From contig CAIIXF020000001.1 of the NCBI GenBank assembly GCA_903813345.2, positions 20,956,001-21,020,000 on the forward strand: a DNA stretch of 64,000 bases, written 5' to 3'. Source of the DNA: Owenia fusiformis (Eukaryota). Position 1 is the first letter of the stretch. Each line of letters opens with the position of its first letter. A model generated the notes under the pieces. It did not search any database, was not told the origin of the DNA, and saw nothing but the letters and a program-made list of their open reading frames with translations. The translations under genes were made by a program, and so were the position numbers. Shown here piece by piece: positions 1 to 64,000 of the stretch.

Positions 1-1889
1 AATTAAAAATAGTTAATCGACCAATTAACTAAAAATTGGGTATTCTCAACCAGCTACTTGATTTTCTATATCTGTTCGTCTAGTAATGATAATGACTGAT
101 ATACCCTTTCATACCAAATAGCATATCAGAGAATAAGATAATGTTTCCCGAGTTTGTGGGCCTCGTTCATCAATCTCGATCTTACATTTTCATCAAAACA
201 GAGGGTTACCATTAGAAATTCTAGAGAACAAACGATCTGCAGAATTTGTATTTATCTTTGTTTTGGCCTATCAAATTTGGTACATTTGACATTTGACAAG
301 CATTACTTTTGTTTATTAAGAGCTGCATTCCATACTTCCGATTTATTTACTTTTTCAGCATATTACATACATTTAATACAATATACCAATCAGCTTGATA
401 TCCCTTTGGATATATAAAGCATTTAATTACACTATTTTGTTATAAAATAATGACTTGTTCATTACACCACTTCTTGCTGAATCTTAAAAAACAAAAATAA
501 ATCAAAATTTGAATAAGGAAAGAAAGTGGGAAAATGAGATATGCTTTTAGAAAGGGAGAGAAACTAAAACCAGTATCTATATTACATGATCATTTCACAT
601 CATGAATTTAGATTGTGATGGTGAATATCATTGTGACTGTAATGGTGAATATGGACAAAAAGCAAAGGTTTTCAATCTACGTGTTCAAAGTCACAAGAGA
701 CTGTTAACAAACCCGGCATCCAACAGTTGAAGGTGGAACACAGTCACTTCATTAATCACTCTAATTTCAGTGATTGGCATCGAGGAAAGTAACCTTCAAT
801 CAACAACACTTTGAATAAAAATGAACAGTACAGCACTACCACAAAAGTCCAGAAACATTTGGGAGATATATTCTACAATAGTATGCATACCCTAGAATGA
901 AGGCATGCCCTATAACCTGAGACCCAAGATCAGACCAGGATGCCATATCCAAAATAAGAGATATCCGGTCCCTTACCCAAGACGCGTATTGTATAATGCA
1001 CTACGTGTCACCTTACCACAGACATCTTGAATCGGACCAAAGACAGCAAAGAAATATGATGTTTTACCTTTAAACCTGTTTTTTTTCAAAGATAGCACAA
1101 ATGAAACATCATATAAAATGTAATTGAAAAAAGCTTACGAGTTGTTGACCCTTGGGAATGTCAAGAATTCAGGTCGGGTTACCTATGCAACTACTTACTA
1201 TAATATGAATTCTGATTCATAATTGCCAGACCATCTCTTAACCTGTCATAACAGGCGACATAAAATGCCAATGATATAACGTCTCTTAAAGACTAAATTT
1301 TAACCAATACTGTATTGTAAAATTGTAAAATGTATTTTTATCATGTAACTGTACTGTAATTGTTTTTTGCAATTGCTTTAACATGCTTATTCTTTAAAAT
1401 AAATAAATTATAAAAAAAGAAAAGAACTGTGACGCATATCGTTTTAACGTTGACAACATCTGCTTCAAATGGGCTTATTAGCCTATTGCAGATTATTGAC
1501 ATAGACATATAAAAATAGACATAGACAACAGAAGTGGGACAGAACAAAGTCATTGACTTTGCATTATCTTAATGAGATCCTCGTTAGATAAGTTCTCGTT
1601 CTCAGCCAAACCAATTGCAAATCATGACTTCGCATGGCATTAATGTTTCCATCAAGATCTCTTTCAAAATGAACATGCGGATTATCAGGTACAAGAAACT
1701 AAATTAACATATCACCGTTGTTCTAAAATTGCTAGGTGAACGACAGGAAGGGTGGAGACGGGTATAATTGTGACATATCTTGTCGGTGGGGCAAAACAGG
1801 ACGAGGTCGGGGTACTTTGGTTGGACATTGATTAGGAGGAAGAACTTAACACTGTTCCACAGCTGGATGACTGCAGTTAGCTTCATTCA

Positions 1890-2222
1890 AGATGGTTGCC
1901 GAAATTCTTTCGATTTCGATAAACCTCCGATTTCAGCTAAACTAAGTAGAATCTGGATGTTTCGCCATGCAAATTAATAAAGCTACGATGGTAAATAACC
2001 ACAAATAAATGCTGAAACAACCGCGATCGCTATTGGAGAATACTGGAGTTGATGATGACTTTGCTCTAAACTGCTCTAATATTGCTGGTGTTTGGGCATT
2101 CATTTGTGGTTGAATACAATCGTAGTTTTATTAATTTGCATGGCGAAACTTTTGAAATCAAGATAATTTAGTTTAGCTGAAATCGGAGGTTTATTGAAAA
2201 CGAAAGAATCTCGGCAACCATC
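1890..2222. repeat. Degenerate foldback/MITE-like inverted repeat
   Basis: ~1890-2008 (gatggttgccgaaattctttcg...aaacctccgatttcagctaaactaa...gccatgcaaattaataaa...aaccacaaat) is the imperfect reverse complement of ~2100-2222. Confidence 0.6.
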
Positions 2223-4814
2223 CCAATGCCGTGATTGTCCAGCCAATTTGCTTACCGGCAAATGACAAATGACCCTGTGTAAATCCTCGACGATTGTTAA
2301 AATCATATTTATACCGATCCAGGGATAATGAAATGTGGATGTTATATTAAACCGACAACATTTAATGATTTTGATAATACTTCATTTGTGATTCCTAATA
2401 ATTTGATTTTCAAAACAATGCTGTTTACAATCATCAAATTCAACATTTGATAATTAGCTCGGTTGGTTTGATGGCAAACATATTTAACAACAAGCATTCT
2501 AACACGCAACTAAAAGTTCAATTGAACAATGGAAATGAGCAAAACCATAACAATACCACCGCCTTCAGGCCTTGGGAGGCCTGTTCTCAGGATTTTAGTG
2601 CTGGTTCAGAAGGCTAATATTTTACGATATTGACTTGAGCAATAGCGGAGCCATAGTGCTGGGTCATAGTGGTCATTATCCCCCCTGGTCCAGGGCCGTT
2701 GGACGAAGATTTCACAATGTTGCCCTTTGAATTCAAAATAAGGTATTACTATGTATCTCATACTTGAGTGGGTTTGGGGTAGATATCACCCGGGAATATA
2801 TATCATATCTGAGGAGCGGGCAGGATATATTGTATATGTCCCGCTCCAGGCCAAATGCGGCAGATATAATATATCCATCTCGCTCCCGGGAATTTTTTCA
2901 AAAGTTTTAAAAAAAATTTTAAACATTCAAAAAGTTTAAATGGTACAATTTCATTGTATTGAACTAAAGGAATATTACGAAAATGTTAAATAAAAATTGT
3001 GCTTTTACAGTATTGGCCTATCTTGTCATTTGAAAAAGGTGGAACTGGTTATATCACTTGGGGAGATATGAAATATATCTCTCCGGATATACCCTATATC
3101 CAAAACCTCCATGTACATAACCCTTATATTATATTGCCTTCAAGGAATTGACGAAAGCAAGTTGTATTTGAAAAACTGATTTTACCACTCAAGTGTTTGT
3201 GTTATTTTGAGATTGGGGTCTAAACTTAGGAGTTGATTTACGATTCGATACATAAATACCGATTTCGAGAAAAAAATGAAAGTAAAGCAAAAGTAGAGAC
3301 TTCCTGTAAATTCGAGCTGATTATTTGATAATTGCAACTATACAATTGGAGTGGATTCTTTTATATGACTTGACATTTTCGACTATCTTAATTATTTGAC
3401 ACTGGTAAGTGGCATCCAATTACGTAATCTGGCACTCGACAACTATAGTTATCGAAGATTTAATAAGAAATTGAGAATGGAAGTTGGTATACCAATTACG
3501 GGGTAACATGACATAGCTTACTTTAAAATCGTTTTTCTCTTGATTTGTAAGACGAACCGACGAATACAGTAGATACGTCAAAATATCAGCACATCGTTGT
3601 AAATGAAGTTGAAAATAGAAATAGGTACATATTTCTGAAGAACAGTCGAACCTTAATCGAACATCTTTGCTCGCTAACGAGCACTTAGACTTTACTTGTT
3701 GACGTATCGAAAAAGTTCTAACGATAAGAGTACCAATTTGATTAAAAGCCGATCTGCAATGATTCCAAGAATAGATCCTGGTCTAAGTAATGTTTGAGAT
3801 GATTCCAGACCAGGATTCCCATTTCAACCAAGAGCAATTACATCATTCAATCCCAAAATGCCAATTATATCATTTTGAAGATGTAAATCACTGTTAAAAA
3901 TGATATCGGTTTTTACATTTACGATTTTTCTAAATCATTTTGCATTGACTTAATGTGATGAGATGATATTTAGCTGTCGCTTCATTTTACAGTTTGCATT
4001 TATCCTTGTTTTTACGGCGATTCTATCACACAAATTAAAGATTTTTTATTTACTGTATACACTAAAACAATGAAAATAATTGCACGTATTGATCTGATTT
4101 CAACCATGGTCCATGTTACAACTTCGTGGTAAAGTGTCATCTATATTCAGTCCCCTAGCTATCATTAGTTAAGTCATTTTTCTTCAAAGTACTTCATTTT
4201 TGCTTAAATTGATAATATTCATCATACATAAAATACCCTTTATGGCGCAGCATCTTTTCCATTCAATCGAGGTTGGGCCATGCGGCCGAATGTAAGCCAT
4301 ACAACCGAATTTGGCGATTCAATCTGACGGAGAATGCCGAGCCTCTCTTTTTGACCAATTAGAGACGTCCTCTTCACATTCGTGGTATCCTCGGCTAACT
4401 TCGTTTGCAAAGAAAATCTTCGGCAGCCTCCTGCTTTTCTTGAGGTATCTTCGGTTGCAAGCCAAAAGTCGACAAAATACTATATACCCTTGCTGCAATG
4501 ATGGGTTGACGTTGTACCCTCTCCTTACTGGAGATAGGAAAATCGTTAGTGCACTAACGATGGTCTTTAGTGGGTTATTATGACCACAGTATGACAGTCT
4601 GTGCCTCATTCTATACCAATGGAAAGCTAGGGCAAATATCTTTAATATGATACCAAGTTTTTAAGAATCCATCTATAGGTTGCGAAGTTACAGCTGCCTG
4701 AGACTCGTCATAAATAAAATTAATTTACATGTTAAACTCCCATAGAGATTTTCAGCGTTTTTGGACGTATAGTCTTCTCAAAATATTATAAAGAATAATA
4801 AGACCCTATGTAAT

Positions 4815-5264
4815 CCCAGATAGCACAACTCTGATGGGCCAACGTTGGCCCAACAATTACGTATCTGTTGGTCCAACGTTGGCTGACGTGGTTGGGCCAC
4901 CGTCGCTATGTCCATTGGCCCAACGTTGGCCGACCGAAGGAAAATATGGTTGGCCCAACGTTGGTCCGTTGTTGGCCCGACATGATGAAGCTACGTTGGC
5001 CCATAGTTGGCCCACTGGTGGTAAGAAGACTGGTTGGCCCATCGTTGGCCCACCGTTGACACAAATTTACTTTTTTTGTACAGCCATTGTTGGCTCCCTG
5101 GTATTAGCGGCATCCGACAACGGGGCGCAAACCAGCTACAATTTGCCAACTGCAACCATGCCACAACGGGCCAACGTTGGCCCATCTACAATTTGCCAAC
5201 TGCGATCATGCCAACCAATGGCCACCAATAGCGACGTTGGCCAGACGTCTCTGTGCTATCTGGG
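4815..5264. mobile_element. Non-autonomous EnSpm/CACTA-type MITE with internal palindromic repeats
   Basis: TIR CCCAGATAGCACA...TGTGCTATCTGGG, 2-bp TSD AT on both sides, many internal GGCCAACGTTGGCC-like palindromes. Confidence 0.8.
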
Positions 5265-7223
5265 ATGTACCATTTGAAAGCTGCCACTTTGCATTACATA
5301 ATCGAATGTGGAATTTTTGCCAATATATTCTGAAAAAAGGTTATTTAAGAACTACCACTATTTTTGAGTAATTTTTGGCTAAAAATGTCGGCCATATTGG
5401 ATTTTGACGTCATAAATGAAAAATACGATTTACATAAGTTATGCAAATTGGGTTGAAATATTGAAGAAGGACACTAACAATTTCTGTAAAATAATCCATA
5501 TATTCCTATTAGCTCTTCTCTTCAGAAATCACGTTTTAAAATTTTTTTTTATTTTTTTCCAAATTTTGCCAAAATCCTTCAGTAAGGAAAAAAACTTTTA
5601 TTGTCTTGTACATGTACCCAATGCACATAATGAAATGCGTGTGAGGAATAATGAAATCAATCTGAGCATACATTAATTTCTTTACTTTTGTCTACGAAGC
5701 AAACAATTATGCTCCGGATAAAATACAACTTCACCAAAATCAATTGGCTTATTTCCCCCATGACGTACGCATCTATTGTCCCGAGGGCAGAAACAAAACA
5801 GAACCGATAATTATGAAAGAGTACCGACATATAACTGAATTGTTTAATTAATTTCAACGATTAACAGAGTCAGATCATCGAAACCAAAATTTCTCGTCAA
5901 TCCTTGAATCATTAGAATAAATTGATGATCCAGTGCATGATATCAGTCCCTTTTGTTGATGGGGTTGGGTAGATATGCTGTGCAAGGAACTTTTTGTTGA
6001 AAAGATTGGATTGATATACGATATACTCTGTAAGAGTTGATGACCGCATGTTCGGTTTTTCTCTGCATCATCATGGATCAAAGAGTAGTAACTTCAAAAC
6101 TAGACTAGATAGTACTGAATTACAAACTTAGAGCATGTCAGCCGGAGATAAACAGTCACCCATGTACAATTTGTATGTAGAGCTAAAGGCTTTTGATGTA
6201 GATTGCACAACGACTTGAGATAACGTTACTAGCAATATACTCCGATTCTCCAATGTTATAAACACGATTAAGAAACGAGATGTAAGCATGCTATACATAA
6301 ACATTACAAAACTCATCTTTCAAAATGAGGAAAAAGTAACTAAAAAGAGATACACGTGTTTTGTTTTACGCTGAATCTGAAAGGTTTTATCCCAATTAGC
6401 GATCACTGGGTGAACCTGTTAACTAGCGAGTAGCGAGTGATCTTCATCGCCCACCTGTCCTGCTACCGGGTAATATATTCCGGTAACTGTTTTCAGAACC
6501 CGTTAGAATATCCGCAGGCTTTTCATAACTTTTGAAAAATGACCCGACTTGTGTAAGAAGTTTGGCATTATATTCTTTGATGTTAATGGTTGAAGGGGAT
6601 GTACATACGTAAATACATAACATCATTTTTAAAAAATTAGGCAAGTATAAAGGATAAAGATGCACTGAATACACCCGTTATAGACACCAAAGACGTCACT
6701 TATTAGAAAAAGTGAATGTTACACCCATTTGTTTTTGAAATCTTAACGGCAAAATGAGCACCAAACAAATGAGGTTGGAACCTGAAGCCTATGAAGTGTA
6801 CTTTGTGTATTTTTCTACATGTGCAGGTACTCTAGACATGAACAAAGCACGATATGGATGAACTGATGGATATAACATAAGAAACGTGTTTGAAATATTT
6901 TATCACAGCATTCTCGGTGCTATATTAATTATCGAATTACCTGGTAATCACTTCATTAGATTCATCACTCGAAGTATTGGGTTGCACTTTCAATGTATTG
7001 ATTTGCTCTTAAACCAATTCACTCTTTGATATAACAATCACGGAAAGATGAAGCTAACTGGAGTAAGCCTCATCCAAAATGGTGGACTTTGTATTTGAGT
7101 CAGAGTCATCATCCGATTTCGGAGATTTTTTGTAGTTAAGTTATTTACAATTGAACTTTTATTAGCTTACGTGGCGAAATATTCTGAGTTCAGATAGTAA
7201 ATATGAACATTGCTATATGTTAA

Positions 7224-7872
7224 AGAAGGAGGGAAAGTATCGCAACAGATTTCGGACAGTTATATGCTGGATTTTGGCTATTCTCTGAGGATTTAAACAG
7301 GTGCATATGTTGGATCAATGCATTACCTCCAGGGAAAGCACTCATAGAGATGATAAAATAATTTAGACTTTGAGACAGCGAAGATGCAAACAACCCACCC
7401 ACATGTTTTTTCTGAAATGTTGTCCTGATTTTCAACCCCTTCCACTCCTGCTTTTTCAATTTATTTTCAACCCCTTCCACCCCTGCTTTTTCAATTTTTG
7501 TTGCATCAATATGTTGCGTTTTGACACACAGTCAACCCCTTTAAATCCTTCGGGGATTTTAAAGATATCCATTATGGGTGACCAAAATCAGCTGAAAGCA
7601 ATGGATTGAATGAGTTTTCCCAATGGGAAATTAACATAGGAAATATTGTTTTCCACTTTATCTAAAAGGAATTACTTATTCCTGCAAAGGGGTTAACATG
7701 TGGGTGGGTTGTTTGCATCTCCCCTGTCTCAAAATCGAAATTATTTTATCATCTCTAGAAGTGCTTTTCTTGGAGGTAATGCATTGGTCTGACAACTGTA
7801 TGCTCCTGTTTAAATCCTCAAAATCCATCATATGACTGTCCGAAATCTGTTGCGCTACTTTCCCTCCTCCCG
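7224..7872. mobile_element. MITE with long imperfect terminal inverted repeats
   Basis: aggagggaaagtatcgcaacagatttcggacagt...gaggatttaaacagg...gcattacctcca...aacaacccacccacatgtt is mirrored by aacatgtgggtgggttgtt...tggaggtaatgc...cctgtttaaatcctc...actgtccgaaatctgttgcgctactttccctcctcc. Confidence 0.7.
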
Positions 7873-7879
7873 TTTATCT

Positions 7880-9390
7880 AGATGTACCAATATCATTGTG
7901 TTCTATACCCTTTGGATTCGTTCGACTTCACTTCTTAAAAGAGAGCAGTTTATAACTAGACTCTGCGAGCAGGGTAGGTGTTTTAGACATCAACGAACCG
8001 TTTTTGTAATATGTATATATTACCTTACACCATCCCTTCAACAAAACGTAGCCACTAATGATCCAAACTCTACGTGTCCAATCCACAAGAAATCATTTGC
8101 GATCAATAATCCTAGGCCTGTACCTTTGTAGTTATTTACCATACCTTACCTTACCTTAGATAATAACATAAATCAACTTCCAACTGCAGACAGAACAAAC
8201 GATATGCTGATTTATGTATTTATACAATACAGAAACGCTATTTTTCATTGAATTATTTTCCTTTCGAGTTTTCCAAGATAAACGAAGAAAATAAATATGC
8301 TACTTAGAAACATCAACCTACCTCGATTGGTTTCGCAGTTACGACCAGACACGTTCCTTGTCTTTTTAATCTAAATCTGAAAGTACCCTGAGTGCAGATC
8401 TTGTGAGAGATGCATTGGTCTCGGATTATTACCAAGATCTTCAAATGTCGACTTTCCTTATCCAATCTGCATAAGTTATCACTGAACCTCTCAAGATATT
8501 GTGAGTTTGGGCTGACTCAGCCTCAGATATATATTTTATGCTGTTGAGAGCCTAATTTCTAAATGCAGTTAGGTTGAATCGATGGTACATGAATTATATT
8601 GCCATTATCTCGTTTCGCAAGCCGCGGAGTTTCACATTCAAGTGTTTTATTCAAGCTAAATACTCTAAATGTCTGTTGCCTGTCCTCTTCACCGCGAACC
8701 GAGAAGCAAGTATGGATCTTCAATTCGCTTTTCAGCTTATATGTAGTCTCTTTGTGTTTCTTTCTGGGAATCAATTAATGCAAATGTAAAACATATATAG
8801 CCGTCAGGACAAACAACATCCGGTGCTTTAAGATTCCTAATAATTAAATACTCATGCAAGGTCGCAGACTATATTATACCCGGGGTAATACAGCGGGTGT
8901 GACGGAAATAAAGGTCCTCGGGTATCATTGTCCCCCTTCTATATCGATCTCATTGAGTTTAACCAAATGAGGTAATTAGTTGTAATTGGGGAAGTAAAGA
9001 ATGGAGAACGGGCATCTATCCGTTCTGCTGGTTCTTCACCCGATCCAATTTTACCACGACATTCTTATATTTAAATTCTACCTGTGATCTACTTGGAATA
9101 AAAGAATTTCTGTTTCACCTGAAACAGGGTGAGATCTCAGGGCTGAGAAGAAATGAGATGTCGTGGTTTATCACGATGTACTCTTTGCATTCGTTTGACT
9201 TCGTTTCTTAAAAGAGAGCTTCGTCTTAGTTTGTAACTAGACTCTGCGCGCTGGGTAGGACCATGGGCTTTCAATAGAAGGGTAGACAACTTCACTTTTG
9301 CTCGCGGAGTCTAGTTATAAACTGCTCTCTTTTAAGAAGTGAAGTCGAACGAATGCCAAGGGTATAGAACACAATGGTATTGGTACATCA
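7880..9390. repeat. Cluster of ~75-bp TACCCT...AGGGTA mini-elements (7906-7976, 9179-9257, ~9300-9365 inverted), same family as 21172-21253 and 50913-51290
   Basis: Shared core ttcgtt(c/t)gacttc...ttcttaaaagagagc...taactagactctgcg; 7880-7970 and 9300-9390 form an inverted pair including flank. Confidence 0.65.
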
Positions 9391-10429
9391 TAATTATGGC
9401 AATAGTAAAACTGAACATTCCCCCACAAATTATATTTTTTATTGGATTGTGTTCTTGAATAATTACCCACAATGCAAAACTTGAAGAGAAAATGTTGATA
9501 CCTCTTTTCCTTATTGGTCTTTTTGTTTATTTTTAAATGAGATTAATCATATTTCCTGTTTTAATCAAATTCAAAATTGATTTTTCTTCAAGATATATGC
9601 TATAAACATATACTTTAATCCAAATATTACCAAAAAAGGAAGCATGGCACTGCTCATTTTAAAGTTCTCATGTACTATCACAGAGTTTCATACCATTCTA
9701 AATAGCATAGCATAACATCAATGGAGATTTGGCCCAAGTTTTTTTTAAATGTCATGGAGAATGATTTAAATGACATAAATGTGTAAATCAAAACTATTAT
9801 TGTAGGAAACATATCACTGAATTCAAATATGCTATTAAAAAGAAAGAAAAGTAAGTCATTAGAGGTAAAATGTGCAAATCTCTTCAAATCTCATGAAAAA
9901 ACGAGAATTAGCGAGATTTCAAAATCATTTAGAAACTCCTCTATTGAATGCCCATGTTAGGACGAATAATCGTCCCCTGTAACTTAGGTTAAGTACAACC
10001 CTGCTGTACTTAAGCGTAGCCAACTTATGTGCTGTCGAAAAAACACATTAATATTCACATTTTAAAGTAAAAATAAAATGGTAATGTTTTGAAATGTAGG
10101 CCTACTCCTAAAGAAAACTTCCATTATATCTTTTAAAAACACCTTTAAATCAAAACCAGGCCTAACAGTTCCAATTGCATCAATGTTTTTGTTAACTGCA
10201 AAAGTTCGAGTTGATACGAAGATAAAATGTATTATAGAAATAGGGAAGTTGTGAAACTCAATCCAAAATCCTTAATCAGTCAGAGTTACCGTGTCTGCAC
10301 GAGCAGTTGTATTAGGGCTGATGTGTCAAATCGATAGGTTAAGGTGGCCTCCGTAGAAAGAATGTATTAGGTGTTCCATCAAAGTATAGTAACAATGGTT
10401 CCGATATATAAGTAGTTAGAATACGGGAG

Positions 10430-10942
10430 TTTGTTTATAGCTGAATCATCATCATTTCAAAATCATCTACAAGTTTTCAGAAGTTCAAATCTGACTTTAT
10501 ATTTAAGATTTGACCTCCAATGACCTTTTCAACGTCAAAAAAAGGTTAAAAGGTCAACAATGTCCTTTTTCAACTTGCTTCAAATTGACCCAATTTTCTT
10601 TATAGAGTTTCTTTATAGCTGAATCATCATCATTTCAAAATCATCTACAAGTTATCAAAAGTACAAATCTGACTTAAGATTTGAGATTTGACCTTCAATA
10701 ACCTTCTCAAGGTCAAAAAGGGTCAAAAAATATTTTTTCAAAATCATCTACAAGTTCTCAATACTTCAACCCCCTCTGATTATAAATTTGATATTCTCAA
10801 GGTCAAAGAAATTTGACCTTCAATGACCTTCTCAAGGTCAAACAGGAAGATATCAGAAATTCAAACCTGACTTAAGATTGAACTAATAATATTGTAAGCA
10901 ACTAGGTGTAGTGGTGACATTTTGTCATGTTAATGCCTTGTT
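10430..10942 (+). mobile_element. Fragment of Helentron-associated non-autonomous element (HINE-like) with ~135-bp satellite monomers; same family as 26763-28240, opposite orientation
   Basis: tttcaaaatcatctacaag / tttgaccttcaatgaccttctcaaggtcaaa monomers and the terminus gtggtgacattttgtcatgttaatgccttgtt. Confidence 0.65.
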
Positions 10943-12254
10943 TGTTATTTTGGTCGGGTCAGACTGTCATAGAATGCCATGCAATAGTCATAGTTTATCA
11001 AAAAGTGTTGGTTGAATATGTCTAAAACTCGAATGGTACTGTTAATGTACATGTATATTGGGCAATGTAAATGTATATTGTGATTAATCATTGACAATTT
11101 TGGTTGACGAACTAATAAACCAAGATTTTAAAGACTTTTATTATTGCATCAATGGAGATTGGATCCAACCTTTTTTAGAAAATTTGAAGAGGTCATGGAA
11201 AATTATTTGAATAAGATAACTGTAAAAATCAAAGTTAGTAATGTAGAAAAGTTTTCCTAAATATGCGAAGGAAAAGTAAGTCGATAAGTGGATTAATTTG
11301 TTAATCTCTTAAAATCCCAGAAAACGAGAATAAGCGAGATTTCAAAGCCGGAAACTCCGATTAAGAATTCCAATAACCTTTATAAGTTAATACCCATGGT
11401 TTTGATCATGATTAAAACTTTCCATCATAATTGATACGAAAGCATGGGAGAGCTAAATGTAGCTGATCTGGTCTAGGACCCGGGGATTTGGGTAGGCTTA
11501 ACAGAAGCCTTGTAAGTGGGAGATTTTAAGACGGCTCTAATAATGTACTTCGAGGCATAAGGCATTAATTCAGTCAGTTTGACGCATTCGAGACTGCTCG
11601 AAATTCTGAAGAGTAAATGAAATATGAATGTGCCAATCTAGATCCCTCATTTTCCAGATGAATTGAATGGTCTTAAGTGATCTGACATTAATAGACAAGT
11701 CTTCGATGAAGGCCTCTTTATCAATTCAATTACGACATGCTTTTCTAAACCAAGGACGTCTATAGATAGACGTCCTTGTCTAAACTAAGGCCAACTCATT
11801 TTTGGACGGCATTTCACCCCGTATAAAGAATTCTACACTCCCGCACAGAAGTCTAGCAATCTTAGCCCGATTGCCAAAGAGGGGTATGTATCTCCATTAG
11901 GATATAAATATATGGCACGAGCAAGCCGAATCCTTCGCGTTACGATATGTTTACTCTGCTCTTATATTATAAGAATATGGAAAAACTAAATATCAGGATG
12001 GCAACGGCGTGAAAATAAAAAAAGCACAAGAGAGTCGAAGAGACTAACTGCCGAGGAACTGCCGGCTTGTGCAAAACAACAACAAAGGACCGACTATCGG
12101 AAAACGAACGGCGGAGGAGTAGCCGATTTCTGCTTAAAAAATTCAACCAAGTCAACAACAAAAATTCAACAAATCCGCATGGTTTATTTTTCACGAATAA
12201 ATCGCTAAATGAATAGGTGCACAGTATGGTAAAATCTTAACTTATATATTAAAA

Positions 12255-12621
12255 AGGCGCAACGTCAACAACGTGAGTCAATCTTTTTCGCTAGAAATCA
12301 AGCAGTGGAGGTATACATGACCTGTTATAAATGCTAATAAATAACATTTTTTCAAAATGTAGGCCTACGCTGTGTTATAAATTACTTACAAAACGTTGTA
12401 ATTAATAATCGAAATTAAAAGTGAACGGAGGGGGAGTGTAATTCAAGATAGCTTCCCCCCCCCCCATCCCACCCTCTGTTCACTGCAATATTTAATAATT
12501 ACTTTTTCACAACGACATTCATTTTGTTGTTTAACCATTATTCTTTCCACTATTTACACTATTATTCTTTACCACTTCTTGATAAAAATATTGACTTTTG
12601 CATGCTGGTGACGTTGCGCCT
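12255..12621. mobile_element. Small MITE-like element
   Basis: AGGCGCAACGTCA (12255) and TGACGTTGCGCCT (ending 12621) are inverted termini; TSD not clear. Confidence 0.45.
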
Positions 12622-13629
12622 ACTTTGTTAGATCTCACACCCTAGAAAGTAGAAACATACCAGTTTAAAAAATATAGAAAACCTTGTGGCTTTAAACACT
12701 CAGACATATCAGTTTTCATCTTGAAGAGTGAACTGATTGGTTGTGTAATGAACTTCCCAATTAATTAACTTGAACCTTAGGTGAAAATTGAAATTAAGAT
12801 GGCCTACGTCTCGCTCAAACTTGTGAAAAAACTGTCCCTTGAGCCTACTTTAACCAGACTTATTCGTACGTTCTCGTTGTCGTTAACAGTCCATACTTCA
12901 CAATTAATCAGCTAAAGTAACCTAAAGGAACGAAAACAAATTCTAAATTGAATCACCTTTCTTGAACCAGTACATATTGACTTGAAACATTATTAAGTCC
13001 CAGGCGAACATGACAAATTCAAATTGAGTTAGCCTACAGAGTTAATGTTGATTTGTGATCCATCTCGGATCCTAATCAGCCCAAATTGTTTTGGGGTATC
13101 TTTGACTTTATTAGATTTGACCACATCCCTCGCTAATTTATAATGTTTGCAAATGCCTGATTCCAAGTGTCAGCTTGCTAGACTCGCATATTGATCGTAT
13201 TTGTTCTCGAGGATTTGATACTTGTATTGATATAGTGAAAAATGTAAACTCCTATTCTGATAGGAGACCCTCTGCTTCTAAAGCTTGTGAACGGCTTTGA
13301 TTTATCATAAGACAATACATATTCCCTAAGTAATTGGCATGTATTTGAGGAATAGAGCTATTGCTCGTGTTCTTATTTTCGTTATAAACCGTGTTTCAGA
13401 TTCGTGTCTCTATTTCAAATACTAAGTAGTGTTTGGTATGACATCTTTTCTATAGTTTTTAGCCTAGAATATTTCATACTTAAATATTTTTTCATACATG
13501 TCTAACCGGCTTAGACAAAGTGCTGATAGGAGTTATTTATTTACAGGAATTTATATTCGGTTTTATTACGAGGGTCAATATGACATTTCCCAAGGGCAAT
13601 ATTGATTATTAAGTGGAAATAGGACAAAT

Positions 13630-13695
13630 CCTTCAGATCGCTCGATTTTGTGAAAATGAATGAGACTGACGCGATGCCAACTGCGCTACCAAGGC
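13630..13695 (-). pseudogene. Truncated tRNA-Met pseudogene (retains intron remnant, lacks T arm)
   Basis: Minus strand GCCTTGGTAGCGCAGTTGGCATCGCGTCAGTCTCATTCATTTTCACAAAATCGAGCGATCTGAAGG then diverges; paralogous to 13842-13929. Confidence 0.8.
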
Positions 13696-13841
13696 AACAT
13701 GTGAACGAGATAATCATGTGACTAGTCAAGATGCTCCTTGATTTCTACAAAACTACTGTAAAACTTTAAAGAAAACACTAATCACATTTTGATCAGAACA
13801 CAATGCTTTTGATTTGTACAAATCACTTCAACAAAAGTGCC

Positions 13842-13929
13842 TGCCCCGAGTGAGGATCGAACTCACGACCTCAGATCGCTCGGCTTTGTGATTATGAGAC
13901 TGACGCGCTGCCTACTGCGCTACCGAGGC
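13842..13929 (-). tRNA. tRNA-Met(CAT): Elongator tRNA-Met (CAT) with a 16-nt intron at 37/38 (intron 13877-13892)
   Basis: Minus strand GCCTCGGTAGCGCAGTAGGCAGCGCGTCAGTCTCATA[ATCACAAAGCCGAGCG]ATCTGAGGTCGTGAGTTCGATCCTCACTCGGGGCA. Cloverleaf stems pair, A and B boxes present, TTTT terminator 5 nt downstream; variable loop 1 nt short. Confidence 0.9.
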
Positions 13930-15352
13930 AGATATTTACCTGCAGTTTAGAACTGTTAATCGTAGCTCCAAATAAATATATTCTATTCACGCTGTTATAC
14001 CATGACGGTTACGTCAAGGCGATTTGCAAATTTTTGCGGTAACGATAACAAAAAAGGCGAATGGGAAAGACAGTATGTCCCGGTCTTTCTCGACTGCAGG
14101 CAAGATTCACAGATAAGAATTTCTTTTAAGTATGAATGGTTATAAAGACTGAGTCAAATCTCCCAGGTGGTCTACAAGAAGCAGAATATAAGCTGTAAAC
14201 CCGGTTGAGATATTAACTGTATTAACTGTAATTAAACTGTGTATAAACAAGCCATAAAATGACAAATCCAGAACAGGAACGTGGTGTATATATTGTAAAT
14301 AATAGGGTTTCAATTCCAACGTTAGACGACTTCGTATGAATTGTATGATTTTTATGGACGGTATTATTGTATTAGTTGACATTAGATATTTAGCGGACGG
14401 TTACGTGCATGACACCTGTCAAGTCAAGGTTGATAGATCTGATAGACTCTTTCCATGTTATTGTTATAATGGGAAATATATTGGGATATTGAATTGCTTG
14501 TTCGTTTTCAGGACTCGCAAGAGACGCTCTTGTTTGAGCCTCTAAATTGGCTTGCTTTATTGATTAAACCAATGAAAGTGAAAAAGATAGCAATGGAGAG
14601 GCGAAAGAAGAGTTAGCATCAAGTACTGATGAAGATGACAAAATTAATAACAATGAATCGGGGTTTCATATTTGAACAAGGTTGGCGTAATCGTCCATCG
14701 ATTTTTTTGCGTTACCGCAAATTCAAAATACATTATTATTACCCCAAGGTTGCTAGGCAATGTAGACCATGCTCTAACGACAAAAATAAACAAATTACTA
14801 ATTTTTTTGTAGGTTTGAATTTCAAACTCGACATTTTTTCGCTTAAAGGGTTCCGATTAGCATCCCGTATAAAAACAATATGGCGGCTCCAGGCGAATCA
14901 ACTGGATCAGTCCATTTTTAAGAAATAAGGGGAGTGCTGTAAAATCCAGTTTATTGAAATTGTCTTTGAGATAAAGTAATCCGTTTATACACTGTGGCTA
15001 GTCGATCAATGTGGATGCAGTCATGTATATGCAATGTTTCGTGGGTTCTCGCGTACATTATAGTGAATGGGGTCGTTGAAAAAATATGACAGAAAATCGA
15101 GGTAAGTGATCTCAGAGTTTCTACTTAACATATTGACTTGAAATCTTGCATACATATTCAATATACATAGTATGACAATGTCTGAAAGTTTCAGCTAGCA
15201 TATTCCTGTAATAGGGAAGATATTTGAACAACATTTCGTAAACGTCAACATATATGTATCAAATGGATTCAACTATGTATCATTTGGATTCAGAACGGTA
15301 ACAAATGGATGCTATAATAAATTATGCTTTTATCATGATAATTTATTTACAG

Positions 15353-15993
15353 ATGGACAACTGGCCAGATTTTCTTTGTATTCATTGTTCGGATAAACAT
15401 TCCTTATTCAGTGAAGTAATTAGCCACACCATTACAATACACCCTCATGAAGAATTGAAAATTGATAGACTTTATATAGACCCGTCAACTGGAAAATGCC
15501 ATTACAGAAGGAAAAACTATGGTTTCATCCCTAATACTGTTAATTTGAAAAACGGGTCCATAACATGTAATGATGACAATGAAGATGTTGAAATTAGGTA
15601 CGCCAATCAAGTGAATTTAGAGCCCAAGAACCTACAACCCACTGAAATACCCACAGATCAAGTTTCAGAGCCATTAACATTCCTTGAAAGTGACAATGAG
15701 CAGCCAACAGATGGACCATCTGTAATTAATCTTGGTGATTTTGTCAGCTCAGCTGAAAGAGCCTACAGATTCCTTGAAACAAATGACCCAAATTCAAGAA
15801 TTATATCATCTATTTACAATTTTTTTGAAATCGTGGTAAGTGGAATCTTTCCAATTACCAATATAGGATTATTATTGTTTTTGGACACTGTGGACTATTT
15901 CACCGCTCCATGTGCCAAACAAGTAAGATACAGAAAAGAAACCAAATACTTTTGGTTCATGGGCTTTCGTCTGTTTCATGGGAAGTTTCTGAG
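15353..15993 (+). pseudogene. First coding exon of a putative transposase-associated protein (N-terminal C2H2-like finger), downstream exons lost
   Basis: ttacag|ATG acceptor, CIHC...H...H motif, FPITNIGLLLFLDTV...VRYRKETKYFWFMGFRLFHGKFLR, donor gag|gtaaga; lies inside the TIR element. Confidence 0.6.
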
Positions 15994-16041
15994 GTAAGAC
16001 TTCATTCATTTTTACTTTTAATTCTTATGATAATAAAATAT

Positions 16042-18008
16042 AACTAGACTTTAGAAATTGAACAAGTTCAATTTCAGACTCCAGATCTAGACTTTTTTAA
16101 GCCCAGTCATCCAGAATAAGCCGAGTCATCCAGAATAAACCGAGTCATTCAGAATAAGCCGAGTCATCCAGAATAAACTGAGTCATCCAGAAAATGATGG
16201 ATGAATGGATGAAATAGGATGGACGGATAGAATAGAATAGGAAGGAATGATAGGATAGAATAGGAAAGGATGAGATAGAATAGAATAGCAAGGAATGATA
16301 GAATAGGAAGGAAATGAAAGGATAGGAAGGATAGATAAGAAGGATAGGATAGGATAACATGGGATAAGATAGGAAGGAAAGGATAGAATAAGAAGGAACG
16401 ATAGGATAGAGTAGGAAAGAAGGATAGGATAGAATAGGAAGGACAGGATAGAAAGGAAAAGATATGAAGGAAAGATAGATAGAAGGAAGGATAAGATAGG
16501 AAGGATGGGTGGAAGGATGGATGGATTTTTCAACATTTTCTTCACTTCTCTTGACTTTCTATCAGGATACCATAAGATCGATTTTTCTCGAAATTTCAAA
16601 ACGCCATAACATAATCGGATCGAAATTTGGTTTGCAGATTCAGATCCCTTAGAAAATTCTATCCTTAATTCATAACTCATACGTTAAATTTAGAGAAGTT
16701 TTTATTTTGACCTACTTTTCAGACACCATATCTCAAAAGTGGGTCAAAATATTTTCTGACAGCAAAAAGCTAACACTATTAGCACACTCTTGGCTACATA
16801 TATACCAAATTTCGAAGAATATAATTAAAGTGTAATGTCAGAATCGAAAAAATGAGGAAAAGCTTTGAATTTGACCTAGATTTTGACCTAGGCCCTGGAC
16901 TTGACTTGGACCTAGACTTGACTTGGACCTAGACAAACACTGGACTTGGACCTGGACTGGACCTTGACTTGAACCTGGAAATGGACTGGAAAGGTATTTT
17001 TTCAATTTTTTTCACTTTTCTTGACTTTAAAATAATTCTATAAGGTTATCATCAGATCGATTTTTATCGAAATCTCAAAGCGCCATATCTTCCTAACCGG
17101 AAGTCGGATCGAAATTTGATTTGCAGATTTGGATTCCTGAGAAAATTCTATCCTTAATTCATAACTCATACGTTGAATTTGGAGAACTTTTCATTTTGAC
17201 CTACTTTTCGGACGCCATATCTCAAAAGTGGGCCAAAATACTTTCTGACGGCAAAAGGCTAACACTATTAGCACACTCTTGGCTACATGTATACACCATT
17301 TCGAAGAATATAATTAAAGTGTAGTGTCAGAATCGCAAAAATAAGAAAAAACTTTGAATTTGACCTAGATTTTGACCTAGGCATTTTGGTGTCCAAATTT
17401 TGAAGCTAGATGGCTTTTGAGGTTCCATTCTTTTAAAAGCTTTCATTGTATTTAGCTGAACTCAGTCTATATTTCGTATTTTTCACTTCAAAAAAATCTT
17501 TTTTCCCATTGACTTAACATGGGCACCAAATTTAGCGATTTTTGAGCTTTCAAAACGCAATAACTTCCGATCCAAATTTGGTTTGCAGATTCGGATTCCT
17601 GAGATCATTCTACACTTATTTCATAACTCACATGTTGAATTTGGAGATTTTTTTGTTCTGACCTACTTTCCGGACACCATATCTCAAAATCGGTAACAGT
17701 AATCAAAAATCTGATGGCACATTTATTAAAGGGCTGTTTCTAAGCTATATGATGAAAAAAAGACAAAGTTGTTTCGATAAATAACGACGAAGATAATAGA
17801 CAGATTTAAGATTTGACCTAGTTCTTGAGCTTTGACCTAGATAAAAATTGACCCAATTTCCGAGAAACTAGATACTGGACCTAAATTGACCATATACAGG
17901 ACTTGACTCAATGTCTTCTAGTTAAGGAGAAAACGTGTGTAGAAGAATAAAGAAGAAGAAGAATACTGACAAAAGCTATAGACTCCAGATTTACATCTGG
18001 AGTCTAAT
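16042..18008 (-). mobile_element. Helentron/DINE-1-like non-autonomous element (HINE) with micro/minisatellites and an internal duplication
   Basis: Minus strand begins ttattagactccagat-gtaa-atctggagtc hairpin plus (TCT)n and ends atctggagtc, stem-loop gaaattgaacttgttcaatttc, ctagtt. Contains 20-mer tandem repeats (16105-16190), a GGATA/GAATA microsatellite (16195-16525) and a duplicated block ~16525-16890 / ~16995-17380. Confidence 0.7.
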
Positions 18009-18192
18009 AAAAATGGTCCTGATCAACACAGGCTTCGCTATAAGTATTGCAGTAGCACATTGGTGGAGGAGGCCATGGTTCTTTACCATGCGTTTTTAGT
18101 GCGCTTTTGCTATTGAAAAGGTTGCCGCATTCATCGCACATGTGGCGTGTTGGGGCAGTTTCCTCCACTGGCTGTACGACAACCAGATCCAT
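18009..18192 (-). pseudogene. Truncated second gene of the CACTGTG element (zinc-finger-like CDECGNLFNSKSALKTH)
   Basis: ttttgtag|ATG acceptor directly before the start codon; C2H2-like motif; cut at the HINE boundary. Confidence 0.45.
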
Positions 18193-21100
18193 CTACAAAA
18201 TAGTTGTGATATATATTGAAAATAAAATCAAGATGTCCATCATCTTGAGTAAACATCAGATTATCGTCGGGCATCAAATATTCACCATATACTACTGTAA
18301 AATTATATTTTTGTTGAATTATTGTCCCAACTCAAGTTTATATGTAACCATATTTGTTTCTTCCTGATGTATCCAATGAGAGCGTTTAAGAAATATATGT
18401 AAAATATTAAAAATACACACATTCAAAATGATTCAATTAAAACCTAGCCAGTCTGTTCATTGAATCCAATTAGAACGTCTACTAATCCACATGATACATC
18501 ATAATTAAATTGCTTTTTTAAAGCGGATATTTCATACCATAACCCCAAAAATATTATAAAATGCGTTGTATTTGTGTTTAACTTCACACAGACATATTTG
18601 TGTACGTGAAATAATTATATTACTTGAATGTTTTATTCCCCATTATAAGGTAAACCTATGGCAATTATACATACCTTCTCACAGCTATGAGCGAGGTGAT
18701 AAAACTGGTCGAGTGAACTCGTTTGAGTTATCTATTCGCTGTAAAATTATCAGAGAATGTGCGTTTATAGCGTTGCTTTGGTTTGGTAAATCAATGAAGT
18801 ATGATATACACGGATGAGTAAATGTAGATTATTTAAACAAAAGTGCAAATTTCTTCCATTGAAAAGTACAGAGGCGGGTACTCACGAAACATTACATGTG
18901 CTTGACTGCATCCACATAGATCGACTAGCCACAGTGTTTATAATGATTTTGAAAACGTTATCCAAAGAGTGATTGCGTTCAAAGAATACATGTACAACAG
19001 CCAATATAAATCCTTGTATAAGAAACCGGTTTGTCTTGCTTTGTTTCATTTGTAGGATATTTCATATGCCAAGCTGTGTGCTGTTACGTTATGGGGAAAT
19101 TTAGATGCCAATTTTTCCTTATTGTACACAAATAGAAGATCCTGAAACTTCACCCTAAATGTGGAATTGATTTGTCAAAATAAAAATCACCCTTTTATAA
19201 ATGTGTGACGATCTATAATATACTTATGCTATATAACAGTTAGAGGTGTTGACACAACGACCTCGAACCTGTGAACCCTAGAGTATTATTCCGGGATCGG
19301 GCCTTTTATACTAAACGGTGAGCAACACCAGAAACGAGCGTTCGATTTGCTAAACGATATGCGTCACCCTTTAAGTCATGTTATCCCCGGGCATCAATTT
19401 GCAAAGACTACTTTCAACTTCATAATTATTGAATGCATCACCGAATGCGACCGCTTACATAAATCATCCATTCTTTCATTGATACACAGGAAATAATGCA
19501 CCAACCTTAGTTTTCTGTTCCAACGTGGCCATTTTATTGGATCAGTGAGCGTAGCAGTACAACTTCGTTTTCAGAGGTGGCGTAACCGTCATGCTATGCC
19601 AATAACAGCGTGCTATTGCAATAATGAATAAATACATGATGGGGCACCAGTCTGCAAAGCGGATAATTATCCATGTCACTAGTCTTGATTGTTTGAACAA
19701 TCAGACTAAACCCCGGGACTAAACCCAGTAGAAAGATGAAAAGTCATCGTAGCCGCCGTCAATTAAATAACCTGATCGATGTCATTGTCCTAAATTATTT
19801 GAATAATCTGTACATGATTCAGCCGGTGTAATTGTATCAATAAGACAGGTGTATGTTTGTACTTTGATTTAATCTCCTCGTGCTCAAGGTGCACTAAAAC
19901 GGTAGTTCAAATTATAAAGAAATATATATATAATATTTAACTTAAAGGCAGAATCAGATCTATAGGGGAGACAAAAGTACAAGCAACGTGTACAATTGAC
20001 CTTACCAATGTATTCCTTACAATTTCAAATACAATATCTCCCAAAAGATTCACGATATGTTATAAATTAATGAAGATATCATAGCTTCTCATTTCACATC
20101 AAGATAAAGAAAGGTGTACGGAATATGCCTATATCAATTATATCATCCCATCGAAGTGTAGTATTTGATAACTAGCCGATGAAAATTCGAACGAACGAAG
20201 GTGGTAAGCAAGAGAGGTAATTATGTCTGTCATCTTGAAACTCTGGGGCTTTCCCTCCTCTTGCTCAACTCAGTACCACCTTCCTGTTAGGGCACATTCT
20301 TGTAACTCTCACAGTACAGGTGAAACGAACTAGTCAGGAATGTAAAAAATGAAAAAGTTACATCATTTTTATCAGTACTTATTGAACGCCCTGTAAATAT
20401 TGAGTTTTGGAAACAATACGGTATACTTTTCTCAACGAATCTCCTTCATTAAGCCATAACTGTTATGTTAACGCCCTTCATGTTGTCCCAATCCCTATCC
20501 CAAGACTCCAATAACAAACAGTACAACTGACATTTTTGTCCCGACGCGAACAGCTGATCTTAAAGCGTAAACACTAATAGTGCAATCAGTGCCCAAGTGG
20601 ATCAACAATATTAAGAACACAGAGCTCGAACAATGTTCACTTTTTGATAAAACATCAGACTAGATATATCAACTTTCGACCTTAGATTTTAAATAAAGTC
20701 CTAAGTTTAGTAGAACATGAACAGAGTTACTCAATTTGACCGACTTCGTTTAAAATAATATTTAATCTAGTTTCATTAATAAAGTAGGGCCTATACTTAA
20801 GTTGCCTTGACATTGCCTTGCAAAATAATTGACATGATAGTTATTTCAACAAAAAATAATATCAAATTAGATTATCTCTAAACTAGAATGCGATTCTGAA
20901 ATATTATAAGAAACAAGGAGTGTGAATTAACTGAGAAATATAGACCGAATAACATGAATTAAATTGGCGAATAAATACCGCATGATAACACACCAACATT
21001 TAGTACAGACCAGGTATTGTATCTACGAATAAATACCGGGTGAAATATTGACTTTGTTCACAGTTTATAGAAGCCGTGAATACAGTCATGTCCGTATGTA

Positions 21101-21559
21101 CGATAACTGAAGCAACAAGATAGATTGTACTATAACTTGATAAGTATTGATATGTAAGGACTGTGGACTGATACCCTGAGTGTCAGCGTCTATAGTACAG
21201 AAGGGAGATGAAGCTCTCCTTTAAGAGGCAAATTCAAACTATTGGAAAGGGTATTGAACTAAACGATAACGTTGCGGTCATGATGCGACCTCCCAGGGTT
21301 GATTTCAGCACGAATCTCCCTTATCATACTGACTTTATTACACAAGAAGATAAACGAGCCGCACATCACTAGATATATTCAAGATAACTTTACGATAATT
21401 CGCCCTCGCGAAACATGCAATCATTTTAAAAATCGTTTCAGAGAACGTATCAGGAAAACACAAAAAAAATAACAACTGAAATAAGAGGAGAAAACGATTC
21501 CAAACCAGTGCTGACACTGACCGAACTTCACTACAGCTCTAGGAAACCCAGGTTCCAAA

Positions 21560-22355
21560 ATGTAAGTATCGCATAATCGCAATATTATGATTTTGTATTG
21601 TATAAAACCTGTTAGAAATTGAAGTCAAATTAATGTGACAACCGAACTATGTAAATAGTAAAATAAACTATGTATACAAACAATGCACTCGGCGTAAAGA
21701 AGAATTATGACACATTGGGAAACTGAAGAAAAATACTTTATTCAAAATGTTTTTTTGTTCCAGGATTTCAGACGCGATTATCAAGCTAAGTGTTTTGACA
21801 CTACTGTCAGTCCTCGCAAGGCCAACATCTTGTCTTCCAGTCCAAGAACTTGACACCACGTTTTCCCTTTTAAAAGCACCTATAAACATAAATAACCCAT
21901 TCGCACCTTTATCAGATTTGGATGAATTCTGTAAGCGATTTCTCGAATGTTGGAAACATCCAAGTGTGGTTAAAGTGATGGAGAAAGTTCATAAGCTGAG
22001 AAAGGACGTCGAGGATAGCACACAACGTATACTGGAGGGAAATGCAGGGAAAAATACATTGAAAAAACTTGTGCGAAATGAGCTGTTGTTGGACCACTTT
22101 AAATACGGATTGTGTGTCAGCAAGGCATGTAAAGAAGCGATGGCAAAATTTGACGCTTGGAAATTATCAATGGGCAGTGGGAAAGTCCATAATAGATGGG
22201 GCCGTAAGAGGAGAGATACGGGTAAAATCACGGCACCCAAAAGCGTCGTTCCGGAAAACTCGATGTTCAATACCCAAAAACGTGGACTAAGTTTGGTGGA
22301 CCAGTTTGTTTTGCTGAGAAAATGGGCAAGACACATTATTGGTGATAAGCGATAA
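21560..22355 (+). CDS. Secreted prepropeptide / neuropeptide-like precursor; start codon split by an intron, join(21560..21561,21764..22355)
   Basis: ccaaaAT|gtaagt ... ttttgttccag|G gives MISDAIIKLSVLTLLSVLARPTSC (signal-peptide-like); 4 Cys in the mature region; RW-G-RKRR amidation/furin site; KR-flanked C-terminal peptide; AATAAA near 22525-22536. Confidence 0.75.
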
Positions 22356-25300
22356 TTTAAAGACTTCGACCTGAACTTAAGAGTGGCGTGGTCTGTAGAT
22401 TAAAGAGAGCAGCTATATAAACAATGAATAATCAAGTATCATGATTGATTAATCTCATCGTATCATACTAAAAGTAAACAATTAAACCATAGAGTTTCTT
22501 AATATTTATATATTGATGTTCGAAATAAATAATAAATGTATTCTTCTAATAAATTTCATCGTTCAACTAGTTTCCTTCTTCGACGTCCAAGGTTGTTATA
22601 ACCCAAGTTGGAGCAACTGAAACTTTGTGAATCAAAACTAGTTTCGCCATTATGAAAACTTGAACGACATCATGAGTGAAGACTTCAAACAATATCAGAA
22701 TTGACAAGTTAGTGTAACGTACATGTAGGCCTATATAGCCTATTATAGGCTATGTCATCAGTGAAACCTACTGAGTTACTCCCTGCTGACAGGCTGAAGG
22801 ACAACGGCACATCCGCTGCTTCCACTCCGTTGTGTGTCTAAGCTGTCTCAGGTCTAAGTGGAAGGTGTTTTTACCCCCATGTCATATAAATGGTCATAAG
22901 CCAGTAATGTTGAAAATTGTTCTACTATATATATTTTGTTGCAAATCAATTATCTTTAAAATGGTAGTTGGTGTGTTTGTCAGAAATATTGGCTAGGGGG
23001 TGGTTTTTTCGGTCCACCCTGTCGATGGGAATTTTATAGGAAGTATGTTCTATAACATTTTTAATCAGGGTAAGCTATTGTATAGCATCTAATGCTTTAT
23101 TTTATCAAAGTAAAGTGTCTTCTATCAACAATACATTGCCAATTCAGAAGATAAGATGCATCAGCATTTACACAAGAGAGATACATCATGTCATGTCAAT
23201 CTTTGAGAAGCAAAAATGGGGACAGTCGGGAAACATTTTTCAAAAGTTACGGCAACATTTTTGTAATATTTGTTCAGGTTGTTATATCCCTCGTCGTACA
23301 TTACGAATTTTGACTTTATTTAATCAAATGCTTAAATCTTTAATGAATCCGTGCTAGTTTGCGTTATGTGCACTCAGCTGCATTTTAAATACAGCTAGAT
23401 AACTTGGATTATGTTTTATCAATCAATATGGCCGAGTATTATGCAGCTTAAATGATAAATATAAACTTAACATAAGAACGCTGTAATTATCTTCACTGGC
23501 CTGCCACTGATGTAAATAAACAATACAAATAAGTAGGCTTATTGAAATATTTACCATTTACCATTTTTGATAAGCCCTCTTTGAAATAAGCATCCATGCA
23601 TATGGTGATGGGCTATCAGTGAGAAACTCCGAATGCAGTGTTAAATGCTCTGATATTTACCCGGAATCTTTTAAGTGCCATTAAATAAATATAATTTCTC
23701 TTACATCAAATTAGATTTTAATTATGAAGATCAGAAATGAGGTTCTATTTTAAATTGCGTCAATATTCATGAACAGAAATTTGCAGTGCAAAATGACAAT
23801 TTTAACGAGCATCTCTGAATTTTCAAAATCAATCCAACAAACGATCATCTTCGCACGAACAGTCTTCCCTGCGTTCATACCGCGTCGAGTGAATGAAGAT
23901 GATCGATTTGGCTTGAACATTTTACGTTTTTAGGAACGGTTTTAGATCAAAATAGTGCGGCCTTAAATCCATGATCGAAATTTGCAAATAAAATCAAGCT
24001 CAGTTGTATTGGCTGAAAATGGAGTGAAAATGCGTAAACATATTCTGATTTATCAGAGCCACTTTTTACCTAATGCTTGGGAGAGATTCCAAAGGATAGT
24101 AAAGACTGTGGGTCCCAAGATGGCCTACACATGACTTTTGGAGCGAAAATCTCAAATCGTTGAAGTAGTAGAGAAATTGATACAGATGTATGGACAGGCG
24201 CACTTGCTGGCAATATATACATACACCATGTGGTAGGAACACAAAAACTACAAGTGTTCAAATTATATTGTGAAACGAACAAAATAGTTTATTCACTATA
24301 AAAGATTCGAACATGACTGTATTCACGCCTTCTATAAACTGTAAACAAAGTCAACATTTCACCTGGGATATATTCGCGATCAATACCCCAGTTAATACGT
24401 GTAATGTGTGACGTCATAACGGTGGGTCGTAGTAATGTTGGACCATGATGAATATTCGAAACAATTTGGTGAGTTTTCATGTTCGAATCGTAATATAGAC
24501 CTCAGAGCAGGGGTAACCCCTGCTTTTCGGTCTATATTTCTTAAATAATAACACATACATGTAGGTAGGTCACCTATAAAAAATATCAGAATATGCAAGA
24601 TACCACAGTATCAATACACATATACTCAAAATCAGTGAATAACAAAAATAAACTTTCATGCATAACATTCAAAAATCAATCTCATATTGGCAATGTTTAA
24701 TTCAATCAAAGGTTTCTGTAACAACCACATTGTTGCCATTTGTTGCAGATGCCAACTGCTGAATGCCATCCACAAAAAGTTGAAGGCTCTTACAATATAT
24801 CATTATCTTGTGGTGGTGACATAAAAATAGATAAATTGGAATAAATATATGAATCAGCAATTCATTCTGGGTGGAATAGAAACATAATATGGATGTGTTA
24901 CACAATAAAACAAAGAAGAGGTACATGGCAGAGAAGTAACAATTACAATACACAGAGTCATGTTCCTTCAAAATGTTGTTGGAACAAGTCAATGATGCCT
25001 ATTGTATCATGCAAAGGACGATTCTCGGTTTGGAGAACGAAGTTCATCAATCTAAATGAGCATTATCCCTGCTTCGGACAAATTTGATTTTTTCACATAA
25101 TATAGATTTGAATGTCTTCTTTTGAATAGTCATAATTTAGTTTGGGTAATATTTCTAGATTTTTCGCAAAAAAAATATTAGCGCAGTACACTATTGAACT
25201 TCTTTCCCCAAATCGAGACTTGTATTTTATTGAATCGATCTAATTGAGCATTATCCCTGCTTCAGACTAATTTGTTATTTTTACATTTTGTGGATTTAAA

Positions 25301-25884
25301 TGTTCTCTTTTGAATATTCAAAGTTTAATTTGGGTAATATTTCTATATTTTTCATGAAAAAAATTATTACCCAGGAGATTGTTCTCCAAACCGAGAATCG
25401 TCCTTTCTATTACTAAAAATGCTCATCATAAATCATTGATTTGGAACATTTGCAATTCAACACATTTTAGCCTTGCAATTGTTAAGTTTGATACAGTGGA
25501 ACTATTATGTAAGTTGAAAACATTTCCTTCCTCAAAAATGTTCTCCACTCAGTTGGGGTTCCACTTTCAGAATTTAGAGATTCATTTAACATAAATTCTA
25601 TGGTCATGGGACTCGGGAGTGTTCCACTTAAGGAGGAGTTCCACTGTTTTTACTGTTGTGATATGACGTTAGTTCATATATCATGTTAACAGCTCTATCT
25701 TAGAAACTTCTCAAACCACCACTTGTTCTATCCTTGGCTGTATACTCTCTAGTATCTGAGGCAATAGCTCTATATTCTCCCTTATGTTATGGTTTTCAAT
25801 CCAATCAAGAGAAAATTTCAGCAGATCTAGAGGTGTTATTACATTCATATTGTCTGTTCCTCCTAGACATCTTTGACTGATCCT

Positions 25885-28800
25885 TTAGGTTCCAGGCTCA
25901 AACTTCATGAGAACTTTCAACAATGAGTCAATATCAATAGTATCACCCTTCCTCAGATAGTCCAGTGTGTCGTTGATGGTTCCCTCTGGCAGTTCTAGCT
26001 TGTTTACCATGTTGAACTGTTTCACTATGAATGACACTTGATCATATGGCAGAAGCCCTGAAACATATGTACATACGAGATATACTAGTATATATAATGG
26101 ATATAATACTTCATAAAATTGTGATACACATAAAAGGTAATTAGAAGGGATGGTGTCCAAAGATTTCCTTGTTTTTTGGACATCATCCCTACATAGAAAA
26201 ACGAACTAGTATATCGTGTTTCATATGAACCAAAGAATTGATATCAATAATTTGCTAATGATTACAAAAGGGTAACAATTTGTTACAGACACTATCAACC
26301 AACTGACAAATGTAATCCATTGAATGCAAAATGCTGGTCACAAAAAGAAAATAGCTAAAACACAGAAATGAAGAAAATTGATAAGTTTTTGTTCAAGTTT
26401 CTGTCATTAAAATCTTCATTTGAAGAAAAGGGAATGGAAAAAAGAAAATAAGTAGCCAGAATATTACAGCACCAGTCTTGTTCATTATACATCACGATGT
26501 ATCTGAAGCTAATGACCATTTGGGCCTGGGTGAATCAATACACTTTGGACAATGAAAGATAAAAGAAAAGGCAATAACTTACCATTTCTATCAGTGTCAT
26601 TTCTATAGAGAACATCTGCAAGGTTCTGGAACCTGTCAAACCAGCCCTCACCCTCTGTGGCAGGCTGTGACTGGTTGTGGTGTTCTGGGCCTTGTTGTTG
26701 AAGCTGGTTTGCCCTGGATTTCTACAACACAAAGTACATAAATATGTAAGTGCCAAAATGAGAACAAGGCATTAACATGACAAAATGTCACCACCTAAAA
26801 CAATTTGGTCAATTTAAAGCAAGTTGGAAAATACCTTTTGACCTTGAGAAGGTCATTGAAGGTCAAAGGTCAAATCTAAAGTCAGATTTGAACTTCTGAG
26901 AACTTGTAAAGTCAAATTTGAACTTCTGAAAAGATGTAGATGATTTTGAAAAAAAATTTAGTCAATTTGAAGCAAGTTGAAAACAGACCTTTTTGACCTT
27001 TTTTGACCTTGAGAAGGTCATTAAAGGTCAAATGTCAAATCTAAAGTCAGATTTGAATTTCTGAGAACATGTAGATGATTTTGAAAAAAAAATTAGTCAA
27101 TTTGAAGCAAGTTGAAAAATACATTTTCGACCTTTTTTGACCTTGAGAAGGTCATTGAAGGTCAAATGTCAAATCTAAAGTCATATTTGAATTTCTGAGA
27201 ACATGTAGATGATTTTGAAAAAAAAATTTAGTCAATTTGAAGCAAGATGAAAAAATACCTTTTTGACCTTTTTTGACATTGTGAAGGTCATTGAAGGTCA
27301 AATGTCAAATCTAAAGTCAGATTTGAATTTCTGAGAACATGTAGATGATTTTGAAAAAAAAATTTAGTCAATTTGAAGCAAGTTGAAAAAAAACCTTTTT
27401 GACCTTTTTTGACTTTGAGAAGGTCATTGAAGGTCAAATGTCAAATCTAAAGTCAGATTTGAATTTCTGAGAACATGTAGATGATTTTGAAAAAAAAAAT
27501 TAGTCAATTTGAAGCAAGTTGAAAAAAGACCTTTTTGACCTTTTTTGACTTTGAGAAGGTCATTGAAGGTCAAATGTCAAATCTTAAGTCAAATCTAAAG
27601 TCAGATTTGAATTTCTGAGAACACGTAGATGATTTTTAAAAAAATTTTTAGTCAATTTGAAGCAAGTTGAAAACATACCTTTTTGACCTTTTTTGACCTT
27701 GAGAAGGTCAAATGTCAAATCTTAAGTCAGATTTGAATTTCTGAGAACACGTAGATGATTTTGAAAAAAAAATTTAGTCAATTTGAAGCAAGTTGAAAAC
27801 ATACCTTTTTGACCTTTTTTGACCTTGAGAAGGTCATTGAAGGTCAAATGTCAAATCTAAAGTCAGATTTGAAGGTCAAATGTCAAATCTAAAGTCAGAT
27901 TTGAATTTCTGAGAACATGTAGATGATTTTGAAAAAAAATTTAGTCAATGTGAAGCAAGTTGAAAAAAGACCTTTTTGACCTTGAGAAGGTCATTGAAGG
28001 TCAAATGTCAAATCTAAAGTCAGATTTGAACTTCTGAGAACATGTAGATGATTTAGAAAAAAATTGAAGTCAGTCTAAACAGTATTTGTTAAGTTATAGG
28101 AAGTTGTAAGAAATTGTTACAGACGCCGGACGCCGGACGCCAACCTCCAACCACCAACCACCAACCGCCAACCACCAACCGCCGTCGCAAAAAAAACGGA
28201 GACCATAACAATATGTCACCACTTTTGGTGGTGACATAAAAACCCAAGAGCATTAAAAACACAGCAAGATGTAACTGAAAAGTCTAATGAAAGCAAACCC
28301 ACAATATACCAAAATATGATCTAAACGAAAAAGAAAGAATGTCCAACAAAAACAAACCCCTCTTTCTCGACGATACAATGGACATTTCTTCATTAATACA
28401 ATACTCCTTTTTCCAGATGCACACATCAGAAGCCAAGAATTTGAATGGATAACTTATTGTAGGTTAGTGTTATGTATATTAGGAATGGTAAGCTTTGTTT
28501 ACCTGACTTTCTTCTAACTCACGTATCTGTCTCTGTACTTCATCAATACGGTTCTGTTGCTGTAGTTTACTATCTATGTAGTCCAAGGCATCTGGCCTGG
28601 CAATACGGGGACTGAGGTATGCATTCGGGTCAATCTCTGCAGGAGGGGCGTATTCCATCTATATTGAAACCGTGAATAAAGAATATAAATAACATGAAGC
28701 TTCTTTTGCATTGGGAAGCACACATATACATGTAAGAACAGTTAAACCTCTCTTAGTGAAATGAAAGAGGTGTCTAGTGAACACAGTCTTCAGCACATAC

Positions 28801-31800
28801 TCCATTGATTTCTGTATAAACTGTATCAAATCTCTTCTCTGTCAATGTCTGTACTGAACATCTACCTACAGTGAACACATTTTTGTGGCTGGACAGGCGT
28901 TCACTGTACACAGGTTTTACTGTAAAATAATCCTATTTCATGATTATACTCATAAGTGGTATAAACATAATATGTCTTCTTATAACAGAGAATATCAAGA
29001 AAGAATATTGATTAATCTTTTTGTAATTTTGACATTCCAAGGAAGAAATAACCTCAAAGAATAATTTATAGAACAAAGTGCATGCACATTCTAATGCTAA
29101 TCACATCAATCTTTCTGTCTCGCAAGACAGAGATGACATTGCGTTCATTAAGATTTCAACATTCTCACCTGTTTTGTTGTAGTGTATTTATCTGGCTGTG
29201 TTTCCTGTGCTTTTGGCTGCCTGTCTCTAGGGGAGGAGTCACCCAGGGGCCAGTTTGCTGAGGGGGCAGGGTAATGCTTCACATACTCTGTGGGCCTCTT
29301 GCTAGGGGGAATCCTCAAACCAGTCTCTTGAGGTTGAACACGTTCTAAGAACTTCAAAAACTGCTCCCAGCTGCAAAAATCAAATAGTTCAGGTCATTAC
29401 GAAACAAATTTTCTTATTTTAAAGCTCACTGCTCTGGGCTGGCAATGCACAAATAAAATTTAAAGGAAGGACTTTTCAATAAACTACATAAAATTTCATC
29501 ACAGATTTATACAAAGTCTAACTGCAATGCTCTTGTGGTTTCATTTTACTGGTAGGCCTAATTCCATTCATTCCTTAATAATCTCTTTTACCAATATTAA
29601 CCCACAAACTCACAAACAAAATGTTTGATTGCTTTGATGCATTATAAAGCATGCAGAAAGAGACTGCAATTTTGCTTCTTGGTTCATACACCAGTGAATA
29701 CAAGTTTTGGTAAATCTGAAAACACTAGACTATTAAATCAGTGAACATGTGATCACTAATTTGTGAAACTGAGTTCTATGAAAATAATGTAAAACATATT
29801 GTGATTTTTAATTTTTAGTAAACATGCATGCGTACTAATTACTTCCTAAATACTTAGGTGATAATTCAATAAATGTTGCAATCTGGACAAAACAATAAGT
29901 AACTGAACACTATCAACTTATAAACACACAACTCTATAACTTTACTTATAAATGAACACTTACTCATACTGTTTCTGCTGTCTGTTGAACAATATATCAA
30001 TAGATCTGTATGATCGAAATAACTTCAACTAATTAAAGGTAGAATCAAGAGAAAGCAAGCAAACTTGAGGAAAACAGAGTCTTGTTTAGTTTATTTTTGT
30101 CTCATATCATTTCTTGTCATCCCTTGTAAAAAACAAACTTGGCTATTTACATCTATTATTTTGGCCTAAAAGCTTGTTCAGTTTCATACAGAGCATTATT
30201 AGATTTCCACATTTCAAATCAACTTCAATTACAATCTCTATTTGATAATATACATGCACCATGATATACCATGACATCTCATTTCTTCTCAGCCCTGAGA
30301 TGCCATGATATAATAAGCTTGATTTGGCGATCCAAGAGAGCCCAAAATTGAGGATTTTTGAGATCTCTCATCCCAGCTCATATTTCATTTAATTGGGGTC
30401 ATTAAACTTGTGTACGCGTACCTGTGCTAATATCTGCTGTTAAATACAATGCTTATTATGTAATGTATTGACATTAGGTAAATGATTACATGATAACTAT
30501 CACACTTATTGACAGTTATAACTCTTCCCATATGATGGGCTCAGATCACAGAATATGCCTCATAATATCAGAGCATGTTTCAGGTGAAACAGAAAGATGC
30601 TATGAGTATCAGAATGATATACATGCAGTTTATGATCTTTTTGAGATATTATATTGGGAAATTGTAGGGAATAGGTCGCATTTGTTGGGAAATCAAAAAT
30701 GCTGCTAGAAATATTGCCATCCAACATACTTGTACACTGTCAAATTAGCAAATAAAATAAGAAAAATTGAATAATAATATAATAAATAAACAATAAAAAA
30801 ATCCAAAAAATCTTGAGTGATTGATTGGAACCTTACATTATGTTTAACAGAGGTTCACATGCCTCCCTCCATTAGGAGTACAGTACATTGACAATGCTCA
30901 ATAAGACAATAAACTTACTCATATTGGCCTTGTCCTCTATCATCCACATGGTCCAGGATTTTATTGATGATTGACTCTTGAAGAGGAAGCCTATGGAAGC
31001 GACATATTTCCTTAATCTGGAATTAATTTTAATCAAAATAAACATTGTAACTCAACTTAGACGATTTGGTCTGATATTCTTGTGATTTAGCCTCTTACTC
31101 AGTTGAAATGGATTGGCACTTTCTGTATTTATCTAAATGACTAAACATTATAATATTCCACAGTACAGTCAAACCTGTAGAGTGGAATACCTACAGAAGT
31201 GGAACACCAGCTCTGTTAGAGGATCATTTTTCAGAGTCCCAAGACCTACTGACTTCATGTTAAATGGACCTCTATAAGTGGAACACCTCTCAAGTGGAAC
31301 ACTTTTTAGAGGTAACAAAGGTACAAGACAGGTTTAACTGTATATTTAAATGTCTGTATGGTGAAGCAGATAAATGATGATGCTTCAGAATAAAGTTTAC
31401 TGTTCAACTTACAGACTGGTGTTGCACTTTTACAAGTTTTACTTTACAGGGATAGGAAATTGCTTTACTTACCTGCATTTCTGAGAGAGTACCTCTGTGG
31501 TACTTATCTGTCAATTGGAACGTGAGTCTGACTCTGTCCAGCCTTATTTCATCATCACTGTTCATGAGACATTGTTCTATCATCTTCAGCAGCTTCACAT
31601 CCTCACGCTGTACCTTGAAGGCACCTAAATGAGGGGGGCTGCAACAGAAAATAACAGTAGAAACACTCTGAGTATTACATAGGAGTTTTAAGTTTTCATA
31701 CTGAAAAAAACTAGTCTTTAATGTACATTCTTTATAGCCCTTGTGAAATAAACGATGTGAAATGATTAATAACGATAAAATATTATCAACTGAACTTCAT

Positions 31801-34463
31801 AGACAAAGTTGAACTCTAGTAAAGTGTAGTGTATAACCAAGCTTAAATATACAATGTACATGTATTCAATTTTCAATGCATTCTCCAAAAGGAGACGCTG
31901 CACATAACTCACCTTGCACCATCCGCCTGTGTTATAGGGTTGCTGTAATAGTTGCCACTCTGTTGACTTGACCCTCTCCTGTAGTTGGGCTGTGCATTCT
32001 CTGTGATGTCACGCTCGACCTTTCGCTCTGGGTCAAACCCATAGGGTGGTAGCACAATCTTTGAATCACTTTAAAGGGAGACAATGTGTTAAGATTCAAT
32101 ATTTCATTATGAATATTTTTTCAAAATGTATAAACAAAGTAGGCTTATATTCCAGTTCAGAATACTTATAAATTAGGCTTTTTCAAAACTAATCTGCAAC
32201 TTAAAGGATTTTCAACCTCTATATTAACACTCAATGAATATTATATCATTGGGCAAAATGTAATTTTTTATACAATCAACAAATCATCACGTGAATGTCT
32301 AATAATACTGACAACATATTTTTCTTAATATTAGATTGATATTTACCCTCTCTTGGGGTCAACATGTGAAGTTTCCTCTGTGGATCTCTTCATTGCTGCA
32401 CTCATAAATGCCAAGATTTTCTCATAGTTGACCATATTTGGGTTCATATCAGAGATAAATTGTGCACACATCAATCTAAGGCTTTCTGGCTGCACATATG
32501 CCTGGAATGCATGGAAGAGTTAAATTTTTAGGATTTAAAAAATTCAAAATAAATATTTGCTTATAGTAGACTATGTTGTTATCTATTCCACCTTACTGCA
32601 TTCAAGGATCGTATTAATCTATTCCTTTTTATCCCACCTGTAGTATAATTCCCTCTTTGTTAAACTACAAACAAGTAAAGATCAACTCTTTGATACAAAG
32701 TGAAATGTAATAAAGTTACAACATTTTGCCATCTATGAAATGAGTTTATATTCATCTGATGCAACTTCTGAAAGGAGTGGAGATTATAACATAGCAGCCG
32801 GATTACATGCAGAGTCACTAATAATATCAAATCTTATATCTATCATAAAAATGTGCAATGCACATTAATATGACACAAAAGCAAATGAGGCATTGATATT
32901 ACAAAATTTTGATAAAACATACCTGACTTTTAATCAATGTGAAGCACAAATCCTTGTAAGTAATATATCCACTCAAATCTTTATCAAATCCTGAGAAGTC
33001 AATATACATGTCCTTTAACTTTCTTGGATCAAATGACTCTAAATCTTTTTTAATCCTTTGCAAGAGTTCCAATTCATCTTGTTTACTCAGAGCTATTGAC
33101 TTAGAAGGTAGTTGATCTGCGCCCAGTAGATTCCTATCATATAGTTCATCTTTGGTGTGATCATTTTCATTTATATTATTGCTGGTTTGCCTTGGCTGGG
33201 TGTTGTGTGTATCTGGGCTAGGGATGGGGGGCAAAGGGGAGTAGGGGTTTATATTTTTTGGCATGGGAGACTCCCCTCCTGCTTGGCTTTCCTGAAAGTA
33301 TAAAGGAATACATATGAGTAAGCCTAGAGACCTGAATGATATTTCAATGTTGTTCCAAAGTTATTACATGTACACTATACTTACATTTTAGATTGCCCCT
33401 CCCCCCTTCTTCCAAAGAATCAATTTAATATACAAATTTAAAGTCACTTCCTTTTTAAAATGGACTATGTCTTTGGATGAACATTGATATATTGATCTTG
33501 TACTGAATGATTTTTAATATAGGCCTACAGGAAAATGGCACCATTCGGAAACTGGAACAAATTGGATAAATTACAAACATGGAACCCTGTAACATAGATA
33601 TGACCACTCATACAAATTGTTTACATGACAGGACAAACTGACTGATTCTAAAAAACCATTTTACAAAATAATAAGAATTCAATGACTTTAAGATAAGGGG
33701 TAATCTCAAAACATACCTGTATGCTATATGACCTCTTCTGGGGATCATCAAAAGGATTAGGGTCATACCTTTTCTTTTGAGAGGTCCCCTGGGGAGACCC
33801 TGGGGACCCACTTAAGGGACTTAGTTCAGCAGCATCTTTTAATTGTTGTCTCCTGGAATAGAATGATTCCTTAATGTTGATGCTAAAATACCCAAAATTA
33901 AAAATTGATCGTCTATCAATCATGTAAGAACTGATTGCTACTTCAGGGTAATTATCTATTTTAATATTGAGTCTTATTGTATTTAACACTGAAAACACAC
34001 TGGTTACCTTTGCTTCTCTGGGAAAGTCTCTGGCACTAAGACCTTTTTACCACCAATAATTTTGACTCGAACATTGGTTGGGGTGTCTGTAGTTCCAAAA
34101 GGTGCATTCTTAGCTACAAAATGATCTTCTATTAGATGGTCATTGATGTCTCTAATCTCCTGAAAATTCAGATACACAATAAAAATGGTGATAATTTAGC
34201 AGTGGATGAGCATAATATATGAACTTGTAGCATAACATCTGTGAAATGATTAGAAATTGTTTCTCATTGAGGCTCTGGGTGGCAGCTGGACACAATCTGT
34301 AGATTCATAATTTAGTGGCAGGACACAAATTGTAGTTTCATATTTGATGTACAATATTAGATCAAAATGTAATAAAATAAGAACAATCCTTATAGACTAT
34401 TAGTATATAATGCTTGAAATCTTCATTGCAATATATACCCACCCTTGGTCCTGATTTTGGCAT
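25885..34463 (-). CDS. C1orf87: C1orf87-like EF-hand-containing protein, ~12 coding exons (34443-34463, 34008-34159, 33717-33852, 32923-33291, 32347-32501, 31913-32068, 31473-31638, 30919-31016, 29169-29370, 28503-28658, 26583-26721, 25885-26057)
   Basis: GT-AG junctions; motifs PFGTTDTPTNVRVKIIGGK, LRLMCAQFISDMNPNMVNYEKILAFM, WEQFLKFLER and EGWFDRFQNLADVLYRNDTD resemble remembered C1orf87 segments (VKIIGSK, MVNYEKLLWFL, WIDRFRKLENALY); probable non-coding first exon with donor near 35685. Confidence 0.8.
26763..28240 (-). mobile_element. Helentron-associated non-autonomous element (HINE) carrying a ~135-bp satellite array of about 9 copies
   Basis: Hairpin atgtcaccac-ttttg-gtggtgacat and (ACC/GCC)-rich microsatellite at 28120-28240; sub-TIR tgtcaccac near 26787; monomer marker gtagatgattttgaaaaa recurs at ~26936, 27071, 27205, 27341, 27477, 27626, 27751, 27919, 28044. 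Confidence 0.8.
28739..28922. mobile_element. pogo/Tigger-type MITE (degenerate)
   Basis: CAGTTAAACCT...AGGTTTTACTG termini followed by TA. Confidence 0.5.
31166..31340. mobile_element. pogo/Tigger-type MITE
   Basis: TA|CAGTCAAACCTGT ... ACAGGTTTAACTG|TA; internal repeated gtggaacacc. Confidence 0.7.
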
Positions 34464-36679
34464 AGTGTGTTAGTAGAAGTGATGTAAAATCATTGCAACC
34501 CCCAGTACATTCACCGTATTGTATTTTGCATTCAGTTGTTAATTAGGCCTGTCTGCTTTTCTCTCATCTTCTGTTTATGGTTGCTGAAATCCTTAAATTT
34601 AAAGCAATTTTTTCATTGATTCAGTTTAGAAAAACTTCCTGCTAAAGACAAAATTGTATGCACTGTCCAATTAGTAACTTGGCAAATAAGCAGAAATACT
34701 GTTATATGAAAGTCAAAACAATAGGCTACTGCAGATAGGGCTGAAACCAATTCTCATACCGAGTATTCGGCCAGCTAATACTGTTCTTCTTTGAATATTT
34801 GCTCTAAAACTGGATGTAAATAATTATGATTTATTAGCAATGCCAAGTTTAAACAGATTTGAACAATCAAAGATCAGCAGATCTTAGGCAATATATCGCA
34901 TATACTGTACTTATGGGCTCTAGTGGAATGGATACTGGAAGACTCTAGCAGTATGTGATTACATAATCTACAGTATATATGAGTTGGCTTATGAGTTTAA
35001 TGTTCTAAATACAACGGTTTTATAGAAGCGGGAAAGAGTGTGAATCAAAATAATTCTAGTTACATGCGCAATGGTCAATGTATTTTTGAATAACCCAAAC
35101 TGAACTGTCTATCACTGGAGAATTTCACACACCTGATACCAAAAATACTAATAGAGAATTTGGAAAGCATGCAAGGAATAATAACGGAAGACTGTATTAT
35201 TTGCCCCCCCCCCCCCCCTTATTTGACTGCTATAAAGTTGTTGTCGGTGTCATTGCACAGGCCCGTAACCTAAAGCGACTCCACCCCCCAGCCAAAAATT
35301 CTTTCAAAATTATGCGGTTTTTCAACATTTTGAGCACTTTTTGCATGATTTTTTGCCAAAACTTTCAAAAAGCTCTCCATCTCTCCCGGCCTTGGCAAAA
35401 GCTCCCCCTTGGTAAAACTGCCCCCTCCCAGGTCGATAAATCTAGTTGACGAGAAGTCAGTCTGAATATATTCAGCCTAAATAGGATATAGTCTAGGTAC
35501 ATTCTGGCTACGGGCCTGTTGAATCTGCATCAGTGCATGACCTTTTTCGAAAAAAAATAAAATTTGGAAATTCAAACGTAGGATTGGCGATTCAGCTTCT
35601 GTTTTGGGCTAAACAAGATTACTTTCATTGCAGCATATTAAAACACATCCCGAGGTCATATGCTAAAACGAAAATATACACTTACATACTTTGAATTATC
35701 TAATTACGAGAAAAAGCGAAATTCCCACTGTTTTTATGTTGCCTGACGATTCAATATCCGGGTAGTTCCTTTTCTGCCATCTATTGGGGAAAATACAAAT
35801 TTGTAGGGACCTGTCATTTTCTTCAAATTTTCTAAAAACTTATGTGACGGGTCTGAAAATTCAAAAAGGGTGAAAATATGTTTTATTCTCAATATATCAC
35901 GCCCGGTAATCGAAGAAAATGAACGGAGACAGCATAAGTTCCCACACGTTAAACCGAAGTTAATTAAAATAACGGAGGGGACACGAGGGGAGTGAACGGA
36001 GGGGGAGGTAGGTTAATATAAATATGTCTTAAAGGTGGAAAAAATTTACGCGAAATTCGTGTATTTGAAAAATGAACTCAGTAACAACTGGGTGTTACAA
36101 CTCTGAAAAGTGAACAACAGGGACCTTTGGAGTTGTTTGGATAAAGTCAACTTACATAGCTTATCCGCTGTGTGAAGGGAATGATTTTCAATGCCAGTAA
36201 ATTTTCAAGTACGAATCAAAATTTAATTAGAAAGACGACTATTTACAATAGAGCCCCGGCCCAATAAAAAAAATTCATGCTCGTGGGAACTTACGTTTTA
36301 AACAGTATACGTCGCGAGGGTGATACACCTGTGTGTAAAACCGGCGTGTGCTTTGGGAGCTTAATGAGAATGAGACTGTTAAACATTTTTTACTCACTAA
36401 TATCCAGCTTTTTCTGAAGTAAGGGTTCCGATTAACATTGTATTTGTAACAAGCATCTTTAATGTTCAAGATGACAATTTAATTCTCAAGTCAATACTAG
36501 GTATCGTGTGTTGTGATTATAAGAAGCTATTAGAAATATCACAGTGCGCTTATATAATGCACAAGCTGATCAAATCATTACTCTTAATAATTTTGTGATC
36601 CTTTCCACTCATTAATCATTTTATTTAAAATATGGATGTAACTCTCTTTACAGAGGCAAATAAAGTATACATACATAAT

Positions 36680-38319
36680 AGTAGTATACGGCGGGCCTTT
36701 CGACCTACAACCTGCACCTGCACCATACACCATGGTGCACCGGAAGTGCACCGGAAGTGACGTCATAGATCACATTGTAAGATGGTGCACCGGAAGTGAC
36801 TGCACCGGAAGTGGAAGTGACGACATAGGTCACATGGTTACTGATATAACTGGTCAAGGTTACTGATAAGAGAGAGATAATAAACTGATATCACACTGAA
36901 AAAGATGGTCAAAGGTTACTGATAATTGATAAGAGAGAGGTAATAAACTGATAAGACAGTGAAAAAGATGGCCAAAGGTTACTGATAATTGATAAGAGAG
37001 AGATAATAAACTGATAAGACAGTGAAAAGATAACTACCATGGTTTCTGATATAACTGGACAAAGGTTATATTGATAAAAGAACATAGGTTTGAGTTGAAT
37101 GCACAGAAATGATGTCATACGTCACATGGTTACTGATATAACTGGTCAAAGGTTACTGTTAACTGATAAGAGGGAGCTCAATTGATAAGATAATCAAACA
37201 AACACTGTTAAGGTAACCTGGTGACTATGTGATAAGCTATCTATCCACTTCATGGATGTTTCATGGTTATAGACCAAAGGTGGATAACAAACTGATTAAA
37301 CAGTAAAAAAGATAACTGCAGAACCATTTCAGCCAAACAGATTTTAACTTGCAGAATTATGTTAACCAATCAGAGTACAGTATATTTGAATCAATCAGGT
37401 TTCGAGATGCAGAATCATTTTAACCAATCAGGAAACAGTATGTATGGACTGTTTGAACCAATCGGGGGACAGTATATTTTCATCCAATCAGAAAACAGCA
37501 AAATCAACCAATGAGAGAAATGTTCCAACAATCAGATTATGACTTGCAGAATTATTTTAACCAAACATAGTACATTATGGTAGAAATTTGACAAATTAGA
37601 GATATGTTCCACCACTAAACCAGTTCAGACCCGTATCAAAGTATCAAAATTATAAATGCCAGTTCAGACCCGTATTGAAGTTTTATAACCAAAAAGTCTC
37701 CTGAGTTATTTAAGAATATTTTTTAAATTGTCATTGTTGATCAATTTCTGCTTATTTTTTCACCAAACAGTCACTTGTTTCTTATTTCCGAGTCATTTTA
37801 GAATATTTTTCCAATCTTCACGCTTGAGTAATTTTTGCTTATTTCTTGAGTTTGAGGTATTTAATCACCAAATGGACACTGTATTCTTACTCCCGATACA
37901 TTTAAGAGCATTTTTACAATTTTTACGCTTGAGTGATTTTTGGTGATTCCTGGAGTTTGAGGCATTCTTTTACCAAATGATCACTTGATTCTTACTCCTG
38001 GGTCATTTTAAAGTATTTTTTAAGTGTCACGTTTGGGCGATTTCAGTAACTGTTGATCGATTTCTGCTAATTTTTGGAGTTTAAGGCATTTTCACAAAAT
38101 AGACACCCACCCACTATACAAAATAACACCCTTTAATAGGCATCTGTTAATTTAACATGCCACTGATAAAAATATAAACCCCTACAAAATAAATAAAAAA
38201 TGCTAACGTTAACAGTTTTACAGCAGAACATTTTCGACCAATCAAAGTGTATATGCAAATGAGCTGCAGAAGCATTTCAATCAATCAGATCAGATTTTTG
38301 CACTCTTTGACCCCACCGC

Positions 38320-38370
<51 letters not shown>

Positions 38371-38379
38371 CGCCGCCAC
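36680..38379 (+). repeat. Left terminal inverted repeat (~1.7 kb), ending in a (CCG/CCA)n microsatellite at 38312-38379
   Basis: Reverse complement of 40523-42256 with only a few substitutions and a 3-bp indel seen outside the microsatellite; mirrored ORFs 36909/41815 and 37728/40987 are identical. Confidence 0.95.
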
Positions 38380-38489
38380 TATCAACAACAACCCAACAAT
38401 AACAGTAAAATGCATTTTAGTGCTTTAGTTGTTTATTTAATATACATATTGTCATTTATACAAATTATTTCATAGTCCATTGTTAATGA

Positions 38490-38885
38490 TCACTGTCTGC
38501 GTTGGCGTTTTCCAGGTGGGCCAGAATAAACCATAACATCCCTCTTTTTCTTAGGTTTCTTAAAAAGTCTATTCATCACATTTCCATTATAGGTGTGGTC
38601 AAAGGAATCATTGTCACTCATTTGTCTGTAAACTCTCTTTGATGGCCGATCCCGTTCAGCCATTTCTTTCTGCTGCTTGTCAATTTCTGCCTTTGCTCTC
38701 TGATAAACAGCTTCAGTGGGACTGACGTGTTGAACAATTGGTTCGCGGACTGATGACACTGGTATCCCCTTGAGTTTTCCTCGCTTACCATAACCAGCAT
38801 GTTCGATGACTCTGCTTTCTACCTGGGCTCGTATAAACTTCTTCCACACTTCTGGGTCATCCACATAAGGCACTATCTTAGGCAT
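38490..38885 (-). CDS. Small basic Maverick protein (131 aa from MPKIVPY), possible core/DNA-binding protein
   Basis: Intact ORF; TATAAA at 38939-38944 and gcaacaATG context favour the ATG at 38885; KKPKKKR and KRQRR NLS-like tail; AATAAA at 38432-38437. Confidence 0.75.
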   Translation of the reverse strand: MPKIVPYVDDPEVWKKFIRAQVESRVIEHAGYGKRGKLKGIPVSSVREPIVQHVSPTEAVYQRAKAEIDKQQKEMAERDRPSKRVYRQMSDNDSFDHTYNGNVMNRLFKKPKKKRDVMVYSGPPGKRQRRQ

Positions 38886-38984
38886 TGTTGCTTCCTCCGT
38901 TTCTCTCAAACTTCTGATGCCCATGACTAAGGTTTCTCTTTATATTCTCATCGTAGTGACGAAAAGGGTCTACCAAACGTTCAT

Positions 38985-40415
38985 TCACAAAATCTCACTA
39001 CGTTCTTCTTCCATCTCACCAGATGTATCTTCTGAATCATATCCGTCAATAGACTCCTCATCGTTAAACATTTCATCAGCTATATAAGAATATTTGGCCA
39101 AAGTTTTTCTGATAGCTCTCGACAGAGACATGTCTTGATCAACTAAGAATTCAATTTCTTCTACTATTTCTCGATGTACATCGGCATCTTTGACTTCAAT
39201 AAATAACCTCAGAATTTCACCATAGTCATTTAAAAACTCAGATTTTGCTTTGGGATAAAGTTTTGCTTTGAGCTTTTGAGTAATTTCCTTCTCTGGTAAT
39301 TCCCTGGTAGTGTATTTTTCATACAAAGTGTCAGCTTCTTTTTTCAATACATCCAACACGTTCTGCTTCAGAGTAGAAAATGTATAATTTTCCTTCAAAT
39401 TTTCAGCATGGGGTTCATTTTTACCAGAGTCTTCATATTGGCAATATTTTTGATGTATGTCTGCATGTTTTGTGGTAATCAACACTGTTCCACAGTCTTT
39501 ACAATGGGGGAGATGTAAAACGGAGGGGTTTCTTAGAGTAACATCATCCATTGGACCTGGATACGTAGCATCCATCTGAGTTGGTTGAACAATGGTATTT
39601 GGTCGGAATTCCGACATATCTTGCCTCTGTTGAGCAGGGGAGCTCCCTGCCGTGTTATAAAAATGTTGAAATGATGTATATGGAACACTTTCTGCAACTT
39701 GCTGCAATGCATTAGGCTTAAGCCTCGAACCATCTTCAGTTTCTTGCTTCAGATCCACCACTAAGTAACCAAATGGATTTTCCGTAGCTTGTCTGTAAAT
39801 GTCAAGTAAAGTATGTGTCTTTCGAGGATACATTTGAGATGCCAAAACACTTATCTGTCTTTGATCCCTCGGGTTCTTGAATAGAACCAAGTAATGGCTG
39901 TTTAAGCTCATTGTTCTGCTTTCTCCATTGGGTGGGAAAATATTTTGTTGTAACGTGATAATGGATATATTTTTGTGATGAGAACCCGCTGTGTATAGCA
40001 ATGTAACTGCCTTGTTAAGGTCCGCCATGAGATCATCTATCACAACCAAATTGGTCACATTTCCATCGAAGTAATCGGGCTTCATCAAGTCATCGCAAAG
40101 TCCCATAACAAACTCGATATGAGGCTGTTTTCTCTTTATTTCTGCATACAAAGGCTGCCATTGTTTGAAGAACCATACTATTCTTTGTGGTGGTGGATTG
40201 ATTAATTGTTCGGCTCTATCAATAAGGTCGACAACATAGGTTGTCTTTCCACATCCAGTAGGACCTGCAACAATTTTAGTAAATGGATGCCTGAACTGTA
40301 TAGGTGAGTCGAGATCGAAGTTAGTCTCATCTTTTTTGTGAATGTTTCTCATATGTCTCAGAAGAATATCCTTCCTGGCAAATGTGCCAGAACACACAGA
40401 GCAAATATAATCCAT
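38985..40415 (-). CDS. Maverick/Polinton A32-like (FtsK/HerA) genome-packaging ATPase with N-terminal C2H2 zinc finger and C-terminal extension
   Basis: HPF..IVAGPTGCGKT (Walker A), LVVIDDLM (Walker B), GSHHKNISII.LQQN, YLVLFKNPRD, PFGYLVVDL; CSVC...HMRNIH finger; second CKDC...H...C motif; acidic tail. Confidence 0.92.
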   Translation of the reverse strand: MDYICSVCSGTFARKDILLRHMRNIHKKDETNFDLDSPIQFRHPFTKIVAGPTGCGKTTYVVDLIDRAEQLINPPPQRIVWFFKQWQPLYAEIKRKQPHIEFVMGLCDDLMKPDYFDGNVTNLVVIDDLMADLNKAVTLLYTAGSHHKNISIITLQQNIFPPNGESRTMSLNSHYLVLFKNPRDQRQISVLASQMYPRKTHTLLDIYRQATENPFGYLVVDLKQETEDGSRLKPNALQQVAESVPYTSFQHFYNTAGSSPAQQRQDMSEFRPNTIVQPTQMDATYPGPMDDVTLRNPSVLHLPHCKDCGTVLITTKHADIHQKYCQYEDSGKNEPHAENLKENYTFSTLKQNVLDVLKKEADTLYEKYTTRELPEKEITQKLKAKLYPKAKSEFLNDYGEILRLFIEVKDADVHREIVEEIEFLVDQDMSLSRAIRKTLAKYSYIADEMFNDEESIDGYDSEDTSGEMEEERSEIL

Positions 40416-40440
40416 GTTGCCACGTAGATGAGGTTGCGCT

Positions 40441-40475
40441 GAATGAATGAATCAAGCCTGCTTTTCACTTATATA
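40441..40475 (-). promoter_or_regulatory. Putative Pol II core promoter of the ATPase (TATA plus Inr)
   Basis: Minus strand TATATAAG followed ~25 nt later by TCATTCATTC, then GCAACATGG start context. Confidence 0.6.
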
Positions 40476-40522
40476 GTTTTAATACATCCCTCTGTTGAAT
40501 AAAATATGATAAAGGCACAAAA

Positions 40523-40534
40523 GGTGGCGGCGGG

Positions 40535-40589
<55 letters not shown>

Positions 40590-42256
40590 GCGGCGGTGGT
40601 GGCGGTGGCGGCGGCGGCGGGGTCAAAGAGTGCAAAAATCTGATCTGATTGATTGAAATGCTTCTGCAGCTCATTTGCATATACACTTTGATTGGTCGAA
40701 AATGTTCTGCTGTAAAACTGTTAACGTTAGCATTTTTTATTTATTTTGTAGGGGTTTATATTTTTATCAGTGGCATGTTAAATTAACAGATGCCTATTAA
40801 AGGGTGTTATTTTGTATAGTGGGTGGGTGTCTATTTTGTGAAAATGCCTTAAACTCCAAAAATTAGCAGAAATCGATCAACAGTTACTGAAATCGCCCAA
40901 ACGTGACACTTAAAAAATACTTTAAAATGACCCAGGAGTAAGAATCAAGTGATCATTTGGTAAAAGAATGCCTCAAACTCCAGGAATCACCAAAAATCAC
41001 TCAAGCGTAAAAATTGTAAAAATGCTCTTAAATGTATCGGGAGTAAGAATACAGTGTCCATTTGGTGATTAAATACCTCAAACTCAAGAAATAAGCAAAA
41101 ATTACTCAAGCGTGAAGATTGGAAAAATATTCTAAAATGACTCGGAAATAAGAAACAAGTGACTGTTTGGTGAAAAAATAAGCAGAAATTGATCAACAAT
41201 GACAATTTAAAAAATATTCTTAAATAACTCAGGAGACTTTTTGGTTATAAAACTTCAATACGGGTCTGAACTGGCATTTATAATTTTGATACTTTGATAC
41301 GGGTCTGAACTGGTTTAGTGGTGGAACATATCTCTAATTTGTCAAATTTCTACCATAATGTACTATGTTTGGTTAAAATAATTCTGCAAGTCATAATCTG
41401 ATTGTTGGAACATTTCTCTCATTGGTTGATTTTGCTGTTTTCTGATTGGATGAAAATATACTGTCCCCCGATTGGTTCAAACAGTCCATACATACTGTTT
41501 CCTGATTGGTTAAAATGATTCTGCATCTCGAAACCTGATTGATTCAAATATACTGTACTCTGATTGGTTAACATAATTCTGCAAGTTAAAATCTGTTTGG
41601 CTGAAATGGTTCTGCAGTTATCTTTTTTACTGTTTAATCAGTTTGTTATCCACCTTTGGTCTATAACCATGAAACATCCATGAAGTGGATAGATAGCTTA
41701 TCACATAGTCACCAGGTTACCTTAACAGTGTTTGTTTGATTATCTTATCAATTGAGCTCTCTCTTATCAGTTAACAGTAACCTTTGACCAGTTATATCAG
41801 TAACCATGTGACGTATGACATCATTTCTGTGCATTCAACTCAAACCTATGTTCTTTTATCAATATAACCTTTGTCCAGTTATATCAGAAACCATGGTAGT
41901 TATCTTTTCACTGTCTTATCAGTTTATTATCTCTCTCTTATCAATTATCAGTAACCTTTGGCCATCTTTTTCACTGTCTTATCAGTTTATTACCTCTCTC
42001 TTATCAATTATCAGTAACCTTTGACCATCTTTTTCAGTGTGATATCAGTTTATTATCTCTCTCTTATCAGTAACCTTGACCAGTTATATCAGTAACCATG
42101 TGACCTATGTCGTCACTTCCACTTCCGGTGCAGTCACTTCCGGTGCACCATCTTACCATGTGATCTATGACGTCACTTCCGGTGCACCACTTCCGGTGCA
42201 CCATGGTGTATGGTGCAGGTGCAGGTTGTAGGTCGAAAGGCCCGCCGTATACTACT
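40523..42256 (-). repeat. Right terminal inverted repeat, beginning in a (GGC/GGT)n microsatellite at 40523-40622
   Basis: Mirror image of 36680-38379. Confidence 0.95.
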
Positions 42257-43639
42257 CATAATGTCTCATAGACACATTACTCCCCCTCTTCGTTCAATTT
42301 AATTGTTTTCGATTATTTTTTATATAACGTATGGTAACGTATTTTACAAAACCAACGATGACAATAGTTTTGTGATGATAACGTCTCTTGAAAAAAATTA
42401 ATCTTCCAGGTTTGTTGAATTTTCTAGCGAAAATACTATTTGTCTCAGGGTTTGAATGTACCAATAGAAATGGGAACGTGTTGTTAACAACATCAGAACG
42501 TAATTCTGTTGGATACAAAGTAGTGTTTTCATGAACAACATAAAAATTTGATTAGAAAATAAAAAACGATAAAAAAGTTAAATGAGTTATAATTGGTCCC
42601 TAGTACTGTATCTCTTTGACATTCATTTCATCTAAATAAAGCCCTTTTTGCTCTTGAATAAAAAATATAAAGCATATTAATCGAAAGACGCCAATCGACT
42701 CTCAACTCAAGCGAAATAAATTGGATGCACATGTGCATAACTAAAGCATCTGTCCCATTTCATAAAATTATTCAATATAACAATCAAAACCAAGCATCTC
42801 TTGAAAGGGAGAGATGGACGTTTATTTCATGGTAATTCTTCGATTTTTAATTTTAGTGTATCTGGCAAAGGGGAAGTCCGATCCTTTTTTTAATTCTAAT
42901 TAATCTGGACTTTTTGCATGTTAAATAACAGTTATATTAATCTCCGATCGGATATCTTATTTCTTTATTCACAAAATAAAATATACAATTATACATTGGC
43001 ATGCTAAAAATAGCTACCAAGGTATTTATATCAATTATGAATGAACTTTATCATACCACGTTAAACTTTACGTCTTAACTTTTTATGATGTTCTTTTTAT
43101 GATTTTAGGTTTTTAACTCCATCACTTCAAATCCAATATGTCAATATTTGCAGTTAGTGATAGTTATACAGGAAAGTTAAAACGTAAACTATCTTTAGAT
43201 TTGGAATATGTTGAAGAAAGCAAAAAACAATCAGAAATATTCAAAAAATTTATTTTATGTCCATGGCACAATGGGCACGATTTTGACGAGTGTTTATCGA
43301 ATACACAGAATGGTGGCATTGGATTTGAAGAGAACTGATTAAATAAGATGTCATTGTTATGCCGCCTTGTGATAAAAGGCTATTTATGATAAAGCTCAAG
43401 AATAAAGTCCACAGTAATGCTAAATAGGGATTAGTCTACAAAAGATTTTATGAGATTCTAGCGAACTTGTAAAAACACTAATCCACTGAATATGAGGTTA
43501 TCCGAGCAACCATTCTAAACAACAAGTAATAAGAGGCCAAAAGGAACATGGCGAATACTATCACAGGATGAATATACAACCCAAAAGATGAACATGTAAA
43601 CATACACCATCTTAAACAACAGCAATAAAAAATTGAAGT

Positions 43640-44725
43640 ATGTATGAAGGATTTGGACATGCCCCTAGAGGGGTTACCAGGAGAAGTGGTAGAATAGCGA
43701 ACCAAACGTCTAGATTGTCCGCCTCGGAAGAGTTCGCCACGAAGTTCAGACAAAGGCCAACGACACAACCACGGGTGATAGGGTTTGACAATCTCAGTAT
43801 GAGGCCCCCAGAGAAAGTGTTAGTGAGAGGCGTATATGGATTCTTTCCACCCGTGAAGTTAAGAAATGGAAGTGGTACCAGCAGTAAAACGTCTCTTTCA
43901 AGTAGACGTTCACAGGATATCCAATTGGTATATGTTCGATTTCATTTTTCATCCTGTTTTAATTTCCATTTTCATAACGTTTAAGTACATGTAGCAAGAC
44001 TGTGATTTTAATCTGAAAAAACGTGTAACGAAGTCCTATAATGAGGGAACGACAATACGTTGTACCAGAGTTCAGACGAAAACGTACGGACGCACGGCCA
44101 TTTGCTATTTATAATAAAAATATTGCTATCGAAATGAATGTGGATAGTTAGATAAGTAAATGCAACTATATCTTAAGAATAGGCCAAGATATAATATAAT
44201 ACTATAGTATCAATCACTTTGCTTTTGATGTTGCAGGAAGGTCCCTCAATGGAGCTAGTTCCGCAAGAAACACAATCCCTCCCAGCCCCCTCAGTGGCAT
44301 CCAGGTCAAAGTCAGGTAAATCTCGCAAGTCTTCAAAATCTGCAGACGCTGGCCTAACTCACGAACCAACGGTTGTGTCTCCCCGTATGCGAGATAACGA
44401 GGACGACAAAGACAATAAAGAGCCAGCACAATCATCCATTCCTCACCTACCTCCAACCCCTGCTGCTGATCAAACTGCCAAAAGAGTTTATCCAAATATT
44501 GTGGATCCTGTTAATAAACCATTCTCAGACTTAAGTTTTCTACCAAGGCCCAAGAAAATGACAAATCGGAATAATTCTCCTTGGGTGTACAGGTTTAAGA
44601 TTAAAAAAGGAATGAATCAGCTTACAAAACTCATGAGTAGTAAAACACCAGGGATGATGACTGTGACGAATAGCACTACGCCAAGAACACCTAGAACACC
44701 AAGGACAGGAAAATCTGAAACTTGA
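43640..44725 (+). CDS. Uncharacterised basic, low-complexity protein, join(43640..43927,44237..44725), 258 aa
   Basis: Two ORFs join in phase 0 via ttg|gtatat and gttgcag|GAA; no domain recognised. Confidence 0.55.
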
Positions 44726-47606
44726 ACATGACTGGAACATGTAAAAATGGCAGAAACAAAAGCCCCGCTTGTGATATTATGGTGCAAATAACTTGGATTA
44801 TATAAATATCAGACTAGAAAATTAGTTTAAACATTTCTTGTTTGTTATGCTGTTAAAATGTTGTCACAAGTCCAATTTGTAAACTGCTTGAACATTTCTA
44901 GAAAATCAAGTGGGATAAATGAAACTTAGCTTGTTCTAACATTTTTTTCAAAGTGGAATACACGTTCATTTTTCAAAAATAGATTTACAAAATAGAACAA
45001 ATGATACCTTTCTAGTTATCAAAGTAAGACAAATGAACATTGTTTAAACATTATTTCAATTGGAAATGTTCAGTCTTAATAGTGGTTTTAATTGAAGTAT
45101 TGTTCAAACAGTTTCAAAAGAAGGACATGTGAGAACTGTTCAGGTTTTGTAAATGGAATCAACTTTTCAACAATTTCCAAAGTTGGGCAAATGAGAATTG
45201 TTCAGTTCACGGTTCAGTTTAAAAAGTTGAAAAGAGGTTTCATTGCTTCTTTGTTCCACTTTGGAGACTGTTTGAACATTTCTAATTTATTATATAGTTC
45301 ATCAACTTATCAATCTTATATTTTAATCATGTTGAAAACAAAACACTAATTGGATATTTCCCTGGTTTTGCAGAGTAAATGTAAAATCCTAAACACAATC
45401 GATATACATGTCGTGATACAAAATTCGAATTCAAACAGTCGCCATTTTGTTCACCTCAACATTTGAATCGTGAATTTTGGTCTTATTTCCTAACGAAAAA
45501 TTCCAAAACTCACAAGAAATGATCGAGATTGGTTGGAATCTTTTGAACTGTTTATTTTGAATTAATAGTCGGTTATAATATCAGAAAATAACAACATTTT
45601 TACGTTTTCATTGTTAGAAAATATCGAGTTTCGATCCTGGGAGCCAATCATTGAACTTTTCAAAATGCCGTTGTACTATCTAGAATGTGCTTTTTCAAAT
45701 ATAATAGGATGTATTTAGATCTTACTAGAAGAATGGCATTGGTAAAAGGACTCTATGTCTTGGTCTACTCTTACTAGGCTAAGTGGAACTGTTATCTGTT
45801 TGTATTGTCCGTCTACAAACTACAGTATTATAATAACCTGAATTATAAGGTGAAGATAGCTTAATGTATAAACCATGTAAACAATAATCTAGAGATAATA
45901 AACAAAATTGTAATGTAAACAACAATTACAAACACGTTTATTTTTTGTACATATGTAACTAGAATTCATAGGAAATAAATGAATTAATAAATGTAACATA
46001 TTTGTTCAATGTTAAATTGATGAATCAAAATCAAACTGGTCTGAGTTTAAAATACAAAATTTTATAGACATACAATTCAATAATTTCAACTGAATGTTGT
46101 GTCTACAATTCTGAAAGGTGATTATTTAAAGTACTTGTCAACATGAAATACTATACTCCTGATAATACATGTATTTGCTAATATTTCACTATACCTCCGA
46201 TTCATATATATTTTGTAATTTTCATAGTCAAGAAAAAACAACAAAACATGTCTCAAGCAATAGGCCCAGTACAGTAAGACCTTCATATACAATTCAGAAT
46301 TTGGCACTTTTCAATTTGGCAAGTTCACTTTTATCTAGGTGTTAACAATAATTTAATTTAGCAAATAGGCCTACTTGTGAAAATCCCTTAAAAATACCAT
46401 TAGTGACTGCTACATTGAGTAACAGTGTGAAGGTGTTCTGAGGAAGATTTCCATTGGCCACATGGTAGAGAACTGGTGAATTGCCAAATTAGGCACAAAA
46501 TAAAACAACTGACTGTAACAACAAGTAACTGCTTTTTCTATAAAAATTATTGCTTTAACATTTGTTAAGTGTATAATATTACATTGGTGAATCAAATGCA
46601 CAAGGGAATTTAAATTAAACAAATTATAACAATTTTTTTCAGATTGATACACCTAGTACCAAATATTTGCATAATATGTTCAAATTAATGTTCTAACAAG
46701 ATCCACAATTAATTAAGTAGACTTTGATACTAGCCTATAACATCAATTGAATTCTAGATTATTTAAATGTTCACTACAGTGAATCAAATTTTCTGCAATT
46801 TTTCTTAATTTTCTAACTTATACAAGTATGTCGGATACAATGTCTAAATAGATATACAATAAATAGCTATCTAGTATCTGAGGTATTTAACAGTAACAGC
46901 ACAATGTATTTCAAAAAGTTTATAGATTCAGGTGCAACAATTTTATTTGAACACCCTGTATATTTCATCATGTCTCATGATAAATGTACTTTCGTTTATT
47001 TACTTTCACATTTAGTATTGAACATTGCAGGTATATGTAACATATTATACACCAAATACAGTATATGCATTTATAAAAATTATAAATTTAGGTCAGTGCA
47101 AATAAATTCATCTAAAGTGTTTAACATTCCATTCTGCAATTAGCTTATTTTGAATGTCGAGATTGAGCAATTAAGGGAATGTTTTCTTTTTATAAAATAT
47201 CGAAGTATGCTGAAGGGATGAGATGAGTACTTTTTAATTTCAAAAAGGTGCAGAAAAAGCTACGATAAGGTTTGTAAATATATGCATGAGAGAATGTTAG
47301 ACACTTTATTTATCTACTTTTAAGAGGTGTATGTGAGTAATGCACAATGGCATAAATAACAAGAACAGTGTACATTTGAGAGAGTGCAAATTTAAGCCAC
47401 CAGTCATGCAAACATTTGTTGCGTGTGTATTGCGTAACACCTTTGCTAGTTAAGCGCTATTTCAACTGCAGGGTAACAACCCACACACACTCTCAAACTT
47501 AATAAGTGACATCCATGAGATGGAATGGAAGTAATAAAAATTGGCATTAGAGACATTTACCAAATCTGTAATAATATTCATATTGCTGATTTAAAAGGGC
47601 TCGGTT

Positions 47607-48870
47607 TCATGTTTTCTTTTCATCAGTGTCATCTGCAGCTTTGTCTTTATCTTTCATATCTTCAGTTTTATTAGTATCATTGGACTCAGAGACTTTATTT
47701 CCATTTGAATCTTTAGCATTTGGGCTTTTTGGTTCATCGTCATCTGTTACAGGAGTAGCATCTTTAGAGATATTGTTATGTATATTACTAATGTCAAGCA
47801 TTTCACGAAGTCCTTCATTTTCAATTTCAAGTTTTTGTATTTTTTCTAATTGAGATGCACCATGAGCATCATCGATAGCTACAGCCTTTTGCATAACTGC
47901 GGCCATTTCATAGATTTTGTCAATTTTTTCAAGCATTTGGTTGTTATCTTCAACACTTCCTGTTGGGCTTTTAGCTTGGTCCTGTTTGTTTGCCATGACT
48001 AGTTTAAGAATTTGTTCCCTGTATTTTGACATGACAAGTTCGAGTGCAGACTGGTGTTCCTCAAGGGAAAGACGGAGCTCCTTGTTCTCATGTTGGAGTT
48101 CACGGATTTGGCGATTTTCTTGTGCAATACCTGGAGAGTCAATGTTACAGTTTTAATTCAAATATAAAAAGTGCATGAAGTATTAAATCGTAACTGACTT
48201 TTAACAAATATAACCAGTCCATATTAATTTCAAACGTACTGTAAATAAATCGTATTAACTCTATTACTTAATTATTCCATAGTATGACATTTCACACTCT
48301 TTAATCAAGTAAGTCTTGTATGATATCTTGTAAGCTGCAGACACATGTCACACACTCTCACATTGAACAATTAATACAAGAATTTCAATTTATCTGTAAA
48401 TTGGACGTCATCTCAAACCCGAAGCAGTAGAAATTAGATTGAATTTTTAATTAGGCATTCAGACAATGATTTGTAGTTGCTTCAAAAATATTGTAGGAAG
48501 AATTCAAATTGCTGAGAGTGGATGTAACATGGGGCATAGACATATAAAATATAAAGGATATTGGGCCACTGTATTGGAGTCATTGCGCCTACGCTGACAT
48601 AAAAATGAGAGCCAATTGTCTAATATATAAATTATTAATAAAATCATAGATAAAAAAATGTGACAAACCTAACACAAGGGTGGATCGAGGTCTATGCCTA
48701 GCCACCTGATTCAATTGTTGAATCTCCTCTTCATAAGTTCTCATAGCATCTATCCGTTTATTCAATGTGTGGGCCTGAGAAATCAGTGTGTCAGCTGAGT
48801 TGTCGTGGTCCTTCAGCCTGTCCACCAACATCTTAGCATCACACAACACTTTCTGTATTGTTAGTGACAT
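47607..48870 (-). CDS. FGFR1OP2: FGFR1 oncogene partner 2 / SIKE family coiled-coil protein, join(48669..48870,47607..48130)
   Basis: MSLTIQKVLCDAKMLVDRLKDHDNSAD...ARHRPRSTLVLG|IAQENRQIRELQHENKELRLSLEEHQSALELVMSKYREQ...IYEMAAVMQKA...LEIENEGLREML; 5'UTR exon donor near 49598. Confidence 0.9.
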
Positions 48871-49933
48871 CTGGAATTTGAAGGGAAAATTAAATCTCTT
48901 TTTCCAAGGTATCATATTTGAAATCAGGGCAAAGATACCAAATTTTGACACGGTTACTTTATTTTTGAGTAACAATTAAATCACGCCCAGTGATCGTACA
49001 AAATGGATGGAGGGGGGATTAGGCGATTTCTGCAAGAAAACTCAATAAATCTGGAAGAGAAGATTTACAACTGAATTGCCATACGAGTGCACTAATGTAC
49101 CTAAAAAAATATTTTTTTCACTGAATTTTCTTGTTTTTTATACATTTTATCTAAACATTCTTCTCTACATTCTAGGTACCTTAGTGCATGTATGTTGTGC
49201 AAAGGTGAGAGATGTAGAAATTGTGGGGAAGGAGTGATTTAAATTTGAAAAATAACATGTTACCCTATTGAGGGTTGCAGCAAAATTCCGAACATCACGC
49301 ATTTGCTTCAAACTTTCATACTGGTCATTAGAAACATGGTGAATATCATGTCACTTGCTTATTTTTAAGGTCAAAGTTGTCATTACTGTCATAGAACAAA
49401 AGTGGACGACTGTAGGCCTAAAACAGTCTCACTTGCTCTCCTCTCTCAGGTCATAAATTTCATGAAATTCAAATGCAAGTATAGATGATCTCTACAAAGC
49501 TGGAGTAACAAGTAATATGACTGCTTCATTTATGACAGTTAGATTCGTGTAAGAACAGAAATACGTCAAAAATAGTGGAGGAAATAAAAAATACTTACTT
49601 TTCCAAAATTTGTGAAATTTTAATTTTATATGTCGGACTGAAGAAATTTTATTCAATCATTGGTCAGAGCTATGACTCACCAGATATATTGTATATGCTT
49701 AATGTTGACTAAGGCATTAATGTTGCCTATTAAAGAGGATTTATTTCTAGAAATTATTGGTTCAATTGAAATCTTGTAAACATATGTATTTTGATCAAAT
49801 AATAAGATAAACATTATTTTATTATTCAAACTAGCATGTGCCGTTTCATGGATAGACCTATTTCTACAGCTGATAAGTTGCACTTTTATCTACAATAATA
49901 TGGAATCTTGATGGTATAGACAAAGTTAGAGCG

Positions 49934-52651
49934 ATGGCTAATGTAGATGAAGTATCTCCACTTCTCTCTAAGCAGGAACAGAGCTTGAGAAAATCGTGAG
50001 TATCACAAAAATCTCCATCTGAAATATCAATACTGAAAAGTTTTTGAAAAACAAAAGTGAAAGTCCACTAAAAATCACATGACAAATAACAATAGATTAT
50101 TTACTGATAGTGTTCCAAAGAGTCCAATCAGAATGTTTCGACAGAAGATTGGTATAAGAACACAGATATCAGAATTTTATTAGGAAATACCACAGGAAGT
50201 TATATCAAGTCCTTTTTGGGCCGTTTCCCTTTTTGGGCCTTTATGGGGTTTTGCCCCCCCCCACCTCTCAGAAGAGATGTATTCCTAATACATCTCTTCT
50301 GAGAGGTGGGGGGTTTAAGGTGAAAGGGATAGGTTAACATCGAATAAAACATCACAACGACATGTTCAAAAACTAACTGGTGAAAATTTGTGCAAACGAA
50401 GGTGGTACGCAATGGACGCAATTCCCTCCACGCGCAGAGATAGATCTCGAGGGTTATACTATCCTGAGAAATTACGAGAGGCAGTATGAGAAGATCAATG
50501 ATCAATATTTCAGACTCTTCAACAATCTTCGAAGAGTTGACAATACTGGGATCCTTTTGTGCTATGTTTTCATTGTTAACTCAAGCCTTGAACCCTGTTA
50601 AACCCTGGGGTTTTAGAAAAGTACTTTTGTAAACCACCTCGACCCCTTGTCAGCATTCTAGTAAGTACTAGTATTGAGGGGCTGTATAAGTCGTGTAACG
50701 CTCTTAGAAATTATAGTGAAACCTGATTTTGGAATTTTATCTAATGTTATTACAGGAATTTTGAGTTCAGCTACTCCTCTTCCCATGATCCATATGAAAA
50801 ATATATGTCTTACAAGTACATTATGATGTTAGTCAACGTGTTCTAGCACATTTTGGGTATTAAAACAATGTTAATCATTTTGGGTGGTAAAAAATCCTAA
50901 TGTACAATAATGTACCCTGCGTGCAGAGTCTAGTTAAACTACACTCTGCCTAGTAGATACCATATTACAGTTTAGTAGCCCCGCCCCCACGACGCGTACC
51001 GGTGACAGTTTGTGTTATAAATAACTTTTGACCTACGCGCTGATCTTTCTTCCACCAATCAGCGAGCTTGAAGAAACATACGCCAAATGCGTTCTAATTA
51101 AATATGCGCATGTCATTGGTCAATTCCGGGCTCAGCGATGACGTCAGAAGGAATGACCATATATAGAACGTCGGTCAATTTTGGCCGACGAACACTGATT
51201 GGCGCGGTGAGTTCACAGGTTTATTTTAGTTTGAAAGAGTGAAGACGAAGCTCTCTTTTAAGAAGTGAAGTCAAACGAATGCAAAGGGTAACAATAATGT
51301 TAACTACTAACACCATTTCACCAGCAATACAAAATCTCTGTTACTGTCCTAACAAGTTCATTATACCAATGGCAAGGTTTGTTAGTCTGCCTTTTCCTGA
51401 GGGCACCCTCAGGCTTTAATACTTGCATTTACATTTTTAAATTCTAATAAACCTTCTTTTTGTACTCTACAGACGTTCTTATGCTGGCAGTCAAGGGAGA
51501 GATGGAGCTATCAGGTATGTTCTATAAGTTCTGCCTTTAGATATACAACCTTCATATTAATTATAATGATGTTTGTTCATCACTTTATCAATCTAAATAA
51601 AGTATAATATATAGCCTTTATGGGTATTTTTAAAGTATTTCAAAAAGTATGCATCTGAATTATTTAAATTATATCTTTAGTTGTTTATCAAGTATAAGTA
51701 CAGATTATCTTGTTTCCGTTCCAGTGGAACTTATTGATGAAGTCCAAAACTGCAGTATTTTTTCAGAAAGCAATATAATTTATGAAGTGCTTTGACCTCC
51801 CTAGGAGTTTATCAATATGGCTCTTAACAAAGTAAAACATATTTATGATAATTACAAATTAATTATCACATAAATAAGTTTAGGAGATACAAGAAAGACT
51901 TCATAGTTATATATGTTTGAATAGTGAACTGGAATGCTATAAAAGAAAGGTTTCATAATTACTGTTTGTCTATGTTAGGTGTTTCCCAAATGTGTTGTGA
52001 GTAGTTCTCAAAATCAAATTGTCAAAAATGCTCCTTTAATGTATTTAGTTCAAAATGTGATCAAGCATATGATTTTTGCACACAATCAAAATAAAAATAC
52101 CCGGATTAATTACTTTTAGATATAAATATTTTTAGATATCACTTCTTATTCCTGGTTTAAGAAGTTATGTCCCAATTTATGCTCAGCATTATGCCGGGCA
52201 TAAAAATTGCTATCTTAATCCAAAAAAGTAGTGTTTTGGAATTAGTTCCATTTTAAATAATCTGCTATTATACCTAAATTCATGCTAACAATAGTCATGG
52301 TAGTATCCCAAATATGTTGCTGCTTGTTACACAAAGAATTCTATATTTCAGAATTTTATTGACAATATGAAAATTGTTAATTTGAGGCTATTGCTCAATA
52401 TTTTGAGTCTGTATTAGCAAAATTACCATGTATGTTCAGATGCCTTCATATGTATGATAAACTTTCTACTCTAATCTTCCGTGCAGACAATCCGTGTCAT
52501 ATAGTTCAATCAACACCAGCACAGATGATATAGAAGAACATGACCCAGGGACATCGGCTATGCTGCATAGATATAAATATTACAACAAGCTCGCTCCCCA
52601 CAGTGAAAGTTCACTGGTATGACCTTATTTTGTATCATTGTTAGATAATGA

Positions 52652-52687
<36 letters not shown>

Positions 52688-55600
52688 TATTAAATTAATC
52701 ATTTGTACAAAGAATACATACAATAATACAGTGTAAGTGGCTGTGCTTTTAGCATTATTAGCCACGTTCTACAATTACAATATACAATGTATTCAATCAA
52801 TAATATTTGATTAAAATAAATGAGATACAATAAGATAAAAGTTGTTTTGTGGAGGATTTCAGACATTTACACATCGCTCGAAGAAAATGGCACTGCACTT
52901 TAAAACAATCAGATTCTCAGCTCTACTTAATGTTTTATCACCATTGAGGATCAGAGAAAGTTTATCACGTTGTGTCTTATATTTACGGGAGTATTGTATA
53001 TTCATATTTTTTAGTTGGTTTTCTAATTCAGTCCAGAATGTTAATCTCAAGTTACATCGAAAAATCACATGGCTGGTTGTTTCACTGTTAATACCACATG
53101 AGCATATGGGGGAATTTACATTGGTAAAGTTATGCGAGTAAAGGTGAGCCTTGAAAATGAAATCACATCGTACTCTGTTAAATATAATTTCTTGGTTTCT
53201 TGAGATGGACAGTTCTGATGAGTTAATGACAGTTTCGTTAAAAATATTTCTTTTTAGGCTTGATTTAAATATGCTTAAGCTAGATGAGTTCTTTATATCA
53301 GATGGCAGTAGATTCCATTCTGATATTGTTTTTGAGATACAAGATCTTTCATAAAATTTGGATTTAACTGGTAAAATATAGTCAAGTTGGTGTCTTAGTA
53401 CATGTGTTTGATTTCTTTTTAGTGGTTCAAATATCTCAGTAACATAAGAAGGCAGCAAATTGTTGTGAGCTCTATACATAAAGGTAGCTCTATGATATTG
53501 ACGTCTATTTGAGAGTGTGGGCCAATTTAAAGTATTCAACACTTTTGTGGTTGATGTTCCATGCATGGCACCTGAACAAATAAGTGCAGCTTTATAGTAA
53601 AGGCGGTCTAAAAGTTGTAGTTTTGTCAAATTTGCACATCCGTAAAGAATATCACAATAATCAAAGAGTGGCAAAATAAAAGACTTAAAAATTGTTTCAA
53701 GGTGTTTTCCACTTATTTTCTTACTGAAGACTTTTAACGGATTTATGAGTTTATCTATTCTTGCTACAAGTTCAGTAATGTGATAGTCAAAAGTGAGATT
53801 TTTGTCCAAAATCAACCCCAAGTGCTTGTGATTGTTTACTCTTGGTAACTTGTCATTACCAAGGGAAAGATCTGGGGTCAAAATTTCGCGCTTTCTTGGA
53901 TTAAAAAAAGTCATATCTTTACTTTTACTAGCTTTGAAGTTTAATTTCCATGTATTTGACCATAAGAGAATTTTATTTAGATCCTCTTGTAATTCATTAT
54001 TCTTAGCAGCTGCTGTTTCAGCTGTGAAGGATTGGTAAAGTGACGTGTCGTCTGCATATATAAAACATTTGGTATTTAAGTTATCAGGTAGATCATTGAT
54101 ATAAATTAAGAACAGGAGGGGGCCTAATATGGAGCCTTGAGGTACTCCTGCGTTTATATGGTTCATCTCAGATAGTTCAGACTCATGGCCATCCAATACA
54201 ACTTTTACTTGTCTATTTGATAGGTAAGATTTCATTAATTCTATGATGTTATGACCAAAACCATACATTTTCAGTTTTTTTAATAGTAGCCCATGGGGCA
54301 TTGAATCAAAGGCGGCCGAAATGTCAAGATAAATCCCCCTTACATTGGCCCCATTTTCAATTTCATTAGTTATGACATCAATTATACTTAAAAGCTGTGC
54401 CTGGGTGCTGTGACCTGGCAAAAAGCCACTTTGGAGGTTATAAAATAAATTGTTCACAATGAGATGGTCAAAAAGTCTTTTGAAGATTACGCGTTCTGCA
54501 ACTTTAGATATACAGCTCAGAAGAGTGATAGGTCTATAATTTTTTACATCTGTTTTGTCTTTACTTTTGTGAATTGCTACAACGTGGCCTATCTTCCAAG
54601 AATGGGGGTATTTATTAAGAATGAACATTTTGTTTAATAATTTTGATAATATGGGTGAAAGTGATGGTGCTGCCATTTTAAGCATTCTATTGCTTAACAT
54701 GTCAGGGCCAGTAGCTTTATTTGTATCTAACCCAAGTAAAATGCTATAAACCTCTCTATCATTAGTAGAGAGTAGGTCAAAAGATTGATCAGTTCTTGGA
54801 ATAAAAGTTTCATTTCCTTCTTGATAGTTTATATGATATTTGTCAATGAAATGAGACAGTAGCAAGTTTGCTTTGTCATGGCTATCAGTGTAACTGTTAC
54901 CTCTAGCATCACAAAGAAGTGGTATTTTACTATTTTTACATTTTCCCAAAAGCCTACTTACAATTGACCAGTATCCTTTGCTTCCATATCTCTGATTACT
55001 TAATTTATAGTACAACCTTGATTCCATTGCCTCTTTGGCCTCACGAATAGCATCATTAACAAGATTACATTGATCAGTATATTTCTTAAAGTATTTGTCA
55101 TCATGTGTTTTCCTGTACTTACGATGTAATTTATTTCTTTTATTTATCAAGGTTTTGATATCGCTTGTAAACCATGGCTTATCCGTAGGTTTAATTTCAA
55201 TATCAGAGTTTGGAATAAGATCTGTAAAAATTGCAAGTAACCCTCTCGAAAAATTGCTTACTATGTCATCTAAATCATTACTACTATCTATCAAGTGATC
55301 AAAGTCTGCTGCTCTAACTGAATTGTTAATTAGATTTATATCTGCTTGGTCATATTTCCAAATTTTTCTTGAATAAGGACGGTTTTTAAGAGTTTTAAGA
55401 AAACACTCCGTGTTTATTGAGCAATGGTCAGTGTTACCAATAGGAGGAGAAACATAAGAATTTGTTATAATATCAGGGCTATTTGAAATGAGAAGATCGA
55501 TACATGATCTACTGGTATTTGTTATTCGCGTTGGTTCATCTATAAGCTGAAAAAGTCCAAGTTCTTCAATGTGTTCAAATAATTTTTTTCCTGTGAAATT

Positions 55601-58600
55601 TTCATTGTCTAAGGCCCACCATTGTTTACTCCTTGCATTAAAATCTCCATTAATAAAAATAGCTTCTGGGTTAGAGTCAAGTGCCATATTGCATGAGTTT
55701 GAGAACCTAGTGCAGAATTCATTTGCCTCATTTTGAGTTTGCGATGGTGACCTATAATAAATTGCATATAGATATGACTTATAGTTAATGCTCAATTCAA
55801 TCCATAAGGAGTCACCCTGATCATTCATAAGGTCATTTCTAATTTTAAAAGGGATATCATCTTTAACATATATCAATAGGCCTCGATTTTTATTCGAGTA
55901 TACATGACAATGACCATCTATAGAATAATCAGAAGAAACTGTCAAATCAGTTAGATTTCCAACCTCACAAAGTCCAATAATGTCATTTCCATTGATCTGT
56001 AAATGACAGATTTTAAGATGTAGAACCATAACCTCCAAATAAAGGCTACATATTATTTTCAAAAATCGTTTATTGTTCGATAAATTAGAAATCTTAGAAG
56101 TGTTGCACTAAGAATGCAAATGTTGAAAAATTCCCCTATCCCAAAAGAATCTTAGAAAAGCACTTACATAATACTCGAACATACATTCTTACACTCTGTC
56201 ATTATCTATTATTTTTATTATGTGTTCCTGTCCAGAGTGTATATTTCTCATTATTATTACAGGGGAGTTAGACCTAAACGCAGAAGAACTGTTTCCCTAA
56301 ATGATACTAAAGAAACTGCTCCTAAAACAAAACGAAAACGAAATCTATCATTTAGTGATTCAGTTAGATTTTTCATATCTAAGGTAACACAGAATATTAG
56401 TTTGTTGAATCACCCGTAGATGGCCAGAGGTTGGGGCAAAATGACAACTGTTCGAAATACTAAAAGGATTGGGCATGCTACACTGTTACTATTAACACTT
56501 ATTTGATATCCTTGTTGCAAGTACATTTAGATATTTTACTAACACATGATGTGTTTGTTTAGAATAGTGAATTATCATTAAATTATCATTTTTTTTATAT
56601 CCTACCATAAATACTCACCTTTTCAGTACTTTTGAGCGACCATTTTGATCCCAATTTGGCCAAACTACAACTAGTGAATAATGCTTTATCGTATTTGGTG
56701 ACCTTGTATTATATTTGATGATACCTCCATTTACACATTTTGAAATGTTTTAATATATATATCCAATGCTTGACATTACTTAAAGAATTTGATCCCAATT
56801 AATAATAGATTAGGTACCTATTAGGTAAGAGAAAAAATGATTATAACAGCAATAGTTTGCAGTGCTTGCCCCATCCCTTTATTCTTTAGTCATGTGTACT
56901 GAATGAGATTTTACATGGCTTCCCTTAGCCCAATCTCCCAAAACCATTGAACTTGCACACCCAGAACATGAGTTTGTTGGATATAATGTATAATGATATT
57001 AACTGAAATTTTCAGCTGTTTTCAGTTTAATCATATAAAAATGTTCTTGGAAATTAGAGGTGATGAATCAAAATTGATTTGAGGCTTGATTTTGAGCATG
57101 CTAGCCAGTTAGAAGTAGAAATGTAAAACCTGTTGGATTTTAGCTTTAATTTAATTTATTTATTAAAGTTGAGTCTACACATTATTATTTAATTAAAAAA
57201 ATTAAAGCTTACCTTTTAAAGAAGTCATACATAGTCATGTCTCATTGTCATATCTCATAGTCATGTCTTATAGTCATGTCTCATAGTCGTAGTCAACTTA
57301 TTGTGGAAGTAGCATATCGCTATGAATCAGAAATATTTTAGGGTTATTAAGGATGATAATTACAGAATTACATCCTTGTAATTGCTGTTATTGTACAATA
57401 GAGAGTATACAATAGATACAATATTTCATCTTGAACTCTGATTGCATGAATGTATAACCACATTATGTAATGAATTAACAGCTTTGAATTTTTTCAGGTG
57501 ATGCCAGACCATGTGGTGCCATCTTTGTTTTTTCTTATCATCCCAGGCAAAGATTCTGGTAAACAGGGCAGTATAGTCACAATGTAAGTAGTCAAGTCAA
57601 TATGTAACTTCTTCAGGCACTTTTAAGTTATTAAAGTCGTTACATATAAGTTACAAAGCCATTATTTAAACAACTTAGTCATAAGTAAGTTACTTAGTCA
57701 ATAGTTACCATGAAAGTTACCAAGTCACCTTGTAAGTTAATGTAATAGCTACTAAGGAACTACAGGGTGTCCCGAAAGTATGGGGCCCCCCCTAGGCAGA
57801 CATATTCCAGTGTCCTCATAGTATGTGTCATATATCATTTTAAAGCTTGTCCAAAGTTACATTGATTTGCCAAGTATCATGGTTTAACTCCCAAATGGGA
57901 AAAAGTTACAGTCATTTTAAAAGTTAGTGTTTTGTCAAAATAAAGTTCGATTTCACACCACATTACTAGTCAATGTGTCCCCCTTGGCCATGTTAACAGC
58001 GGCAATTATTTTCAGATATTACCTCAAAAGCCCTTCAAATAGGAGTGTGGAATTTTATAACCCTCTTAAAACCTGTTAGGGGACTTTAGAAGAGTTTTCT
58101 TAGAGTTTCTACCCTCACTGTTCTCTTTTTCCAACTTAATATCCATCCGACCCGAAAAGAATTACTGCTGTTAAGATGGCCCAGGAGGACACATTTACTA
58201 GTGATATGGCGTAAAATTGAACTTAATTTTGACCAAACACTAAATTTTGAAATGCCTGTAACTTTTTCACATTTGGGAATTGAACCATGATACTTGGTGA
58301 ATCAATGTAACTTTGAATATGCTTTAAAATGATATATGACACTTACTATGACGACACTGGTATATGTCTGCCTAGGGGGGGCCCCATACTTTCGGGACAC
58401 CCTGTATATAAGATATCGCTTTGTAATATTCATATTCTGTTATTCTTCTAAAGACTGTTGTCAATACAATGGGTAAACCTGACCATAGAGTATTATGTTT
58501 AGAATATTGCTTACTTTTTCTTAAAAGCAGCTTTGATCATATTTCAATTTTGATGTGTTTTAGATTCTCGATATGGAATACGATGATGGGCACTTCATTA

Positions 58601-60360
58601 CTTAGTATGCCATGGGCAATATCACAGGTAAGTGATTTTTGGTGTATAGTACATGTACTTGTAACTTTCAATATAGGTTTGGGGATTTACATGTGCTACA
58701 TGGGCACATCATTACTTAGTATGCCATGGGCAATATCACAGGTTAGTGATATAACACAATAGCTAGACAACTGTAATCTTATTATTTGGTGGAAAGTTGA
58801 ATAATGGTGATGGCTGCTGCTTCAGAAATGAGAGATATTTGTTTTGTTTGATATTTTCAGGCAGGATTTGGAACAGGGATTGCCATTATGGTTGTGATGT
58901 CTGGTATAATGCTATTCACTGCCTACAGGGTCGTCAAGTCTATTGATGGAATACGTAAGTTTTTGTCACTTTCTTCAAAAGTCATTTTATATAAAACTAT
59001 TCAAGTTAATCCAGGTATTTTTTTATATCGTAGGCTTAAAGGGAAAAAAGTAGTGTCTTAATGAAATATTTTGTTCCCTCATTATGAGCATCCATAGGAA
59101 TGTTTAGTAATAATTAGCAATATATTGAAAGTGAAATCTGTTATATCATGAATCTAGTTTATATAACTATGGGCTTACCATTAAAATTGGGTGGGGGGTT
59201 TATGTTTTCCTTCACCAGTATCTTCATTGTAACATGGCAATATTTTTCTAACCAAATCATCCTCCAAATAGAGACCACAAAATGTGTTCCTCCTTTTAAA
59301 TCTTGGAACCCTGGAATCAGAGGATGACAAAATGTTTGAGTATACATTGTAAAGTGCAACCAGACATATTTTCGGTTTCCAGAGGTCCTGTATTAATAAT
59401 ATACAAGAAGAATTGATACAAGAATGTTTGCTTGGTACAGATATTCTGTACAGATCAACAGAAATATATGAGCTATGTTCTATATTTTTGCAGCAAGATT
59501 AGGGGAGGTTGTTGAGTTCTCTGATATCTGCAAGTACCACCTTGGTCGTGTCGGGGAGTTTAGTGCCGTCTTCTTCTCTCTATTCGCCCTTCTAGGAGCC
59601 ATGGTTGTTTACTGGGTTCTCATGTCCAACTTCCTCTACAACACTGTGGCATTTATTTATGGTAAGTTGAAGTGATGTTTATTTTGATGCTATTTTGTAA
59701 TTTTTTGTTATTGTTAATGAAATGATAGAAAAATGTGTATATACAAAAAGAACTAGATTGCCTGGATTACATTGGACACAACTACAAAACATGACAGGAT
59801 ATGTAGGTGTAAAATCTGGCCAATCAAAAGAGCTTTGAAAATGTTAAATAGAGGGCTCTCACATCAAAAGACTGTATATTATTCCTCATGATCTGGTCTT
59901 GGAATACAACATGACATGTGGCAGCTTTCTAGAAAACCGAATGCTACACTTCTGTAACCAATAAAAAAGAAAACTGATAACATTCAATGAATCTGTTTTA
60001 CAAAGATAAATTGTTTATGACTGAATGCCCTACATGTTCATATAATCAAATTGTTTTGTATCATTTTAGAAGTGTACATATACATTAAAACTTGTCTAAG
60101 CAGAACACCTTTTGTACCTCTAAAAAGTGTTGCACTTTGGGTGTTTCACTTATAGAGATTCATTCAACATTAAGTCGGTTGGTCTTGGGACTTTGAAAAG
60201 TGTTTTACTAACAGAGGTGTTCCACTTGTAAAGGTGTTCCACTTTACAGGCAATAACATCTGTTCCATAGAAATGCCACATTATTTGTTTGTTATTTCAG
60301 AATCTGTCAATCATCAAAATGTCTCAGATCGCGTGACTGGTAATGGATCACAATATGATG
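49934..60360 (+). CDS. SLC38A9: Lysosomal amino-acid transporter SLC38A9, first 8 exons (49934-49995, 51473-51514, 52487-52616, 57498-57583, 58564-58627, 58861-58954, 59494-59661, 60301-60360); continues beyond the window
   Basis: In-phase GT-AG exons give RYKYYNKL...VMPDHVVP...[29 protein letters not shown]...EFSDICKYHLG...LLGAMVVYWVLMSNFLYNT. Confidence 0.92.
50913..51290. mobile_element. Non-autonomous DNA transposon with 9-bp TSD (AcademH- or Mutator-like)
   Basis: TACCCTG...AAAGGGTA termini; perfect TSD ACAATAATG at 50904-50912 and 51291-51299. Confidence 0.8.
52656..56001 (-). mobile_element. 5'-truncated non-LTR retrotransposon (CR1/L2-group LINE) in SLC38A9 intron 3
   Basis: ~30-nt poly(A) tail (T run 52656-52685); TSD AATGACAGATTTT at 52647-52659 and 56002-56014; TTTT/AA-type target. 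Confidence 0.9.
52859..56001 (-). CDS. LINE ORF2: APE endonuclease (5'-truncated), reverse transcriptase and C-terminal Cys/His motif
   Basis: GDFNAR, PTRI...CIDL...TDH (APE); YRPITLLS, QSGF, GVPQGSILGPLLFLIYINDL, YADD (RT); CSCG...ETTSHVIFRC; uninterrupted frame. Confidence 0.92.
57763..58404. mobile_element. Tc1/mariner-type MITE with long TIRs
   Basis: TA|CAGGGTGTCCCGAAAGTATGGGGCCCCCC ... GGGGGGCCCCATACTTTCGGGACACCCTG|TA; symmetry extends ~250 bp. Confidence 0.88.
58700..58749 (+). repeat. Partial tandem duplicate of SLC38A9 exon 5 including its splice donor
   Basis: atgggcac(a/t)tcattacttagtatgccatgggcaatatcacag|gt repeated 114 bp downstream. Confidence 0.9.
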
Positions 60361-61363
60361 GTATGTTAAATCTTAATTAGAATATATTACATGCAATGAC
60401 CAGTTTTCAGTGCTTAGATAATGATTATGAATGATCTTGATATTACATAGTTCATTTTTTTTAAATTAATTGATGGACATTTTATTAAGGAAATGCTAGT
60501 GATGGGGAACACTTTTTACTTTCTCAGTACAGAGCCTTGAAACCATTTTGTCTCATGGTGTATGATCAGATGGTATAAGTAAAAACTGAATAATACCAAC
60601 ATCCTTTGCAAATGCATTGCAAAAATAGGACTTAGTAAAACATATGATTAAAAAATACATTTTTAGAGACCAGATGGAATCATGGATACTCTATAATTTT
60701 GAAAAAGTGTAAATTAGGAGAAAAGCACTGGGATTTCATATTTTCAAAGTGAACTTTGTAAATCTGATGATGCAGTGTGTTTGATTTAGCATAATTAAAC
60801 AGTCTTAGATCAACGTTTCCAAATGCATAAAGGTAAAAATATGCAAGAAGAAAAACCCTGTATTGCATGAAGAGTAGTCCTGCTTCATGCCTTTGTGTTC
60901 CGCTTCATGCCCTTGTGGCCCCACCCTCCATAAAGTGGTAAAGTAGATAGGAATAGGGGGAGACTCATGCACTCATGAACTATTAAATCTTGATTGTAAT
61001 TTAAAATACTATTCAAGTATTAACTTATCTAGACATATCTACATTTCTAAATTAAAAAATAAACCATGACATCCTGGTTGTCATAGCAAAGGAGGAAAGA
61101 CTAAAAAACATTGTATCAGTCATGTGACTTTACTTGACCAATCCTGTTCAAATTTTTTAGAAAATTGTGATGAATATAGTCATCCTCTTATGGCCCTGAG
61201 CTTTAATAAAATGCTCAAACATGAATTTTATTTTGCTTTTAAAGAAATACTAAGACATCAATTTTATAAAATATAGATCACATCACTTTTATTAAACTGA
61301 AAATCGTTTAATTACTAAGATAATATCTCTGAAGTATGGAAAAGAATCTAACAATGTTCTTAA

Positions 61364-62173
61364 AGGCCCCATGTAAAGTTCAAACCACTGAGGCTTATAT
61401 TGTAGTCTTACCCAATGTTATCAAAGTGTAATATGTGAAACTTTTTTTTTAATTTCAAAAAGTGTTTTTTTTGTTCCAAAATTTGTGAATTTATTTAAAA
61501 CCAACTTTTAGAGGTCACTCATATCTTCTAATTAGCCACAATTCATACTAATGCATAGCATTCATCCTCTCATGTTTTTTCCGAAAATATTTAGAAAATC
61601 GGTTGATAAACAAGCGAGAAATGAACTTATCAGTGCATGAAAATGGTTCTGAGAAAATGCATTTCAAAATTTTAGTTCTCATAGAAACCAATGGTACAAT
61701 GATATCTAAAACATAATTTATTCTTCCTTTTAACCTGGTTAGACAATCAACATTGTTTTTTATGAAAGTCTAGCAGATTTAGAAAAGATTGACATCGAAA
61801 AAAAAAATTCAATTCTTTTCAAAAAGTTTTTGTTACCTTAGTGACATCACTAATGTTTCAAAATATTTTTGATAAGCTAAAACATTGAAGTGGCCCATTA
61901 AATATGACATTTTATTATTGAAATAGTGTGTCTTTTGTTCAATCTTTGCATTGGTGTTAAAAAGATAATCTTTTTTGAAATGCATTAAGAAATATTTGAT
62001 GATTAAGAAATTTCAACTTTTTTTGAAAAATGGCGGGAAATTTGAATATTTGAGAAATGAAATGCTCACAACTTTTTTTTCAAAAAATTTTTTTTGTTCA
62101 AAAATCACTTTTTAAGTCCTGACAAATAGTAAATGAATGATAAAAAACTATTTTCAAACTTTAGACGGGGACT
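61364..62173. mobile_element. TTAA-targeting MITE (Kolobok/piggyBac-like)
   Basis: TTAA|AGGCCCCATGTAAAGTT ... AACTTTAGACGGGGACT|TTAA imperfect TIR. Confidence 0.6.
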
Positions 62174-62320
62174 TTAACTGTTAAATCCACTGTAAAAACA
62201 CTTTAAAACCAGTGGTTTCCCCCATTTTTCTGTGACATCATTGATGTTTGAATTTTTAGTCAATGTTAATCGAATAGTCAATGGAAGTTTAAATTATATT
62301 TTCACATCCCATCAAACAAT

Positions 62321-63742
62321 TTAGTAATCTAAATATATATCATTTTTGACCATTTCAATTCCGTCTTTGTTATTCCCATCAAGATACACTATTTTGTTTT
62401 GATCATTAATGTTCTCAGAATCAGCAGGTGTATCATATAACACATCTTCCACATAATCAGTCTCATCTGCATAATCATCCGTAGCGTTGTTATAGTCCTT
62501 AGTGTTGTAATATACCACAGGTAATGTTGGACTCTTCGTTTTTACATTGATTTGTGTGTATAAATCCTTCGGGTCAGGGTCCAGGTGTAAGTTTGGTGGG
62601 ACCATAGCCACACTTTGGTTCATTCCTCTATCCTTGCTGTTAGTAGGGTGGTCTCTGGGTTCTTTTGAAGAGTATTTGTGATCCTGCCTTTTGCGATTTT
62701 GAATTGTCAGTAACAGTAAAAGCAGTAGAATAATTGTGATGATGGCTAATATAGCAATTCCAGTTATAAGTCCAATAACCAATGGACTGAAGACAGACTC
62801 TTGGGAGAATTTGTCTGCGACATTTTGATTCACTGTCACTGTATCAGTAGTGGAGGAATTTTCCTTTGTTAGAATGCAAGATTCTGTTTCCGTGATGCAC
62901 ATGTAGGCTAATTTGGAGCAACATGACATGTGTTGGAACTGGAGGTCACCTCTTATTATAGCCGCAAAGGGGCATGTTCCACAAAAGTCACTTGGACAGC
63001 TGTGATGTGAGATCAAGAGATCAAATCTTATTGCATTATAGCTATTCCAAGTTTGTGGGTATAAGCGTACAAATTGTGCATCAAATGGCTTTGTAAAGTT
63101 ATTGTAAACTGGTGTTATACTGTCATTATTCCCCAGTAGTATTTGTTCCTGTTGATTGTATATTAATTTCGTAAAATGGTCACCATCATCACTGTATTGT
63201 AACTTGTAAGAAGTGGTCCATTGAGGATGATCTGCACGTCCTTTTGTAACAATACCATATACGCACATTGCTTCCCCAAGATTAACCTGGATCCATTCAC
63301 CCACATAACCATATTTAGGTACCCAGGCAGTACGACTATTGATATTAGCATATTTTGGGGTTATCCCACTACTATGACTTGAAGATGCTGAAAACTGGTC
63401 ATCTGAGATGTTCCCCATTATAAAATAAGGTTCTGTTGTATCTGATATCCCCAACTCTGTTTCTCCCACTTCAGTATTGCTTGAGTATCCTATCCACACT
63501 TTCCTTATTGAGTTTCGGTTCATGGCATCTTTCACAGCCTGTTCAGCTTGATTGTCCTTCACTGTGATGATTGTAGCATTCATTCTTGTACACTCCATGG
63601 CAGCCTCAGACCAAGTCATAATTTCAGAGTTCACCTTTAATACAGAGTCTCTTGAGGTCATATATCCAACCGGACACACCATTCCCTCCATGTATCTAAC
63701 TGAGCATATCAGAATTAAAGTCACTTTGAATAAATATTCCAT
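62321..63742 (-). CDS. Intronless type I membrane protein: signal peptide, C-type lectin-like domain interrupted by an F5/8 type C (discoidin) domain, TM helix, Tyr-rich tail
   Basis: CPVGY..MTWSEAAMEC..VWIGY (CTLD N-half); ISDDQFSASS..AWVP..EWIQVNLG..GIVTKGR..WTTSYKLQYSDDG..AQFVRLYPQTW..AIRFDL (F5/8); C..SCCSKLAYMC (CTLD end); hydrophobic TM segment. Confidence 0.88.
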   Translation of the reverse strand: MEYLFKVTLILICSVRYMEGMVCPVGYMTSRDSVLKVNSEIMTWSEAAMECTRMNATIITVKDNQAEQAVKDAMNRNSIRKVWIGYSSNTEVGETELGISDTTEPYFIMGNISDDQFSASSSHSSGITPKYANINSRTAWVPKYGYVGEWIQVNLGEAMCVYGIVTKGRADHPQWTTSYKLQYSDDGDHFTKLIYNQQEQILLGNNDSITPVYNNFTKPFDAQFVRLYPQTWNSYNAIRFDLLISHHSCPSDFCGTCPFAAIIRGDLQFQHMSCCSKLAYMCITETESCILTKENSSTTDTVTVNQNVADKFSQESVFSPLVIGLITGIAILAIITIILLLLLLLTIQNRKRQDHKYSSKEPRDHPTNSKDRGMNQSVAMVPPNLHLDPDPKDLYTQINVKTKSPTLPVVYYNTKDYNNATDDYADETDYVEDVLYDTPADSENINDQNKIVYLDGNNKDGIEMVKNDIYLDY

Positions 63743-64000
63743 ATTGTCAGTTTGTATGTATTGTCATCCCTCATCAATTATGACATTTTAACACAAGTTT
63801 TTTAATCTCAGAATTCTTATTAAGTAAAGTATTGTAGAATTATAAAGAGAGACACGGAAGAGAACCTGTCTTTTCTAGTTATTTTTTGCCTTCCTAGTTC
63901 CTGATATGAATAACATGTTTGGCTATCACGACTTTGCCTCTGGCAATATATGATTAAAGAGGCGTATCATTAAGTATGAACATCAACATTCCACTCCAGT

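Follow-up and report, generated by a model that had tools for sequence, protein, structure and literature searches.

The stretch of Owenia fusiformis DNA analysed here, 64 kb in length and referred to as the window, contains at positions 36680–42256 a 5,577-bp element that is probably a young, structurally complete, non-autonomous derivative of a Maverick/Polinton (polintovirus-like) element, generated by a fold-back error during replication of its parent and propagated by a helper. Mavericks are thought to be both viruses and transposons, and to our knowledge neither particles nor helper–parasite relations have been observed for them in animals. As a young and intact derivative, present in many copies and retaining the packaging ATPase, the element is a concrete object with which to ask whether Maverick genomes are replicated, packaged, and integrated in trans. 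It also opens a second question, namely whether the zinc-finger ATPase recognises specific repeats in the terminal inverted repeats (TIRs). Should it be only an integrated fold-back defective genome, it would still preserve, as few fossils do, an error of protein-primed replication in the germline of an animal. The literature searched, taken without Repbase and supplementary tables, describes polymerase-lacking polintons and degraded copies, and yielded no ATPase-only element with intact ends.

Structure of the element

The element opens with AGTAGT (36680–36685) and closes with ACTACT (42251–42256), and is bordered on both sides by a perfect 6-bp target duplication (Table 1). In the available text of a study of vertebrate Mavericks (Barreat and Katzourakis 2021, PMC8097293), TIR end motifs are defined as (AGT)2//(ACT)2 or (AG)3//(CT)3, and most often it is the first of these that occurs there, together with a 6-bp duplication. 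The element therefore carries both the TIRs with a repeated end motif and the target duplication by which Maverick/Polinton termini and integration are recognised, and this combination indicates insertion by a retrovirus-like integrase. Together with an A32/IVa2-type ATPase, these features support its assignment to the Mavericks. The terminal 26-mer matches the window twice, at the two element ends, where 100 shuffles gave an expectation of 0, and no autonomous partner with matching termini lies within the 64 kb.

The two arms, of about 1.7 kb each, account for 60% of the element. Positions 36680–36748 are 100% complementary to 42188–42256, and positions 36746–38377 are 99% complementary to 40556–42187. 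In a gapped alignment, the arms differ over 36680–38312 by two substitutions and one 3-bp indel (GTG), and all remaining differences are confined to the (CCG)n tract. Because the arms are almost identical, a young age for the element is supported. Alignment of the arms, the end motifs, and the CATAAT on both sides thus confirm what a sequence-only reading of this DNA had described (AGTAGT/ACTACT ends, a 6-bp duplication, and near-identical TIRs of about 1.7 kb), and its view that the element is recent is borne out by the arms. Several repeats lie within the arms. Those of 11 bp near the terminus could be an origin or protein-binding repeats, while the section with the 63-bp array has a read abundance far above that of the remainder of the arm. 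An Rfam scan returned no matches.

Table 1. Features of the element and its borders (window positions).
Feature	Position	Strand	Remarks
Left target-site duplication	36674–36679		CATAAT
Left terminal inverted repeat arm	36680–38377	+	non-coding, 1,698 bp; opens with (AGT)2
11-bp unit near terminus	36735–36759		tandem repeat, GTGCACCGGAA x2.3
63-bp tandem array	36864–37028		2.6 copies, within left arm
105-bp tandem array	37760–38020		2.5 copies, within left arm
(CCG)n microsatellite	38316–38377		inner edge of left arm
AATAAA polyadenylation signal	38432–38437	-	53 nt past ORF2 stop; no other lies downstream of the two ORFs
ORF2, small basic protein	38490–38885	-	131 aa from likely start; full listed ORF to 38924, 144 aa
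TATAAA box of ORF2	38939–38944	-	
ORF1, packaging ATPase	38985–40415	-	476 aa, intact
TATATAA box of ORF1	40469–40475	-	54 nt upstream of ATPase ATG
(CGG)n microsatellite	40523–40620		inner edge of right arm; inverted partner of 38316–38377
Right terminal inverted repeat arm	40556–42256	-	non-coding, 1,701 bp; closes with (ACT)2
Right target-site duplication	42257–42262		CATAAT

Long, near-identical inverted repeats are difficult to assemble, and none of the contigs listed spans the whole stretch, both of which would fit a larger element collapsed during assembly or a palindromic read chimera. Such an artefact is nevertheless extremely unlikely. The two flanks are distinct, unique sequences that share a perfect 6-bp duplication, the arms are not identical (they differ by the indel and the two substitutions), and read depth is even over the core. 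In addition, an X1 contig of single-copy depth (36491–36707) enters the terminus from the flank with no differences, reaching 28 nt into the element against a bridging threshold of 31 nt.

Gene content

Between the arms lies a core of 2,178 bp (38378–40555). The two intact, co-oriented ORFs, their individual TATA boxes, and the single AATAAA noted in the sequence-only reading were all recovered, every one on the minus strand. That reading had also held that the element encodes only a packaging motor. The ATPase is real and the other Maverick genes are absent, but ORF2 was overlooked, and the element encodes two proteins.

ORF1 starts with a C2H2 zinc finger (residues 3–26), which is followed by a Walker A motif (GPTGCGKT, residues 51–58) and a Walker B motif (VVIDD, residues 124–128), and then by a disordered linker, a second finger of the form CxxC...H...C (305–325), a helical domain, and an acidic tail. 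The protein itself stays under the Pfam gathering thresholds (19.8 vs 21 and 16.5 vs 22.8), while among its aligned relatives Pox_A32 is matched by all eight and Adeno_IVa2 by five of the eight. Its structure model has a mean pLDDT of 80, and the best viral matches of this model in Foldseek are adenovirus IVa2, giant-virus A32-like ATPases, an adintovirus FtsK-like protein, and the ATPases of Sputnik V3 and mavirus (E 2e-9 to 1e-6). The best matches among solved structures include STIV2 B204 (TM 0.57–0.61 on target). By its motifs, the Pfam matches of its relatives, and its modelled fold, the predicted product of ORF1 is a zinc-finger A32/IVa2-type (FtsK–HerA) packaging ATPase.

The surroundings of related genes place the core within a known gene order. 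In metagenome Polintons, L034 and L032 among them, short relatives of the ATPase (about 41–46% identical) have a polymerase-sized gene on one side and an rve-chromodomain integrase on the other, and in L013 an integrase directly follows a long-form relative. Vertebrate Mavericks have the order ppolb–atp–pm–pz, with small ORFs of unknown function after atp, in the available text of PMC8097293. The core is a contiguous part of this replication/packaging module, consisting of the packaging ATPase and then a small ORF. A scan of viral contigs for further relatives of the ATPase gave 14 pattern matches, of which none was confirmed.

ORF2 likely starts at the second methionine, at 38885, because the TATA box is just 15 nt upstream of the first ATG, relatives begin at MPKIVPY, and two listed variants fall in the first 13 codons. 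Its N-terminal ~80 aa are conserved and its tail is basic (KKPKKKR-type), with no resemblance to a known family. The structure model is poor (pLDDT 58.6) and contains two helices. Elongin_A was considered as an identity on the basis of a sub-threshold Pfam match (E 0.02) and an ESM Atlas value of 0.85, and was rejected, as none of eight family members matches from the likely start. An ORF2 HMM found no similar gene in any of the 85 loci scanned. One ORF2 match, the 1,106-aa P0130, looks like a chimeric gene call.

These two are the only real ORFs of the element, and none encodes a polymerase, an rve integrase, a capsid protein, or an adenain-like protease. When proteins of the full Polinton L034 (polymerase, integrase, capsid-size, and protease) were used as tblastn queries, themselves distant from the element, the ATPase was the sole match in the window, and two Polinton polymerase-sized proteins had no match there. 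The ORF list and the L034 searches thus uphold the earlier claim that no Maverick gene other than the ATPase is present. Since the polymerase, integrase, capsid, and protease genes are missing, their functions had to come in trans.

The element shares with autonomous Mavericks/Polintons its end motif, 6-bp duplication, TIRs, intron-less genes, and the placement of a small ORF after an A32/IVa2-type ATPase. It differs in lacking pPolB, integrase, capsid proteins, and protease, in the zinc fingers and helical C-terminal domain of its ATPase, and in its dimensions. It is 5.6 kb long with arms of 1.7 kb, whereas vertebrate Mavericks measure 12.7–24.6 kb and the TIRs of intact ones 46–1,447 bp (available text of Barreat and Katzourakis 2021, PMC8097293). 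Loss of the polymerase has a precedent in Pieris mannii, whose PolB-lacking polintons have TIRs, occur as several similar insertions, and are apparently still mobile, as far as the accessible part of the Pannagram preprint describes them (10.1101/2025.02.07.637071). What is shared, on that description, is the lack of a polymerase despite several insertions, which implies mobilisation in trans. The Pieris elements, in the same partial account, are however at least 12 kb long, keep capsid, integrase, and packaging genes, and contain retrotransposon cargo, whereas here nearly everything except the ATPase is gone.

Copy number, variation, and transcription

In raw DNA reads (X24), the summed depth of the core is 25–47 throughout, compared with about 0.1–1.3 in flank bins that look single-copy. 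Among the X1 contigs, word depth is 54–79 in the flank and 643 in a 301-nt contig over 40230–40520 that has one difference. Depth is even across the core, both genes included, and the core is present in roughly 10 or more copies. The sequence-only reading had named a single copy as a finding that would speak against it, and the DNA reads instead reveal a multi-copy sequence family. Two arms per core would predict an arm-to-core depth of 2:1; measured against a single-arm reference, the ratio is ~1.6:1 in X1 and 0.35–0.9:1 in X24 (37410–38051).

Nine of the 14 variants listed within the ORFs are synonymous (expected fraction 0.21–0.27; binomial p about 0.002–0.008, from 40 of 417 variant rows). 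The ATPase appears to have evolved under purifying selection. Either full-length relatives or mini-elements may have been its target, and a synonymous excess would arise equally in full-length viruses.

Transcription, which the sequence-only reading had proposed to check by RNA-seq, was seen for one of the two genes. In two RNA runs, each sampled to about 6%, ORF2 RNA reached a depth of about 4 in X21, indicating low-level transcription, while ATPase RNA had a depth of 0 in X21 and of at most about 1 in X22. None of the indexed runs recorded as RNA contained the stretch.

Origin of the element

Judged by anatomy alone, the element may have arisen when protein-primed replication of its parent went wrong once, through fold-back or a strand switch. 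A prematurely terminated strand with (CGG)n at its end could have annealed to the (CCG)n tract close to the terminus, after which the 1.7-kb terminal region would have been copied as an inverted arm, and the two genes nearest that terminus would have been retained owing to their position. One such event would suffice, given that an inverted (CCG)n tract forms the inner edge of each arm and that the two genes are oriented towards the same arm. The junctions agree with a fold-back origin as well, the AATAAA adjoining the left arm and the promoter of the ATPase the right one. If the parent carried these genes beside its terminus, a single fold-back implies that retention of the ATPase may be positional rather than adaptive. 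Once formed, the element may have spread by means of a helper Maverick in the same genome, to which the terminal (AGT)2 repeat and the arms would offer an origin of replication and a substrate for the integrase. With its zinc fingers, the ATPase may recognise the arm repeat arrays as a packaging signal.

Adenoviruses offer a parallel for such an event. Daniell is reported to have described, in 1976, incomplete adenovirus particles whose defective genomes carry long inverted terminal repetitions. In outline, these genomes resemble the element. Both are linear replicons primed by a protein, with one end present twice, as long inverted copies on either side of a short unique core. What is kept is the end bearing the packaging domain, which in adenovirus adjoins the left ITR (PMC5033970). 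The difference is that the adenovirus genomes are extrachromosomal by-products of infection, whereas the element is integrated in the germline with a target duplication.

Reduction in place would be a different history, in which a full-length Maverick inserted here and later shrank by internal deletions, so that the 5.6-kb unit was never mobile as such. The target duplication is equally compatible with both histories, and a second 5.6-kb copy of identical structure with another target duplication is not seen among the read-junction rows listed. This history is still very unlikely. In known Mavericks and metagenome Polintons the ATPase sits between the polymerase and other genes, and therefore two separate deletions would be required, neither of which could have removed the poly(A) signal or a promoter. 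The arms moreover exceed the range of intact vertebrate Mavericks and have symmetric microsatellite ends, and two arm substitutions leave little time for decay.

Relationship to satellites and other small elements

The sequence-only reading suggested that the element may be a helper-dependent satellite. The part of this that stands is that the element has none of the genes with which to replicate, integrate, and form capsids on its own, while the retention of the ATPase is explicable by position. In its full form, the proposal would be that of an adapted satellite of a Maverick virus, whose own zinc-finger ATPase, possibly with ORF2 as a specificity partner, directs helper capsids to the TIR repeats, so that the 5.6-kb unit spreads at the expense of its helper as SaPI/PICI or virophages do. 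The likeness to those systems would be that of a small, helper-dependent element retaining packaging functions, known here from its sequence. Satellites usually encode their own integrase and replication initiator, neither of which the element carries.

An adapted satellite would accord with two intact ORFs that each have a promoter, with an even-depth, multi-copy core, with the synonymous excess, and with two ATPase zinc fingers alongside several arm repeat arrays as candidate recognition sites. An unrelated metagenome contig (L036) adds a second small ATPase-bearing element between inverted repeats, and there are five contigs of 5.7–12.7 kb with zinc-finger-type ATPases (L004, L024, L062, L070, and L082) that have no polymerase, integrase, capsid-size, or protease matches. 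However, those negative tblastn results came from distant queries, no inverted repeat flanks the zinc-finger ATPase in L004, L024, L062, or L070 (the last has none at all), and arms flank the ATPase in only one of the 85 loci scanned, namely L036. ATPase RNA was not found in the two RNA runs, and the window's ATPase family has no gene model among the 240 matches listed, compared with six Owenia fusiformis gene models for ORF2. One fold-back event would account for retention by position, and an adapted satellite is unlikely.

Slightly more doubtful is a broader proposal, in which the element and L036 would belong to a lophotrochozoan class of helper-dependent 'mini-Mavericks' that have shed their replication, integration, and capsid genes, kept a zinc-finger-guided packaging ATPase (here with a small basic partner), use the repeat arrays of their overlong TIRs as private packaging signals, and steal capsids from full-length polintoviruses. 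If true, animal Maverick viruses would have their first known satellite. L036 is a 4,242-bp contig with arms of at least 340 bp (94–97% identity) around a 3.5-kb core. This core encodes an A32-type ATPase with a zinc finger, has three small ORFs besides, and contains neither polymerase nor integrase. Inverted arms around a core of only a zinc-finger ATPase and small ORFs are common to both, the termini and target duplication of L036 not being captured in the contig. Its ATPase is interrupted and 31% identical to that of the window, its other small ORFs differ and include a CARD-RING protein, and the two ATPases fall in different well-supported clades.

Structure and classification of the element

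The element at 36680-42256 is a sharply delimited mini-Maverick of 5,577 bp that needs to be serviced in trans. Its termini are AGTAGT and ACTACT, the target duplication CATAAT lies on each flank, and its terminal 26-mer has no further occurrence within the 64-kb window. In a gapped alignment, the two inverted arms differ by a single GTG indel and by substitutions at 36776 and 37173 across 1,633 bp outside the (CCG)n tract that forms their inner edge. Neither arm holds a credible open reading frame. They are instead composed of arrays of 11-bp (2.3 copies), 63-bp (2.6 copies), and 105-bp (2.5 copies) units, together with dispersed 44- and 57-nt repeats. The sequence-only reading is thereby borne out in its account of these ends with a perfect 6-bp duplication, of near-identical terminal inverted repeats (TIRs) of ~1.7 kb, and of a ~2.1 kb core with two intact, co-oriented reading frames, each with a TATA box, and one AATAAA after the second.

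Features of the element and its surroundings (window positions)
Feature	Position	Strand or orientation	Size or identity	Remark
Arm pair, outer	36680-36748/42188-42256	inverted	100%	repeat search
Arm pair, inner	36746-38377/40556-42187	inverted	99%	repeat search
Core	38378-40555		2,178 bp	
ORF1, packaging ATPase	38985-40415	minus	476 aa	
TATATAA	54 nt upstream of ATPase ATG	minus		
ORF2	38490-38924, likely start 38885	minus	131 aa from likely start	
TATAAA	upstream of ORF2	minus		
AATAAA	downstream of ORF2	minus		single
Repeat segment	35204-35483			starts with poly-C run
Repeat segment	35912-36125			left of insertion
Retrotransposon frame	52859-56107	minus	1,082 aa	
Host-type genes	62321-63763 and 47607-48152	minus		long exons/ORFs

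According to Barreat and Katzourakis (PMC8097293), intact vertebrate Mavericks span 12.7-24.6 kb, with TIRs of 46-1,447 bp, 6-bp target duplications, and the gene order ppolb-atp-pm-pz. Their commonest end motif, (AGT)2//(ACT)2, has been proposed to assist jumping back during protein-primed replication. The element agrees with them in exactly this motif, in the duplication, and in having a small reading frame after an atp gene, but it is a third as large and its TIRs are longer. Neither the element nor the 64-kb window as a whole gave a match to a polymerase, an integrase, a capsid-size protein, or a protease, in agreement with the earlier claim that the ATPase is its sole Maverick gene. The element is therefore a non-autonomous Maverick derivative.

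Published accounts describe butterfly polintons that lack a polymerase yet are apparently mobile (preprint 10.1101/2025.02.07.637071), abundant degraded Mavericks (PMC8097293; PMC8504770), and very many polinton-like regions in bivalves (10.1101/2025.04.19.649669). Within the article texts covered by the search, no account was found of an ATPase-only element whose ends are intact. Repbase does contain entries for non-autonomous Polintons.

Encoded proteins

The ORF1 protein has a C2H2 finger at its N terminus and carries GPTGCGKT as its Walker A and VVIDD as its Walker B motif. After a disordered linker come another finger, of the form CxxC...H...C, then a helical domain and finally an acidic tail. 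Scored against Pfam, the protein itself falls slightly below the cut-offs for Adeno_IVa2 and Pox_A32; aligned relatives match Pox_A32 in 8/8 cases and Adeno_IVa2 in 5/8. The AlphaFold model (pLDDT 80) matches adenovirus IVa2, giant-virus A32-like ATPases, an adintovirus FtsK-like protein, and the ATPases of Sputnik V3 and mavirus, and, among solved structures, the STIV2 B204 packaging NTPase. This long architecture is common, with 145 relatives of like length among the matches listed, the named ones being from bivalves (Pinctada, Mytilus); the best relatives among those matches (P0001, P0126) are 64-70% identical.

In metagenome loci such as L034 and L032, short-form relatives (~41-46% identical) have a polymerase-sized gene on one side and an rve-chromodomain integrase on the other, and a capsid-size gene and a protease are found further downstream; in L013 an integrase directly follows a long-form relative. 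Judged by gene neighbourhood, such loci tie the ATPase to genuine Polintons.

Accessory genes accompany the core set in the full metagenome Polintons (L034:6306-6815, L034:11917-12566, L032:11407-11925). They encode a DUF5679 plus phospholipase A2-like protein immediately after the ATPase and, on the opposite strand, PC4-like and PP1c-binding-region proteins.

The ORF2 protein has ~80 conserved N-terminal residues and a basic tail, and searches with it gave no functional assignment. Its family is small, with seven matches among 1.84 billion representatives. Six gene models are spread over several Owenia fusiformis chromosomes: three are 92-95% identical to ORF2, one ~64%, and a cluster of two ~36%. 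An oweniid annelid is accordingly the most likely source of the window.

Copy number, selection, and expression

The element is part of a sequence family that is multi-copy and under selective constraint. Four runs were mapped to 34200-40600, from the left flank through the left arm and the core. Raw DNA reads of run X24, kept at a likeness of at least 90%, gave summed depths of ~0.1-1.3 in single-copy-looking flank bins versus 25-47 in every core bin, evenly over ORF2, spacer, and ATPase. These reads are mostly 90-95% alike, and at many core positions every one of them differs from the window; thus, the X24 individual carries related copies rather than the window's own. In the contigs of X1, which possibly derive from the source sample and are then not independent, the flank has a word depth of 54-79. 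For 40230-40520, a 301-nt contig with a single difference reaches 643; a pair of variant contigs (13-14 differences) reaches 471 and 425, and an arm contig (37498-37688, one difference) reaches 273. Together, core depth and variant contigs indicate roughly ten or more copies of the core, which fall into two sub-lineages or more. Arm depth relative to core depth is ~1.6 in X1 and below 1 in X24, where non-coding arms may have diverged past the 90% limit. The microsatellites stop 150-nt reads. At the left junction, an X1 contig reaches just 28 nt into the element.

Within the arm, 36768-37409, which includes the 63-bp array, has a depth far above the rest of the element (47-169 in X24; 15,000-34,000 in X1). 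Its repeat units thus have further copies elsewhere in the genome, perhaps in the form of a satellite or of MITE-like derivatives of Maverick ends.

Among 40 of 417 variant rows, 14 variants fell inside ORF1 or ORF2 (from its likely start), and nine were synonymous (ATPase 6/9, ORF2 3/5) against an expected fraction of 0.21-0.27 (binomial p ~0.002-0.008). In X21, stranded RNA reads are confined to 38480-38907, at a depth of ~4; their first mates lie on the plus strand, so the RNA comes from the minus strand, and their variants suit a sibling copy better than the window's. ATPase RNA depth is zero in X21 and at most ~1 in the second RNA run, X22. Consistent with this, no Owenia gene model of the ATPase lineage appears among the 240 matches listed, versus six for ORF2.

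Intact genes, a multi-copy core, and purifying selection would all suit an adapted satellite of a Maverick, but the selection could have operated in full-length relatives and the ATPase looks silent in both RNA runs.

Origin of the element

The arms are symmetrical in that each ends in a microsatellite, (CCG)n on one side and its inverted partner (CGG)n on the other. The two genes face the left arm, which adjoins the poly(A) signal, while the ATPase promoter adjoins the right arm. The arms are nearly identical to each other, while many core sites distinguish this copy from its relatives. Together, the symmetric microsatellite edges, gene orientation, and near-identical arms suggest a fold-back origin, and the element was probably born by such a replication error. 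A truncated displaced strand would have folded back once, primed at the microsatellite, turning 'terminus-arm-ORF2-ATPase...' into arm-core-arm in a single step. To reach this structure by deletion, an element with a central ATPase would need two independent events, which is less parsimonious.

Long inverted terminal repetitions of the fold-back type were reportedly observed by Daniell in 1976 in adenovirus incomplete particles. Published work places the adenovirus packaging domain beside one ITR (PMC5033970), and describes outward-pointing gene modules in some Mavericks (Rhinella marina), the orientation that fold-back requires (PMC8097293).

The (AGT)2 terminus, together with the duplication, implies that this 5.6-kb molecule was acted on by the polymerase, terminal protein, and integrase of a helper (a complete Maverick); that they acted on a longer element, reduced in place afterwards, has a low probability.

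If fold-back occurred, the ATPase would have been retained for its closeness to the terminus rather than its usefulness, and retention by position sufficiently explains what a satellite would explain by adaptation. The ATPase zinc fingers and arm repeat arrays could be a cognate recognition pair, and a second small TIR-bounded ATPase element, with an ATPase of a different clade, exists in metagenome locus L036, albeit as one of 85 loci scanned. Lone zinc-finger ATPases also occur in five contigs of 5.7-12.7 kb, but these lack flanking inverted repeats and may be decayed copies. Of the satellite-like mini-Maverick first proposed, the non-autonomous element served in trans thus stands, while its adaptation as a satellite is unlikely.

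The L036 element also encodes a CARD and RING-finger protein with an IAP-like tail (L036:3217-3738), which, though carried by a Maverick derivative, may modulate cell death or innate immunity.

Genomic surroundings

The element sits amid repeat-rich DNA. The segment at 35204-35483 has a summed DNA depth of ~390 versus ~1 in neighbouring bins, is also strong in both RNA runs, and has diverging reads at 35284-35341. It has no match in Rfam and is probably a very high-copy, SINE-like short repeat. The second segment has a DNA depth of ~43 and loose ends at 36054 and 36085. Further right, a frame with endonuclease/exonuclease/phosphatase and reverse-transcriptase domains is apparently an intact LINE-type retrotransposon. 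Of the two host-type genes, one encodes C-type lectin and F5/8 type C (discoidin) domains and the other belongs to the SIKE family.
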